Below, piece after piece: positions 1 through 64,000 of a DNA stretch of 64,000 bases. A model generated the notes under the pieces. That model was not told where the DNA came from. It saw only the letters and a list, made by a program, of their open reading frames with translations, and did not search any database. The first letter of the stretch is position 1, and every line of letters starts with the position of its first letter. The stretch lies in contig OZ245838.1 of the NCBI GenBank assembly GCA_965228735.1, positions 3,200,001 through 3,264,000 of the forward strand. The letters are read 5' to 3'. The position numbers and the translations under genes were made by a program. This stretch comes from Planctomycetota bacterium (lineage in GTDB: Bacteria > Planctomycetota > UBA1135 > UBA2386).

Positions 1-77
1 CGATTTATCGCGGAATTCCGACCGACTGCGCGTGGCCACGGTGGGTTGGTATGGTCCTCGTTCGCGAAGGAACCCCC

Positions 78-647
78 ATGACCGATCTGCTGTCGCTCGA
101 CCGCTACCTCATCCGCCGCAAGATCCTCAAGGTCTTCGGCGCGAGCTTTCACGTCTACTCCGGCGAGCGCATCGTCGGCTTCTGCGCGCAGAAGGCGTTC
201 AAGCTCAAGGAGGACATCCGGATCTTCACCGACGAGAGCCAGGGCGAAGCGCTGCTCGAGATCCGCGCGCGGCAGATCATCGACTTCGCCGCGGCCTACG
301 ACATCATCGATCCACGCGAGGGGCGCAAGGTCGGCGCGGCGCGCCGCCGGGGCTTTCGCTCGATGATCCGCGACTCGTGGGAGATCCTCGACGAGAGCGA
401 TGCGCCGATCGCGGAGGTCAGGGAGGACAGCACGGGCATGGCGCTGCTGCGGCGGTTCCTTTCGAACCTCATCCCGCAGAGCTTCCACGTGAACGCGGGC
501 AGCTCGCAGGTGGCCCGCTTCAAGCAGCACTTCAACCCGTTCGTCTATCGCCTCGAGGTCAGCGTCGACAAGAACACCCCGGTCGATCGCCGGCTGATCT
601 TCGGCGCGGCCGTGCTGCTCGCCGCGATCGAAGGGCGGCAGAACTGA
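78..647 (+). CDS. LURP-one/scramblase (Tubby C-terminal-like) family protein
   Basis: ATG at 78 after GAAGGA; pattern QKAFKLKEDIRIF...IIDFAAAYDIID...SMIRDSWEI...VDRRLIFGAAVLL is typical of this family; GC3-rich codons. Confidence 0.75.
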   Translation: MTDLLSLDRYLIRRKILKVFGASFHVYSGERIVGFCAQKAFKLKEDIRIFTDESQGEALLEIRARQIIDFAAAYDIIDPREGRKVGAARRRGFRSMIRDSWEILDESDAPIAEVREDSTGMALLRRFLSNLIPQSFHVNAGSSQVARFKQHFNPFVYRLEVSVDKNTPVDRRLIFGAAVLLAAIEGRQN

Positions 648-655
648 GCCGCGCC

Positions 656-934
656 GTGGAGCCGACGAACGTTGACGTCGAGTGCGGTTCGTGCGGCCGC
701 GCGTTCGTCGCGGACGCGAAGTTCGCGGGCGGCTTCACGAACTGCCCGGGGTGCGGCAAGGCGACCGCGGTGCCCGGCCTCGACGATCCGCTGTGGCGCC
801 TCGCGCAGGTCGGCGGACTCGTGCTCGCGGTGCTCGTCGGGTTCGGCGTCGGCGCGGCCTTCGGCCCAGGCTTCGGGATCGGCGCGGGGCTGCTGGCTGC
901 CGGGGCGCTCTGGCTCGTGAGTCGCGGCTTCTGA
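656..934 (+). CDS. small zinc-ribbon protein with C-terminal hydrophobic segment(s)
   Basis: GTG 8 nt after the previous stop; CGSC...CPGC knuckles followed by a Gly-rich hydrophobic stretch; it is the 3' part of track ORF 32..934. Confidence 0.7.
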   Translation: MEPTNVDVECGSCGRAFVADAKFAGGFTNCPGCGKATAVPGLDDPLWRLAQVGGLVLAVLVGFGVGAAFGPGFGIGAGLLAAGALWLVSRGF

Positions 935-1011
935 GCGAGGTTGCCCGCGAAGCGGGCAAACTCGCTCAGGACCTCGCCGCGCTCCTGCGGAGCGCCGCTT
1001 CGGTTCTGAGC
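931..1011. repeat. double-hairpin palindromic repeat, copy 1 (REP/BIME-like)
   Basis: CTGAGCGAGGTTGCCCGC-GAA-GCGGGCAAACTCGCTCAG, then a second imperfect hairpin ending GGTTCTGAGC; near-identical copy at 26503-26582. Confidence 0.85.
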
Positions 1012-1025
1012 CGCGGCGTCGGGCG

Positions 1026-2204
1026 CTACGGCAACATCACGCGCAGCGCGTTCGAGAACGACATGCCGCCGGGCACGGGCTCGAAACAGGCCTGCTGCGC
1101 GAAGAACGCCGTGCCCGTCCAGGTGCCGGGCGGGATCGCGACGTTGAACGTGAGCGTCGCCGGGCTCGTCGCGCTCGTCAGCCCGTACGCGGGGATCACG
1201 ACGTCGGTGTAGAGCGTGCAACCGCTCGTGCCGAGCAACGGGTCGACGAGGAACGGCAACGCCTGCCCCGAGTAGCTCGTCGTCGAGAACCCGATGATCG
1301 TCACCCCGAGCACGTTCGGCGCGTGATTGCCGGACTCGAGCGCGAGCGTCGTGCCCGGCAGGTTGGCGCCGTTGGCCACGAGTTCGACCGGGCCCGCAGC
1401 GCCGGCGCAGCCGGTGCCGATCGGCAGCGCGAAGCCACCACGGCCGACCTCGATGTTGTCGAGGCCGTAGGTCGCGCCCTCGAAGTGCAGCCACATCGCA
1501 TCCCAGAGCGTCGGGTTGGTCGCGTCCGCGGCCGACTGGTCGAGCGCGAGCGGGACGTCCTGCAGCCCGGCCACGGCGGTGAGGCCGGGCTCGTTGAGCG
1601 TGAGGTTCTGCACGAACACGGAGCCGGCACCCGCGCCGCCGTTGGCGCCCAGGTCCATGAGCACGCGAACGCGCACCCAGTTGCCGCCGCCGATCTGACC
1701 AACGGTGCTGAGCGGCACCTGCACGAACGTCTGGTCCGCGGCATAGAGGCGCAGCTGCACGTTCGACTGCGTGCCGATCGTGAAGCGGACGCCGCGCTCG
1801 CCGGGCTGGTTGCCGCGGATCACCGTGTCGTTGTTGGTGTCGTGCGCGAGCCCGAACGAGCCGCCCCAGAAGCCGACCTGGATGTCGGCCTGGAACATCG
1901 CGTTCGTCTCGACACCGCCGAACGCAGGGTACAGCCAGTTGCTGTCGTTGATACGCGACGCGTCGCAGCCGTAGCCCGGGCCGACCTCCTGGAAGCGCAG
2001 CGACTTGGTGCCGTCGTGCGACAACGTCGCGGTCACGCCGCACCGGTTGGCCGCGTTGAACGTCTGCTCGCTCCAGTTGTCCTGGCCGTCGAGCTGCGTG
2101 AACGGGTGCGGATCCGACCCGTTGAGACCCTCGAAGTCGTAGCGGAACTGGGCGGTGGCGGCGGATGCGAACAGCAGGGCGACGAGGACCGGGGCAGACT
2201 TCAT
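1026..2204 (-). CDS. secreted protein: beta-sandwich-like N domain plus shared C-terminal domain
   Basis: Signal peptide MKSAPVLVALLFASAATA|Q; C-terminus GTGC...GTSGC...FFAQ...SNALRVMLP; start trimmed from track ORF 1026..3002. Confidence 0.8.
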   Translation of the reverse strand: MKSAPVLVALLFASAATAQFRYDFEGLNGSDPHPFTQLDGQDNWSEQTFNAANRCGVTATLSHDGTKSLRFQEVGPGYGCDASRINDSNWLYPAFGGVETNAMFQADIQVGFWGGSFGLAHDTNNDTVIRGNQPGERGVRFTIGTQSNVQLRLYAADQTFVQVPLSTVGQIGGGNWVRVRVLMDLGANGGAGAGSVFVQNLTLNEPGLTAVAGLQDVPLALDQSAADATNPTLWDAMWLHFEGATYGLDNIEVGRGGFALPIGTGCAGAAGPVELVANGANLPGTTLALESGNHAPNVLGVTIIGFSTTSYSGQALPFLVDPLLGTSGCTLYTDVVIPAYGLTSATSPATLTFNVAIPPGTWTGTAFFAQQACFEPVPGGMSFSNALRVMLP

Positions 2205-2375
2205 GGTGTGGCTCGGGGTGAGAGGGACGTGGACCGCACCACGATAGCCGGTAGCCCCGCGGCCCGGGTCACAACACCGCGAGCGACAGGCCGATGACGC
2301 GAACGCGGCCGCCACACGAGCAGATTCCTCGCGGAATCCGCGTGGCAACGCGCGCGAACCGACGCCTTCCTCGTC

Positions 2376-3350
2376 ATGTCGCACGCATCCAGGGCGCAAC
2401 GCGCTGTTCCGAACCCTCGAACCCAGGGCCCGCTCCCGGCAGGCGGAACCCTGATCACGCTGCTCGCCTCGGCCGCGATCACGGCGGCGGGGTGGATGCT
2501 GTGGCCCGCCAATCCAGGCGAACTCGACCTGCCGCGTGTGGTTGTCGAGGTCCCGTTCACTGGCCCGATCCAGCCAGCGGATGTCGACACGGTGCTTGCC
2601 GGCGACTCCATGAACGCGATCGGGAACGAGCTCGTCAACGTGCAGCAGCGCGTGCAAGCACTCGCCGAACACGACGATCACGGGGTCGCCATGGCGTCGC
2701 CCGGAGAAGCCACGGCAGCCACATTCCGCCGCATCTACCAGCGGGACACGCGCGACGCCGCGCACGACTTCCTGCTCGCAGCCGATGTGCTCAACGTCGA
2801 CGCGATGGTGCGCAATGCGACGTTCAACCCCCGCGATGTCGTCGTCGACGAGCAGGACATCGAACTGCTGCACGAAGTCGCGCGCCTGCACCAGCGACGA
2901 ATTCGGATCGTGCGCGAATCCCGGGCCGCAGCTCAGGCCCACGCCGTCGAGCAGCTCGCTCGCACGGATGGGCTGCATCGCATCGCCGACGCCCGCGAGC
3001 ACCTCTCAGCCGCAGACCGGCAGACGATCGAGGAGCAGGCCAGAGCCATTGCAGACCGCTACAACGTCACGATCGAACGCGCGCGACTCGGACTCGAGAC
3101 GGACCTGCTGGCCGACGCACTGTCTGCCGACGCGTCGTTCTACTTCGGCGGCGAGGCCTACTTCGCGCCGCAAGGGTCCGTGAATCCGGGGCTCCGTCGA
3201 TTCGACGAGTGCCGCGAGTTCCTCGCGATGGAGATGTTCGGCGACGTGCTGGCAGTGTTCCTGCACGCCGGTGCGCTGAGCCGCGGAGAAGCCGTCCAGG
3301 CCTACGAACGTGTGATGGCGCGCGCTGGCAACGGAGCCAGCGGCGGATGA
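2376..3350 (+). CDS. hypothetical protein with a single N-terminal transmembrane helix
   Basis: Hydrophobic TLITLLASAAITAAGWMLW followed by a helical-looking region; fills the gap upstream of the Cys-rich pair; start uncertain. Confidence 0.6.
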   Translation: MSHASRAQRAVPNPRTQGPLPAGGTLITLLASAAITAAGWMLWPANPGELDLPRVVVEVPFTGPIQPADVDTVLAGDSMNAIGNELVNVQQRVQALAEHDDHGVAMASPGEATAATFRRIYQRDTRDAAHDFLLAADVLNVDAMVRNATFNPRDVVVDEQDIELLHEVARLHQRRIRIVRESRAAAQAHAVEQLARTDGLHRIADAREHLSAADRQTIEEQARAIADRYNVTIERARLGLETDLLADALSADASFYFGGEAYFAPQGSVNPGLRRFDECREFLAMEMFGDVLAVFLHAGALSRGEAVQAYERVMARAGNGASGG

Positions 3351-3383
3351 TCCACGGCGTCGGCCTCTCGAACCGGAGTTGTC

Positions 3384-3785
3384 ATGAAACAGCTGATTCT
3401 CGGGCTCTGTGCGTCCATCGCGACGCTCACCCTCCTCGCCGCAGTCCCTGATCCGCAGGAACCCGCCAACCCGATCCAGCTGTGTCCCGGCTGTCGCGCG
3501 CTGACCGTCGGCTTGCCGCCGGTCTGCCAGCTCGGCGTCGGCGTCACGCTCGATCGCGACATCACGATCGCCGGCACGTGCGCATGCGTCGGCCCCGAGT
3601 GTCGACAGGCCCGGAACTGCCTCGCGATCCTGCAGGCGACCGTAACGGACCCTACGGGTCCGCAAACGTTCACCGCGAGCGTCAACTCGTGCGGTGGCTC
3701 GCAGCAGATGTTCGTCACCGGCCAGGGCTGCGCGCCCGGCTTCGTGCTCGCGTCCTGCACCGCGTGCGCCGAGAGCTGCCTCTGA
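3384..3785 (+). CDS. secreted cysteine-rich protein, paralog 1 (133 aa, 12 mature Cys)
   Basis: GGAG RBS; signal peptide MKQLILGLCASIATLTLLAA; colinear paralog immediately downstream. Confidence 0.85.
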   Translation: MKQLILGLCASIATLTLLAAVPDPQEPANPIQLCPGCRALTVGLPPVCQLGVGVTLDRDITIAGTCACVGPECRQARNCLAILQATVTDPTGPQTFTASVNSCGGSQQMFVTGQGCAPGFVLASCTACAESCL

Positions 3786-3801
3786 TCCCAAGGAGTCCAC
3801 A

Positions 3802-4203
3802 ATGCCAAAGCTCATCCTCGGACTGTTCGCGTCGCTCGCGATGCTCCTCCTCATGGCCGCCGTTCAGGATCCGCAAGGACCACACAACCCGGTCCAGATC
3901 TGCGGCGGCTGTTCGGCCTTCTCGGCCGGCTTGCCGCCGATCTGCCCGGCCAACGTCGGGGTCACCGTCGATCGCAAGATCTTCCGACCCGGCGTCTGCG
4001 GCTGCGTCGGCGCGGAATGCCAGCAGGCCCGCAACTGCCTCGCCATCTACCAGATGACCGTGACGGACGCCCAGGGCGCCCACACGTTCACCGCCAGCAC
4101 CAACCAGTGCGGCGGCTACGAGGATGGGAGTCCGACGGGGGAGGGCTGCAGCCCCGGCTTCATCTTCGCGACCTGCACGCCTTGCGCCGAGAGCTGTCTC
4201 TAG
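3802..4203 (+). CDS. secreted cysteine-rich protein, paralog 2 (133 aa, 12 mature Cys)
   Basis: AGGAG RBS, ATG 3802; same length and Cys spacing as 3384..3785; both end CAESCL. Confidence 0.85.
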   Translation: MPKLILGLFASLAMLLLMAAVQDPQGPHNPVQICGGCSAFSAGLPPICPANVGVTVDRKIFRPGVCGCVGAECQQARNCLAIYQMTVTDAQGAHTFTASTNQCGGYEDGSPTGEGCSPGFIFATCTPCAESCL

Positions 4204-4229
4204 TCGACAGCGAGACGGCACTGACGGAT

Positions 4230-4259
4230 CGTCGAGGTCGTCCACCGACGACCTCGGCG
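4230..4259 (+). terminator. hairpin downstream of the Cys-rich pair (possible terminator)
   Basis: CGTCGAGGTCGTC-CACC-GACGACCTCGGCG, 13-bp stem with one G-U; no U-tract. Confidence 0.4.
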
Positions 4260-4474
4260 CGCCTGCCTCGGGCCGCCGCACTCGGCGCGGGTATCCCTCG
4301 TGGCTGGTGCGACGGCAGGAGGGCGTTTTCCGGTGCGGGTCCGCCCGCGCTGGACCAAGGCCTGTGGCGTTCCCCCGGCCCCCGCGCCGATCCGCCGCAC
4401 CCGCGAGGAGGCGCCGCAGGAATAGTCCGGGTCAGGCTTGCCCTCGGCCCGCGCGGCGGGACGCTCGCGCTTGC

Positions 4475-6046
4475 ATGACGTCGATCGACGCCGAACTCGA
4501 GTCCTTCCGGGAACTGCAGACCCGGCTCCCCGCGATCTGGGGTGAGGTCCACGCGCAGCCGCGCGAGCCACACTCGTGCGTGATCGTGCCGTCGCTGAGC
4601 TTCGATCAGGAGGAGCTCCAGAAGGTCAAGGGCGTGCCGTTCTACGAGGAGCGGCTCATGTTCATGCTCATGCGGCTGCGACGCCCGGGCGCGCGGCTCA
4701 TGTACATCACGAGCCAGCCCGTCGACGAGGACATCGTCGACTACTACCTGCAGATGCTCGCGGGCATCCCGGCGGTGCACGCGAAGCGCCGGCTCACGAT
4801 GCTGTGCGTGCAGGACGCGAGCCCGCGCGCGCTGACCGAGAAGATCCTCGAACGGCCGCGCGTCGTCGAACGGATCAGGAACTGGATCGGCGATCCGAAC
4901 CGGGCCTACATGAGCTGCTTCGCGACGTCGCCGCTCGAGCGCTCGCTCGCGGTGCGGCTCGGCATTCCGCTCAACGGCGCCGACCCCGAGCTGCTGACCC
5001 TCGGCAGCAAGTCCGGTTCGCGCGAGACGTTTCGCGCCGCCGGCATCGAGCTGCCCGACGGCGTCGAGAACCTGAAGGACGAGGACGAAGCCATCGCCGC
5101 GCTCGACGAGCTGCAGCAGAAGAAACCCGCGCTGCGGCGCGCGGTCGTCAAGCTCAACGCCGGGTTCTCGGGCGAGGGCAACGCGCTGTTCACGTATCCG
5201 ACGCCGATGCCGAACGGCTCCGGACCGCGCCGCGACGCGATCCGCTCGGCGCTCGCGAAGCTCAAGTTCTCGGCACCCGATCACACGCAGTCCGAGTTCT
5301 TCGACAAGTTCGCCGAGATGGGCGGCGTGGTCGAGGAGTTCCTCGAAGCCGAGGAAGTGCACTCCCCGAGCGTGCAGCTGCGCATCACGCCGGCCGGCGA
5401 GCTGCAGATCATCTCGACCCACGACCAGGCGCTCGGCGGTGACTCCGGCCAGGTCTACCTCGGCTGCCGCTTCCCGGCGAACGCCGACTACCGCGCGCTG
5501 ATCACCGAACGCGCCCACTACGTCGGCGAGGTGCTGCGCGACCGCGGCGTGCTCGGCCGCTTCGCGATCGACTTTCTGGTCTGCCGCAGCCCGGGCGAGG
5601 ACTGGCAGTGCGCGGCGATCGAGATCAACCTGCGCATGGGCGGCACGACGTTCCCGTTCATCGCCCTCGAGTTCCTGACCGGCGGCGCGATCGGCGGCGC
5701 CGGGGACTACCGATCGCGCACCGGCGTGCAGAAGTTCTACTTCGCCACGGACGCGCTCGTGGCGCCGTCGTACCGCGGCCTGCTGCCGCAGGACTTCCTC
5801 GAGATCGTCATCGACCACGGCCTGCACTTCAGCCCGCAGACCGAGACCGGCGTCCTGTTCCACATGATCGGCGCGATGTCCGAGTTCGGGAAGCTCGGCG
5901 TCATCTGCATCGGCAACAGCGCCGCGGAGGCGGACGAGCTGTATGCGCGGACGCGCGGGGTTCTCGACGCCGAAACCTGCGCCGAGCGCGCCGCCGAGGG
6001 CCAGATGCTGTCGATGTTCAACGACTTCCCGGGGCTCTACGAATAG
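4475..6046 (+). CDS. PGM1-related ATP-grasp peptide/carboxylate-amine ligase
   Basis: VPSLSFD...YEERL...DYYL...LTEKILERP N region; ATP-grasp motifs VVKLNAGFSGEGNA, SPSVQLRI, STHDQ, YLGCRFPA, EINLRMGGTT. Confidence 0.8.
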   Translation: MTSIDAELESFRELQTRLPAIWGEVHAQPREPHSCVIVPSLSFDQEELQKVKGVPFYEERLMFMLMRLRRPGARLMYITSQPVDEDIVDYYLQMLAGIPAVHAKRRLTMLCVQDASPRALTEKILERPRVVERIRNWIGDPNRAYMSCFATSPLERSLAVRLGIPLNGADPELLTLGSKSGSRETFRAAGIELPDGVENLKDEDEAIAALDELQQKKPALRRAVVKLNAGFSGEGNALFTYPTPMPNGSGPRRDAIRSALAKLKFSAPDHTQSEFFDKFAEMGGVVEEFLEAEEVHSPSVQLRITPAGELQIISTHDQALGGDSGQVYLGCRFPANADYRALITERAHYVGEVLRDRGVLGRFAIDFLVCRSPGEDWQCAAIEINLRMGGTTFPFIALEFLTGGAIGGAGDYRSRTGVQKFYFATDALVAPSYRGLLPQDFLEIVIDHGLHFSPQTETGVLFHMIGAMSEFGKLGVICIGNSAAEADELYARTRGVLDAETCAERAAEGQMLSMFNDFPGLYE

Positions 6047-6047
6047 C

Positions 6048-7634
6048 ATGACGGCCGACCCGCGCTTCGACCGGCGGACCCGGCGAACCGAGGCCGCGGC
6101 CTGGACCGCGTCCTCACGTCGGGGCGTCGTCGCGTGCGCGCACTACCTCGCGGCGGACGCCGGCCAGCAGGCGCTGCAGAACGGTGGTTCGGCAGTGGAC
6201 GCCGCGATCGCCGCGGCACTGGCGCTCAACGTGTGCGAACCCGCCGCGTCCGGACTCGGCGGCATGGCCATGGCGCTGGTCCAGGCCACCGATCAGACCG
6301 CGGCAGCGTGCTTCGCGGGGCCGTGCGTCGCGCCGGCCGCCGCGACCCCGGAGCGCGTCGCCGAGGCCAACCGCAACCGCGGCCATCGGGCCGTCGCCGT
6401 GCCGGGTGCACCGGCGGTGTGGGCCGCGTTGCACCGACGCTTCGGCCGCCTGCCGTTCCGCGAGCTCGTCGGGCCGGCAGTCGAGATCGCCAGAGCCGGC
6501 TTCCCGCTCACGAACCTGCAGCGCGAGCTCGTCACGACCTACAAGGGCCCGCTGCGCCGCCGCCCGATCGGCGCGCTGTTCTTCGCGCCCGACGGGACGG
6601 CGCTCCCGGCCGGCACCCTCGTGCGCCAGCCCGCGCTCGCGCGCACCCTCGAGCACCTCGGCACGGCCGGGCCGATGGACGTCTACCGCGGCGAGATCGC
6701 GCGGATGATCGTCGCCGACATGGAGCAGAACGGCGGCTTCGTCGCGGCAACGGACCTCGAGCAGGTCACGGAACCCGAGCCGACCGACCCGATCACCGCA
6801 CCACTCGGCGCGGCGCGCGTGTTCACGGTCGGACCACCAGCCGGCGGCCTCGCGCTCGCGCAGCTCTGCGCGATGGCGACCGCGTGCGACCACGCGCTCG
6901 ACGTGCGCGACCCTCGCGACCTGGACCTGGTCGCGGAGATGATTCGGCGCGTGCGGCGGGACCGGCAGCGCTACCGCCTCGAGATCGGCGGTCGCGAGCT
7001 CGGACAGGCCAGAGAGCTCCTCGAGCCCGAGTTCGTGCAGGCCGCGTTGCAGGAGGTACGGCGCCGGCTGCGGCAGAACCCGGGCGAGACGTCCCACATC
7101 TCGGCGATGGACAACAGCGGCATGACGGTCGCGATGACCGTGTCGATCGAGCGCAGCTTCGGCTCGGCCTGCATGAGCCCCGAGCTCGGCTTCCTCTACA
7201 ACGGCTACCTGCGCGGCTTCAAGGTGCAGAACCGCCGTCATCCGCACTTCCTGCGGCCCGGCGCTCCGGCGCGGTCCAACGCTGCGCCGACGATCGCGCG
7301 CGACGCAAACGGCCGCGTGACGGCCCTCGGTTCCACGGGCTCCGAACGCATGACCTCGGGCATCTTCACGACGCTGCTGCGGTTGCAGTTCGAGGAGCCG
7401 TTCGACGCCGTGGCCGGCCCCCGCATCCACTGCACGCCGAGCGGCGACGTGCTCGCGGAGCTCGAGCGCTGGTCGCCCGAGTGCACGGCTGTGCTGACGG
7501 CGCGCCACGCCGTGACCGACCTCGGGGCATACGCATTCCAGTTCGGCGGTCTGCACCTCGCCACGCGCTCGGGCAACCGGCTGACCGGCGTCGCGGAGCC
7601 GCGGCGGGACGGCGGCGTCGGGGTCGCGGAGTAA
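6048..7634 (+). CDS. ggt: gamma-glutamyltransferase family (Ntn-hydrolase) protein, no signal peptide
   Basis: GGSAVDAAIA, EPAASGLGG, AVAVPG, QPALARTL, autoprocessing site GE|TSHISAMD, C-terminal EPRRDG; ATG 1 nt after the upstream stop. Confidence 0.9.
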   Translation: MTADPRFDRRTRRTEAAAWTASSRRGVVACAHYLAADAGQQALQNGGSAVDAAIAAALALNVCEPAASGLGGMAMALVQATDQTAAACFAGPCVAPAAATPERVAEANRNRGHRAVAVPGAPAVWAALHRRFGRLPFRELVGPAVEIARAGFPLTNLQRELVTTYKGPLRRRPIGALFFAPDGTALPAGTLVRQPALARTLEHLGTAGPMDVYRGEIARMIVADMEQNGGFVAATDLEQVTEPEPTDPITAPLGAARVFTVGPPAGGLALAQLCAMATACDHALDVRDPRDLDLVAEMIRRVRRDRQRYRLEIGGRELGQARELLEPEFVQAALQEVRRRLRQNPGETSHISAMDNSGMTVAMTVSIERSFGSACMSPELGFLYNGYLRGFKVQNRRHPHFLRPGAPARSNAAPTIARDANGRVTALGSTGSERMTSGIFTTLLRLQFEEPFDAVAGPRIHCTPSGDVLAELERWSPECTAVLTARHAVTDLGAYAFQFGGLHLATRSGNRLTGVAEPRRDGGVGVAE

Positions 7635-7639
7635 TCGCC

Positions 7640-8386
7640 ATGCCGAGCCCACTCACGATCGTCACGGGCAGCTCGCGCGGCATCGGTCGCGCCGTCGTCG
7701 AAGCGTTGCTGGCCCGCGGTCACGACGTCGCGGGCGTCGCGCGTTCGCGGCCGAACGCTCTCGACCACGAACGCTACACCCACTTCGAGTGCGACCTCGA
7801 CGACCTCGACGCGGTAGCGCGCACGTTCGAGCGTGACCTGCCCGCCCAGCTGTCGCTCGCCGGCCGGCGGCGCATCGGCCTCGTGAACAACGCGGCCGTG
7901 CTCGACATCGAGTCGGTCGCGAGCGCGCGCCTCGAACACCTCGACCGGTCGTTCCGGGTCAACGTCGCGGTGCCGGTCTGGCTGCACGGCTGGCTCTGCC
8001 GCACGGCACCCGCCGAGGTCACCCTGCGGATCATCGACCTGTCGAGCGGCGCCGCGCAGAACGCCTATCCCGGCTGGGTCGCCTACTGCGCGAGCAAGGC
8101 CGCCCTCGCGATGGCCGGGCGGGTCCTGGCGGAGGAACTCGGTGAGGTGCCACAACTGCGCGGCCGCGACCTCGCGCTCGTGTCCTACGCCCCGGGCGTC
8201 GTCGCGACCGGGATGCAGGAGTCGATCCGGTCGGCCGACGAGACGGAGTTCCCCCGCCGCCAACGCTTCGTCGAACTGCACGACGGCGGCGAGCTCATCG
8301 ATCCGGCCGGCCCCGCTGCCGAGATCGCTGAGCTGATCGAGTGCGCGGACCTCCCGCCGTTCTCGGCCCGGCGTTTCGGCGGCTGA
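7640..8386 (+). CDS. short-chain dehydrogenase/reductase (benzil/sepiapterin reductase-like)
   Basis: TGSSRGIG, NNA, SSGAA, YCASK (YxxxK), APGVVATGMQ. Confidence 0.9.
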   Translation: MPSPLTIVTGSSRGIGRAVVEALLARGHDVAGVARSRPNALDHERYTHFECDLDDLDAVARTFERDLPAQLSLAGRRRIGLVNNAAVLDIESVASARLEHLDRSFRVNVAVPVWLHGWLCRTAPAEVTLRIIDLSSGAAQNAYPGWVAYCASKAALAMAGRVLAEELGEVPQLRGRDLALVSYAPGVVATGMQESIRSADETEFPRRQRFVELHDGGELIDPAGPAAEIAELIECADLPPFSARRFGG

Positions 8387-8518
8387 GGCCGGCCATCGCG
8401 AACGGCTCGAGGATCGCTGCGTCGATTCCGGGCCCGGCGCCGCAGGCCGCGAACGAACAGTTGAGCGCATCCGCGGTCACCCCGTGATCGAAGGTCTCCA
8501 ATGCGGCACTGCCGCCCG

Positions 8519-9949
8519 ATGCCCGACATGATCACACTGCACCGCCGTCCTGTTCTCGCGACGATCCTGGCCGCCGCCGCTGGCGCCACCGCCCAGTCGA
8601 CCCCCGACGACTCATCGACCAGCGACCTGCGCGGGGCACCCGGCACGTGGCGCACCGTGCTCGACGGCGTGATGGGCGGTCGCTCGACCGGGCGCGTGCA
8701 GCCCGCCGCCGATGGCACGATCGCGTTCACCGGCACCTTGTCGCTCGAGAACAATGGCGGTTTCTCGTCGATGCGTCGTCCGCTGGACGGTGCGCAGCTG
8801 GCGGCGACGACCGGCCTGGTCCTCGAGTGCCGCGGCGACGGCCGCACCTACAACTTCGACCTGCGGACCTCGAACGTCCGCCGCATGGCGTCCGGCTACC
8901 GCAAGGAGTTCGCGACCGTGGACGGCGAGTGGATCGAGGTGCGGCTGCCGTTCGACGAGTTCCGGCTGCAGAGCTTCGGCCGCTACATCCGGGGCGCGGC
9001 GCCGCTGGATCCGGCCAAGGTCGAGTCGCTCGGGATCACGCTGTCCGACAAGCAGGCCGGCGCCTTCCGGCTCGAGATCCGCGCGATCCGCGCGACGGCG
9101 AACGACTCGCCGAAGACGCTGACGGCCGGCATCTCGCCACGCCGACCGATGGCCGCAACGGGCTCGGCAGACGCCGCGGGCGCGACGAGCATCGAGGATG
9201 CCCGCCGCCTCGCCGCGGAGTCCGGCCTGACGACACTCCTCGCCGCCGTCGATGCCGCCGCGCTCGCCGTGCCGCGCGCACCGATCACGATTTTCGCGCC
9301 CACCAACGACGCCTTCGCCGCGCTGCCGAAGGCCGAGCTCGCCCGGCTGCTCGAGCCGCGCAACCGCCCATCCCTGCGCCGGGTCCTCGGGTTGCACGTG
9401 GTGCCGGGCCGCGTGCCCGCGAGCGCGCTGCTCGCGGGAGCCCGGCTCGAGAGCCTCGCCGGTGGCCGGATCGAGGTCGCCGTTCGCGACGGCCGCCTGA
9501 CGCTCCGCGACGGGATCGCGATCGTCGCGACCGACCTGCAGGCCGGCAACGTGACGATCCACCAGATCGACCGCGTCATCCTGCCGAGTGCGGCGCCCGA
9601 GACCGCCGCCGACGACGTCGCCGCTGCCATCGCGGCGCTCGATCCCCGCGAGTCGGCGATCGCGGTGTACGTCGCCGCCATCGACCGCGGCGCTCCGCTC
9701 TTCAACGCGGGCAACATTGCCGCGTGCACCGCCGTCTACGAGACCGCCGTCGACGCGATGTTGCTCCTCGGCGGCCGCGACCTCGGTGATGCCGTGTTCG
9801 AGCGCCTGCTCGCCTCGCGGCGCGATGCCGCGCGCGAAGGGTCGACCCGGCAGCGCGCGTGGCTGCTGCGTGAGGCACTGGACGACGCCGCCGGCACGCT
9901 GCAGCGCGCGATCGCAGCCGGACCCGCGCCGGACCGCCCGCGACGCTGA
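8519..9949 (+). CDS. secreted CIA30-domain + fasciclin (FAS1) + C-terminal helical domain protein
   Basis: WRTVLDGVMGGRS...LSLENNGGFSS...GDGRTY (CIA30); TIFAPTNDAF...IHQIDRVILP (FAS1); signal ending GATA|Q; start could be 8501, 8519 or 8528. Confidence 0.85.
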   Translation: MPDMITLHRRPVLATILAAAAGATAQSTPDDSSTSDLRGAPGTWRTVLDGVMGGRSTGRVQPAADGTIAFTGTLSLENNGGFSSMRRPLDGAQLAATTGLVLECRGDGRTYNFDLRTSNVRRMASGYRKEFATVDGEWIEVRLPFDEFRLQSFGRYIRGAAPLDPAKVESLGITLSDKQAGAFRLEIRAIRATANDSPKTLTAGISPRRPMAATGSADAAGATSIEDARRLAAESGLTTLLAAVDAAALAVPRAPITIFAPTNDAFAALPKAELARLLEPRNRPSLRRVLGLHVVPGRVPASALLAGARLESLAGGRIEVAVRDGRLTLRDGIAIVATDLQAGNVTIHQIDRVILPSAAPETAADDVAAAIAALDPRESAIAVYVAAIDRGAPLFNAGNIAACTAVYETAVDAMLLLGGRDLGDAVFERLLASRRDAAREGSTRQRAWLLREALDDAAGTLQRAIAAGPAPDRPRR

Positions 9950-10008
9950 GCGGAACGCCCCGGCGGACCTTGCTCCTGCCGGCCGACGCGGGGATCGTGG
10001 GGTGGCTC

Positions 10009-13000
10009 ATGCGCACCCCGAAGCTCGTAGCCGCCGCAGCCCTGCTGCTGCTGTCCCCCTCCATCGGCGCGCAGGGCGACGCGTCGACCACGTCGTCCTG
10101 GCAGAGCGAGACCTTCGACGGTCTGCAGTTCCGTTCGATCGGCCCGGCACTCATGGCCGGGCGCATCGCCGACATCGCGATCCACCCGGACGATCCCAAC
10201 CGCTGGGTCATCGGCGTCGGCTCGGGCGGCGTGTGGCACACGGTCAACGCCGGCATCACTTGGGCGCCGATCTTCGACGATCAAGAGAGCTACTCGATCG
10301 GGTGCGTGACCTTCGATCCGCACCACCCCGACACCATCTGGGTCGGCACGGGGGAGAACGTCGGTGGGCGGCACGTCGGCTACGGCGACGGTGTCTATCG
10401 CAGCCGGGACGGCGGGACGACGTGGGAGTGCCTAGGTCTGCGTGACTCGCAGCACATCGCGAAGATCCTGGTCCACCCCGACGACCCCGACACCGTATGG
10501 GTCGCCGCGCAGGGTCCGCTGTGGAGTTCGGGCGGCGAACGGGGCGTCTACCGTTCGACCGACGGGGGCAAGACGTGGGCCCGCACGCTCGGCGACGATC
10601 GGTGGACGGGCGCAACCGAACTCGTGCTCGACCCGCGTGATCCCGACCGGCTGTACGCGGCGACCTGGCAACGCCACCGCACGGTCGCCAACTACCTCGG
10701 CGGCGGCCCGGGCAGCGGGCTGCACAAGAGCGAGGACGGCGGCGTGACCTGGACTCGACTCGGCGAAGGTCTGCCCGAAGGTGACATGGGCAAAATCGGC
10801 CTCGCGATCTCGCCCCAACGACCCGACGTGCTCTACGCGGCCATCGAGCTGAAGCGCCGCACGGGCGGCGTGTGGAAGTCGACCAACCGCGGCAACAGCT
10901 GGACGAAGCAGTCCGACACCGTCTCCGGCGGCACGGGCCCGCACTACTACCAGGAGCTCTACGCCTGCCCCCACCACGAGGACCGCATCTACCTCGCGGA
11001 CGTCCGCATGCAGGTCTCCGACGACGGCGGCAAGACGTTCCGCCGGGTCAACGAGACCAACAAGCACTCGGACAACCACGCGCTCGCGTTCCGGGCCGAT
11101 GACCCCGACTACCTGCTCGTCGGCTGCGACGGCGGTCTCTACGAGAGCCTCGACGGCGCGCAGAACTGGCGGTTCCACGCCAACCTTCCGATCACGCAGT
11201 TCTACAAGGTCGCGGTCGACGACGCGGAGCCGTTCTACAACGTCTACGGCGGCACCCAGGACAACGGCAGCCAGACCGGGCCGTCGCGCACCGACAACTG
11301 GCTCGGCATTCGCAACGCGGACTGGCGGATGTTCCTCGACTGGGACGGCCACCAGCCTGCGACGGAGCCGGGGAACCCGAACATCGTCTACGGCGAACGC
11401 CAGGAGGGCTTTCTCGCGCGCATCGACAACTCGACCGGCGAGGTCGTGAGCATCCAGCCGCAGCCGCGCGAGGGCGAGGGGTTCGAACGTTACAACTGGG
11501 ACGCGCCGATCCTGATCTCGCCGCACGATCGTAAGCGCCTCTACTTTGCGTCGTACCGCGTGTGGCGAAGCGACGACCGCGGTGACTCGTGGACGCCGAT
11601 CTCCGGCGATCTGACGCGCGACGAAGAACGCTTCGCGCTGCCGATCATGAACGGCTCGCAGAGCTGGGACAGCGCGTGGGACGTCAACGCGATGTCGACC
11701 TACAACACGATCACGTCGCTGGCGGAATCGCCGCTGCAGGAGGGCGTGATCTTCGCCGGCACCGACGACGGTCTGCTGCACGTGACCGAGGACGGCGGCA
11801 AGAACTGGCGCAGGATCGAGATCGGCTCGCTCCCCGGCGTGCCGGAACGCGCGTTCATCAACGACGTGCGCTGCGATCTGCACCGGGCGGCAACCGTCTA
11901 CCTCTGCCTCGACAACCACAAGGCGGGCGACTTCACGCCGTACTTCCTCGTCAGTGGTGACATGGGCCGGACGTGGACATCGCTGCGCAACAACCTGCCC
12001 GATCGCACGCTCGTCTGGCGCACGGTGCAGGATCACGTCGACCCCGATCTGCTGTTCCTCGGCACCGAACGCGGCGTGTTCTTCACCACGGATCGCGGCG
12101 CGCGCTGGACGCACCTCGCGGGCGGCATGCCGACGATCCCGGTGCGCGACCTGACGATTCAGCGCCGCGAGAACGACCTGGTCTGCGCGACGTTCGGCCG
12201 CAGCTTCTACGTCCTCGACGACATCGCGCCGCTGCGCTCGGTGTCGGACGAACAGCTCGCACAGGAGGCGACGCTGTTCCCGACGCGCGACGCGCACTGG
12301 TTCGTGCGGCGGCCGGTGCTCGAGTTCGGCCGCGGGCCCGGTGATCAGGGCGCGAGCTATTTCTACACCGAGAATCCGCCGTTCGGCGCCGTGTTCACGC
12401 TCTACCTCAGGGACGGCTACCAGAGCCGCGAGGACCAGCGCATCGAAGCGGAGAAGGCAGCGCGCGCGGCCGGCGAGGACGTCGGTTTCCCCGGCTGGGA
12501 CGTGCTCGAGGAGCAGGCGCGCGCCACCGCGCCGCGGGTCTGGCTGACGATTCGCAACAGCGACGGCGCCGTCATGCGGCGCCTCGAGTGCCCGACGAAG
12601 CCGGGCTTCCACCGCGTCGCGTGGGATCTCACGCGCCCCAACCCGACGACCGTCACGCTCACGCCGCCGCCGCCGCCCGAGTGGGGCGAGCCGCCGGCGG
12701 GGATGATGGTCGCACCGGGGCGCTACAGTGCGACGCTCAGCAAGGAGATCGACGGCGTCGCGACGCCGCTCGGCAGCCCGCAGAGCTTCCACGTCGTGCC
12801 GCTGTACGACGGCGCACTGCAGAGGTCCGACACGGCCGCGGTCGCCGGGTTCTGGTTCCAGTACGACGCCGCCACGCGGCTGCATTCCGCCATCGGCAAG
12901 AGCGTGGCGCTGATGACGACCACGATCGAGCGCATGCGCACCGCGATGACCCAGATGCCGCTCGCACCCGGCAATCCGTTCGACGGCCGGATCGAACGAC

Positions 13001-13305
13001 TGCGTCGCGGTCTGCTCGACGTCGACACGGCACTCAACGGCCCGGCCGCGAAGCGGCAACCCGGCGAGAAGGCCGACCCGACGGTGAGCAGTCGCCTGTC
13101 CGCCGTGAACCTCGGCGTCGCGAGTTCGACGTACGGTCCGACCGCGACCCATCGCGAACAACTGCGCCTCGTCGCGACCGAGCTGCGTCGGCTGCAGCCG
13201 ATCGTCAGCGCGATGCAGAAGGACCTCGCGGCCCTGGTGCAGGAGCTCGTCGCTGCCGGTGCGCCGTGGATCGAGGGTCAGCCGTTGCCCGGCGGCGGGC
13301 GCTGA
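10009..13305 (+). CDS. secreted VPS10/sortilin-like BNR-repeat beta-propeller (putative glycosyl hydrolase)
   Basis: FRSIGPALMAGRIADI; many Asp-box repeats SxDGGxTW; signal ending IGA|Q. Confidence 0.9.
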   Translation: MRTPKLVAAAALLLLSPSIGAQGDASTTSSWQSETFDGLQFRSIGPALMAGRIADIAIHPDDPNRWVIGVGSGGVWHTVNAGITWAPIFDDQESYSIGCVTFDPHHPDTIWVGTGENVGGRHVGYGDGVYRSRDGGTTWECLGLRDSQHIAKILVHPDDPDTVWVAAQGPLWSSGGERGVYRSTDGGKTWARTLGDDRWTGATELVLDPRDPDRLYAATWQRHRTVANYLGGGPGSGLHKSEDGGVTWTRLGEGLPEGDMGKIGLAISPQRPDVLYAAIELKRRTGGVWKSTNRGNSWTKQSDTVSGGTGPHYYQELYACPHHEDRIYLADVRMQVSDDGGKTFRRVNETNKHSDNHALAFRADDPDYLLVGCDGGLYESLDGAQNWRFHANLPITQFYKVAVDDAEPFYNVYGGTQDNGSQTGPSRTDNWLGIRNADWRMFLDWDGHQPATEPGNPNIVYGERQEGFLARIDNSTGEVVSIQPQPREGEGFERYNWDAPILISPHDRKRLYFASYRVWRSDDRGDSWTPISGDLTRDEERFALPIMNGSQSWDSAWDVNAMSTYNTITSLAESPLQEGVIFAGTDDGLLHVTEDGGKNWRRIEIGSLPGVPERAFINDVRCDLHRAATVYLCLDNHKAGDFTPYFLVSGDMGRTWTSLRNNLPDRTLVWRTVQDHVDPDLLFLGTERGVFFTTDRGARWTHLAGGMPTIPVRDLTIQRRENDLVCATFGRSFYVLDDIAPLRSVSDEQLAQEATLFPTRDAHWFVRRPVLEFGRGPGDQGASYFYTENPPFGAVFTLYLRDGYQSREDQRIEAEKAARAAGEDVGFPGWDVLEEQARATAPRVWLTIRNSDGAVMRRLECPTKPGFHRVAWDLTRPNPTTVTLTPPPPPEWGEPPAGMMVAPGRYSATLSKEIDGVATPLGSPQSFHVVPLYDGALQRSDTAAVAGFWFQYDAATRLHSAIGKSVALMTTTIERMRTAMTQMPLAPGNPFDGRIERLRRGLLDVDTALNGPAAKRQPGEKADPTVSSRLSAVNLGVASSTYGPTATHREQLRLVATELRRLQPIVSAMQKDLAALVQELVAAGAPWIEGQPLPGGGR

Positions 13306-13333
13306 GGCGGCACGTCGCGTAGTCTGCTCGTCG

Positions 13334-14812
13334 ATGCACCCCACCGGCTCCGTCTGGCCGCTGCTCGCAGCGTTCACGCTCTCGATCGCGGCTACGGCTC
13401 AGAGCGGGTTCGAGGACCCCGCGCCGCCGACGGTCCAGGAGCTGCCGGCGGTCACAGCACCGCAGGCGCAGGCCTTCGACGAGCTGCAGACGTTCGGCAC
13501 CGCCAGCCCGCTGTCGAGAGGCGCGAAGGTCGAGGACTGGCCGGGCTTCCTCGGCCCGCGTCGCGACGGTCGCTGCCGCGAGACCGGACTGCTCGAGAGC
13601 TGGCCCGACGGCGAACTGCAGCCGCTCTGGACCATGCGACGCGGCGAGGGCTTCGCATCGCCCGTCGTCCTCGGCGACCGCCTCGTGTTCACCCACCGCA
13701 TCGGCAACGAGGTCGTCATCGAATGTCTCGAGGCCGCGACCGGCGAGCGCTACTGGCAGTTCCGGTACCCGACCGACTACCGCGCCGAATACTTCTCCGC
13801 GCACGGCCCGTGCAGCACACCGGTCGCTGCGGATGGCCGCGTGTGGGTGCACGGCGTCGAAGGCATGCTGCACTGCCTCGAGCTCGCAACGGGCCGCGTC
13901 GTCTGGAAGCGGAATCTGCTGGCGGAGTTCGGCCTGGAACAACAGTTCTTCGGCGTGACGACGAGTCCGCTGCTCCGCGGCAACGAGCTCATCATCAACC
14001 TCGGTGTGCCAAACGGCCCGACCGTCGCGGCGTTCGATCGTGCCACCGGGCGGCTGCTCTGGGGCACCGGCACCAGGTGGGGCATGAGCTGCGCCTCGCC
14101 GGTCCTGCGACCGCTGCACGGCAAGGAACGGCTCTTCGTCCTCACCGGTGGCAAGTCACGCCCCACCGTCGGCGGCCTCATGGTCATCGACCCGGACGCT
14201 CACACGACGATCGGTGAGTTCCCGTTCCGCAGCCGGCGTTACGAGTCGGTGAACGGCGTCTGCCCGGTCGTCGTGGACTCGACCGTCGTGCTGACGTCGA
14301 ACTACAGCACGGGCACGGTCGGCGTCACGATCGACGAGGACGGCAACGCCGCCCAGGCCTGGAAGGCCCGCCGACTCGGCATCGAGTTCTCCGCCCCGAT
14401 CGTCCACGAGGGCGATCTCTACCTCGTCGACGGCGTCCGCGATCGCAGCGGCGCGATCGTCTGCCTCGATCCGATCGCCGGCACCGAACGGTCGCGCACC
14501 GCGATCGACTGGGAGGAGGAGGTCGAGCTCGACGGCAAGAAGCGCATGCTGTCGTGCGGTCTCGGCGCGGGCTCACTGCTGCACATCGGCGGCGACCGCT
14601 TCCTGTGCCTCAGCGACAACGGTCACCTCCTGCGGTTGCGCTGCAAACCGGACGGCGCGGAGGTGCTCGACCGCACCATGCTGTTCCTCGCGGGCGAGAC
14701 CTGGACGCCGCTCGTGCTGAGCCACGGGCTGCTCTACGTGTGCCAGAACCAGCCGGCGAAGATCGGCACCGCGCCGCGCCGCCTGCTGTGCTACGACCTG
14801 CGGGCGCGGTGA
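13334..14812 (+). CDS. secreted PQQ-like (BamB-type) beta-propeller repeat protein
   Basis: DWPGFLGPRRDG, GEGFASPV, CLEAATGERYW, STPV, CLELATGRVVW, WTPLVLSHGLLYV. Confidence 0.85.
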   Translation: MHPTGSVWPLLAAFTLSIAATAQSGFEDPAPPTVQELPAVTAPQAQAFDELQTFGTASPLSRGAKVEDWPGFLGPRRDGRCRETGLLESWPDGELQPLWTMRRGEGFASPVVLGDRLVFTHRIGNEVVIECLEAATGERYWQFRYPTDYRAEYFSAHGPCSTPVAADGRVWVHGVEGMLHCLELATGRVVWKRNLLAEFGLEQQFFGVTTSPLLRGNELIINLGVPNGPTVAAFDRATGRLLWGTGTRWGMSCASPVLRPLHGKERLFVLTGGKSRPTVGGLMVIDPDAHTTIGEFPFRSRRYESVNGVCPVVVDSTVVLTSNYSTGTVGVTIDEDGNAAQAWKARRLGIEFSAPIVHEGDLYLVDGVRDRSGAIVCLDPIAGTERSRTAIDWEEEVELDGKKRMLSCGLGAGSLLHIGGDRFLCLSDNGHLLRLRCKPDGAEVLDRTMLFLAGETWTPLVLSHGLLYVCQNQPAKIGTAPRRLLCYDLRAR

Positions 14813-14899
14813 GGGCGCACGTCGAGAAACCAGTCTTTCGATCCCGATGTCGAACACCAATCACGAAACGGGTGCCAGTAGGACCAGCTTCGAACACCA

Positions 14900-14930
14900 G
14901 GAAAATTGGACGCGCCACGGCCAATTTTCC
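14900..14930. terminator. inverted repeat between convergent genes (possible bidirectional terminator)
   Basis: GGAAAATTGG...CCAATTTTCC perfect 10-bp arms. Confidence 0.45.
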
Positions 14931-14947
14931 CGGTAGCGCTCCGGAGC

Positions 14948-16435
14948 TCACCGCAGGAGCTCCAGCACGTGCCAGGTCGTGATCGCTTTCGACCCGGGAT
15001 GCTCATCGATCGCGCCGTCCCAGACGGCGACTGCGAAGAGCACGGCATCGCCTCGCGAGAGATCGACCTCGCCGTCGTCCCGCGCTTTCAGTTCCCGCTC
15101 GAACGTCGCCCGCCAACGGCCGTCACGCCACTGCACGTCCGCGTCGATCGGCAGCCCCGCGCCGGCACGACGTCCGACCGTGTGCATGCCGCCGAACTGC
15201 ACGGACTCGGCGCGCGGGTCGACCTGAATGGGCCACGGCACGTCGAGGCCCTGATGCGGCTGCTGCCCCATGAGATCGACCATGCCCGCGAGTTCCTTCG
15301 GGTCGTAGGTGTGCCAGCGCCACACGTTCACCGGCGCCGCATCGGTGCCCATGGGGAACAACGGCGGCTCGGTCTCGCTCGCAAACTGGATCGCAACGCC
15401 GTCACCCATCCGCACGTCGGGCCGAACGCGATCGTCACGCGTGTCGTCGGCCCACTCGAGTTCGATCCGGATGCGGGTACCGTCATGCGTGGCGCGAAGC
15501 CACACCTCATCGCACGCGTCGGGGCGCCAACGCAGCGGCACCACGGGTAGCCGGATCGAGTCGAGGGCACCGGCCGAGGCGAGGTCATCGACCTCCTGGA
15601 CCCGGACGGTACGCCGCCACTGCGTGTGGCGGTCACCGCTGCCCTCGGGCACGAGCGACCGCACGTAGGCCACGAGCTTCGCCGTCTCGGCCACGGAGAT
15701 GGGCGAAGGCATCATGAGCGCCGCGGGCATGCCGGCGCGGATGCGGTAGGCCAGCTCGCGATGGCTCACGTCCCCGCGCAGGTAGCCCGCCGTGAAATCG
15801 CGCGGCAGGATCCAGTCGGCCGCGCCGTTCTGCCACCGCGTCGCCTGCTGCAGCCCACGACCATCGGCGCTGTGACAGCTCGCGCAGTACTGCATGAACA
15901 GCTCCCGCCCCGCGGCCAGGTCTTCTGCCGAAGGCGAGTGGATGGCCTCACCGATCTCGACGACCGCCCCGGGAGTCATCTCCGCCTCGGCGCGCGCGAG
16001 GGCCGCGGCGCGCGCGACGGGACGCCGCGCGATCTCGCCCCCGACCTGGATCCAGCTGGCGCGACCCGCGATCGCGAGCCGCCGCACCTCCCGCGCGAGC
16101 GCCTCCAGATCGGCCCGCGGCAGCCAGCTGTATGCCATCATGGTCGAACCCGGCATGCCGTAGTAGAGGGTGCGAACGAGATCGTCCTCGGTCGGAACGC
16201 CGTTCTCGGTGCTGACGAGCTTGAACAGGCCGTCACGAAACGGCAGCGGTCGCGGCCGCAACAACGCCGCCACCGCGGTGTCGGCGTCGCCCGTGCCGCC
16301 GTGGCACACCGCACAGTGCCGGGCGTACAGCTCGGCCCCCCGGTTCGCGAAATGCCCGGCTCCGTCCGCACTGCCGGTCGCACAGGTGACCGCCAGGGTC
16401 GAGGCTACGAGGACGAACGCTGCTCGGAGTCGCAT
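14948..16435 (-). CDS. di-heme cytochrome c fused to an ethylbenzene-dehydrogenase-gamma-like (DOMON) heme b domain
   Basis: CAVCH and CASCH; PRDF...GYLR; C domain LEWADDT...DGVAIQF...PMG...VNVWRW...FAVAVWDG...K. Confidence 0.8.
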   Translation of the reverse strand: MRLRAAFVLVASTLAVTCATGSADGAGHFANRGAELYARHCAVCHGGTGDADTAVAALLRPRPLPFRDGLFKLVSTENGVPTEDDLVRTLYYGMPGSTMMAYSWLPRADLEALAREVRRLAIAGRASWIQVGGEIARRPVARAAALARAEAEMTPGAVVEIGEAIHSPSAEDLAAGRELFMQYCASCHSADGRGLQQATRWQNGAADWILPRDFTAGYLRGDVSHRELAYRIRAGMPAALMMPSPISVAETAKLVAYVRSLVPEGSGDRHTQWRRTVRVQEVDDLASAGALDSIRLPVVPLRWRPDACDEVWLRATHDGTRIRIELEWADDTRDDRVRPDVRMGDGVAIQFASETEPPLFPMGTDAAPVNVWRWHTYDPKELAGMVDLMGQQPHQGLDVPWPIQVDPRAESVQFGGMHTVGRRAGAGLPIDADVQWRDGRWRATFERELKARDDGEVDLSRGDAVLFAVAVWDGAIDEHPGSKAITTWHVLELLR

Positions 16436-16510
16436 GCTCGCGAGTGTAGGCAGCGGCGCGCGATCGGACCGTTCGAACCAATACGTATCCCGGACGGGGA
16501 AAGGGCGCAG

Positions 16511-17866
16511 TCAGCGCCCTGCGAGCAACCGATACATCCGCTCGTCGTCGAACGGCTCACGCACGTGCAGGTATGCCCGATGCTGCACCCGAGCGACGAC
16601 CACATCGAGCGCGGGGAACACCCAGACGTCGGTGTCGAGGTAGCCGCGCATCGACCAGCCGCGCCCGTCCGGTTCGCGCCACCACAGCAGGCCGTAGCCG
16701 CCGTTCTGCGGACTGGCGGCGAGCATCTGGTCCAGCCACGCCTCGGAAACGACCCGGCCGTGACCCGGCCACTCGCCGCGGCGCCGAACGAGCTCGCCGA
16801 AACGGGCGAACTCCCGCAGCGTCGTCGCGGCGTCGGCGTAGGTGTTGGTCGCGCCGCGCAGGCGGCGCATCGCCGTGTTGGTCGCGCCGATCGGTTCGAA
16901 CAACGCCGCCTTCGCGAACTCGGCCAGCGACGTGCCGGCCGCGTGTTCGAGGATGGGCGACAGCAGCTGCACGCCCTCGTTCGTGTACTCGAACTTCTCG
17001 CCCGGCTGGCGCACGACCTCCTGCCGGCGCGCGAAGTCCGTCCAGCTGTCGTCCGGCCGACGCTCGACCTGCGAGCGCCGCGGCAATCCGGCGGTCATCG
17101 TCAGCAGATGCCGCACGGTGACGTCACCCCGGCGCCCCTCCGCCCACTCGGGCAGGTACTCGCTCACGCGGGCGTCGATCTGCAGCGCGCCGCGATCGAC
17201 GAGGATGCCGGCGAGCAGGCCGGTGATCGACTTGCAGGACGACATCGTGGGCATCGGCTCGCGATAGAGCGGCGAGTAGAACTCGACCTCGATGCGGCCC
17301 TTGCGCGTCACCAGCAACCCGTCCGCGCCCGACCGGCGCGCGAGCTCGACGAGCTCTTCCCGGGTGGCGTCGTCGTACGGCGACGTCGCGGGGTCGCGTG
17401 GCTGCCAGTAGCTGTCGTTCGCGGGCGGTTCGAACGGGTCGCCGGCAGCGGCGAGCCCCGGCAACGGCGGCAACCCGAGCGCCGCGCGCAACAGCCGCAT
17501 CTCGATCCGCAGCGGATCGTCCGCGTCGAGCTCGCGCGCCGCCTCGGCGAACGAGCGGAACGCCTGCGTCGCATCCGCGCGCCGGAGCTTCTGGCGCGCG
17601 AACGCGAGGTGCAGCCACAGGTCACAGCGCTGGACCACGCTGCCGACCTTCGCCTGCAGCAGCCGTTCCGCGCGTTGCGCGGCGTTCTCGTGCTGCCCCG
17701 TCTGGTTGTCGTGCCGCACGGTCCAGATCTCGGCCGGCAGTTGCTGCCGCATCGCCGCAGCGTCCGCCGGCTGCTGCGCCACAACCGTCACCCCGAAGCC
17801 GACTCCGAGACTGACTCCGAGAATCGGGCCAGCGAAGGAGGAGACCACCACCCGCCAACACACCAT
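16511..17866 (-). CDS. secreted serine hydrolase, beta-lactamase class C/PBP-like family
   Basis: SxxK (SCKS), YxN (YTN), VRHLLTMTAG, LFEPIG, YGLLWW; start uncertain. Confidence 0.85.
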   Translation of the reverse strand: MVCWRVVVSSFAGPILGVSLGVGFGVTVVAQQPADAAAMRQQLPAEIWTVRHDNQTGQHENAAQRAERLLQAKVGSVVQRCDLWLHLAFARQKLRRADATQAFRSFAEAARELDADDPLRIEMRLLRAALGLPPLPGLAAAGDPFEPPANDSYWQPRDPATSPYDDATREELVELARRSGADGLLVTRKGRIEVEFYSPLYREPMPTMSSCKSITGLLAGILVDRGALQIDARVSEYLPEWAEGRRGDVTVRHLLTMTAGLPRRSQVERRPDDSWTDFARRQEVVRQPGEKFEYTNEGVQLLSPILEHAAGTSLAEFAKAALFEPIGATNTAMRRLRGATNTYADAATTLREFARFGELVRRRGEWPGHGRVVSEAWLDQMLAASPQNGGYGLLWWREPDGRGWSMRGYLDTDVWVFPALDVVVARVQHRAYLHVREPFDDERMYRLLAGR

Positions 17867-18014
17867 TCCGCCATGGTATCGCGCCCACCGCGGAAGTCTC
17901 GCCGCGTACGGTAGAGCGTCGTCAGAGCGGCAACGGAAAGCGGTTCCAAGACCATGGAATCGGGTAGTCTGCTAGCCAACCTCGCGGCCCACGGCCGCCC
18001 ACCTCGGAGTCTCC

Positions 18015-18959
18015 ATGCTGTCCCGCACCTCTCTCGTTCTCTTCCTCGTCCTTGCCGCCCTCGCCACCAGCGTGTCCGCGCAGTGCCTGACCACGCTCTA
18101 CGCCCGCAACAACGGCGGCAGCAACGGCGGCGCGATCTACTTCGACGTCGACGTCATCAACCCCGCCGGCCTCACGGTCACCGTGATCGACACGAACACG
18201 GCCGAGACCGTGCCACTGCAACTCGACGTCTACACGATCTCCGGCAGCCACGTCGGCAACGAAACGACGGGCGCATGGACGCTCGTCTCGTCGGGCACGG
18301 CGACCGGTGCGGGCCAGAACAACCCGACCTCCATCGACGTCACCGACTTCATGCTGCCAGTCGGCCAGACCGGCATCGCGCTCGTGATGAACTCGGCGGC
18401 CGGCCACGACTACACCAACGGCAACGGCAGCAACCAGGTCTACTCCAACGCCGATCTCACGATCACGTGCGGCTCGGCGACGAACGTGCCGTTCTCGGGC
18501 AACCCGTTCACGCCGCGCGTGTGGAACGGCACGCTCTACTACACCACGCCCGGCGGTTCGCCGTGCGCGACGGTCGGCTCGTTCGGCGCCGGCTGCGGCA
18601 CCCAACCACTGACGCTAACGGCGAGCGCGCGGCCGAGCTTCGGCACGACGTTCACGGCTGACACGAGCAACATCTCGGCGACGACCAACTTCGGCGTCGT
18701 CCTGCTCGGCCTCATCGAGATCAACCCGCCGTTCGACCTCGCGGCGATCGGCGCGCCCGGCTGCTTCCAGTACATCACGAACGACGTCACCCTCGTCTGG
18801 TTCCCCGCCGGCACGACGGCGAGCAACCCCGTGAGCATCCCGGCGAACCCGGGGCTCTCCGGTGTGCAGTTCTACGGCCAGTCGGTCGCGTTCGACGCAG
18901 CGGCGAACACGTTCGGCCTGCTGAGCTCCAACGCGCTCCACTTCGTCGTCGGCAGCTGA
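18015..18959 (+). CDS. secreted protein with shared C-terminal domain
   Basis: GGAG RBS; signal ...ATSVSA|Q; C domain FGAGC...PSFG...DLAAIGAPGC...IPANPGLSG..FYGQ...SSNALHFVVGS. Confidence 0.85.
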   Translation: MLSRTSLVLFLVLAALATSVSAQCLTTLYARNNGGSNGGAIYFDVDVINPAGLTVTVIDTNTAETVPLQLDVYTISGSHVGNETTGAWTLVSSGTATGAGQNNPTSIDVTDFMLPVGQTGIALVMNSAAGHDYTNGNGSNQVYSNADLTITCGSATNVPFSGNPFTPRVWNGTLYYTTPGGSPCATVGSFGAGCGTQPLTLTASARPSFGTTFTADTSNISATTNFGVVLLGLIEINPPFDLAAIGAPGCFQYITNDVTLVWFPAGTTASNPVSIPANPGLSGVQFYGQSVAFDAAANTFGLLSSNALHFVVGS

Positions 18960-19032
18960 TCGCCGGAACAGCGGGGCACGGAGTCGAGAACCTCTGGCGC
19001 CCCCTCACGTCGGGCGGTAGCACGAGCTATCG

Positions 19033-20142
19033 ATGCCGAGAACCCCGATCGCCCTGAGGCTGCTCGCCATCCTGGCGAGCGGCAACCTGTCGACCCAGAC
19101 GTTCATCGTCGACGCGAGCAACGGTCCCGGGACGAACTTCACCTCGATCAGCGCCGCGATCACCGCCGTGCCCGACGGCGCGGTGCTCGACGTCCGCGCG
19201 GGCCTCTACGCGCCGTTCACCATCGCGGGCAAGTCGATCACGGTGCTCGGCTCGCCCGGCGTCGTCGTGAACGGCCTCGCGGTGGTCGTGACGATCCGCG
19301 GACTGCAGGCTGCGCAAGCGGTCACGTTGCGAGGCATCGAGTTCCGCAGTGTGCTCCGCGGCAGCGCGCTCGTCTGCCAGAGCTGCCGCGGTGCGATCCT
19401 GCTCGACGATTGCGACGCCAACCCGCTGACCTCGTCGGTCGGCGGCCAACTGGACGTCATGGACTGTGATCAGGTGAGCTGCCGCGGCTGCTGGTTCGGC
19501 GGCACGATGCCCGCAGCTGCGGTGACGGCGAGCAACGTCGCGTTCACCCACTGCATCCTGTCGGCTCATCTGCTCGGATCCGCGCTGTCGACGCTCGACA
19601 GTGACGTGTCACTCAGCAACTGCCTGGTCTGGTCCGGTCTCGGCTCGACGATCCTCGTGGGCAACGGCAAGCTCGCGGTCACTGGCCACTCGACCCTGCG
19701 CAAATCGGTGCCCGCGGCTCCGACGGCCGTCATCGACGGCACGGGCACGGCCGCCGTTCACCCCGATACGACCATCGAAGCACAAGGCTCACCGAGCTAC
19801 GCGGGCGTCGTCGTGACGACGGCGTTCACCCCGCAGGTCGGCGCCTGGACCGAACCGCTCGGGGGCACGGCAACGGCCGAACTGCGGGTGCCACCTGGTG
19901 CGACGGGCGCGCTGTTCGTCGGCCTGCCGGGTCCACCGACATTCTTCAGTGGCGTGCCCGATCCGATCTGGATCCGCGACGGCACCGCGATCCTGCGTGC
20001 CACCGGCTCCGGCATCCTCACGGCGAACTACGCCGTGCCGAGCGCGCCATCGACGCTCGGCACGCTCATCGTCTGGCAAGGCGTGACCCTCGGACCAGGC
20101 GGGCTCGCCGCGAGCAACCCCGTCGTCTACGTGCACGACTGA
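19033..20142 (+). CDS. secreted pectin-lyase-like (beta-helix) protein with shared C-terminal domain
   Basis: IVDASNGPGTNFTSISAAI...DVRAGLY start typical of beta-helix proteins; ends VPSAPSTLG..IVWQG...ASNPVVYVHD. Confidence 0.7.
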   Translation: MPRTPIALRLLAILASGNLSTQTFIVDASNGPGTNFTSISAAITAVPDGAVLDVRAGLYAPFTIAGKSITVLGSPGVVVNGLAVVVTIRGLQAAQAVTLRGIEFRSVLRGSALVCQSCRGAILLDDCDANPLTSSVGGQLDVMDCDQVSCRGCWFGGTMPAAAVTASNVAFTHCILSAHLLGSALSTLDSDVSLSNCLVWSGLGSTILVGNGKLAVTGHSTLRKSVPAAPTAVIDGTGTAAVHPDTTIEAQGSPSYAGVVVTTAFTPQVGAWTEPLGGTATAELRVPPGATGALFVGLPGPPTFFSGVPDPIWIRDGTAILRATGSGILTANYAVPSAPSTLGTLIVWQGVTLGPGGLAASNPVVYVHD

Positions 20143-20226
20143 TCGCAAGCGGCAACCGCGGACCGACCCGGCCGCCCTGGTCCCGAACTGAGCCGATTCG
20201 ACTCCAGACGTTTCAGGTCGCGACCG

Positions 20227-21168
20227 ATGTCCGGCCCCGTGCCCGGTTCCCGAGTCGCTGCGCTACTCCTCGTCCCGACGCTGGCGGTCTCGAGCTGCGA
20301 TCATCCAGGACTCGATCGTGACCAGATCGACATGCTGTTCGAGCTCGACCCGCGCAGCGCACCGACGCGACCGACGACCGCGGCGGAGTTGGCGCTCGGC
20401 TCCCGGTTGTTCGAGACGGGCTTCGGAGAACGATCCTGCTCGCAATGCCATACGAGGTCCGGCCACGGACAGGATGGCCGGACGCACGAACGCAACACCC
20501 CGGCGCTGGCCGACGTCTCACGCCAGCTCGTCCTCGGCTGGGACGGTCATGGGTCGGACCTCCGAGCGACCGTGGCCACGGAGCTGGCTCGCCGCACGGG
20601 AATCGCGACCGACGCGGACGCCACGCGATGGGTCGCGGGTGACATCGGTCTCCAGGCTGCGTTCGACAACGTTCATCCGGGCGCGCCGGCGACTCGCGAT
20701 CGCCTCATCGACGCTCTCGTCGTCCATCTCGATCATTGGCGCACGCGCGGACGCTGGGACGACTTCGTCGAGGGCGACGACGCCGCACTGAGCGCGGCCG
20801 AACGGGCCGGCCTCGCCACGTTCGTCGAAGTCGGCTGCGCGGCCTGCCATGCCGGCCGGACGCTCGGCGGCCGCTCGCGCCACAAACTCGGCGCCGCGCT
20901 GCCGTACGAGACGGATGACACCGGCCTGGCGGCCGTCACCGGCGAGCCTTCGGACCGCTACTTCTTCAAGGCGCCGATGCTGCGGCTGGCCGCGGCTACC
21001 GGGCCGTACCTGCACGACGGCTCGGTCGACCGCCTCGACGCCGCGGTCCGGCTGATGGCGCGCCACGAGCTCGGGCACGAGATCGCCGATCCGGACGTGA
21101 CCGCCATCGTCACGTTCCTGCGCGCGACCGCCGATGTCGACCCGGCCGCTGCGCGACCACCGCGTTGA
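20227..21168 (+). CDS. di-heme cytochrome c peroxidase/MauG-family lipoprotein (divergent)
   Basis: Lipobox-like AVSS|C; CSQCH, RNTPAL, WDG, GCAACH, FKAPMLR, GPYLHDGS. Confidence 0.85.
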   Translation: MSGPVPGSRVAALLLVPTLAVSSCDHPGLDRDQIDMLFELDPRSAPTRPTTAAELALGSRLFETGFGERSCSQCHTRSGHGQDGRTHERNTPALADVSRQLVLGWDGHGSDLRATVATELARRTGIATDADATRWVAGDIGLQAAFDNVHPGAPATRDRLIDALVVHLDHWRTRGRWDDFVEGDDAALSAAERAGLATFVEVGCAACHAGRTLGGRSRHKLGAALPYETDDTGLAAVTGEPSDRYFFKAPMLRLAAATGPYLHDGSVDRLDAAVRLMARHELGHEIADPDVTAIVTFLRATADVDPAAARPPR

Positions 21169-21236
21169 TCCGGAAGCACACCCACCCTCGAAGCCGTTGC
21201 CAGAACCAGACGATCCGAACCGAACCAGTGTCCGAC

Positions 21237-21968
21237 ATGTCCGACCGACCCAACTCTCCGACTTCTGCCGCCGCTTGGCCGCATCATCCTGCGAAGCGCC
21301 GCGTGCGTCCGGCCGTCGCGATTCCGCTGCTCGTCGTCAGCGGGCTGCTCGTCACCGCCGCGTTCTTCGCGTATCGCAAGGTGCAGTCGAGCTACCTCAA
21401 CCGCAACGAGTCCGCCGCCATCGCCACGCTCAAGAACATCTCGAGCGCGCAGGCCCAACTGCAGGCCACGGGACTGCTCGATTGCAACGGCAACGGGCAA
21501 GGCGAGTACGGCTTCTTCGCCGAGCTCGCCGGCGGCCAGCCGCTGCGCGGCACGGCGAAGCGGCTGCAGCCGCCCGTTCTGTCGCGAGCGTTCGCCACGC
21601 TCGTGGAGGGCCGGGTCGAACGGTCGGGTTACGTGTTCCAGATGTTCCTGCCCGACCGCGAGGCGCGCGGCGTCGCGGAGGATCCGCACGGGGGCGATGT
21701 CGACAACGACAACGGCGTCGACCCGGCGCACGCGGAGACGATGTGGTGCTGCTACGCCTGGCCGGCAGAACGTGGGTTCAGCGGCAGTCGCATCTTCTTC
21801 ATCGGCCAGGGCGGCGATGTGCTCGCGACCAACGGCGCGACGAGGTCGTACGAGGGCCGCGACGATCCGTGCACGTTCGATGCAGCGTTCGCCGGTGAGG
21901 CCCGGCTCCACGAGATGGTCGCCGCCAACACCCTCGCCAACGACGGCAACTTCTGGGTCGTCGTTTGA
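21237..21968 (+). CDS. pilin-like/DUF2950-like protein lacking a class III signal motif
   Basis: TM helix then NESAAIATLKNISSAQ...GEYGFFAEL...SGYVF...YAWP...GSRIFFI..G; start GTG 21228 or ATG 21237. Confidence 0.7.
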   Translation: MSDRPNSPTSAAAWPHHPAKRRVRPAVAIPLLVVSGLLVTAAFFAYRKVQSSYLNRNESAAIATLKNISSAQAQLQATGLLDCNGNGQGEYGFFAELAGGQPLRGTAKRLQPPVLSRAFATLVEGRVERSGYVFQMFLPDREARGVAEDPHGGDVDNDNGVDPAHAETMWCCYAWPAERGFSGSRIFFIGQGGDVLATNGATRSYEGRDDPCTFDAAFAGEARLHEMVAANTLANDGNFWVVV

Positions 21969-22125
21969 TGATCCGAACCGCGGCCGCGTGACGGCCGCCT
22001 CGTGCCGGCAGCAGAAAGCCGGATTTCGCGCCAGGATCGGCGTGACGCCGCGGCGGGGACATCGTCTTGCCGCTGGCAGACCGGTGCAGGGCATCGGCGC
22101 CACTCCCCTCACCGCTCCGAACGCC

Positions 22126-23355
22126 ATGTCCCCGATCCTCCGCTCCCTCCGGGCGGTCCGGCAGCTCACGCTGGCCGGCACCGCCGCTCTGCTCGCCGTC
22201 GCCACGCTGCCCGCTCAGGACAACATCCTGATGTACGGCAGCAGCATCATCCAGGGCTCGACGGCCGGCTACCTCGCGGATCTCGTCGCGCAGACCGGCG
22301 CGCCGACTCCCAACGTCGTCACCTCCATCGGCGGCGACCGCACGACGTCCCATCACGTCAACAACATCGGGGCGATCAGCTCCCTGCCGAGCGGGCAGAC
22401 CTGGACCGCGATGATCGTGCAGGGCCACACGCTCGAGACGACGGACTTCATGGGGCAGCCGGCCGCGTTCCAGGCCAACATGCTGACGCTGGGCAACGCG
22501 CTGTACGCGCACAGCCCGCAGGCGCTCTTCGTCGGGCACGAGACCGGCGCCGATCACCCGAACAGTTCGCGCTACCCCGCCTGGTTCGACGACGCCGCGA
22601 CGTGGCTCGCGTTCCCGCAGGCGGCATACGCCGAAGCGGCAGCGGCGATCGACGAAGCCAACCCGAGCGCGCCCCCCGCGCGCATCGCCAAACAGGGCAC
22701 GTGCTGGGCCAACACGATCGGCTACGGCATGTTGTTCTACGGCAACGACCTGCACCACCTCAGCACCCAGGGCAAGGTGCTCGTCGCGTGCCTCTACTAC
22801 ATCACGATCTACGGCGGCCGCATCGAGGACATCGACGTCGACTTCGCGAGTTCGACGCCGCTCGTCAGCCGCTTGCTCGCCGATGGCATCGACGCGGAGA
22901 AGTGGGGTCGCATCGTCGGCTACGCGGACCGCTCGCAGCCGCGCGCCGCGCGCGCGCTGCCCGGCACGGACAGCGACTTCCAGATGCGCGTCGGGATCAA
23001 CAGCACCATCACCACGCTGACGTCGACCAAGACCGCGGTCGATGGCGACACCGTGAACGTGCGCCTGCTCTCCCCGCTCGACGACAACATCGATTTCCCG
23101 GGCGGCGTCTACTTCCAGTGGCTGCCGACCGGCACGACGCCGAACAGCGGCGCGATCCCCGGTCTGCAGCTCGACCGGGCGCTCATGGGCACGTGGTTCT
23201 CCGTGCCCGACCTGAACGGTGGCATCGTGACCCAGACGATCCCGCCGGGATCGGCCGGCATGAGCCTGTGGATCCAGGGCGTCAGCCGTGGCCCGACCGG
23301 GTCGCCGCAGTATTCGATCGCGTTCAGCGACGCGCAGGTGATCGAGGTCCAGTAG
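22126..23355 (+). CDS. secreted SGNH-hydrolase-like protein with C-terminal domain
   Basis: Signal ...ATLPA|Q; block I-like ILMYGSS; DxxH (DLHH); ends LWIQGV...FSDAQVIEVQ. Confidence 0.7.
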   Translation: MSPILRSLRAVRQLTLAGTAALLAVATLPAQDNILMYGSSIIQGSTAGYLADLVAQTGAPTPNVVTSIGGDRTTSHHVNNIGAISSLPSGQTWTAMIVQGHTLETTDFMGQPAAFQANMLTLGNALYAHSPQALFVGHETGADHPNSSRYPAWFDDAATWLAFPQAAYAEAAAAIDEANPSAPPARIAKQGTCWANTIGYGMLFYGNDLHHLSTQGKVLVACLYYITIYGGRIEDIDVDFASSTPLVSRLLADGIDAEKWGRIVGYADRSQPRAARALPGTDSDFQMRVGINSTITTLTSTKTAVDGDTVNVRLLSPLDDNIDFPGGVYFQWLPTGTTPNSGAIPGLQLDRALMGTWFSVPDLNGGIVTQTIPPGSAGMSLWIQGVSRGPTGSPQYSIAFSDAQVIEVQ

Positions 23356-23377
23356 CGCGCCGCCGCGATGGCGCGCG

Positions 23378-24229
23378 CTACGGCTTCGCGGTGAACGTCG
23401 CCGAGCCGAGGCGCAGCGTGTTCAGCGGGTCCATCGCATCGAACTCGGCGACCTGCCACCACGTGCCGGTCGTCAGCATCGAGTATGCGATGCCCGCTTC
23501 GGTCGGGGACTGCGGCGCCCAGTGCGGCGAGTTCGACAAGCCGACGAACACCGGGTTGTCGAGCTCGATCGTGCCGAACGGCTGCGATACGGGTGTCGGC
23601 AGCAACGCCCCCGACGCGAAGATCAGGAACACGTGGTTCGGTGCATGACTCGCGGTCGACCACAGCGAGAACTCGGCCGTCGGCGCCGGCGGCGACTGGA
23701 AGTTCTCGGTATGCCCGGGGACCAGGAATGGTGCGCGTTCGGCGGTGAGCTGCGCGGGGTAGATCCGGCCGATGCCGCCCGCCTGGTAGATGTTGGACTC
23801 CAGCATCAGGAGGTTCACGCCCTGGCGCAGCGACACCCGGAACTGCGGCACGTCCATGTTCGTGGTTCCGCTGTCGTCCTGCCGCCACGTGCCGCTGTCC
23901 CCCGACGGCAGGAGCCGCCAGGTCACGTCCTCGCGCGAACCGGCAACTGCGAACACGGTGTTGAGGTCCAGCAGGTGGGAACCACCCTGGGCGACCTGGA
24001 ACGTGGTCAGCGCCACGACCGGCGAGACGACGTAGTGCGGCGCAGCCTGGATCGGCTGGCACACGATCTGCGAATTGCTCTGCGACACCACCACCTCGCT
24101 GGGGTCGTGCACGACCGTCCAGGTGGAGAGCGGCGGCAGGGTGACGGACTGAGCGGCTGCGGGCGCACAGGACAGCGCGATGGCGAGCGCGCAGAACGCG
24201 GACGAAGCGGGCAGGCGTGTCGATTTCAT
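23378..24229 (-). CDS. secreted hypothetical protein (possibly a divergent shared C-terminal domain)
   Basis: Signal ...APAAA|Q; beta-rich; ends WWQVAEFD...LGSATFTAKP. Confidence 0.65.
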   Translation of the reverse strand: MKSTRLPASSAFCALAIALSCAPAAAQSVTLPPLSTWTVVHDPSEVVVSQSNSQIVCQPIQAAPHYVVSPVVALTTFQVAQGGSHLLDLNTVFAVAGSREDVTWRLLPSGDSGTWRQDDSGTTNMDVPQFRVSLRQGVNLLMLESNIYQAGGIGRIYPAQLTAERAPFLVPGHTENFQSPPAPTAEFSLWSTASHAPNHVFLIFASGALLPTPVSQPFGTIELDNPVFVGLSNSPHWAPQSPTEAGIAYSMLTTGTWWQVAEFDAMDPLNTLRLGSATFTAKP

Positions 24230-24571
24230 GATCGGAGATCGAGGAAGACGTGAAAGAGACGGCCGGGCTCCTCCCCGGCTCTGCGAGCGAAGCAGAGCCG
24301 CCGCACCGTGCCCGATTCGACGCTCCTTCTCCGTGCTAGTGCGGGTTGCCGCTCAGGCAACCGGCGATTCGATGGAATCGAAGGCAACCGTCCTGGGCCC
24401 GGTTCTGGACGCCCGCAACGACCCGCAACGCCCCCGGGCGTCAAGCCAAGATCGCGGCAATCCCTCCGCACATTGGCTGCCACCCGAACCCCGCAACCTT
24501 CACGCGGGGCTCACCGCGTTCGTCGACGAGTCACGTTCTCTGGCGCTCTGACCGTTTCGGAGAACACACAC

Positions 24572-26506
24572 ATGACCAAGACACTTTCCATCCTCACGGC
24601 GCTCGCGCTCTCGTCGGCGCTCAGCGCCCAGCTCTTTCCTCCGTCGTCGACGTTGCCCCGCGGTGAGGTGCAGCTCAACGACGACTACATCGACGTTGGC
24701 ACCCACGGCTGGGGGTCCTGGCGCATGGCCTCGCCGCGTGAGCTCGTGCAGCCGGGCCCGGCGGGAACCGCGCACACCGCCAACGTCGCCTACATGGTCT
24801 ATCTCGACACCGACGCGACGGGCACCGACGTCCTGCGGTTCCGCCGCACGACCACCGGCGGCTACTCGTGGGAAGCGGCCCAAACGATCTACACGCTCTC
24901 CTCGACCGAGTACTTCTCGGCCGGCGAGACGCGCCTGCTCGCGTTCGAGCACGAGGTCTACGTGGTGTTCGCGGCCAACCTGCACACCCAGGTCGGCGGT
25001 GCCGAAGCCGTGTTCGTCTTGGGTTCGGAGGACCAGGGGCAGAACTGGAACGGCCCGCTGCTGGTGTCGACCGGCATGACGACCAACACGCTGAACGACG
25101 CCGACGAGGTCAACGCCGCGATCTCGAGCGACACGTCCGGCAACTACGTCAACATCGTGTTCGAAGCCGACACCCCGTCGGTGACGAACGAGGACATCTT
25201 CTTCGTGCAGTGCGGCTTCGACACGAACGGCACGCTGCAGATCACCGTGCCGGAGACGCGGCTCAACCACGCGGTCCCGGCCGGCACCACGGACGTCGAC
25301 TTCACGTCGATCGCGGCCGACGGTCCGGTGATCCACATCGCATGGAACGACGATCGCGCCGGCGGCGGCAACAACCAGAACGACACGTTCTCGATGACGT
25401 CGCAGGCCAACGGCAACGACTTCGCCACGGTCACGGAGCTGCGGCACACGACGCAGCCCGCGCCGCTCAGCTGGGCGGCCCCCCGGCGCCCGCACGCCGC
25501 GGTCGATCTGCCGCACGTCTACACGTTCATGGAGCACGCCATCAACGGCCAGGACGACGTCTGGATGGACTGGTCGCAGGCCCTCGGCACGGCCGGCTCC
25601 TGGAGCCCGACGGTCGCCATCAACACCGCGACGCTCGGCAGCGGCGGCGACATCGACGGCTTCTACGTGATCGCGGATGACGGCAAGGTTGCCGTTGCCT
25701 ACGTGGATGACCGCCTCAACGGCGCCAACAACAACAGCAACAACCAGGCGGTGGTTGCGGTGAGCCTCAACGGCGGCACGGACTTCGTGAACGGCACGCA
25801 CGTCGAAGTGCCGCTAAGCATGCGCGATCCGAACCCGTTGTTCGGGATCGACTTCGTCGGCGATCTGATTGCGGTCCTCTACGAGACCAACTGCGGCGGC
25901 GGTGAGGACATCGGCATCTCGCTGAGCGCCGATAACGGCCAGAACTTCACGCACTACGACGTGACGAGCTTCGGCGGCTGCGGTCAGTCACCGGGCGGCG
26001 TAGACGTCGACGACCCGCGCGGCACGCTGACGCGGAACGGCGACTTCCTGTTCACCTGGATCGACGACCGCAGCCCGTCGGGCCAGGGCGTCGGCAACTC
26101 GTTCAACAACCTCTACACGACCGGCATCCACTGGCCGCAGCTGCTGGATCAGACCAGCACGAACCAGGGCCTGCGCTTCGAGGGCGACTCGCCGGCGAAC
26201 GTCGGTACCTGGGTCATGGTGATCCTCTCCGGCACCGGCACCTCGATGCAGTGGCAGCTCGATCCGACGAACGGTGTCCTGCCGAACCTCGAGTACGACT
26301 TCTGGAGCGTCGCTTCGATCGGCGGCGCGCTCGCGACCCCGCCGGGGCCGAATAACCTCAACTTCAACCTCATCGACCTCGGCGGCAACTGCGACTTCCC
26401 GAGCACGCCGAACCCGACGACGCTGACCGGGCTGCCGTTCTGGGCGACGGCGATCACGCTGCCCGCGAGCGGGCCGATCAAGTTCACGGACCCGATCGCG
26501 TTCTGA
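24572..26506 (+). CDS. secreted sialidase-like/BNR-repeat beta-propeller protein
   Basis: GGAG RBS; signal MTKTLSILTALALSSALSA|Q; Asp-box-like TTTGGYSW, SEDQGQNW, SLNGGTDF, SADNGQNF; WxDDR repeats. Confidence 0.75.
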   Translation: MTKTLSILTALALSSALSAQLFPPSSTLPRGEVQLNDDYIDVGTHGWGSWRMASPRELVQPGPAGTAHTANVAYMVYLDTDATGTDVLRFRRTTTGGYSWEAAQTIYTLSSTEYFSAGETRLLAFEHEVYVVFAANLHTQVGGAEAVFVLGSEDQGQNWNGPLLVSTGMTTNTLNDADEVNAAISSDTSGNYVNIVFEADTPSVTNEDIFFVQCGFDTNGTLQITVPETRLNHAVPAGTTDVDFTSIAADGPVIHIAWNDDRAGGGNNQNDTFSMTSQANGNDFATVTELRHTTQPAPLSWAAPRRPHAAVDLPHVYTFMEHAINGQDDVWMDWSQALGTAGSWSPTVAINTATLGSGGDIDGFYVIADDGKVAVAYVDDRLNGANNNSNNQAVVAVSLNGGTDFVNGTHVEVPLSMRDPNPLFGIDFVGDLIAVLYETNCGGGEDIGISLSADNGQNFTHYDVTSFGGCGQSPGGVDVDDPRGTLTRNGDFLFTWIDDRSPSGQGVGNSFNNLYTTGIHWPQLLDQTSTNQGLRFEGDSPANVGTWVMVILSGTGTSMQWQLDPTNGVLPNLEYDFWSVASIGGALATPPGPNNLNFNLIDLGGNCDFPSTPNPTTLTGLPFWATAITLPASGPIKFTDPIAF

Positions 26507-26582
26507 GCAAGGTTGCCCGCTTCGCGGGCAAACTTGCTCAGAACCTCGCCGCGCTCCTTCGGAGCGCGGCGAGGTCCTGAGC
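26503..26582. repeat. double-hairpin palindromic repeat, copy 2
   Basis: CTGAGCAAGGTTGCCCGC-TTC-GCGGGCAAACTTGCTCAG plus GCTCAGAACCTCGCCGCGCTCC-TTC-GGAGCGCGGCGAGGTCCTGAGC; matches 931-1011. Confidence 0.85.
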
Positions 26583-26644
26583 TTGATGCCCGCCGCCGGC
26601 GGGCTGCGTCAGCCAAGGTGAGTTTGTTCTTTGGGAGATCCGCC

Positions 26645-27235
26645 TCAGCCGCCGCCGCGCTTGAGCTCGACCACCTTGTCGGCCAGGCGCGGCAGCGCGC
26701 GGTGATAGCGCTTACGGGCGGCCTCGCCGGAGATGCCGAGCCGCTCGCCGACGGCTTCGAACTCGAGCTCGTCCCAGTCCCGCAGCCGGATCACGTCGCG
26801 GTCCTCGGGCGCGAGCAGCTCGATCGCGAGGACCACCCACTCGCGTCGCTCGGCCGCCGCCGCGTGCTGACTCGGACTCGAGATCGAACGCAGCGGCGGG
26901 TCGAGCTCGAGCACCGAATCGGTCGCGGTGCCCGCCTCACGACGGCGGTCGCGCTTGCCGCGGTGCAGGTGCCGGTAACGGTCGCGGATGTTGTTCTCGA
27001 CGATGCAGAGCAGCAGCCGGCAGAAGCGACTGCGGTCCGTCGTCGCGAAGCTCGGGCCGTGCACCAGCACTTCGAGCAGCGCCTCCTGCACGATGTCCTG
27101 CGTGTCACCGTCCGCGCGCACGACGGATCCCAGGCGACCGCGCACCTTCTGCTCGATCGACGGCAGCAGCTCCCGTACGAGCTCACCCAGCACCTGCGCG
27201 TCGTGCTCGACGCCGGCGCGATAGCGCTCCGTCAT
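26645..27235 (-). CDS. ECF RNA polymerase sigma-70 factor (kinase-associated)
   Basis: Region 2 DIVQEALL...IVENNIRDRYR; region 4 LAPEDRDVIRLRDW..LEFEAVGERLG...RKRYHRAL; 4-nt ATGA overlap with the kinase. Confidence 0.9.
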   Translation of the reverse strand: MTERYRAGVEHDAQVLGELVRELLPSIEQKVRGRLGSVVRADGDTQDIVQEALLEVLVHGPSFATTDRSRFCRLLLCIVENNIRDRYRHLHRGKRDRRREAGTATDSVLELDPPLRSISSPSQHAAAAERREWVVLAIELLAPEDRDVIRLRDWDELEFEAVGERLGISGEAARKRYHRALPRLADKVVELKRGGG

Positions 27236-30060
27236 CGCGCGACCTCACGCACGAGTTGCTGGAAGTCGGCGCGTTCGCGCAACGAGTCGAACTTCGGACT
27301 GCGAAGCAGGTGGATGACGCCGGTCGCGGACCCGCGGGTCAGACCCTGCAGCCAGAGGACGCAATTGCGGCGCAACTCCTCGACCCGTTCTGCCGACAGC
27401 GATTCGGTCTCCAAAGCGATCCGGGCCACGACCTCCGCGCAGACGCGGACGGACGTCACGTAACCCGGCCCGAACTCGATCGAGCGCTCGGCCGCGGCGA
27501 TCGCGCGCTCGGGATGCCCGAGCGCGGCCTCCGCCGCGGCGAGCTGCGAGTGATGGATCGCGAGGAACTGCCGAATGCGGGGATCGCCGGGCCGCCGGGC
27601 GTACGCCGCGCTCTGCAGCTCGATCGCCCGCGACGCGTGCGCGCGCGCTGCGTCGGGCTCCCCGAACGTGTTGTGCCAGCTCGCGAAGTTGCTGTGCGTG
27701 CCGCCGAGTTCCGTCAGGTGCGTCACGACGTCGGGCTCCGCCTCGTGCAGCGCCGTCTGCAGCGCGAGCGCGCGCTCGTACATCGGCCGCGCCAGAGCCG
27801 GGGCCATCGGCCGCCGCAGGAGATGGCAGTTCGCCAACTGCGCACAGGTCACGGCGAGCGCCATCGCATCGCGCGGCGCCGGTTCGTCGCTGCGGGCAAA
27901 CAGGTCTTCCCACAGAGCCCGCGCCCGCTCGAGCTCCGCGATCGCCTCGGGGTATCGTCGTTCGATCAGGTGCAGGCTGCCGATCCGAAAGAGGACCGCG
28001 GCCCGGGTACGCTGGTGGTTGGCGTCGCTCGGGAACTGCGCCGTCGCCGTCTCGATCGCGGCGCGGGCCCGATCGAACGCCGCGCGCGCCCCGGGGCGAT
28101 CGCCCTGCTTGACGGCCGCGATGCCGATGCCGAGCTGCTGCTGCGCGAGGAGATTCGGCTGCGCGGCGAGATCCGGCTGCGACCGTTCGAGTTGGCCGGC
28201 CGCGAGTCGCGCGCCGACTGCCTCGAACTCGTCCTGCGCTGCGGCCCATTGCCGGCGTTGCAGGTGCAACTTGCCCGTGACCACGTGCAGCTGACACCAG
28301 GCGAGCGCGACCGCCGGCAATGATTCGGACGTGACGCCTTCGAGCTCGCTGCGCGCGACGGCCAGTCGCTCGGTCGCGCGGTCGAGTCCCCCGAACGTGT
28401 CGAGCGCGAGGCGGGCTTCCAGAATCGCGAGCCGCGCGATCGCGAGCCGCGCGGCCTCCCCCCACCTGGCATCGGTGCGCAGCTCGCGCCAGATCGTGGC
28501 TGCGGCGCGGGCGTCCGCGAGAGCCCGCCGGTCGTACACCGAATCGTGAACGCGAGCTCGCGCGCTCAGCGTGCGCGCCGTCAGCGCGCGGGTCGCGGCC
28601 GCGGTGGCGTCGTTCTGCTCCAGCTCCGCGAGCGCGTCGAGGGCGGTCTGCAGCGGCGTGAGGGCGCGCTGCGGATCACCGAGTCGCGGATAGATCGCGG
28701 CGGCGTCGAGGATCGCCGTGACGAGCAGTCGGCGATGCGATGGTTCCAGGTGCGGGTCGGCGAGCCGCTCCTCACACAGCTGGACCGCCGCCTCGATCTG
28801 CTCGCCGTAACCCGGCTCGAGTTCGAGTTGCCGCGCCAGCCGTTCTTCGAGGACGTCGACCAACTGCGCGATCGCGTCGGCCGCCGTCGTCGCGGCAGCG
28901 CGCGTTCGTTCGCGCTGACCGGCGAGCTCTCGTTCGTGCCGTTGCTCGGCGATGCCCTGGATCACCGGAACGGCAATGGCGAGCCCGATCACGAGAGCCG
29001 CGACCAGCAGGAACATCGGGCGGCGGCGCACCCGCCGGCGCCAGGTATCGAGGTCCTGGGCGAGAGCCGCGGCGGACCGGTAGCGCTCCGAGGGGTCCTT
29101 TTCGAGACAGGTCGCGCAGATGCGCAGGAGCTCGCGCGGCACCTCGCCCCGCAGCTCAGCGACGGGCGCGGGGTCCTGCGCGACGATCTGTCCGAGCACG
29201 GCCGTCGTCGACGGGCCGTCGAACGGTCGCCGCCCGCTGAGCAGCTCGAAGAGCACGACGCCACACGAGAAGACGTCACTGGCCGGCGCCGCCGCGTCAC
29301 CGCGCGCCTGCTCGGGGCTCATGTAGTGGGGCGTGCCGACGAGACCGCGCCGTTCATGGCGCCGCGCCGCGCCGTCGGGCGCGCTCGCGAGCCCGAAGTC
29401 GAGCAGCCGCACGTCGCCATCGTCGGTGAGCAGGAGGTTGTGGGGCTTGACGTCGCGATGCACGACGCCCTCGCCGTGCGCGTAGTGCAAGGCTGCGGCG
29501 GCCGCCGCCACCGTGCGCGCGGCGAACTCGCAGCGCTCCCGTCGACCCGCGACCGGCAGGCCGTTCCGCAACAGCTCGTTCAACGGCGTGCCGTCGACGT
29601 GCTCCATCACGAAGTAGTGCACGCCGCGGCTCTCGGCGACCTCGAAGATGGGCACGATCCCCGGGTGACGCAGGTTCGCGGCTGCCGCGGCTTCGCGCCG
29701 AAAGCGTTCGATCTCGGCCGGCGTCCGGGTCAGCTCCGGGTGCAGCACCTTGATCGTGACGCGGCGATGCAACGAGGCCTGCGCGGCTTCGAATACGCGC
29801 CCCATGCCGCCTTCACCGAGCAGACGCAACAGCTCGTAATCCCCGAGGCGTTCGCCGGCCTCGATGCGCGCGTGCGCGGCCTGACTCTCGCCGACCGTCG
29901 TATCGCCCACCGGGTGCACCATCGGCTCGAGCAGCGGCCGCAGTTCGGCGTGGCGGGCGAGGAAGTCCTGCGGGGACAGGCCGGCGGGGTCCTCGCGCCA
30001 GGAGACGAACAGATCGACGGCGCGCTGCAGCTGCTCCAGCCGGCTCTCGGAGTTCGTCAT
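27232..30060 (-). CDS. Hanks-type Ser/Thr kinase + TM + TPR-like repeats
   Basis: GEGGMG, VTIK, HRDVKPHN, DFG, GTPHYMSPEQ, DVFSCG; TM MFLLVAALVIGLAIAVPVI; start trimmed to ATG 30060. Confidence 0.92.
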   Translation of the reverse strand: MTNSESRLEQLQRAVDLFVSWREDPAGLSPQDFLARHAELRPLLEPMVHPVGDTTVGESQAAHARIEAGERLGDYELLRLLGEGGMGRVFEAAQASLHRRVTIKVLHPELTRTPAEIERFRREAAAAANLRHPGIVPIFEVAESRGVHYFVMEHVDGTPLNELLRNGLPVAGRRERCEFAARTVAAAAAALHYAHGEGVVHRDVKPHNLLLTDDGDVRLLDFGLASAPDGAARRHERRGLVGTPHYMSPEQARGDAAAPASDVFSCGVVLFELLSGRRPFDGPSTTAVLGQIVAQDPAPVAELRGEVPRELLRICATCLEKDPSERYRSAAALAQDLDTWRRRVRRRPMFLLVAALVIGLAIAVPVIQGIAEQRHERELAGQRERTRAAATTAADAIAQLVDVLEERLARQLELEPGYGEQIEAAVQLCEERLADPHLEPSHRRLLVTAILDAAAIYPRLGDPQRALTPLQTALDALAELEQNDATAAATRALTARTLSARARVHDSVYDRRALADARAAATIWRELRTDARWGEAARLAIARLAILEARLALDTFGGLDRATERLAVARSELEGVTSESLPAVALAWCQLHVVTGKLHLQRRQWAAAQDEFEAVGARLAAGQLERSQPDLAAQPNLLAQQQLGIGIAAVKQGDRPGARAAFDRARAAIETATAQFPSDANHQRTRAAVLFRIGSLHLIERRYPEAIAELERARALWEDLFARSDEPAPRDAMALAVTCAQLANCHLLRRPMAPALARPMYERALALQTALHEAEPDVVTHLTELGGTHSNFASWHNTFGEPDAARAHASRAIELQSAAYARRPGDPRIRQFLAIHHSQLAAAEAALGHPERAIAAAERSIEFGPGYVTSVRVCAEVVARIALETESLSAERVEELRRNCVLWLQGLTRGSATGVIHLLRSPKFDSLRERADFQQLVREVAR

Positions 30061-30485
30061 CGCGGGGCAGTAGACGCCCCGGGTAGCCCCGTTGTTCGCC
30101 GATTCCACGCCATTCGAGAAATCACCGCCAAGGTGTCCGCTGGCCCGTCTCCCGGTCGCCGACTTCGCGGCCTGACGTTGTGAACTCGGCCGGACGAGGT
30201 CGCGAGTCATGCCGCCGGGGTCGCGGAGTTCGGAGGCCGCCGGGCGCGATGACTCGCCCCCGACGTGCGACGGCACCAAGGCATCGCGCCATGCCCGGGC
30301 ATTGACGGCAAACCGATAGTGACGCGCCTCATCGCCCGGCCCGAAATCACCCGGGACGCGACACCCGGGCTGGCAAGATCGCAGCAACGTGCGACGATAC
30401 GCGTCCTCCTCGTCGACCCGCTGCGGCCATCGTTGCCGGTCGGCGAACGTTCAGCCCCATGCCGGCCAACGTTGGCCACCATCCC

Positions 30486-31616
30486 ATGAAAGCAACCATT
30501 GCAGCGTCTCTTCTCGCTCTCTCGACTGCGGTAACCGCACAGTGCGTTCCAGTTCCGCAAGGCACCCTGGACCCCGCCGCGCCGTTCGACAACTGGTCGG
30601 CAGCGACGCCGATCGGCTTCGCGTTCCCGTTCCTGGGCACGCCCTTCACCGACTTCTACTACTCGGACCACGGTCTGATCGCGCTGACCAACGGCGGCAC
30701 GCCGGCGGCGCCTCCGGGCAACGCGCAGGTCTGGGACCCGGGTTCGGTCGGGCCGTTCAACTTCCAGGGCATGGGCTTCGCCGGCTTCGGCGCGAACGTC
30801 ATCATGCCGTACTGGGGTGACCACACGACCGGCGCCGACGGCATCTACATCGACAACACGAGCGGCACGCACTGCACGATCACCTGGTCGGAGAACGAGC
30901 CGTACAACGCCTTCTCGGCCGGCGCGTTCACGGTGCAGCTGACGCTGTACCCGGATGGCCGCTTCACGATCATCCAGGACAGCCGCTGCAACAACACGAG
31001 CTCGAGCTACGGCCCGGTCACGTCGGTCGTCGGCGTCTACGAGGACGGCAGCACGATCCCCGGCTCCTCCGACTTCAGCGCGGGCACGGTCGCCTCGACC
31101 GGCGGCACGTGCTTCGAAGAGTTCGTCGGGCCCGGCCCGGTGAACTCCAACACCCCGGATCCGAGCTACGACCTCGGCAACACGATCACCGAGTTCATCC
31201 CGGCGCCGCCAGGCTGGGTCGTCACCAACGGCACGCTGCCGTGCGCGTCGACCACGACGAGCGGCACGGCCTGCGGCGGTCTCGCGCACGCCGCCGTCAA
31301 CGAGCCTCAGCTCGGCGGGTCGTACGAAATGGAGACGACGAACGTGCCGGCCGGCTCCGCGATCGGCGCGACGCTGATCGGATTCGGCAACCCGATGCTG
31401 CCGCTCGGCGGCCTCGGCTTCCCGGGCTGCACACAGTACGCGGACAACACGGCCGTGATCCTCGAGATCAGCCCGGCCTCGTCGTTCATCGCGAGCATGA
31501 CGATTCCGTTCGACGCGACGTTCAACGGTCTCGTGATCTTCTCGCAGGGCATGGCCCTCACGCCGCCGGCATCGCTCGCCGCGGCGAACGGCGCGGCCGG
31601 CACGATCGGTCACTGA
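30486..31616 (+). CDS. secreted NIDO-like domain protein with shared C-terminal domain
   Basis: Signal ...TAVTA|Q; IGFAFPFLG..F..FY.SDHG, IMPYWGD, TITW, FTVQLTLYPDG; C domain GTAC...PQLG...LGFPGC...IP...G..IFSQ...AANG. Confidence 0.75.
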   Translation: MKATIAASLLALSTAVTAQCVPVPQGTLDPAAPFDNWSAATPIGFAFPFLGTPFTDFYYSDHGLIALTNGGTPAAPPGNAQVWDPGSVGPFNFQGMGFAGFGANVIMPYWGDHTTGADGIYIDNTSGTHCTITWSENEPYNAFSAGAFTVQLTLYPDGRFTIIQDSRCNNTSSSYGPVTSVVGVYEDGSTIPGSSDFSAGTVASTGGTCFEEFVGPGPVNSNTPDPSYDLGNTITEFIPAPPGWVVTNGTLPCASTTTSGTACGGLAHAAVNEPQLGGSYEMETTNVPAGSAIGATLIGFGNPMLPLGGLGFPGCTQYADNTAVILEISPASSFIASMTIPFDATFNGLVIFSQGMALTPPASLAAANGAAGTIGH

Positions 31617-32076
31617 TCGACGCCACGGGCGGGCTGCTGCGGCAGCCCGCGCCGGCCTCGCACAGCGCGGACCGCTGCGTTTCGGTAACGCCTTTTCCGT
31701 TACCCGGTTCGGGCGCCGCGGGCGGCCCCACCCGCGGGCCCGGCAGCCGGTCCCGGGACCCGTCCCGCGACCCCGCCGCGGCGCGACGAGGTTTTTCCTC
31801 AACACCGCGTGCGCTCGAGGCGTTGTCGATCCTGAACAAGATGGCCGCGGGCTCGCCGTTCGGCGCGCGCCACGGCCGACGGTTGCAGCTCCGTCGTGGC
31901 GATACTCGTTTTCGACGCAGGGACTGTCGCACGTGATCTGGTGATCACGGTCGCCTTGGAGTTGCGCACGCTTTTCCACTTCCAAGGGCGGTGGCGCGGA
32001 TGCGTCACCGCCCTTCGTTACGTACCGACCGCTGCCGCCCGACGGCTCATCGCCGTTGCGGTATCCTGGGCATCCT

Positions 32077-33210
32077 ATGCGCCCGGCCAGTCGACTCGTT
32101 CTCGGTTGCCTGTTCGCGATCCCGGCCACGGCGCAGGGCGAGGCCGACGCAGCGCTGCGCGACCTCCGGTCGGAGAACGTCGAGACCCGGTTGGCGGCGC
32201 TCCTGCGATTGCGGGAGGTCGAACCGACGCGCGCGGTGCAGGAGGCCGTCGTGGCCGCGATCCCCGACGACGATCCGGTCGTGCGGGCCCGCGCCATCGC
32301 CACGCTCGTGCATCTGCGGCCGGATCTGAAACCGGCGCAGAAGGCCCTGCGCCAGAGTGCCCCGTCGCCGCAGATCCAACTCGCGCTCGGGCGCAGAGGC
32401 CGGTGGATCCTGCCTGCCGTGGGCGACCCGCGGCGCGCCCAGGACCTCGGATCGGCGGACCCGCAGCTTCGGATTCGCGCGATCCAGGAAGTCTGTGCGA
32501 TGGGCGAAGCCGCTGCCACGTTCCGCGCGACCGTGCTGGCGCTGATCGACGACGAGAACGCGGACGTTCGGGCAGCCGTCGCGCGCAGCATGGCCAATCT
32601 CGCATGGGACGCCGAGGTGCGCCGCCGCGTTGCCGCCGCGCTCAAGGACCCGGCAGCGGCGGTGCGCGGCGCGGCCGCGGAAGGGCTGCGGATCAAGACG
32701 ATCGATCGAGAGAGCGTCAGCGCGCTCCGGGGCGCGATCCAGGACCCCGACGTCGACGTCCGCCGGCAGGTGCTGCAAAGTCTCGGCGAGAGCACGGACG
32801 GGGCGGCCGCCGCCGACATCGTCGCCTCGCTGCGGGACCGCGAAGCGAAGGTGCGCGTCGCCGCTCTCGACGCGTTGCGCACCACGAAGCTGCGCACCGA
32901 CCGCGCACCGCGCGAGATCATCCGCTGCCTCGCCGATCCCGATCGCAAGGTGCTGCTCGCGGCGCTGCGAGCGACGGGCGCCCTCGGACCCGACGGGGCC
33001 GCCGCCGCGGCACGGGTGCTGGAGCTGACCCGCCACGCCCGCGACGACGTCCGCGGCCGGGCGATCGAGGCGCTCTGGCCGATCACGGCCGAGTCCCGTC
33101 CGGGTTTCGGGCCGCTGCGCGCGGTCGAGATGACCGTCGAAGAGGGCAAGGAGTCGAAGGAGCGCGCCGCGGCCGTCATCCGTGCGTTCCTCTGGCCCGC
33201 GGACGGCTGA
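32077..33210 (+). CDS. HEAT-repeat protein with predicted signal peptide
   Basis: Repeated L.D.D..VR..A..AL units; N-terminus MRPASRLVLGCLFAIPATA|Q. Confidence 0.8.
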   Translation: MRPASRLVLGCLFAIPATAQGEADAALRDLRSENVETRLAALLRLREVEPTRAVQEAVVAAIPDDDPVVRARAIATLVHLRPDLKPAQKALRQSAPSPQIQLALGRRGRWILPAVGDPRRAQDLGSADPQLRIRAIQEVCAMGEAAATFRATVLALIDDENADVRAAVARSMANLAWDAEVRRRVAAALKDPAAAVRGAAAEGLRIKTIDRESVSALRGAIQDPDVDVRRQVLQSLGESTDGAAAADIVASLRDREAKVRVAALDALRTTKLRTDRAPREIIRCLADPDRKVLLAALRATGALGPDGAAAAARVLELTRHARDDVRGRAIEALWPITAESRPGFGPLRAVEMTVEEGKESKERAAAVIRAFLWPADG

Positions 33211-33271
33211 TCTCCTGTCCGGAATCGCCTGAATCCAGTCGGATCCGGTCCGACCGCGACACTGCCTCGCC

Positions 33272-35605
33272 ATGAAGTCACTCGCGCTCGGTCTGGTTCC
33301 CGGCTCGCTGCTCCTCGTGGCCGGTCTGTCCGCCCAAGGCCTCCCCGAATCGATCCAGTCCGACCTGCAGCCGGCCACGTCGGCCTTGCCGCGCGTGCCG
33401 ATCCACACGGCGGCTCCCGAGGGCGTCACGGCCTACGGCACCTGGGCTGCCGGCGACGCCTACAAGTGCTCGTTCCACGACGGCATGACGTTCGTGCCCT
33501 ACCTCGGCGACTACCCGCAGAACCAGCCGTGGTCGTGGCGGACGACTTCGGTCCGCGCCGGCGAGGTCGAGCTGCTCGCCGCGAACGAGGACGGCCCGCT
33601 GCCGGCCGCGCACTGGCACGACGAATGGCGCTACGAGTATCGCATGGGTGCGTTCACCGAAGCCTACGACGTGCTGCACGAGGGTCTGGAGCAGACGTTC
33701 GTCGTCACCCAGCTGCCGGCCGCCGGCGACCTCGTCGTGCGCGGCGCGGTGACGTCGGATCTCTCGACGCGGGACGCGGCCGCGGCGCAACAAGAACTGA
33801 CCTTCGCCGATCGCGACGGGCTCGCGATCCTGCGCTACGGCCAGGCGCTCGCGTTCGACGCGGCCGGCAACACGACGCCGGTGACGACAGCGTTCGCCGG
33901 CGGCGAGATCACGCTGACCGTCCCCGGCGCCTGGCTCGCGCACGCGACGCTGCCGGTGACGGTCGACCCGTTGCTGACCCCCGCGATCGTCGGCTCGGCG
34001 CTCGCGAAGATCACGGACATCGGGCACGACGACCGCGCCACGACGAAGAACGTGATGTACGCGATCACGATGCGGGTCTCCAACTTCGACGACGACGTGC
34101 GGGCCTACCTGTCCGACCACGACCACACGAACAGCAACTCGGTGTTCGCGGACATCACGTCGGGGTGGGACAGTGACGACGCCTCCTGCGCGTTCGTCGG
34201 TGGCACGGATCGCTGGGTCATCGCGCTGCGCCGCTACTTCCCGACGTGGGGCATCCGCCGCAGCCACCTGCGGGCGCACCTGCACGACAGCGCCGACCCC
34301 CAGTTCCTCACGAACGTGATCTACATGAGCACGCCGACCGGTCACAACGACTGGCGCCCGGACGTCGGCGGCGTCGAGGGCAACGCGAGCGGCAACAACG
34401 CGCTCGTCGTGTTCCAGCGCGAGGACAACGCGATCTCGCCGTACACCGGCAACTTCCGCGACACGGATACGAGCGCGACGTGGGCCGTGCTGCTCGAGAC
34501 CGCGTCCCCGAGCGGCTCGTTCGGCACGCCGACGCGTTACCTGAGCGGACCATCGCAGGACGCGGAACGGCCGTCGGTCCAGCCGATGGCCGAGGGTGGC
34601 TCGCAGTTCTTCTGGGTCGTCGGCGCGCAGCATTACGCCAGCTTCCTGCCGGACGACGACTGGGACGTGTTCGTCGCGCGCATCGACCAATCGGGCAACC
34701 TGCTGCCGGGCTACTGGAAGCCCGAGATGCACGCCGCCGACACGCACCACCAGCTCGGCGTGCAGCTCGACGGCCAGGACGGACGCTACCTCGCGTGCTA
34801 CTCCACCGTGCAACGGCCGACGACGCCCGCGAAGTACGGCAACGTGCGCGGGGAACGTCTCTGCGTCGAACGCTTCGACTGGAGTCAGAGTTCGTCGGCG
34901 ACGCCCGTGACCTACCCGATGGTCGAGATCGAGACCGCGAGCACGCCCGTGTTCGAACCGGGTGGGGTCGCGTTCGACAGCAACGATCGCTCGCACTTCG
35001 CCATCGGCTACCGCGACATGACAGCGACGCTGCGGGCGGTCAAGTACGCGCGCGTCGGCTACACCGGCAACGTCACCGAAGGCCCAGCGTTGCTCTTCGC
35101 AGCGGCCGGCATGACGCCGTCGAACGCGAGCTGCATCTACATCGGCGATCTTCGTCGCTTCGCGTTCTGCTACAGCGCGCCGCTCGCGACGCCGCGGATC
35201 TACGGCCGTTCGCTCGCGGACGCCCCGGCGCCGCCGGTCAGCGCGACCGGCTTCGGCTGCAGCCCGGCCACCATCAGCTGGAGCGGCCGCCGCCAGATCG
35301 GTTCGGAGTTCGAGACGATCCGCATCCAGGGCGCCGGCAACGGCGCGGGCAACTTCATGCTCGTGTCCCTCGCCAGCGCCGATCAGCTGATGATCTACCC
35401 GGGCGTCGCGAGCGGCTGCCGCCTGCTCGTCGACAACGGTCCGGCGTTCCTCGGAACGATGCCGTTCCGCGCCGGCAACAACGCGTCGTGGCGCTTCCCG
35501 CTGCCCGAATGGCTGCCGACCACGACGCTCTACTTCCAGGACTGGATCCTCAGCGGCCACTCGTTCGAGAGCTCGCGCCGGCTCGCGGTCACCGTCGTCA
35601 AGTAG
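33272..35605 (+). CDS. large secreted protein with shared C-terminal domain
   Basis: Signal ...AGLSA|Q; N domain with EAYDV..GLEQTF...LRYG...DAAG...PVTVDP; C domain GFGC...QIG...SGC...LP...LYFQ...SSRRLAVTVVK. Confidence 0.8.
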   Translation: MKSLALGLVPGSLLLVAGLSAQGLPESIQSDLQPATSALPRVPIHTAAPEGVTAYGTWAAGDAYKCSFHDGMTFVPYLGDYPQNQPWSWRTTSVRAGEVELLAANEDGPLPAAHWHDEWRYEYRMGAFTEAYDVLHEGLEQTFVVTQLPAAGDLVVRGAVTSDLSTRDAAAAQQELTFADRDGLAILRYGQALAFDAAGNTTPVTTAFAGGEITLTVPGAWLAHATLPVTVDPLLTPAIVGSALAKITDIGHDDRATTKNVMYAITMRVSNFDDDVRAYLSDHDHTNSNSVFADITSGWDSDDASCAFVGGTDRWVIALRRYFPTWGIRRSHLRAHLHDSADPQFLTNVIYMSTPTGHNDWRPDVGGVEGNASGNNALVVFQREDNAISPYTGNFRDTDTSATWAVLLETASPSGSFGTPTRYLSGPSQDAERPSVQPMAEGGSQFFWVVGAQHYASFLPDDDWDVFVARIDQSGNLLPGYWKPEMHAADTHHQLGVQLDGQDGRYLACYSTVQRPTTPAKYGNVRGERLCVERFDWSQSSSATPVTYPMVEIETASTPVFEPGGVAFDSNDRSHFAIGYRDMTATLRAVKYARVGYTGNVTEGPALLFAAAGMTPSNASCIYIGDLRRFAFCYSAPLATPRIYGRSLADAPAPPVSATGFGCSPATISWSGRRQIGSEFETIRIQGAGNGAGNFMLVSLASADQLMIYPGVASGCRLLVDNGPAFLGTMPFRAGNNASWRFPLPEWLPTTTLYFQDWILSGHSFESSRRLAVTVVK

Positions 35606-35677
35606 GGCGACGAGGCAGCGGGTTCGGTGAGGGATTTCGTGGTGGGGAACGGGCAGCCGATCCCGTTCCCTGCCGAC

Positions 35678-36700
35678 ATGAGACGAATGCTCGGATCCCC
35701 CGGCCGGACGGAGCGGCGGCTCGCCATCGCGCTGGTTGCCGGCCTCGCCGTCACGTTGCCGGCCGAACGCGGCCGCACGCAGGGGCCGCCGCGCCCCGGT
35801 GTCACGGCGGACTGGGGGCAGATCGAGCGCCGGATCGCCTGGCACGGTACGTGGGCGGGCGCGCTCGAGGCCGCCGCCGCGACGAAGCGCCCGATCCTGC
35901 TGGTCGCCGCCGCGCCGCACTGCGGACTCGTGCCGGGGATGTGGTGACCCGGCAAGCAGGAGATGGACAGGAGTTACCTGTCCGACCCCGCGGTCGTCGC
36001 CGTGTCGCGTGATTTCGTCTGCGTGAGGCTGCTGACCTACGAGAACGCAGCCGAAGCCGAGATGTTGCAGCAGGTGTTCCGCGGCCGCGACGGCCTCGAG
36101 AACTCCGTGTTCGCGCTGCTCGACCCCGAGGGCCGGCGGCCGCTCGCGCGCACGGGTCGCAGCCCGTCGTTCGCGTTCCGCGATGCCGCGGCGTTGGCCG
36201 TGAAGATGGGTGGAATCGCCGAGCGCTACCCGGGCCGCAGGAACGCGAACGAGCAGCTCGACCTGCCGCTGCTAGTCGACGTGCGCCGCGCGCTCAACGT
36301 CGCGGCCGCGGATCAGCAACAGCTGATCATCGTCTGCGGCCAGGGCAAGGCGCGCGATCAGCTCCAGTCCGAACTGAGCCGACTGGCGTGGTCCGACGAC
36401 CTCGTCGGCCGCTTTCTCTACGTCGCCGCGAGCGACCGGACCGACTGGGACACGATCCGGGGCAGCGCGGATCGCCCGGAGTCCGGGCTGCTGGTCGTGC
36501 AGGCCGGCGAGTTCGGCACGACGGGCCGCGTCGTCGCCACGTTCGCCGGGGTGCCGAGCCAGCAGGAACTGCTCGCGGTGCACGACGAGCGCGAGGCCAA
36601 GGCCATCGACACCCAGCAGCTGCGGCGCCGCGGCATCCGCCGGGGTCTGCGCTGGCAGACCGAGATTCCGGTCACGGACCGCGGCGGCCGGCGCCCCTGA
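35678..36700 (+). CDS. putative exported thioredoxin-fold selenoprotein (in-frame TGA 35945-35947 read as Sec90; 340 aa)
   Basis: Track ORFs 35627..35947 and 35963..36700 are in the same frame, separated only by the TGA and five sense codons; joined sequence IAWHGTWAGALEAAAATKRPILLV...C.......W-U-PGKQEMD...FVCVRL follows the thioredoxin-like WCxxC..M pattern. Confidence 0.75.
35948..35995 (+). promoter_or_regulatory. candidate bacterial SECIS element
   Basis: GGACAGG-AGTTA-CCTGTCC (35965-35983); loop starts 24 nt after the UGA with G at loop position 2. Confidence 0.65.
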
Positions 36701-36834
36701 GGCACCCGCCCATTCGCCCGTCCGGGCCGTGCCAGGGCCGCCCGAAGGCCGGAACGGGGTCCGGGCGAAATCCGCTAGGATTTCGTGTCGCCGCCGGTCG
36801 ACCCGCGACATGGGTCTGAGCCGCCGGCCCACCC

Positions 36835-39531
36835 GTGAGCAGCTCCTCCGAATCCAGCCCCTCGACCGTCGCGATCGAGTTCCTCACCGTGTTCCTGCAG
36901 GACCGGGAGGACGGCAGGAAGCGCACGCTCGAGGAGTACCAGGCGATGTTTCCGCACGCCGAGGCGGTCATCGCCCGGGAGTACGACGCCGTCATGGCAC
37001 CGGGCGCGGCGACGCGGGACGCCGCCCTCGAGGCCGTCTCCCGGGCCGATCGCTACGAGGAGATCGAGGTCGTCGCGCGCGGCGGCATGGGGACGGTGCA
37101 CCGGGTGCGCGATTCGGCGCTCGGCCGACTCGTCGCGATGAAGCTGCTCGGCGACGGCAAGGGCAGCACGACGCTGCCGGCTCCCGAAGCGCTGTCCCGC
37201 TTCCTCCACGAGGCCCGCATCACGGCGCGCCTCCAGCACCCGAGCATCGTGCCCGTTCTCGACCTCGGCGTGGACGCGCAGCAGCGGCCCTACTACACGA
37301 TGCCGCTGATCGCCGGCGAGAACCTCGCGGCCTGGATCCGGGGCAACGACGTCGCCGACCCGCGCTGCCTCGCGCGCGGCGTCGCCATCCTCGAACGCGT
37401 GAGCGACGCGATGGCGCACGCCCATTCCAGGCACGTGATCCATCGGGATCTCAAGCCGGCGAACGTGATGCTCGACCACGACGGCGCGGTCTACGTCGTC
37501 GACTGGGGCGTCGCGCGGGCGCGTGACGACGAGCACGAAGCGGTCCACCCCGATCGCGCCGGAACCAACGGACGGGTCGATGCCTCGCGGCAACGATCGA
37601 CGGGGTCGGCGATCTTCGCGGGCGTCCGCACCCAGGCCGGCGACGTCGTCGGCACCCCGGCCTACATGGCGCCGGAGCAGGCGCGGGGCGAAGCCGTCGA
37701 CGAACGCAGCGACGTCTACGCGCTCGGCGCGATCCTCTATCACCTGCTGACGCGACGCCCGCCGTACGCCGGGCAGGCCGACACCGCGACGCCCGAACTC
37801 GTGCGCCAGGGCCCACCGACCGCGCTCGCGATCTGCGCGCGTACCGCGCCGCCGGCGCTCGCGGCGATCTGTGAACGTGCCATGGCGCGAACGGCGGCGG
37901 ACCGGTATCCGACGGCGCGGGAGTTCGCGGCCGAGCTGCGCGCGTTCCTCGACAATCGCGTCGTGCAGGCCTACGCGACGGGGCCCGTCGCCGAGCTCTT
38001 CACGTGGACCCGGCGCAACCGCGGCCTCGCGGCCGCGAGCCTGCTCACGGTTGCGGCCCTCGTCGCCGGCATTGGAGTGAGTCTGCAGCAGAAGTTCGCG
38101 GCCGACGCGAACGCGAACCTCGCGGAGCAGAACCTCGAGATGGCGTTCGCCGCGGCCGAGGGCCTACTCGTCGAGTTCGGTGAGCACACCCTGGCGAACG
38201 ATCCCGCTGCCGACCCGCTCCGTCGGGCGCTCGCCGACCGCGCGCTCGCGTACTACCGGCGCTTCACGGAGCTGCGCGGCGATGACCCGCGCGTGCACGA
38301 GCTCGTCGCACGATCGCACTTCCGAATCGGCCTGCTCGAGGCCCGGCTCGGCCAGAACGAGCGCTCCACAGCGGCGCTCGAGCGGGCGCACGAGGCCTAC
38401 AGCGCACTCGCGCGCGCATTGCCGGACGTGCCGGCCATCCGCAACTGGCTCGCCAGGGTCGAGACCGAACAGCAGATCCACACGCTGCGCCGCGGCGCGT
38501 TGGACGAGGCCGCCGCGGGCTTCCGCGCGATCATCGGCCGGGCCGAGGAAGCGCTCGCCGCGATCCCGGCGACGGCGGATCGGGAGGAGACCGAGATCGA
38601 GCTGCTGCACACGATCGCGTGCGCGAAACACAACCTCGGACTCGCGCTCATTCGGAAGCGCCAACCCGAGGCGGCGCTTTCGGTGGCGAAGGAGAAGGTC
38701 GCGATCGGGCAACGGCTCGTGGCCAGGCAGCCGGACAGTCCGCTCGCGCAACACCGTCTCGCGACCGGCCAGCTGCAGGTCGCGTCCGTTCTGCGCGACC
38801 TCGAGCGTTTCGAGTCCGCGGACGCGGTGCTCGCCGCAGCGTCGAAGCGCATCGGTCCGATCGTCGAGGCGATCGACAACCGCGGCCTGCGGACCGTGCT
38901 GGCCGAGATCGAGAACCTGCGCGGCACGATCCTGCGGCAACTGCGACGCCCGACGGATGCGATCGCGGCGTTCGAACGCGCGATCGCGGTGCAGCAACGC
39001 CTCGTCGCCGCGAATCCGAACGTGCTGGACCACCAGACCCACCTCGCGGGCTCGTTGTGCAACCTCGGAGTGATGCGGCTCGGCCGCCGACAGATCGAGG
39101 AGGCGCACGACCTGATGCAACGGGCGCTCGAACACATCCGGCGCGCGCTGGCGATCGACCCGAACGCGCCGGTCGCGCGCGACTACCGCCGCATCATCGC
39201 GCGCGAGTTCAACAACGTCGGCTTCGCCCTGGCGCTCTACGACGACATCGCGCGCCAGACGCTCGAGTTCGTGGGCGAGCAGCCGGACGAACACGACTGG
39301 TTCGCGGCCTACGCGCTCGCCGGCTGCACGACGCTGGCGGCGCGCGACGCGACCCTGTCCGATGCGGAGCGCTCCGAGAAGGTCGGCACCTACGGCGACG
39401 CCACGATGCGTCATCTCGAGGCCGCGAAGGCGAGCAACACGCTGCAGCCAGGACGGCTCGGCCACGAGACGTTCGCCGGGCTGCGCGACCGCGAGGACTT
39501 CCTCGAGTTCCTGGCCGAACTCGGCCGGTAG
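36835..39531 (+). CDS. Hanks-type Ser/Thr kinase + TM + TPR-like repeats
   Basis: ARGGMG, VAMK, HRDLKPAN, DWG, GTPAYMAPEQ, DVYALG; TM LAAASLLTVAALVAGIGV. Confidence 0.92.
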   Translation: MSSSSESSPSTVAIEFLTVFLQDREDGRKRTLEEYQAMFPHAEAVIAREYDAVMAPGAATRDAALEAVSRADRYEEIEVVARGGMGTVHRVRDSALGRLVAMKLLGDGKGSTTLPAPEALSRFLHEARITARLQHPSIVPVLDLGVDAQQRPYYTMPLIAGENLAAWIRGNDVADPRCLARGVAILERVSDAMAHAHSRHVIHRDLKPANVMLDHDGAVYVVDWGVARARDDEHEAVHPDRAGTNGRVDASRQRSTGSAIFAGVRTQAGDVVGTPAYMAPEQARGEAVDERSDVYALGAILYHLLTRRPPYAGQADTATPELVRQGPPTALAICARTAPPALAAICERAMARTAADRYPTAREFAAELRAFLDNRVVQAYATGPVAELFTWTRRNRGLAAASLLTVAALVAGIGVSLQQKFAADANANLAEQNLEMAFAAAEGLLVEFGEHTLANDPAADPLRRALADRALAYYRRFTELRGDDPRVHELVARSHFRIGLLEARLGQNERSTAALERAHEAYSALARALPDVPAIRNWLARVETEQQIHTLRRGALDEAAAGFRAIIGRAEEALAAIPATADREETEIELLHTIACAKHNLGLALIRKRQPEAALSVAKEKVAIGQRLVARQPDSPLAQHRLATGQLQVASVLRDLERFESADAVLAAASKRIGPIVEAIDNRGLRTVLAEIENLRGTILRQLRRPTDAIAAFERAIAVQQRLVAANPNVLDHQTHLAGSLCNLGVMRLGRRQIEEAHDLMQRALEHIRRALAIDPNAPVARDYRRIIAREFNNVGFALALYDDIARQTLEFVGEQPDEHDWFAAYALAGCTTLAARDATLSDAERSEKVGTYGDATMRHLEAAKASNTLQPGRLGHETFAGLRDREDFLEFLAELGR

Positions 39532-39543
39532 CAGGAGTCACCG

Positions 39544-40212
39544 ATGGCAGAATCACACGATCCTCAGGTCAGCGGCACCGAGACCGGCAACGGATCGGCG
39601 ATGCCGTCCGACGAGATCACGAGCCTGCACGTTCGCCGCGCCGTCGACGGCAACCAGGCGAGCGTCTCGTGGCTCGTGGAGCGTCTCAATCCGCTCCTCC
39701 TGATGCAGGCGCGGTGGCGCATGCGCGGCCAGCTCGCCGGCATCTGCGAACCTGCCGATCTCGTGCAGGAGGCCTGGATCGTCCTGCTGCCGCGACTGCC
39801 CGAACTCGAGCACCGCGACGGCCGGCTGACGCCGGTGCTCCTGCGGTTCCTCACGTCGTCGATCGTTCGCAAGCTGCACAACCTGCTGCGGCGCGAAGCC
39901 CGCCGCCGGATCCACAACGGCAACGACGACGACAACCGCAGCGATCCCGACCCGATCCACCCCGCGACCGGCGTCGTCTCGGGCATCGTCCGAGGCGAAC
40001 GCCAATGCCAGGTCCGCGACGCGCTCGACCGCCTGACGGCCGACGACCGCGCCGCGATCGTGATGCGGGGCATCGAGCAGCAGGAACTCCCGAACGTGGC
40101 CGCCCACTTCGGAGTCACGGTCAAGGCGATGTCCAAGCGCTACACCCGCGCGCTCGCGCGGCTGCGCGAGCGCCTGCCCGAATCAGTCTTCGCCGAACTA
40201 GCGGACGAGTAA
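39544..40212 (+). CDS. ECF RNA polymerase sigma-70 factor (kinase-associated)
   Basis: AGGAG RBS; DLVQEAWI; ALDRLTADDRAAIVMRGIE...VAAHFG...KRYTRAL. Confidence 0.88.
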   Translation: MAESHDPQVSGTETGNGSAMPSDEITSLHVRRAVDGNQASVSWLVERLNPLLLMQARWRMRGQLAGICEPADLVQEAWIVLLPRLPELEHRDGRLTPVLLRFLTSSIVRKLHNLLRREARRRIHNGNDDDNRSDPDPIHPATGVVSGIVRGERQCQVRDALDRLTADDRAAIVMRGIEQQELPNVAAHFGVTVKAMSKRYTRALARLRERLPESVFAELADE

Positions 40213-40218
40213 CCCCGA

Positions 40219-40251
40219 GGATGTTGGGTACGGTGCCAGGCACCAACATCC
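40219..40251. repeat. palindrome/hairpin between convergent genes
   Basis: GGATGTTGG...CCAACATCC arms overlapping the palindrome GGTGCC-A-GGCACC. Confidence 0.5.
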
Positions 40252-40255
40252 GAGC

Positions 40256-42793
40256 TCAGTAGTCGCCGATCGTGACTTCGAGGCCGTTGCTGGCCGCGAG
40301 TCCGTAGGGGTTGAGGCCCGGCACGAACGCGCCGGCCTGGGCGAAGATCGGGAGTCCGAGGAAGCTCGGGTCGCCCGGCATCGTGAGGCTGTAGATCGGG
40401 TCCGGGAACGGCGGCAGCATCAGCAGCGACACCGCGCCACCCGTATAGGCCACGCAGCCGGGCGCGTTCGAGCCGAGCGGCAACGCCGGGTTCACGAAGT
40501 CGAGCTGCACGAAGCCGAGCACGACGCCGTTTGGCAGGCCGGTGAGGCGGAGGTTCCAGTCACGGCAGAGGACCGGCCGCGTGTAGGACGTCAGCTGCGG
40601 GCCGTTGCAACCCGAGCCGACCGTCTGCACCGTCGCCGGCGTGACCTGGGTCGCGTTCGTCAGGCACTGCAGCGTGAAACGGCCGTCCCACGGCGAGCCC
40701 GTCGCGTTCCAGACCTGGACGATGACCTGCATGCCGGACGGACCGTTGCCGTCGAACGACTCGATCGAAGCGTAGGTCGAGTCGAGCGTGTGACCGCTGA
40801 CCTTGACGGTCGGGTTCGCGGTCGGGTCGATGTCGGGCAGGTTGACGCGGTAGCGCCCGGTCGAGAGGCGATCGATCGTCTCGGCCCCGCTCGGGCCGAA
40901 CCGGCCGTTGCTGTCCGTGTAGGCACTGTGCGGCGTGTAGCTCGTCGCGGTCGGCTGGTCCGCCCAGACGTGCGCGCCGGAGCCGTGCTCGACGGCGATC
41001 GGCGCCGCGACCTCGCTGTAGCTCACGATGAACCGGCCATCCGTGAGGTTGCCGAAGACGTCCCGAACGCGAATCAGCGCGACCAGGTCGCCCGTCCCGC
41101 TGGACCACGACGTCACCTTCGGGCGCGTCAGCGACGTGCCGTACGGAGTGACCTGGACGTTGCCGTACTCCGGCCCCGTGGACCCGAGGTTCGGGAACGT
41201 CACCGTGTAGGAGCCGATCGCCGTCCGCGCGACCGTGGGCGCACCCCGATCACCGTTCCAGCTGTAGGCGCCCAGCGGCGTGTAGCTGGACGCCGTCGCG
41301 TTGTTGGCCCAACAGTAGGCCTCGCGCGCGGTCGGGTTGCCGCCGTAACGCCACTGCATCGTGAAGTCGCGATCGCCGGCCGGGTTGCCGAACGCGTCGA
41401 ACAGCAGCACGTTGACCTGGGCCTCGTCGCCGATCTGGAACCAGCTCTTGACGACCGCCGTGTGGTTGCCATCGACGGCCGTGAGGTGCGGCACGCCGCC
41501 GACCGACGGTGCGCCGCCCGGCACGTGAACCGTGAACGCGTTGCTCGAGCTGCCCCGCGTGACGTTCAACGGATCACCTTCGGTCGAGAACTGCTGCCCC
41601 GCTGCCGGCACGAACGACTGACCCTGACCGAGCGGTTCGACGTTGGCCCACGCGACGATCGGCGTCGCCGCCGGACGGTTGGTCAGGAACAGCAGCACGA
41701 ATCGCGTATCCGTCGCACCCCCGGTTGCATCGAAGGTCGTGACGATCACGTTCGTCCCGCCGCAGCCATCGCTGTCCCACGAGTCGACGGTCGCATAGTC
41801 GGCCCCCGAACCCTGCGCGGTGACCAGCGCGGTCGCGCTGCCCGACGGCGCGACGTTGGGCAGGTTGACCAGGTAGCGCCCGACACCGAGGCGTCGCACG
41901 GTCTCGGCATCCGGCGGCCCCTCGCGGCCGTTGCTGTCCGTGTACGTGCCGTTCGGCCGATAGAACGACCCGATCGGATCGTTGGCGTAGACGTACGCGC
42001 CGGAGCCATCGCGCTCGTTGATCGGCGCCGCGGACTCACAATACGAACAGATGAACCGCGAGTCGGTCGGCTGACCCGTCATGTCGAAGCAGCGCACGTT
42101 CACGACCGTGTCGCCGGCGCTGTTGCCCCAGTTGAACACCTTCGCGCGGACCGGCAACGCGCCGTACGGCGTGATCTCGACGCAGCCGCGCTCGTCACCG
42201 AGAGCCGCCAGCCCCGGGAACCGCACCTGATACGTCCCCACGGCACTGCGCGTGACCGTCGGGTTGCCGCGATTGCCGTTCCAGCTGTAGCTCGTCGACG
42301 GCGTGTAGCTCGCGGCCGTCGCGTTGTTCGCGAAGACGTAGGCCTCGCGGCGCGCGAACGGACCTTCGTAGCGCCAGTGCACGGTGAACCTGGCATCGTT
42401 GGCCGGACCGCCGAGGCTGTCGTAGAGCGCGACGCGAGCCTGGACATCACCAGTCGCGGTGAGCCAGCTCTGCACGACGGCCGTGTGGTTGCCGTTCAAC
42501 GCCGTCGCGTGCACGCAGCCGCCAATGGCCGGCGCGGCGCCCGGAATCGTCACCTGGAACTCGTTGTTGCTCGCGCCGCGGGCCACGAGGATCGTGCCGC
42601 CGGCGGTCGAACACTGGTAGGAAGTCGACGGCGTGAAGACGAGGCCCTGCCCGGCGGGCGAGACCCGCGCCCACGCAACCTCTTGCGCCGTGACATCGGG
42701 AGTCGTCGCGCCCAACGCGGCAGCGACCAGGAATGCGAGGCCACACCGACGCAGCGGCGGACCGGAGGAGAGCCGGAGATCAGGATCGTTCAT
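40256..42793 (-). CDS. secreted protein with six ~110-aa beta repeats in (ABC)2 order plus shared C-terminal domain
   Basis: Signal ...DVTA|Q; internal duplication (EVAWARV/IVAWANV; REAYVFANNA/REAYCWANNA; GSGAYVYAND/GSGAHVWADQ); C domain GSGC...PVL...APGC...MPGDPSFLG..IFAQ...ASNGLEVTIGDY. Confidence 0.85.
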   Translation of the reverse strand: MNDPDLRLSSGPPLRRCGLAFLVAAALGATTPDVTAQEVAWARVSPAGQGLVFTPSTSYQCSTAGGTILVARGASNNEFQVTIPGAAPAIGGCVHATALNGNHTAVVQSWLTATGDVQARVALYDSLGGPANDARFTVHWRYEGPFARREAYVFANNATAASYTPSTSYSWNGNRGNPTVTRSAVGTYQVRFPGLAALGDERGCVEITPYGALPVRAKVFNWGNSAGDTVVNVRCFDMTGQPTDSRFICSYCESAAPINERDGSGAYVYANDPIGSFYRPNGTYTDSNGREGPPDAETVRRLGVGRYLVNLPNVAPSGSATALVTAQGSGADYATVDSWDSDGCGGTNVIVTTFDATGGATDTRFVLLFLTNRPAATPIVAWANVEPLGQGQSFVPAAGQQFSTEGDPLNVTRGSSSNAFTVHVPGGAPSVGGVPHLTAVDGNHTAVVKSWFQIGDEAQVNVLLFDAFGNPAGDRDFTMQWRYGGNPTAREAYCWANNATASSYTPLGAYSWNGDRGAPTVARTAIGSYTVTFPNLGSTGPEYGNVQVTPYGTSLTRPKVTSWSSGTGDLVALIRVRDVFGNLTDGRFIVSYSEVAAPIAVEHGSGAHVWADQPTATSYTPHSAYTDSNGRFGPSGAETIDRLSTGRYRVNLPDIDPTANPTVKVSGHTLDSTYASIESFDGNGPSGMQVIVQVWNATGSPWDGRFTLQCLTNATQVTPATVQTVGSGCNGPQLTSYTRPVLCRDWNLRLTGLPNGVVLGFVQLDFVNPALPLGSNAPGCVAYTGGAVSLLMLPPFPDPIYSLTMPGDPSFLGLPIFAQAGAFVPGLNPYGLAASNGLEVTIGDY

Positions 42794-42958
42794 GCCCGCC
42801 CATGTCGCGCGCCCGGCGTCGGCGACGATGAACTCGAAAAACCCGGACGGCCAGAACCCGCGTACCGGGGGCGAAGGCCCTTCACAGGGCAGGTCCATCC
42901 CCGTCGACGCTATCCTGGAACGAAGTCCGCAACCGCCCTCCCCGTTCCACCGACCCTC

Positions 42959-44716
42959 GTGCAACTCGCCCGCCTCTGTTTCGCGTTCGCGGCCTTCGGC
43001 ACCGCTGGCAGCGCCCAAACCGTCGAGATCGTCCGTGACCTGCTGCCGAACGGCAGCGGCGCAGCGTACTGGTCGCTGATCGGGCACCTGCCCGGGCAAC
43101 GCGAGGTTCTCGTCGCGCTCGACGACGGCATCCACGGGTTCGAGTTGTGGCGCACGGACGGCACGGCCGCGGGCACGACGCTGTTCTATGAGTTCGCTCC
43201 CGGACCAGCCGGCACGTTCTTCCGCGGCGGCACGGTCCTCACCGATCACACCTGGTTCGTGCTCGACGTCGGCGCGGGCGAAGAACTGTGGCGCACCGAT
43301 GGCACGGTAACCGGCACGACCCGCGTCAGGACGGCGGGTGCCCTCGGCGTCGCCTCGATCAGCCGCCCGCTCGCCCACCTGGACGGCCGCTTCCTGTTCA
43401 ACACGGACAACGCGCTCTGGAGCACCGACGGGACGCACGCCGGCACCGTCAACCTCGGTTGCCCGCCCGCCTATCGCGTCGACCCAGCCGGCGCGTTCCT
43501 GCTCGTGCACGCCACGCCCGACGACATCTGGCTCACCGACGGCAACCAGGCGACGCTGCTGCGCCAGAACGCCGACGTTCGTTTCGCCGATGGAAGGGTG
43601 CTGTTGAACGAGCGCATCGTGTCCGGTGGCTCGACGGCTGCGAACCGCTTCACGATTCTCAGCGACCCGAGCCAACCGTCGGTCGTCATCAACAGCACCG
43701 TCGTCATCGCGCTGAGTCTGCCGTCGACGGTCCTGCTGCTCGACGTCAGCTTCGCCGGGTCGAGTCTCATGGCGTGGGACGGCACCGGCCCACCGCAGGT
43801 GCTGCGGACGTTCCCTTTCCTCGCGCCACTCGCGCGTCGCATCGGCGACCGCTGGGTGTTCTCCGCGTTCGATCTCACGCTGGGCGAAGAGCCGTGCTTC
43901 ACCGACGGCACCGTCCAGGGCACGCAGATCCTCGACCTCTACCCGGGCCCCGCGGGTTCGCAGCCCGACATCGTCGGCGAACTCGACGGCAAACTCCTGT
44001 TCTGGGCGCTGACGCCGGGAGCCGGCGGCGAACCCTGGGTGACCGACGGCACGATCGCCGGCACGACCCTGTTCGGTGAGACGGTCGCCGGCCCTGCCGG
44101 CACGCTGCCCGATCCCTACGGCGCGCCGATGCAGGCGGGCGACCGCCGACTGCTCTTGTCCGTGAGCGGGCGACCCTGGCTCGTCGGCGGCCCTCAGGGT
44201 CTGCAGCAGGTCGGCGGCGTGAATCTGCTCTCCGCGTGGCGGGCCGTGCCGATCGGCGACACGTGGGTGTTCCTCGCCGACGACGGCGTGCGAGGGCTCG
44301 AGCTCTATCGCCTGCGCACGACGGGCACCGCGATCCCGTTGCCGGACTGCGCCGAGTTCGACCTGTTCGGTGACGGTCGCGAGTTCACCGTCGACGACCC
44401 GGTCCTCGGTGCGACCATCCATGCCCGCGCAACGGGTCTCCAGCCGACCGACCTCGGTGTCGCCATGCTCGGCCACCCGGCAATGTCGCCGGCCTACCTC
44501 GGCGACAACTGCTATCTGCAATTCGACCCGACGGTCGCTATCCCGCTCGCCGTCATCGCCGATCGCGGCAACGGCTCCTGGTCGCTGCCGTTCTACGTTA
44601 CGAACACACCGGGGCTCACTGGCATCGAGCTCGTCGCGCAACCGCTGTTCCTCGACCCGGGAACGACGCCCGGGTGGGCCGGCGGGCGGGCGATATGGCT
44701 GTCGCCCGGACGGTAG
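42959..44716 (+). CDS. secreted ELWxxDGT-repeat protein with shared C-terminal domain
   Basis: GTG start, signal ...TAGSA|Q; ELWRTDGT, EPWVTDGT repeats; C domain DPVLG...C...NTPGLTGIELVAQ. Confidence 0.85.
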   Translation: MQLARLCFAFAAFGTAGSAQTVEIVRDLLPNGSGAAYWSLIGHLPGQREVLVALDDGIHGFELWRTDGTAAGTTLFYEFAPGPAGTFFRGGTVLTDHTWFVLDVGAGEELWRTDGTVTGTTRVRTAGALGVASISRPLAHLDGRFLFNTDNALWSTDGTHAGTVNLGCPPAYRVDPAGAFLLVHATPDDIWLTDGNQATLLRQNADVRFADGRVLLNERIVSGGSTAANRFTILSDPSQPSVVINSTVVIALSLPSTVLLLDVSFAGSSLMAWDGTGPPQVLRTFPFLAPLARRIGDRWVFSAFDLTLGEEPCFTDGTVQGTQILDLYPGPAGSQPDIVGELDGKLLFWALTPGAGGEPWVTDGTIAGTTLFGETVAGPAGTLPDPYGAPMQAGDRRLLLSVSGRPWLVGGPQGLQQVGGVNLLSAWRAVPIGDTWVFLADDGVRGLELYRLRTTGTAIPLPDCAEFDLFGDGREFTVDDPVLGATIHARATGLQPTDLGVAMLGHPAMSPAYLGDNCYLQFDPTVAIPLAVIADRGNGSWSLPFYVTNTPGLTGIELVAQPLFLDPGTTPGWAGGRAIWLSPGR

Positions 44717-44816
44717 GATCGTGTTGGATGCGTGCGGGTGTGTTGCCCCGGCCGAGCGCTGGGCTACCTACCCCCGTTCCCGGGCATCCGCCCCGACACC
44801 ACCAATCGAGCCCACA

Positions 44817-45752
44817 ATGCCTCCTCGCGCCTATTCGTTCGCCCTGGTGACGGCAGTCACCGCGCTGCCACTCACTGCCCAGTCCGCGAGCCTCACCGCC
44901 GCGACACCAATCACGGTCTCCGCGCAGCACGGAGCGCAGACCGCGAGCCAGACGCTACCGGCCGGGCCCCTGCCAGCGGTGCTGCAGCACAGCGCCGGAA
45001 CGCCGGCTGCGCTCGGCAGCTCCGCGACGTTGTGGACCGAGTTCCAGTCCAGCCAGGTGTCGCTCGGCGCGAACGTCCGCTTCGCGCTCCTCGTGCCCGC
45101 CACGAACAGTTCCGCGGCGATCTCGCCGAGTGAATTGGTGCTCGACCTCAGCTCGCCCGCGGGCCAGCCGATGTGGCTCCACATCGAAGGCGACTACTAC
45201 GCCTCGGCCGGGCTGCCGACGCCGCTCTTGATCGTCGACGTGTTCGATGACGGCGTGCCGGACTACTCGCTGCAATTTCCGGCCACGCCGGGCCCGATCG
45301 GTCTGCCGGGCGGCGTGAACGTGCCGACCCGGATCACCCTGAGCTCCAGCACCGTGATGTCCGGGCGCCTCGAGGTCGGCGTTCGACTGACCGCGGTGCC
45401 CGCCAACACCGTCATCAACTCGTCCGGCGGGCAGTGCGCCCTCCTCCAGTACGGTCTGCAGCCGCGCTTCGACGGCGGTCTCTCGTACTCCGCTTCGGCG
45501 CCGTCACAGTTCACGCCCGTCGCGGTCGTCTTCGGCCTCGCGCCGATGCCGCAGCTGCTCGGCAGCGCGGTCGGAATTCCGTGCATCGGACTGCCGCGCC
45601 CCGACATCGTGATCCTGCACCCGTTCGGCGGCGGCGACGGCACGCTCGCGATCCCGCAGGCCGCCCGCCCGATCCGGCTGTACACCCAGGCCATCATGCC
45701 GTCCGGGAACGCGATCCGCACGAGCGAGGCGTTCACCATCAACGCGAACTGA
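44817..45752 (+). CDS. secreted hypothetical protein with divergent shared C-terminal domain
   Basis: Signal ...LPLTA|Q; ends GGQC...VVFG...PC...IP...LYTQA...TSEAFTINAN. Confidence 0.75.
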   Translation: MPPRAYSFALVTAVTALPLTAQSASLTAATPITVSAQHGAQTASQTLPAGPLPAVLQHSAGTPAALGSSATLWTEFQSSQVSLGANVRFALLVPATNSSAAISPSELVLDLSSPAGQPMWLHIEGDYYASAGLPTPLLIVDVFDDGVPDYSLQFPATPGPIGLPGGVNVPTRITLSSSTVMSGRLEVGVRLTAVPANTVINSSGGQCALLQYGLQPRFDGGLSYSASAPSQFTPVAVVFGLAPMPQLLGSAVGIPCIGLPRPDIVILHPFGGGDGTLAIPQAARPIRLYTQAIMPSGNAIRTSEAFTINAN

Positions 45753-45854
45753 GAACCCCACGCGCGGGCGATCGACTTGCATCGTCGCGGCGCGAACAAT
45801 GTCGAGAACCGAGTGCGGCAGTCGCAGTCGTTCTCGCCCGATCCGACCAGTTCT

Positions 45855-48800
45855 CTACCGCACGACGTGCAGCGTCCCGTGGATCACGGGCCGCAGGACC
45901 TGTTCGTCCGGCGTCTCGACGTTGCACCGGATCTCGAGCCCCATCGTCGGGGCGAGGTCGGGTATCCGCAGCCTCACGGTGCGACCGTCCGCCTGCAGTT
46001 CGGCTGCCGGCACAGTCAACGTGCGCTCGTCCACGTGCTTGCTGCCGTAGCGCGCCGACCGCGTGAGCTGCCACGTCTTGACGCCGTAGCTCTCGGGATC
46101 GTTCGCCGTCTCGGGGTCGAGCCTCGTGCCGAACTGCAGTTCGAGGCCGCCCTCGATCGTGCGCATTCCGACCGGCATCGCGACCGGGCCGCCCGTGTAG
46201 CGCACGCGATAGAACCCGCCCGGTCGCGTCCGCGCCCCGGACCAACCGTAGAGGCCGCAGCAGAACAGCTGCCCTGATGGCGCATGGAATCGACCACGCA
46301 TGATGCCGGTCGGGAAGGCGGCGATCGGCAGCGCCGTCATGCCACCCTGCCAGACCTCGCCGACCTGATCCTCGAGCACGAGGAAGACGCGGCCCATGCC
46401 GTAGCTCAGCTGGAGCAGCGCGCCCGCGGGCAGCCCCCAGCGCGAACCCTCGACCCGCACGAGCTCCGCGGGCGACCGATCGAACGCGTTCGTGAGCCAG
46501 CACAGCGGCGGCTCCATGTCCTCGTCCGCGGTGCTCTCGCGGTCGTGATAGCCCATCATGTTGCCGTAGAACCCGCCGGGCACGACGCGGTTGATGCGGT
46601 TCTTCGGCGTCCAGTTGCCTTCCTGATCCGTGACGAAGAACGAGCCGTCGTCGTTGACGCACACGCCGTTGGCGGCGCGGAAGCCGTTCGCCACGATCTC
46701 GGTGCGTGATCCGTCCCGCGTCACCTTGAGCAACGTGCCGTGGTGCGGCACGAGCGCCGTCTTCGCGTGGCGCGCTGACTTGCAGTAGTAGAAGTCGCCG
46801 AGAGCGTCCGTCTGCAGCCCCATGGCGAACTCATGGAAGTGCTCGGTGACCTGATGGTCGTTGTTGAAGCAGCGGTAGAAGTCGGTCTCGCCGTCGCCGT
46901 TGCGATCCTCGAGCACGCAGATCTGATCGCGGCAGCTGACGTAGATCGTCTCGTCCACGATGCGCACCCCGAGCGGCTGGAACAGCCCGGCCGCGATGCG
47001 GCGCCACGTCACCTCGGTCATCGCGTCACCGATGCCGCTCACGATCCAGACGTCGCCGTTCCACGTCGACACGGCCGCGCGGGTGCCATCGGCGAAGAAG
47101 TCGAAGCCGCCGAGGCGCAGCCAGCTGTGCCACGGGTTCTTGCCGAGGTCCGGCAGCACGAGCTCGTCGACCGCGTAGGCGCCCGCCCTCTCGCCCTCGC
47201 CCCGACGCACGGGCATCGTCACCGTCTCACGCCACTGCGCGGGCCCGCCGCCGACGAAGTCGGACGGCCACTCATCGGTCGCGAGCACCGCCCACGCGTC
47301 GAGCAGCTCGCGCCGCCCGTTCGACATCAGCAGCCGACATCGCAGGGCGTCGCCGGCCGCGATTCGCAGGACGTGGAAGCCCGCCTCCTGCTCGAGTCGC
47401 GCGCCCGGCACCGCCGTGTCGAGCCGAACGGAGACCGCCGCGGGCGCGACCCGCATCGCGAGCGCGTTCGCGCCGGCGCCGACCTCGAGGGTGCGCGTGA
47501 CGACCTCCACCCCCGCGGTGCCGACGAGCCCGGGCAACTCGAGCACCGTGCGGTCGCCGACCGTGTACTCGAACACCGACCGGCCACCGTGCTGGTGGCG
47601 ACCGAGGAAGCGAGCCCACGCGCGCGGCAGCGGTCCGTAGGGGCGACCGTCCCGATCGAGCGGGCGCGGATCGTCGAAGGTCCCGGTCGCGGGATCGGCC
47701 CAACCAGGCCCGACCGGATTGGTGAACACCGCGTCGCCGGCGATGTGCGCGTGCGTGTTGTGCGAACCGTCGAACGCGACGCCCTTCCAGTCGATGAAGC
47801 CCTCGCCGCGCCACACCGCCGCGACGTTCATCAGGTCGTGGTCGAACGCGAGGAACGTGTTGCCGCGCGCGAGGCCGCCGGCCCCGTCGTCGAGTCGCAC
47901 CCCGATCGCCTTCTGCGCGATGTTCTGGCGCGCGACCTCGTAGGTCCAATGCAGCGCGTTGCCGTAGTCCATGCGGCGATACGGCGGCAGATCGTCGGTG
48001 CTCGCGTTCTCGGCCGGGGCGTTGGCCATTCCCGGCGGCAGCGTCGCGAGGTAGTCCGCATCGCTGCCCACCTCCGGCAACCCGAGCTCCGCGCGCAGCC
48101 AGTGGATCACGTCGTAGCGCGGCCCCGTCGGGATCCAGTCCATCGCGGCCTTGTCGCCGAAGCCTTCTTCGAGTGTCCGGTAGAGCGCGAGCGGGTCGTC
48201 GCCACGCTGCAAACCGCTCGCGAACGCTTCGCGCGGCTCGGAGTGACACGAACTGCACAGCGCCGCATAGAGCTTCCGGCCCCGCGCGAGTGCCATGTCA
48301 TCGCAACCGAGGATCGCCGTTCGGTGGTCGACCGTCGCGAGCGGTCGCAGCCAGACGTTGGCGAAGCGCACGGGGGAGCTGTCCGCCTGCAGCCGAATCG
48401 GCGACTGCACGACGACGCGATCGGACGCGGGTTCGTCGCCAGCTTCGTCGGCCTTGGGTGTCCAGGTCAGCGCCACGTCACCGAGATCGACGACCTCGCC
48501 GCGCGACCACTGCTTCGCCTTGGCGTTGGTGATGCCGTGTTCGAGCACGAGCACGTCCGAGATCCGGCCCTGGAACGCGCCGCCGAAGTCCGTCGCCGTC
48601 GCGCCGATCTTGAAGACGTGACCGGGCTCGTCGGGCGCCACGAAGTCCGCGCGGGTCGCGACGAGCTGACCGTCGACGAACATCCGCGCTTCGCCGGCGT
48701 CATGGGTCAGCACGACGCGGTGCCACCTGCCGTCGTCGAACCTCCGCCTGCTCTGCATCATCCCGACCCAGCCGATGTCGTAGACGAGGCGCCCGCCGCG

Positions 48801-50330
48801 CAGGAACAGCGTCTTGCCGTTCGGCTGCCACTCACCGGACGGCGGCGCCTTGCTGGCCACCGTCCCGCCCTTCCTCGTCCGGAAGCGCCCGGCGATCGTG
48901 AACTCGCCGTCGCCGAAGTCGAACGACTCCGCGGGTGATCGCGCGTAACGCACGCCACCACCGGCCGCGACCGAACGGGCTCCGGGTGGTTCCGCGCGGA
49001 AGCCGTACGCCGTGCGCTCGCGCAATCGCACGCGGTCGTGGATCGGCACGCCGTTGAGCCATGCGCTCAGGACCGGATCCTGGTCCTGCAGGTGGCGGTA
49101 GTGGAGGTCGAGCGACTGCCAGGTACCGGCCGCTCGACTCGCGTCGGCCTCCGGCGCGGTCTGCCCGTAGACCGCGCCGCAGGCCAGCTCCGCCGGCACA
49201 TCACCGCGGTCGGCGATCTGCACCTCGTAGCGGCCACCGAGATAGATACCGCTCTGACCGCGGAACGCCGCCGGGCTGCCGGGCTCGACCGGAACGCAGA
49301 AGTCGACGTGCAGGTGATAGTCGCCGAACGACTCGCGCGTCATGACGTCGCCGAAGCCGGGACGCGCGACGAGCGCACCGTTCTCGACGTGCCACCGCGC
49401 CGCGTCGTAGACCGGGCCACCGCTGGAGCTGTCGGCGCGGCGGTCGATGCCGATCGCGAGCGGTTCGACGCTCGGGTCGTAGTGCCGCCACGCTGCGGCG
49501 TCGCTGCCGTCGAACAACACCGTCGCATCCGCGGGGGCAGCCAACGCGGGCGGCGCCGGGATCGGAGCGGCTGCGGGCACGGGCCTTCTCAGCACGTCCG
49601 CCGGCGCGAACATGCCGTTCGTCGGCACCTCGCGCTCGAGGCACCAGAGCACCGCGTTGCCGAGCAACCGCTGGAAGTCCGCACGCTCGAAGTTCTCGCG
49701 GCTGCCGAGCGACGTGTAGAAGATCCGCGACTCGGGCCGGTAGCGGTTGAGCCACGCGATCGGCTCCGCCGGCAGCCGACCGGTCCGCCCCAGCAGCAAC
49801 ACCGTCGCTTCGTCACCGAGCGGCTGCGCGTTGTACGTGCCGCCGTGCCCCATCGCGACGGTCGTCGCCACGCCACGCACGACCGGATGCGCCGCCGCAG
49901 CCATTGGCACGTAGCTCACCGTGCCCTGACCGTTCGGCGCGTGCGCCTTGTAGTGCCCGCCGAAGAACGGCGGAAACCAGCCCTTCTGGTCCTGGAACGC
50001 GTGACTCGTCGTGCGCAGCGCGACGCACGGCTTGCCCGCATCGAACCACGCGCGCAACCGCGCGAACTGCGCGTCGGTCGCGGTCCGAAACCGCAGGAAC
50101 AGCACGAGCAGGTCCGCAGTGTCGAGCGCGTCGAGCGCGGGCAGCTCGTTGCGTTCACTCTCGAGGACCGTGACACGCAGGCCGAGCTCAGCGCGGAGTC
50201 GCTGCGCGAACGCGGGCATGGTTTCGTCCGACCCGTACTCCCGTTCGCCGACGAGGAAGACGACGTGCGACCGGCCGGCCTGCGCGAACACGGCTGCGGC
50301 GAGGACGAGAACGGCGACGAGGGTCCGCAT
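45855..50330 (-). CDS. secreted multidomain protein: ThuA-like + DUF1080 (LamG insert) + cytochrome c + DUF6797-like + dehydrogenase-type beta-propeller
   Basis: Signal MRTLVAVLVLAAAVFA|Q; ALRTTSHAF/IFYTSLG; LFDGSD...RYEVQI; DDGRWHRVV..MFVDG; CSSCH; MDYG...NIAQKAI; GLFQPLG...HFHEFA...GFRAANG. Confidence 0.85.
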   Translation of the reverse strand: MRTLVAVLVLAAAVFAQAGRSHVVFLVGEREYGSDETMPAFAQRLRAELGLRVTVLESERNELPALDALDTADLLVLFLRFRTATDAQFARLRAWFDAGKPCVALRTTSHAFQDQKGWFPPFFGGHYKAHAPNGQGTVSYVPMAAAAHPVVRGVATTVAMGHGGTYNAQPLGDEATVLLLGRTGRLPAEPIAWLNRYRPESRIFYTSLGSRENFERADFQRLLGNAVLWCLEREVPTNGMFAPADVLRRPVPAAAPIPAPPALAAPADATVLFDGSDAAAWRHYDPSVEPLAIGIDRRADSSSGGPVYDAARWHVENGALVARPGFGDVMTRESFGDYHLHVDFCVPVEPGSPAAFRGQSGIYLGGRYEVQIADRGDVPAELACGAVYGQTAPEADASRAAGTWQSLDLHYRHLQDQDPVLSAWLNGVPIHDRVRLRERTAYGFRAEPPGARSVAAGGGVRYARSPAESFDFGDGEFTIAGRFRTRKGGTVASKAPPSGEWQPNGKTLFLRGGRLVYDIGWVGMMQSRRRFDDGRWHRVVLTHDAGEARMFVDGQLVATRADFVAPDEPGHVFKIGATATDFGGAFQGRISDVLVLEHGITNAKAKQWSRGEVVDLGDVALTWTPKADEAGDEPASDRVVVQSPIRLQADSSPVRFANVWLRPLATVDHRTAILGCDDMALARGRKLYAALCSSCHSEPREAFASGLQRGDDPLALYRTLEEGFGDKAAMDWIPTGPRYDVIHWLRAELGLPEVGSDADYLATLPPGMANAPAENASTDDLPPYRRMDYGNALHWTYEVARQNIAQKAIGVRLDDGAGGLARGNTFLAFDHDLMNVAAVWRGEGFIDWKGVAFDGSHNTHAHIAGDAVFTNPVGPGWADPATGTFDDPRPLDRDGRPYGPLPRAWARFLGRHQHGGRSVFEYTVGDRTVLELPGLVGTAGVEVVTRTLEVGAGANALAMRVAPAAVSVRLDTAVPGARLEQEAGFHVLRIAAGDALRCRLLMSNGRRELLDAWAVLATDEWPSDFVGGGPAQWRETVTMPVRRGEGERAGAYAVDELVLPDLGKNPWHSWLRLGGFDFFADGTRAAVSTWNGDVWIVSGIGDAMTEVTWRRIAAGLFQPLGVRIVDETIYVSCRDQICVLEDRNGDGETDFYRCFNNDHQVTEHFHEFAMGLQTDALGDFYYCKSARHAKTALVPHHGTLLKVTRDGSRTEIVANGFRAANGVCVNDDGSFFVTDQEGNWTPKNRINRVVPGGFYGNMMGYHDRESTADEDMEPPLCWLTNAFDRSPAELVRVEGSRWGLPAGALLQLSYGMGRVFLVLEDQVGEVWQGGMTALPIAAFPTGIMRGRFHAPSGQLFCCGLYGWSGARTRPGGFYRVRYTGGPVAMPVGMRTIEGGLELQFGTRLDPETANDPESYGVKTWQLTRSARYGSKHVDERTLTVPAAELQADGRTVRLRIPDLAPTMGLEIRCNVETPDEQVLRPVIHGTLHVVR

Positions 50331-50377
50331 CCGCGCGAACATACCGACCCCGCGACAACAGCCGTCCGGTACCTGGT

Positions 50378-51649
50378 TCAAACTGCAACGATCGACGACA
50401 CGTCGATCACGTGCATCTGCCGCCCCCCGCCGGCGTGCGGGGAGTCGATGCAGACCGTGCGTCCGTCGTTGCTCGTGCGCGGGTGCAGATCGCACCGCCA
50501 CTCGCCGCGGTAGGCCTTCGGCAGCTCGAACGCGCCGAGCTCGTGGCGTTTGCCCGTCGGCACGTGGAACAGGTACGGGCGCTGCTTGCGTTCGCGATCG
50601 GGATACGTGTCGCAGAGGATCCAGTCGGTGTCGGTCGGCAGGTAGGTGTTGTGGCCGTCGCGCGTCATCACGCCGGCACCCACGGCTTCGATGTCTCGCG
50701 TTCGATCGCGATAGACGTAGAAGCCGCTCGGCTTGCCCGCGGGCCGGGTCCACATGCAGACGTGCTCGGGGTCGCGCCAGATGAAGTGCGACACGAGCCC
50801 GGCCGGGTTGAGCAGGAACACGTCGCTGCCGTCCTCGGCGTTCGCCGTGATCATGCGCGTACGAAAGCCGCCCGTCGGTCGACCGGTCTTCGCATGGCGC
50901 TGGCGCCACCGATGCAGCGCGATGAAGCGCGCGCCGTCCGGACTCACGAGCAGGTGGTTGAAGTAGTGCCAGACGTCGTCGAGCACCTCGCCGTCGTGCG
51001 GGATCTTCGCGATGTCCGCGAGCGCCAGGATCGTGCGATGCTCGCCGGTCTCGAGGTCGAGCCGGACGATGCCCGTGCCGGCCGGCGCGAGCTCGTCGGC
51101 GAACGGATCCGCCACGCCGACGTAACCGTAGCCGGGTCGCATGACCTGCAGCCGCGCGAAGTCGAGCGTGAGCGCGAAGCGCCCGTCGGGGCTCACGGCA
51201 TAGATCGGCTGCTCCAGCTCGCGCATCGTCTCGTTCTCGACGTCGAGCACGCGGCAGACGAAACGGTCGCCCGCGCGGTCGTTCCACAGCACCTCACGTC
51301 GAGAACCCGGCCGCCACTGCAGCATGCAGCCCTGCTGCCAGCCCCACGCGCGACTCGCGCCGAGCTCGATCCACGCGTCGTCCTTCTCGAGGTCGACCAT
51401 GCCGACCCGGATCACGTCGTCGGGGCGCGGGGTGCGGTGCTCGAACGTGACCTCGTTGCCGAGCACGAAACGGTCGGTCGGGTCGAACTGCAGCTTGTCG
51501 TAGTAGCCGAACCAGTGATGGCGCGGCCCGCGGGTGATCGTGCGAGTCGGGAGCCGAAGCGGGCCACCGGAGCGACGCGTGGAGAGCAGACAGGAACCGG
51601 TGGCGGCGGCGCCCGCGACGAGGAACTCGCGCCGATCGAGGGATCCCAT
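50378..51649 (-). CDS. Tat-exported beta-propeller protein (oligogalacturonate lyase/TolB-like)
   Basis: Twin-arginine signal LDRREFL; HHWFGYYD, AWGWQQGCMLQW, FNHLL.SPDG, RCDLHPR. Confidence 0.75.
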   Translation of the reverse strand: MGSLDRREFLVAGAAATGSCLLSTRRSGGPLRLPTRTITRGPRHHWFGYYDKLQFDPTDRFVLGNEVTFEHRTPRPDDVIRVGMVDLEKDDAWIELGASRAWGWQQGCMLQWRPGSRREVLWNDRAGDRFVCRVLDVENETMRELEQPIYAVSPDGRFALTLDFARLQVMRPGYGYVGVADPFADELAPAGTGIVRLDLETGEHRTILALADIAKIPHDGEVLDDVWHYFNHLLVSPDGARFIALHRWRQRHAKTGRPTGGFRTRMITANAEDGSDVFLLNPAGLVSHFIWRDPEHVCMWTRPAGKPSGFYVYRDRTRDIEAVGAGVMTRDGHNTYLPTDTDWILCDTYPDRERKQRPYLFHVPTGKRHELGAFELPKAYRGEWRCDLHPRTSNDGRTVCIDSPHAGGGRQMHVIDVSSIVAV

Positions 51650-51700
51650 CGCGGCATGCTATCCAACGCGGCCGCCCGGTGGTGGTATCGTTCTCGCCCG

Positions 51701-54268
51701 GTGTCGTCGTTGCCTCCCGAAGACCGAATCGAACAGCTCGTCGCGGATTGCCTCGACGCCGACGATCCCCTGGCCGCGCTGACAGCGGGCGCTGCGGACT
51801 GGACCGACGCCGATCGCGCGCGAGCCCGCCGCGTGCTCGAGGCCGTACTCGAGCACGAACGCGAGGGCGACGCGAACGCCACGCCGTCGCCGGCGATGCC
51901 GGAGATCGAGGGGTTCCGCGTGGTGCGAACCCTCGCCTCGGGCGGCATGGGCACGGTCTATCTCGCGCGCCAGGAGGCGCCCGTGCGGCGCAACGTCGCG
52001 ATCAAGGTCATCCGGGACGATCTGACCGCGGGCCAGGTGCGCCAGCGCTTCGAGCTCGAACGCCGCGCGCTCGCGCTCATGGAGCACGACAGCATCGCGC
52101 GGATCTACCACACGGGCACGACGGCCGACGGCCGCCCCTACCTCGTGATGGAGTACGTGCCCGGACAGCCGATCACGGGCTACTGCGACGCCGTGCGGCT
52201 CGACACCCGTTCGCGCCTCGCGCTGTTCGAGAAGGTCTGCCTCGCGATCCAGCACGCCCACCACCGCGGCATCATCCACCGCGACCTCAAGCCGTCGAAC
52301 ATCCTCGTCAGCGACACGGGCGAGCAGCCGCTGCCGAAGGTGATCGACTTCGGCCTCGCGCGGCCGACGAGTTCGCAGCTCATGGATGTCTCGATCCACA
52401 CGCAGCACGGCGCGCTCGTCGGCACCCCGGCCTACATGAGCCCCGAGCAGGCCGAGAACGCGGCCGAAGAGGTCGACACCAGGACGGACATCTACTCGCT
52501 CGGCGCGATCCTCTACGAGTTGCTGACCGGCGCGCTGCCGCTCGGGGCGGAGGAGCTGCGGGGCACACCGGCGGACGTGCAGCGCAAGATCAAGGACAGC
52601 GACGTGCCGCGCCCGAGCTCGCGCGTGTCCTCGGGCGATGCGACCTCGGACGAAGTCGCGAAGAGGCGCGGTGCGAACGCGGCGGCGCTCTCGCGCAAGC
52701 TGCGCGGCGAGCTCGACTGGATCGTGCTCAAGGCGATGGAACGCGATCGCTCGCGGCGCTACCAGACGGCCAACGAGTTCGCCGCGGACATCAGGCGCTA
52801 CCTCACGGACGAGCCCGTCGCGGCCGGCCCGCCGACGCTCGGCTACCGGCTGCAGAAGCTCATCGTTCGGCATCGCCGCACCGCGATGACGGCCGCGCTC
52901 TTCGTGCTGCTCCTCGTCGTCGGAGTGATCGTCAGCACGACGTTCTACTTCGAATCGCAGCGCAACCTCGCCCAGTTCGACCTCGTGCGCTACCGCATCG
53001 AGCTCGACGACGCGATCGCTGCGGCCGGCGAGTTGTATCCGGCGCAGCCCGACAACATCGACGCGTTGCGCAGTTGGCTCGCCCAACGCGCGGAGCCATT
53101 GCGCGGCGCGCGCAAGCTCGTCGAGGCCGCGCTCGCCGATCGCCCCGAAGTCCTCGACGACAGCCGGCAACGATTCTTGTTCGAAACGATGACGCGGCTG
53201 CAGACGGACCTCGATACGTTCCTCGCGCCCGCGACCGGGCTGGTCGCCGACGTGCAGGAACGGCTGGAATGGGCCGGCAAGGTCCACTCACTGAGCATCG
53301 AGCGGCATCGTGAACGGTGGGCCGAAGCCAGCGCCGCGCTGCGGCAGCCTGGCCCGGAGCTGCATGCCGGCTACCGCGCGCAACCGATCGAGCTGCAACC
53401 GCAGATCGGGCTCGTGCCGATCGGTCGCAACCCCGTTACCGGGCTTTGGGAGTTCTATCACCTGCGATCCGCGGCCAACCCGGACGTCGTGCCCGAGCAC
53501 CGCTCGGACGGCTCGATCCGCCTGACACCGGACACCGGCATCGTCTTCGTTCTCGTCCCGGGCGGCACGGACTGGATCGGCGTGCAGTCCGCCGACCCCA
53601 ACGCGCCGAACCACGATCCGATGTCGGTCGCGGCTGGCGGCGAGGGGCCGCCGCGCGAGGCCACGTTCGATCCGTTCTTCGTCGCGCGCCACGAGGTCAC
53701 CCAGGGCCAGTGGCAGCGGCTCACGCGCGGCGATCTGCCGGCGTACTACAAGGTCGGGACCCAACCCGCGGGCATGACGGTTCCGATCTCGCCGTGCCAC
53801 CCGGTGGAGACGGTCTCGCAGGCGCGGAGCGAGCGGGTGCTCGAGCAGCACGGCTTGCTGCTGCCGAGCGAGATCGAGTGGGCCTACTGCTGCCGCGCTG
53901 GTTCCGACACGCCGTGGTATCCCGGCAGTTCGAGCGAGGACCTCGAGGGGCACGCCAACGTCCACGACCAGACCTCGGCGGCGAAGTACCCGGGCCTCGG
54001 CCCCGGCGCACCGTTCCACGACGGCTTTCTGTATCACGCCCCGGTCGGCTCGTTCAGCGCGAATGCGTTCGGGCTGTTCGACGTCCACGGCAACGTGTTC
54101 GAGTGGTGCCGGCGCCGCAGCGGCGAGGAGCGGGCGTGCGCACGCGGCGGCGCGTTCAACGTGATGCCGCGATACGCGCGCTGCGGGATGCGGCATCGGC
54201 TGCTGCCCGACTACAAGAACCACCTGATGGGCGTCCGCGCGATCCGTAGGATCGGAGGACAATCGTGA
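51701..54268 (+). CDS. Ser/Thr kinase + TM + FGE-sulfatase (SUMF1/EgtB/PvdO)-like domain
   Basis: ASGGMG, VAIK, HRDLKPSN, DFG, GTPAYMSPEQ; TM; HEVTQGQW, LPSEIEW..CRAG, NAFGLFDVHGNVFEW, RGG; start GTG 51701 inferred. Confidence 0.92.
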   Translation: MSSLPPEDRIEQLVADCLDADDPLAALTAGAADWTDADRARARRVLEAVLEHEREGDANATPSPAMPEIEGFRVVRTLASGGMGTVYLARQEAPVRRNVAIKVIRDDLTAGQVRQRFELERRALALMEHDSIARIYHTGTTADGRPYLVMEYVPGQPITGYCDAVRLDTRSRLALFEKVCLAIQHAHHRGIIHRDLKPSNILVSDTGEQPLPKVIDFGLARPTSSQLMDVSIHTQHGALVGTPAYMSPEQAENAAEEVDTRTDIYSLGAILYELLTGALPLGAEELRGTPADVQRKIKDSDVPRPSSRVSSGDATSDEVAKRRGANAAALSRKLRGELDWIVLKAMERDRSRRYQTANEFAADIRRYLTDEPVAAGPPTLGYRLQKLIVRHRRTAMTAALFVLLLVVGVIVSTTFYFESQRNLAQFDLVRYRIELDDAIAAAGELYPAQPDNIDALRSWLAQRAEPLRGARKLVEAALADRPEVLDDSRQRFLFETMTRLQTDLDTFLAPATGLVADVQERLEWAGKVHSLSIERHRERWAEASAALRQPGPELHAGYRAQPIELQPQIGLVPIGRNPVTGLWEFYHLRSAANPDVVPEHRSDGSIRLTPDTGIVFVLVPGGTDWIGVQSADPNAPNHDPMSVAAGGEGPPREATFDPFFVARHEVTQGQWQRLTRGDLPAYYKVGTQPAGMTVPISPCHPVETVSQARSERVLEQHGLLLPSEIEWAYCCRAGSDTPWYPGSSSEDLEGHANVHDQTSAAKYPGLGPGAPFHDGFLYHAPVGSFSANAFGLFDVHGNVFEWCRRRSGEERACARGGAFNVMPRYARCGMRHRLLPDYKNHLMGVRAIRRIGGQS

Positions 54269-54867
54269 CCGACGATGGTGCAGGTGGCAGCGGCAAAGAG
54301 CGTCTCGAACAGCTGCTCGTCGAGCACCTGCCCTACCTGCGGGCCTACATCCGCCTGCGGACCAACCGCGCGATCCGAGCACGCGAGTCGCGCACCGACC
54401 TCGTGCAGTCCGTCTGCCGCGAGTTGCTGCAGGGTTCGAGTCACTTCCAGTTCCAGGGCGACGCCGCGTTCCGCAAGTGGCTCTGCACCGCGGCGCTGCG
54501 CAAGATCGTCGAACGCGACCGGGCGATGCACCGGCAGAAGCGCGACGTCGACCGCGAGGAGCACGCCGCGACCGACTCGCGCCAGGGCGCGCTGCTCGAC
54601 GCCTACGCGACGGTGAGCACGCCGAGTGTGGTGCTCTCGCGGAAGGAGAACATCGCGGCCCTCGAAGCCGCGTTCGACCGCCTGCCCGACGAGTATCGCG
54701 AGATCATCACGCTCGCGAAGATCGTCGGCCTGTCGCACGCCGAGATCGCCGCGCAGATGGAACGCACGGAGGCCGCGACCCGGCAGTTGTTGCGGCGCGC
54801 GCTGATCCGGCTCGAGATGCTGCTCGACGACGCGGACGGCGGCGGCGGCGACGGCGGCGGAGACTGA
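54265..54867 (+). CDS. ECF RNA polymerase sigma-70 factor (kinase-associated)
   Basis: GGAGGA RBS, GTGA overlap with the kinase stop; DLVQSVC..FRKWL; RLPDEYREIITL...GLSHAEIA. Confidence 0.92.
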   Translation: MTDDGAGGSGKERLEQLLVEHLPYLRAYIRLRTNRAIRARESRTDLVQSVCRELLQGSSHFQFQGDAAFRKWLCTAALRKIVERDRAMHRQKRDVDREEHAATDSRQGALLDAYATVSTPSVVLSRKENIAALEAAFDRLPDEYREIITLAKIVGLSHAEIAAQMERTEAATRQLLRRALIRLEMLLDDADGGGGDGGGD

Positions 54868-54945
54868 GGTTTTTCCGCGAAGTCGGCGTCACACGCCGGG
54901 GAGGCTGCCCATCGGTCTGGTGAATCAACACCCGAGACACCAGCC

Positions 54946-57669
54946 ATGAGCAATCGCCAGCAGCCCTCCCAGACCTCCTCAAACCTCCTTGCCAAGGCCG
55001 CTTACGGCGCAGCTCTGGCCGTGATGTTCGCCGCCTGCAGCAGCGGCGGTGGCGGCGACGGCGGCGGCGGCCAGCCCGCCGGTCCGCAGCCGAACCCGAC
55101 CCCGGCCCCGACGCCCGCGAGCCTCGTCGTCGACCTCGACGTCCGGCCCGGCGCCGGCACGGGGTCGAGCCCCGGCGTCGAGCTCAATGGTCGACTCATC
55201 ATGCCGCTCGCGCCGCCCGAGACGGGCTCCGAGCTCTACATCACGGACGGCACCGTCGCGGGCACCGAGCTGCTCGTCGACATCGTGCCCGGCAGCAATC
55301 ACTCATCGCCGTACGAGCTCACGGTCGCCGGCACCCAGGTGTTCTTCACGGCGCAGAACGAACTCGGCCGCGAGCTCTGGGTGACCGACGGCACCGCTGC
55401 GGGAACCCGGGTGGTCGCCGATCTCAATCCGGGGGCGGGGTCGACGTCGTTCGACATCGTCGGCACGCTCGGCGACGAGATCTTCTTCTCGGCCTACATC
55501 GACTCGTTCGGCGTCGGCCGCGAGCTGTTCAAGACCAACGGCGGCGCAGTCTCGCTCGTCAAGGACATCGACCCGGGGTCGACGTCGTCGCGGCCGGGCC
55601 GAGGGTTCGAGTTCCAGGGCCGCCTCTACTTCTCGGCCGATGGGCCCGAAGGTGAAGAACTCTGGGCGACGGACGGCACCACGAATGGCACCGTGCTCGT
55701 CGCGGACATCGAACCCGGGTCGGGATCCAGCAACCCCGGCACCTTCATGCCCCTCGGCAGCCAACTGTTCTTCCGGGCGCGGACCGCGGCGACCGGCTAC
55801 GAGCTGTTCGTCACGGACGGCACGGCGGCCGGCACGACGCTCGTCGCGGACATTCGCCCCGGCGCGGATTCATCGAGCCCCTACCCGATGCGCGCCTTCG
55901 CAGGTGGCGTCCTGCTGCGGGCCGACGACGGCACCAACGGGCGCGAGCTGTGGCACAGCAACGGCACCGCGGCCGGCACGCGGCTCGTCAAGGACATCGA
56001 TCCCGGCGCCGCGACCTCGGACCCGCGCGAGGTCTTCGTGTTGACGCCCAATCTCGCCGTGTTCGTCGCGACGACGGCGTCCGCGGGCCGTGAGCTGTGG
56101 CGTACGGACGGCACGGAGTCCGGGACGTTTCAGCTGCGTGACATCCAACCCGGCGCCATCAGCTCGTCACCGGCCGAGCTGCAGCGCTCGGGCAACGTCG
56201 TGCTCTTCCGGGCGACGACGGCATCCGAAGGCCGCGAGCTGTGGATGACCGACGGCACGGCGTTCGGCACGACCCTCCTCGCCGACCTCAACCCCGGAAC
56301 CGAGGATTCGAGCCCGGCCGCCCGCGGCACCGTCAACGGCATCGCGCTCTACAATGCCACGGACGGCGTCAACGGGTATGAACTCTGGGCCGCGACGCAG
56401 GCCGGGACGACCCCGATCGATCTCACGCCGCCATCGAGCGACGGTTCGGTGCCGCGGCAGTTCGTCAAACTCGGCAGCCGCGCGATATTCACGGCCGTCG
56501 GCGGTGACGTCGGCAGCGAGCTGTTCGCGTCCGACGGCACGGCAGCAGGCACGATGCTGCTCGCCGACCTGGTCCCGGGCGGCGGCGGCAGCGCGCCGAA
56601 GAACCTCACCGTCCTCGGTGACCAGGTCCTCTTCACCGCGTCGCAGACCGGCATCGGCGAGGAGTTGTTCGTCACGGATGGCACGCCGCTCGGCACCCGC
56701 CTGCTCCGAGACATCGACCCGACCGGGAGCTCACGCCCGCGCGGCTTCGCCCGCCTCGGCGACGAAGCGGCGTTCTTCGTCGGCCTCATCGACTACGAGC
56801 TGTGGATGACGAACGGGACGACGAACGGCACGCGACGCCTCGCGCTGTCATTGCGCGATACGTCGGCCATGACCGAGTTTCAGGGCCGACTGTTCTTCGG
56901 CGCCGAGGGCGATCCGAGCACCGGCACGGAACTGTGGGTCACGGACGGCACAGCAAACGGCACGGGCCTGTTCGCGGACCTGCGGCCGGGCAGTTCGAGC
57001 AGCAGGCCGAACATGCTCGGCGTGGTCAACGACCGCCTCGTGTTCGTGGCGCGGGTCGACAACGGCTACCAGCTGTTCGTTTCCGACGGCACCCCGGCCG
57101 GCACCGTCCAACTCGATCCCAACCCGACCGGGTCCCTGAGTTCGAGCACCCAGGTCATCGCCGAACTGCCGACGGGCCTGCTGCTGCAGGTGACGACCGA
57201 CGGGCAGCCGCAGATCTGGTTCACGGACGCCACCCTGGCCGGCACCCGCAAGGTCGCGGACGCCTACTCGGTCTCCGGCAGTCCGCCCTACGGCTCGGCC
57301 GTACTCGGTGACGTTGCGTACTTCGCCGCGACCACGGGGCTCGACACCAACTACGAGCTGTGGAAGAGCGACGGCACCGTCGCCGGCACGGGTCTCGCCG
57401 CGGAGATCTTCGACGGGCCGATGTGGTCGCTGCCGCGCTACTTCGTCAAGGTCGACGAGACCCTCGCGTTCTTCCATGCCCGCGACATCGATCACGGCGG
57501 CGAATTGTGGCAGGTGACGGACACGGGCGAGATCACGCGGCGCACCGACCTGCGGCCTGGCCGCCCGGACGGGCACGGCCTGCCCGGCGTGATCCTCGGC
57601 GATCAGCTGCTGTTCACCGGCGACGACGGCGAGACCGGCGCGGAGCTCTTCAAGATCGCCGTGCGCTGA
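54946..57669 (+). CDS. ELWxxDGT-repeat lipoprotein
   Basis: Lipobox FAA|C, Gly/Pro linker, more than a dozen EL[WF]xxDGTxxGT repeats running to the C-terminus. Confidence 0.9.
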   Translation: MSNRQQPSQTSSNLLAKAAYGAALAVMFAACSSGGGGDGGGGQPAGPQPNPTPAPTPASLVVDLDVRPGAGTGSSPGVELNGRLIMPLAPPETGSELYITDGTVAGTELLVDIVPGSNHSSPYELTVAGTQVFFTAQNELGRELWVTDGTAAGTRVVADLNPGAGSTSFDIVGTLGDEIFFSAYIDSFGVGRELFKTNGGAVSLVKDIDPGSTSSRPGRGFEFQGRLYFSADGPEGEELWATDGTTNGTVLVADIEPGSGSSNPGTFMPLGSQLFFRARTAATGYELFVTDGTAAGTTLVADIRPGADSSSPYPMRAFAGGVLLRADDGTNGRELWHSNGTAAGTRLVKDIDPGAATSDPREVFVLTPNLAVFVATTASAGRELWRTDGTESGTFQLRDIQPGAISSSPAELQRSGNVVLFRATTASEGRELWMTDGTAFGTTLLADLNPGTEDSSPAARGTVNGIALYNATDGVNGYELWAATQAGTTPIDLTPPSSDGSVPRQFVKLGSRAIFTAVGGDVGSELFASDGTAAGTMLLADLVPGGGGSAPKNLTVLGDQVLFTASQTGIGEELFVTDGTPLGTRLLRDIDPTGSSRPRGFARLGDEAAFFVGLIDYELWMTNGTTNGTRRLALSLRDTSAMTEFQGRLFFGAEGDPSTGTELWVTDGTANGTGLFADLRPGSSSSRPNMLGVVNDRLVFVARVDNGYQLFVSDGTPAGTVQLDPNPTGSLSSSTQVIAELPTGLLLQVTTDGQPQIWFTDATLAGTRKVADAYSVSGSPPYGSAVLGDVAYFAATTGLDTNYELWKSDGTVAGTGLAAEIFDGPMWSLPRYFVKVDETLAFFHARDIDHGGELWQVTDTGEITRRTDLRPGRPDGHGLPGVILGDQLLFTGDDGETGAELFKIAVR

Positions 57670-57813
57670 AGCCGTCAGGCCGGATCGCGGCGCGCGCGGA
57701 ACACACGTTTCGGAGTGTGATCGACGCTAGAGAACCGTGCGCCGGCGGCTCCGAATCGACGCCCGGGCCGGTGGCCCGTGGCGGCATCCGGGACGGCCCG
57801 TAGACTCGCGCAT

Positions 57814-59865
57814 GTGAACACCGCGCTCTCGTTTCGCCGGGTCGCCGCCGGCTGTGCGCTCATCGCGACCGCAGCGTCGGCGCCATCGCAGACCGCCCCA
57901 CGCGAGGAGCACTGGGCGTTCGTCGCGCCGACTGCAGAAGCGCTGCCGGCGGTCGAGTCGAGCTGGCCCCGCGACCCGATCGATCACTTCGTCCTCGCGC
58001 GCCTGCAGCACGAAGGACTGCAACCGAGCGCTGCGGCCGATCGCCGCACGCTCGCGCGGCGACTGCATCTCGACCTCACGGGCCTGCCGCCTTCTCCCGC
58101 CGATCTGCGGACGTTCCTCGCGGATGATTCGCCCGCCGCCTACGAGCGGCTCGTCGACCGGCTGCTCGCTTCGAAGCACTACGGCGAACACATGGCGCGC
58201 TACTGGCTGGACCTCGTGCGTTTCGCGGACACCAACGGGCGCCACCACGACCACTACCGCGAGATGAGCCCGTACCGCGATTGGGTCATCCGATCGTTCA
58301 ACGACAACCGGCCGTACGACGAGTTCGTCGTCGATCAGATCGCGGGCGACCTGCACGCGAACGCGACCCTCGACCAGCGTACCGCGTCGGGTTTCCATCG
58401 CCTGCACCTGATCATCGACGTCGGCACGGCGCTGCCCGAGGAGAGCCGCGCGCAGAACGTGATCGATCGGGTCACGGCGTACGGAACCGCGTTCCTCGGC
58501 CTAACGGTGCATTGCGCGGTCTGCCACGATCACAAGTACGACCCGATCACGCAGCGCGACTTCTTCGGGCTGTATGCGTTCTTCAACAACATCGACGCCC
58601 AGCCGGAGACCGGCCGCCGTGGGGGCCCGGACTTCCATCGCGGTCTGCAGCCGCCGTACGAGAGCCTCCCGACCGCCGCACAGCGCGAGCAGCTCGCAGC
58701 CATCGAGCAGGAACTCGCCCGCAAGAAGGACGGCGACAAGAACGCGCTGCGCGCCGTGCAGCGGCGGCGCGACGAGCTGTTGAAGTCGATCCCCGCGGCG
58801 ATGGTGATGCGGGAACGCGAGGAGATGCGCGCGACACACGTGTTCGTCCGCGGCGCGTACGACCAGCTCGGGGAGGCCGTGGCCCGCGCCACGCCAGCGT
58901 TCCTGCCGCCGCTCGAGCACGAGGGCACCCCCACCCGCATGGATCTCGCGAACTGGACCGTGGCGCGAGACAACCCGCTCACGGCGCGCGCGGCGGTCAA
59001 CCGTTTCTGGCAGCAGTTCTTCGGCACCGGCCTCGTGAAGACGTCGGAAGATCTCGGCGTGCAGGGCGAGCGGCCGAGCCACCCCGCGCTGCTGGATCAC
59101 CTCGCGATCGCGTTCGTCGACTCGAACTGGGACGTGAAAGCCCTCGTTAGGCGCATCGTGATGTCCGCGACCTACCGTCAGACATCGAAGGCGCCGGCCG
59201 CCGCGTTCGCGCGCGACCCCGACAATCGACTGCTGGCGCGCGGCGCGCGCTTCCGCCTCGATGCCGAGGTGATCCGCGACTCGGCGCTCGCGACGAGCGG
59301 CCTGCTCGATCGCACGCTGTTCGGGCGCAGCGTGAAGCCGCCGCAGCCGCCGGGGATCTGGCAGGCCGTCACGTTGCCCGACTCGCTGCCGCGCGTCTAC
59401 GTCGCGGATACGGGCGCGGCCGCCCATCGCCGCAGCATCTACACGTTCTGGAAGCGCGGGCTGCCGCCGCCGCAGCTGACGATCCTCAACGCGCCGACGC
59501 GGGAGTACTGCACCGCGCGCCGCGAACGCACCAATACGCCGCTGCAAGCGCTGCTGCTGCTGAACGACCCGCAGCAGATCGAAGCCGCCCGTGAGCTCGC
59601 GAAGGCGATTCTCGCAGGCTCGCCGATCACGGACCGGGCGCGCATCGCGAGCCTCTGGGAGGCGATCACCGGTGCGCGACCCGAGACCGCCGATGTCACG
59701 ACGCTGGAGCGGGCGTTGCGCGATCTGCGAGCCACCTACGAAGGCGACGAGGCGCTCGCTCGCGAACTCAGCGGCCCGACCGAGCTCACTCCGTCCGAGG
59801 TCGCGGCGTGGACGATGATCGCGAGCACGATCTACAACCTCGACGTCACGAAGACGCGGCAATAG
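57814..59865 (+). CDS. DUF1549/DUF1553 (PSCyt2/PSD1) planctomycete cytochrome-like protein
   Basis: HWAF, PIDHF, LDLTGLPP, YGEHMA.YWLD, CAVCHDHKYDP, NPLTAR..VNR, PSHPALLD, TNTPLQAL; start uncertain. Confidence 0.92.
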   Translation: MNTALSFRRVAAGCALIATAASAPSQTAPREEHWAFVAPTAEALPAVESSWPRDPIDHFVLARLQHEGLQPSAAADRRTLARRLHLDLTGLPPSPADLRTFLADDSPAAYERLVDRLLASKHYGEHMARYWLDLVRFADTNGRHHDHYREMSPYRDWVIRSFNDNRPYDEFVVDQIAGDLHANATLDQRTASGFHRLHLIIDVGTALPEESRAQNVIDRVTAYGTAFLGLTVHCAVCHDHKYDPITQRDFFGLYAFFNNIDAQPETGRRGGPDFHRGLQPPYESLPTAAQREQLAAIEQELARKKDGDKNALRAVQRRRDELLKSIPAAMVMREREEMRATHVFVRGAYDQLGEAVARATPAFLPPLEHEGTPTRMDLANWTVARDNPLTARAAVNRFWQQFFGTGLVKTSEDLGVQGERPSHPALLDHLAIAFVDSNWDVKALVRRIVMSATYRQTSKAPAAAFARDPDNRLLARGARFRLDAEVIRDSALATSGLLDRTLFGRSVKPPQPPGIWQAVTLPDSLPRVYVADTGAAAHRRSIYTFWKRGLPPPQLTILNAPTREYCTARRERTNTPLQALLLLNDPQQIEAARELAKAILAGSPITDRARIASLWEAITGARPETADVTTLERALRDLRATYEGDEALARELSGPTELTPSEVAAWTMIASTIYNLDVTKTRQ

Positions 59866-59871
59866 ACCACC

Positions 59872-61314
59872 ATGCATCGCATCCTTCGTGATCACCTGAC
59901 GCTGCAGTCCCGCCGCGCGTTCCTCCAAGCTACGGGGATGGGCCTGGGCGCGACCGCGCTCGGCGCGCTCGCGCAACCCGCGACGGGCGACAATACGGCG
60001 GGCCCGCACCACGCACCGCGAGCCAAACGCGTGATCTTCCTGTTCATGGCGGGCGCGCCGAGCCAGCTCGACCTGTTCGACTACAAGCCCGACCTCGGCA
60101 AGCGGTTCAAGGCGCCGTTGCCCGACAGCGTGACGATGGGCCAGCGCGTGACCGCGATGACGCGCGGCCGCACCAAGCTCACCGCGCCGTCGATGTTCGG
60201 CTTCCGCCGGGCCGGCCAGAACGGCGTCTACTGGAGCGAGCTGCTGCCGCACCTCGCGGCCGTCAGCGACCGGATCTGCGTCGTCAAGTCACTCAACACG
60301 AACGCGATCAATCACGACCCGGGCAAGACGTATCTCTGCACGGGGTCCGAGATCCCCGGTAAGGCGAGCATGGGCGCCTGGCTGAGCTACGGCCTCGGGT
60401 CGATGAACCGCGACCTGCCGGACTTCGTCGTGCTCACGTCAGCGTTCTGGACGGGCGGCAAGCGCAACGTGCAGGGACTCTACGGCCGGCTGTGGAGCGC
60501 CGGCTTCCTGCCGGGGAAGCACCAGGGCACCGCGTTCCAATCGACGGGCGATCCGGTGCTCTACCTGTCGAACCCGGCCGGCGTCGACCGCTCCGTGCGA
60601 CGCCGCATGCTCGACGCGACGGCCGAGCTCAACCGGCGGCATGCGGCCGCGATCGGCGACCCCGCGATCACGACGACGATCGCGCAGCAGGAGATGGCGT
60701 TCCACATGCAGGCGTCCGTGCCGGAACTCACCGACATCGAGTCCGAACCCGCGGACGTGCGCGCGCTCTACGGTCCGGAGGTCGAGAAACCCGGCTCGTT
60801 CGCGCGCAACTGCCTGCTCGCGCGCCGCATGATCGAACGCGACGTGCGCTTCGTGCAGCTGTTCCACCGCGGCTGGGACCACCACTCGATCCTGCCGAAG
60901 CAGCTGCCGGGGCAGTGCTACGACGTCGACCAGCCCGCGGCCGCGCTGATCAGCGACCTCGAGCGGCGCGGGCTGCTCGACGACACGCTCATCGTGTTCG
61001 CCGGCGAGTTCGGCCGCACGGTCTACTGCCAGGGGCGGCTCGAACGCGACGACTACGGCCGCGACCACCACCCTCGCTGCTTCTCCGGCTGGCTCGCCGG
61101 CGGCGGTGTCCAGGGCGGCATCGAGTACGGCCGCACCGACGACTTCAGCTACAACGTCGTCGAGAACCCGGTCGCCGTGCGCGACCTGCACGCCACGATG
61201 TTGCACCTGCTCGGCCTCGACCACGAGCGACTGGTCTTCCCTTTCCAGGGCCTCGACCAGCGGCTCACGGGCGTCGAAGAACCCGCGCACGTCGTGCGCG
61301 GGATCCTGGCCTAG
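59872..61314 (+). CDS. DUF1501 family protein (Tat signal)
   Basis: [53 protein letters not shown]. Confidence 0.93.
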
Positions 61315-61525
61315 ACCGCTTCGCTCACCAGGATCGCGGGCCAGTGCGTCGAAATCGGCCGTGAGCAAGGAAGGCGAGGAAAGTCCGCGGAAGCGGGTCG
61401 GTGGACCCGCTGAGCAGACTGACCGAGCCCGCCTCGCGGGCGGCCGGCGAACGCCGGCCGTCTGACGCAGCTCACGGGCGATTGCGGCGTGGTGGCGCGT
61501 GATCCTGGTGAGGGAAGCGGGCTAG
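61311..61525. mobile_element. 215-bp non-coding foldback element bounded by CTAG (MITE-like or structured RNA)
   Basis: 56-nt ungapped imperfect inverted repeats (61311-61366 and 61470-61525) enclosing three small hairpins; no transposase in the window. Confidence 0.55.
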
Positions 61526-61538
61526 CCGCGGGGGGGGA

Positions 61539-63509
61539 TCAGTTCACGTCGACCGTGTGCCGCACGGCGTTCGACGTGATCGCGCCGAGCGTGTTGTAAC
61601 CCGGCACGAGCGCCGCGCCCTGCGACTTGATCTCGACGCCGGCGAGCGCCGGGTTGTTCACGACGGCGAGGCTGCCGGCCGCGACGCCGCCGACGGGCAC
61701 GTTCAGCTGCACCGCGTCGTTGGACGTGTACTGGAAGCAACCGGGCATGCCGAACGACGTGAGATCGATCGGCGGATTGAGCTCGTTGAGGCCGAAGACC
61801 GTCGCGACGAGGATCGCGCTGCTCGGAATCGGGAACGTCGCGAGATCCACCGATCCGCCGATGACCGGTCGGCGATCCGCACGCTGCAGGATCGCCACCT
61901 TGTCCGGCGACGTCGTCACGCTGCCGACGGTCGACAGGTCGATCGAGCCGGGATCGATCGAACCGAACCCCGGGGTCCAACCGACGAGGGTCGGCTGGTT
62001 CACGCTCGCGGCGTTCTGATACCGGTACTGCACCGTGCCGTTCGGATCGAACACGACCTGGAACGACTGCGTCGCGGCCACCGCGTTGTACTCGGGCACG
62101 TTGAGGAACGTCACGACGGCCGCGTTCGTGGTCGGATCGATGTCGAAGTGCACGCTGCCGCCGAGCGCCGGGTTGAGGTCGGACCAGTACGGGCACCAGC
62201 GCGCCGCCTGACCGCTGAACATGCGCGCCGGGTCACCATCGAACCACTGCGCCGAGCCGTCGTCGTTGTCGCTGCGGACGAAGCCGTTGCTGCTGATGTA
62301 GATGTCCGTGATGCTGCCGCCCGGGAAGTTGAGCGTGAAGCCGAGCGGCCGCACCACGACCGTCTCGTCCGTCATCGCGAGCGCCGCGGACGTCGGCGTG
62401 AACCACGGCGTCGGCCCCGGCAGCGGCAGGACCGTGTAGCCGTTGCCCGTCGGCACGAGCTGCACCCACGTGTTGTTGAGGTCGAACGTCGCGGGCGTGA
62501 AGTTCTCGTAGACCGACGCGCTCGCTTCATCGACGCAACCATCACCGAACGGGATCGACTGGGCGAAGCCGGGCTCCGGCGGCGTCTTGTAGGCCCACGT
62601 GTCGCTGCGATAGTCGCCACCGAACATCATCGTCTGCCCGCGCACGGTGTCGTAGACGAGATAGTCGTCGTAGCGCGCCGCCGGCAACGTCGCCGGGCTC
62701 CTCTGCGTCCAGTCCGTGCCGTCGAACTCCCAGGTGTCGGCGGTCAACGTACCGCCGAACAGCACGATCCGCGAACGCACCGCGTCGGTGGCCATCGTGT
62801 GATCCCAGCGACCGGTCGGCGAGTTCAAGGTCGTGCGCTGGGCCCAGTCGACGTTGTCGAAGTACCACGTGTCACTGCTCGCCCCCGGGTAGCCGCTGAA
62901 CAGCACGAGGCCACCGCCGATCGGGTCGTACGCCATGTCGGCGGCGAAGCGCAGCGGCAGCGGCCAGTTCGCGGTCACGATCTGGGTCCAATCCGTGCCG
63001 TTCCACTCCCACGTGTCGGTCAGCGTTCCGGCACCGAGACCGTTGCCGCCGTGCATGACGCACGTGCCGCGCAACGGATGCCAGACGAGCGGATGCGACA
63101 GCCGGCCGGGCGGCACCGTCGCGGGCGTTCCCGCCATCCACGTCGAGCCGTCCCACTCCCACGTGTCGGACAACGCGCCACCGACACCGATCCCGCCGAA
63201 GAGCACGACGCGACCGCGCGCCGCGTCGTAGGCGAGCGGATGCCCCGCGCGCGCCGGCGGCGACACGGCGGGCGCAGCCTGTGTCCAGGTCGTGCCATCG
63301 AACAACCAGGTGTCGTCGACGCGAACGTTGCCGGCCTGCGCCCCGCCGAACAGCACGGTCAGATCGTTGCCGGCGTCGTACGCCATCGCGTGACCGGTCA
63401 GGCCGGGCGGCGAATTGGTCGGGAAGAGCTCGAACCAGTCCTGGGCCGCCGAGGTGCCAGCGGTAAGCGTGACGGTGAGCACAGAGAGAACGTGAGCGGG
63501 GCGTGGCAA
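61539..63509 (-). CDS. secreted Kelch-like repeat + NIDO-like + shared C-terminal domain protein
   Basis: TTG start after GGAG; signal ...TSAA|Q; six repeats P..R..H.[ML]AYD...VLFGG...DTW.[WF]DG..W; ends GMPGC...NNPALAG..IKSQ...TSNAVRHTVDVN. Confidence 0.85.
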   Translation of the reverse strand: MPRPAHVLSVLTVTLTAGTSAAQDWFELFPTNSPPGLTGHAMAYDAGNDLTVLFGGAQAGNVRVDDTWLFDGTTWTQAAPAVSPPARAGHPLAYDAARGRVVLFGGIGVGGALSDTWEWDGSTWMAGTPATVPPGRLSHPLVWHPLRGTCVMHGGNGLGAGTLTDTWEWNGTDWTQIVTANWPLPLRFAADMAYDPIGGGLVLFSGYPGASSDTWYFDNVDWAQRTTLNSPTGRWDHTMATDAVRSRIVLFGGTLTADTWEFDGTDWTQRSPATLPAARYDDYLVYDTVRGQTMMFGGDYRSDTWAYKTPPEPGFAQSIPFGDGCVDEASASVYENFTPATFDLNNTWVQLVPTGNGYTVLPLPGPTPWFTPTSAALAMTDETVVVRPLGFTLNFPGGSITDIYISSNGFVRSDNDDGSAQWFDGDPARMFSGQAARWCPYWSDLNPALGGSVHFDIDPTTNAAVVTFLNVPEYNAVAATQSFQVVFDPNGTVQYRYQNAASVNQPTLVGWTPGFGSIDPGSIDLSTVGSVTTSPDKVAILQRADRRPVIGGSVDLATFPIPSSAILVATVFGLNELNPPIDLTSFGMPGCFQYTSNDAVQLNVPVGGVAAGSLAVVNNPALAGVEIKSQGAALVPGYNTLGAITSNAVRHTVDVN

Positions 63510-63600
63510 GGGGGGCTCCGGGTAGCGAGGAAACGAGAGGGTCGGACGCCGGCGGCGACCGACGCCCGATTCTACTCGCGCGCCACGCCCACGCCGAGCA

Positions 63601-64000
63601 CTACCGCCGGCGACCGATCGCTGGCGCCGACTCCTGTGGCCGGGCGACTCGCACCAGCGCATCCTCGCGCCCGAGGTCGGGGCGCCACTTCATCTCGGTC
63701 GTGCTGCGGCTGCCGTCCGCGTGCACGTACCAGTCGACGCCGGCGTCACTGCGCTCGACGGTGACGATCGGACTCCACGGGTGCGGCCCCCACGCGGCGG
63801 CGAGGCGCATCGCGCCCGTCGCGCCGTTGAGCGCGGCGACGACGGAGCCGTCCGGCAACTCGAGCTGACCGGCAACCGCCTGTTTCTCGTCGTCAGCTCG
63901 CGGCGGTTCGGCCACGCCTCCCGCGGCAGGAGCGATCACGGCGGCGCCCGACCCGGGATCCGCAGCCGAGCCCCGACCCGAATCCGCCGGCGACGACACC
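63601..64000 (-). CDS. hypothetical protein, 5' end outside the window
   Basis: Open frame to the window edge; plausible globular segment LELPDG...WSPIV...DWYVHADGS.STT. Confidence 0.55.
   Translation of the reverse strand, partial: VSSPADSGRGSAADPGSGAAVIAPAAGGVAEPPRADDEKQAVAGQLELPDGSVVAALNGATGAMRLAAAWGPHPWSPIVTVERSDAGVDWYVHADGSRSTTEMKWRPDLGREDALVRVARPQESAPAIGRRR

Follow-up and report, generated by a model that had tools for sequence, protein, structure and literature searches.

The locus examined here raises the question whether a TGA triplet within an otherwise open reading frame ends a gene or is translated as selenocysteine (Sec) and, if so, what kind of protein results. It lies in a stretch of 64,000 nucleotides, which we refer to as the window and to which all coordinates refer unless stated otherwise. 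The frame starting with the ATG at 35678 contains a single internal TGA at 35945-35947, corresponding to codon 90, and ends with the TGA at 36698-36700, yielding a product of 340 amino acids. Translation table 11 splits the gene into two ORFs (35627-35947 and 35963-36700). A preliminary description had proposed that both ORFs share one frame and would be separated by standard gene callers; the sequence is as quoted there, and table 11 returned both ORFs. The features of the locus are compiled in Table 1.

Table 1. Features of the selenoprotein gene and its product, in window coordinates.
Feature	Position	Strand	Basis
Single gene, 340 aa, Sec at codon 90	35678..36700	+	Reading frame, homologues
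Predicted signal peptide, residues about 1-34	35678..35779	+	Sequence, hydropathy, homologues
Domain 1, thioredoxin fold of the DsbD-gamma/DsbH/ERp18-AGR type (Pfam Thioredoxin_7), residues about 50-187	35825..36238	+	Pfam, model
Cys82 (TGC), invariant candidate resolving Cys within the 8-residue inserted loop that precedes W-U	35921..35923	+	Alignments
In-frame TGA (Sec90) at the thioredoxin nucleophile position, W-U-P-G-K	35945..35947	+	Conservation, alignment, contigs
Bacterial SECIS hairpin, 8-bp stem, loop AGUUA 24 nt past the UGA	35964..35984	+	Folding, covariation, model in PMC13188914
Cys115, invariant, second core strand (F-V-C-x-R); probably buried	36020..36022	+	Alignments, model
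N142-S143, invariant Asn followed by Ser/Thr replacing the thioredoxin cis-Pro	36101..36106	+	Profile alignment, counts
R161, invariant in Sec forms, R or K in Cys forms	36158..36160	+	Alignment
Domain 2, thioredoxin fold without W-C/U motif (non-catalytic, b-like), residues about 194-305	36257..36592	+	Model
Conserved C-terminal tail W-x-T-x-I-P-V-T-D, modelled with good confidence	36653..36679	+	Alignment, model

A sequencing or assembly error as origin of the TGA was ruled out by contigs bridging the triplet and by its conservation across loci. Contigs from three of four sequencing runs (X2, X5 and X8, from three studies) bridge codon 90 without a differing letter, with the proviso that X2 or X5 may itself be the source of the assembly. 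In the fourth run (X11, a coral metagenome) the contig covers the TGA and ends 17 nt later, and was left out of the count. The preliminary description had suggested checking the TGA against raw reads; independent contigs read TGA as well.

Codon 90 corresponds to a TGA in all of 190 related loci (about 146 distinct cores), a DNA sample that is biased towards the Sec-type subfamily, with scan patterns built from Sec-type sequences. The sample consists of 30 loci from genomes of the phylum, TGA occurring in 30/30, and of 160 loci from alignment-based contig scans that covered the best 80 of 190 genome-contig matches and the best 80 of at least 241 confirmed metagenome matches. Within the latter set, TGA was found in 149/149 loci anchored by the first pattern; the remaining 11 also have TGA, ten being read by a looser pattern and the last directly. 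Two loci (L156 and L158) were scored by eye, and a second regular-expression match in L207 (CTC) proved spurious and was not counted. Six further relatives outside the 190 likewise agree with TGA. When one sequence served as the query, scans of genome and metagenome contigs gave no matches, in contrast to the alignment-based scans. Among the matches kept, the labels were mostly Planctomycetota and Verrucomicrobiota, with single bins of Omnitrophota, Vulcanimicrobiota and Pseudomonadota. The protein was matched in 38 of 301 sampled genomes of the phylum (36 strongly), and a profile search located the family in 49 of 401 genomes and in 10 of 41 close relatives. Two family copies, both with the TGA, occur in each of eight genomes (G183, G248, G263, G364, G144, G231, G116 and G417). 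One of the G116 copies contains two extra TAG stops, and in G113 the gene is split across frames. The gene is widespread in Planctomycetota and Verrucomicrobiota, and protein databases hold 317 clusters of it (50% identity, E ≤1e-30).

Among 1.84 billion proteins, 147 of the best 150 representatives start past the site and accordingly carry neither signal peptide nor active site, while the three that span it all read W-C there. Databases therefore store the family as an anonymous C-terminal half that is invisible as an enzyme. A search with one of the spanning Cys proteins returned 213 proteins; 118 new ones out of 120 listed were examined and, together with four found earlier, gave 122 full-length records. 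Cys is present at positions 90, 82 and 115 in 122/122 of these, which are known as protein records only, without codons. They collapse to 10 representatives (68% identity), with Fimbriimonas sp. as the one taxon label available. Most Cys forms no longer keep the residues encoded by the hairpin (D-R-S-F-L), a drift to be expected where a SECIS element has become dispensable. An unrooted FastTree phylogeny placed the Cys forms at three points among the Sec forms, one of them a long branch; upon removal of the long branch a single Cys clade was not rejected (AU test, p 0.80; no root). The preliminary description had stated that homologues never having TGA or Cys at this position would speak against Sec. 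Homologues have TGA in all loci and Cys in the full-length protein records; the existence of a large Cys-type subfamily had been missed.

A SECIS-like hairpin with a perfect 7-bp stem (GGACAGG/CCTGTCC) and the loop AGTTA had also been pointed out downstream of the TGA, and both folding and covariation confirmed it. The stem is formed by 35965-35971 and 35977-35983, the loop by 35972-35976, and an extra U-G pair lengthens the stem to 8 bp. The hairpin alone has a folding energy of −12.3 kcal/mol. The segment +1 to +51 folds at −21.2 kcal/mol (z −2.75), with none of 200 shuffles being equally stable; the signal was weaker in folding windows of 66 and 101 nt (z about −1.8). The hairpin at this locus agrees with every constraint of the consensus bSECIS model in the legend to Fig. 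2A of PMC13188914, namely a hairpin 16-37 nt downstream and a loop of 3-9 nt with G-U first. In 30 aligned sequences, 93.8% of the cells pair and five of the eight pairs have changed on both sides; none of 500 shuffles reached the observed pairing, and controls slid along the alignment gave 25-49%. Across 146 distinct genes, six of the eight pairs hold in 134-145 sequences and the outer pair in 96, and the inner pair (+20:+34) is kept in 115 and broken in 31. The hairpin is weak (above −7.5 kcal/mol) in 10 of these genes, and the loop reads AGTTT in 99 and AGTTA in 27.

Codon usage under the hairpin follows the same pattern. Of 14 sequences with GAG or AAG as codon 98, 12 encode Leu101 by TTG and not by CTG, which keeps the pair without altering the amino acid. 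The real codons of 136 of the 146 genes outfold 95% of their synonymous recodings (median z −3.5), compared to 12 of 146 for a downstream control region. Arg98 is AGG in 103/110 sequences versus 5/137 for Arg111, and Ser99 is AGT in 133/133 versus 3/140 for Ser110. Both codons had been noted as uncommon, and in 3158 long coding-like ORFs of the source genome AGG indeed accounts for just 2.1% of Arg and AGT for 4.7% of Ser codons. These rare codons occur at positions 98 and 99 because they are forced by the hairpin. We concluded that the hairpin is an RNA structure under selection. An Rfam scan yielded no real match, a scan for promoters and terminators found no sites, and a look-up of expression listed no RNA data set containing the locus.

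The source genome encodes the Sec machinery, which the preliminary description had named as a point to check: selA (454 bits, cut-off 268), selB (337 bits, cut-off 242), selD (367 bits, cut-off 125) and a tRNA-Sec (selC) with the anticodon TCA (76.6 bits, cut-off 47) all score above the curated cut-offs, and selD itself has an in-frame TGA. That description had named three kinds of observation that would speak against Sec, concerning homologue codons, reads and Sec machinery, and none of the three was made (0/3). TGA is the main stop codon, terminating 2108 of the 3158 long ORFs, and is therefore not reassigned genome-wide; a reading as Trp was thus ruled out. Use of Sec is frequent in the phylum, selA being present in 221 of the 301 sampled genomes. 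Within that sample, 37 genomes carry the gene (the 36 strong matches and G247); 36 of them have selA and the 37th has selB, and since kin are not independent, this co-occurrence is a support for Sec decoding and not a test of it. Taken together, the conserved TGA, the selected hairpin and the gene's homologues indicate that UGA at codon 90 is almost certainly decoded as Sec.

With regard to the protein, we consider export likely from sequence. A hydropathy heuristic detected a hydrophobic N-terminal 11-mer in 131 of 140 homologues versus 18 of 146 in an internal control region, and six of the nine homologues without it were inspected; in all six an extra domain is present, with a signal-like segment ahead of it and thus closer to the N-terminus. 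A strict twin-arginine motif was present in none of the 140 homologue N-termini. Cleavage would occur before Q35, judging from homologues that read A-x-A followed by Q. The earlier proposal of a 340-aa Sec protein with a signal peptide thus stood as far as the frame is concerned, whereas the signal peptide is a prediction from the heuristic and the homologues.

An AlphaFold model of residues 48-340, calculated with 30 sequences (pLDDT 92.8, pTM 0.91), displays two thioredoxin folds. Domain 1 reaches 29.8 bits with Pfam PF13899 (Thioredoxin_7; gathering threshold 27). As modelled, it superposes on 3f9u, an exported DsbD-like domain of Bacteroides (Z 12.1, rmsd 3.0, 124 aligned), as well as on DsbH (Z 11.3), ERp18 (Z 10.7), and DsbD-gamma and AGR2 (both Z 10.4). 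The modelled domain 2 superposes on thioredoxin (Z 9.2, rmsd 2.7, 97 aligned) and has no W-C motif, in line with the second, degenerate thioredoxin-like half that had been proposed. The ESM Atlas contained unnamed clusters only, with Thioredoxin_7 over part of one.

A profile alignment matches W-U-P-G-K with W-C-G-A-C of ERp18 past an insertion of 8 residues; with an E value of 0.6 it is weak alone, and it agrees with the fold match. Both together place U90 where the nucleophile is expected, K93 at the resolving position and C82 within the insertion. U at the nucleophile and Lys at the resolving position had already been assigned in this way, as had the Cys eight residues upstream of U90, which proved to be invariant: C82 is kept in 83/83 Sec and 10/10 Cys representatives, and the spacing between C82 and C115 across the TGA is fixed in 145/145 sequences. 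In the 83 Sec representatives, position 93 is never Cys (K 77, Y 3, F 2, M 1) and position 143 is never Pro (T 70, S 12, F 1); a profile-profile alignment pairs S143 with the Pro of N-N-P in the VPGU family (probability 95). Invariant in the same set are P80, C82, G87, W89, P91, C115, R117, E122, N142, R161, P197, G244, G280 and W326. Position 81 is divided between His (69 of 146 genes) and Gln (65). Judged from the fold, R161 would face the groove of the active site. The lost cis-Pro and the invariance of C115, N142 and R161 had escaped the preliminary description.

In four loci of one lineage (L023, L025, L123 and L175), a CxxCH cytochrome c domain follows the signal peptide and precedes domain 1. 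It matches Pfam PSCyt1 in the two loci that were tested, and this fusion fits export and periplasmic electron transfer. Other extra domains in the family are EF-hand-like (P0079, P0274) or short and helical (L105, L112, L116). A search for long fused forms of 568-2000 aa found none, which is weak evidence for their absence.

Based on these results, the locus is almost certainly one Sec gene, and we consider it probable that its product is a likely exported two-domain selenol reductase in which U90 attacks and C82 resolves. SelB would bind the in-frame hairpin and deliver Sec-tRNA(Sec) to UGA90, which is the strongly supported step, and the signal peptide would direct the product to the periplasm. 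U90, placed by the fold at the start of the active-site helix, would be the nucleophile acting on an oxidised substrate; from sequence and model, a redox-catalytic role of this residue is very probable. The invariant C82 of the inserted loop would then form a Se-S bond with U90 across seven residues. Position 93 being Lys, there is no UxxC, and C82 would therefore be the one to resolve; judged from the alignments, its chance of being the resolving partner is a little better than even. C82 could alternatively be structural, paired with C115, or metal-binding. The exchange of cis-Pro for Thr/Ser and the conserved N142, R161, K93, R117, E122 and E126 suggest a dedicated substrate rather than general disulfide exchange, and the polar pocket would thus accept either one partner protein or a small compound, oxidised sulfur or peroxide in nature. 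Domain 2 would serve as a binding or scaffold module. Re-reduction would run via a DsbD-type membrane relay, and the source genome encodes a DsbD membrane domain.

Three alternatives accept Sec and assign it a different task. The protein might be a hydroperoxide reductase in which U90 is oxidised to a selenenic acid that C82 resolves, i.e. a peroxidase of separate origin built on a DsbD-gamma-like scaffold. This reading coincides in part with the selenol reductase and names peroxide as the substrate, and we regard it as unlikely. The invariant N142, just before the cis-Pro position, sits where glutathione peroxidases presumably keep their catalytic Asn, and no GSHPx family gene was found in the 93%-complete source genome. 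In peroxiredoxins, too, cis-Pro is replaced, according to the available part of PMC2757866, but by Arg and not by Thr/Ser as here. Moreover, the available part of PMC2757866 describes a helix-strand insertion after the second core strand in the GPx/peroxiredoxin group, carried by all Prx and GPx, whereas the model runs through strand 67-72, helix 77-86 and strand 97-101 without it. There was also no Pfam match to Prx or GPx families, and several Prx/BCP-like Sec candidates already exist in the genome.

Slightly less probable still is a periplasmic selenoprotein that uses U90 and C82 for binding or chaperoning a soft metal or metalloid (Cu, Hg, Zn, As), without redox cycling. Two conserved chalcogen ligands within one loop would suit such a role, as would Thr/Ser at the cis-Pro position in 82 of 83 Sec representatives. 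Cis-Pro is stated in the available part of PMC2757866 to be more conserved than CxxC, to likely aid the binding of polypeptide substrates and possibly to prevent metal binding, and many Sec sites are predicted metal ligands according to the available part of PMC13188914. However, there is no invariant His or third ligand nearby, position 81 alternating between His and Gln, and no metal-transport or resistance gene recurs in the vicinity; the invariant Asn, Arg and Glu rather suggest catalysis.

A general periplasmic disulfide isomerase or chaperone resembling the PDI a-b module, in which U90 would be a nucleophile of the monothiol type and C82 would be structural, appears improbable. The order of an active and an inactive domain is that of PDI, and the top Foldseek rows are a-b arrangements of PDI and ERp44 (E 4e-5), although at a TM of about 0.27 and an rmsd above 15 the domain arrangement differs. 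The cis-Pro that likely aids polypeptide binding is absent, and the number of invariant polar residues exceeds what a general foldase needs. Finally, a true stop separating two coupled genes, one for a short peptide that is exported and one for a protein of 245 aa that starts at ATG 35963 and stays in the cytoplasm, or TGA read as Trp, has next to no probability: codon 96 is ATG in 119 of 146 genes and most database representatives start past the site (147 of the best 150), but position 96 offers no start codon in 27 of the 146, variation in codons 91-93 is almost confined to third positions (entropy 0-0.3 versus 1.3-1.4 bits), every internal stop is a TGA whereas the genuine gene ends are TAG in 55, TGA in 53 and TAA in 34, C82 and C115 keep their spacing across it, unbroken Cys forms exist, and Trp is contradicted by the use of TGA as a stop in two-thirds of the long ORFs (2108/3158).

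The selenol reductase thus remains the preferred reading. A bolder version of it, which we put forward tentatively and with somewhat less than an even chance of being correct, is that the protein represents a new catalytic class of thioredoxin-fold selenoenzyme. Such an enzyme would have dropped the CxxC partner and the cis-Pro, recruited a loop Cys (C-x7-U) and formed an Asn/Arg/Lys pocket for a small-molecule substrate in the planctomycete periplasm, fed by cytochrome c in some lineages, and would be one of about 25-30 Sec genes in this genome.

Nothing in the gene neighbourhood points to a substrate. The gene is flanked by an exported-looking protein of 777 aa without confident Pfam match and by a pair consisting of a Ser/Thr kinase-TPR gene and an ECF sigma factor. 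Across the family loci no neighbour is common to different lineages, and none of the neighbours in the window recurs. Sulfatases, which are common in these phyla, occur near 29 loci in all orientations. Genes for a DUF3500 protein (21 loci) and a dioxygenase (20 loci) are located downstream in groups of close kin only, and the largest neighbour cluster turned out to be an antisense frame of the selenoprotein gene itself. The window contains two Ser/Thr kinase-TPR genes within 14 kb (26645-30387 on the minus and 36835-40212 on the plus strand), each directly followed by an ECF-type sigma factor. Large proteins without confident Pfam match are encoded at 24308-26506, 30459-31616, 33272-35605, 40256-44641 and 40790-44716; some of them look exported and apparently share a Gly-Cys-rich C-terminal segment. 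Such proteins are typical of the lineage. The ORFs 40256-44641 (minus strand) and 40790-44716 (plus strand) overlap on opposite strands, each being coding-like over only part of its length.

In the source genome as a whole, a bSECIS-type hairpin was found at 41 of 488 coding-like TGA junctions, of which about 25-30 look like real selenoproteins by eye; the filter was home-made and misses some, e.g. the first TGA of the VPGU gene. The candidates include SelD, Prx, BCP, four W-U-x-P-C redoxins, two deiodinase-like and two AhpD-like proteins, MsrA, several U-x-x-C metal-binding-like domains and many exported thioredoxin folds. Further hairpin-bearing candidates are located on C1 at 3065085 (+), 5872224 (−), 3484699 (+), 6929513 (+), 2546238 (+), 5497385 (+), 5150736 (+) and 5458926 (+), in repeat-propeller-like and thioredoxin-like contexts. 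The genome also encodes a true member of NF041383 (C1:6693479-6694357, minus strand; locus L041) in which TGA occurs in frame twice, once within V-P-G-U-x-x-C and once within T-U-F-W, the latter being MsrA-like in sequence; both TGAs are present in all four aligned members of that family. If these assignments are true, Planctomycetota would hold a large, mostly uncatalogued exported selenoproteome, and the present family adds to a picture of predicted Sec-rich envelopes in marine and freshwater planctomycetes. This may be awkward beside the statement, in the available part of the review PMC13188914, that selenoprotein-rich bacteria are mostly anaerobes.

The family is real and widespread and apparently uncatalogued. 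It may be among the candidates of Deng et al. 2026, a set reportedly composed of unvalidated selenoprotein candidates from 44,000 genomes. Our literature search found no description of a W-U-P-G-K/C-x7-U family; the families of Haft and Tolstoy 2025 were compared by means of Table 1 of PMC13188914 and NCBIfam 20.0. That table, covering 119 families, lists neither a C-x7-U nor a W-U-P-G-K motif. In NCBIfam 20.0 (June 2026) no model came near its cut-off for the locus protein or for 11 homologues, the nearest being VPGUxxT type 2. BSepDB collects previously reported families only, according to the available part of PMC13326102. The active site departs from thioredoxin rules in three ways at once, and its chemistry is directly testable, since natural Cys versions can be expressed without Sec machinery.

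Compared with known bacterial selenoproteins of the SelB/bSECIS type, nothing in the decoding is different: they share the in-frame UGA, the downstream hairpin, which lies at 24 nt here, the Cys homologues and the Sec machinery. The protein family, in contrast, lies outside the 119 of Table 1 in PMC13188914. Decoding is ordinary, and the family and its active site are apparently what is new. Thioredoxin_7 (PF13899), the C-terminal domain of DsbD, DsbH and ERp18/AGR2 are related by a score above the Pfam cut-off, Z values of 10-12 and the place of the nucleophile. Unlike these, the present protein has Lys instead of Cys at +3 and thus neither CxxC nor UxxC, a Cys-bearing insertion of 8 residues before the Trp, Thr/Ser in place of the cis-Pro, a second, inactive thioredoxin domain and a conserved C-terminal tail. 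With the PDI a-b module and ERp44 it shares an active thioredoxin domain followed by an inactive one, but the geometry between the domains differs in the model (TM about 0.27), identity is 13%, the nucleophile is Sec and there is no cis-Pro.

The VPGUxxT proteins (NCBIfam NF041383, type 2, and NF041382, type 1; OS_HP5) have a homologous N-terminal domain (hhalign probability 95 over 101 columns), are likewise exported, have V-P-G before Sec and co-occur in the same genomes. Their members, however, read V-P-G-U-x-x-C and keep the cis-Pro in N-x-P, whereas the present family reads V-P-G-x-W-U-P-G, and the four aligned type 2 members have a different second domain with a second TGA. Membership in NF041383 was ruled out by a score of 16.4 bits against a cut-off of 275, the 11 homologues all being far below as well, and that in NF041382 by the absence of the locus from its matches. 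To the Trx7/PDZ selenoprotein (NF041199) the homologues show a weak N-terminal similarity of 12-24 bits over about 65 positions. Membership in this family was also ruled out, the locus protein giving no match and the homologues reaching at most 23.5 bits against a cut-off of 300. The motif listed for NF041199 is CxxU combined with a PDZ domain, whereas the protein described here contains no PDZ domain and its domain 2 adopts a thioredoxin fold.
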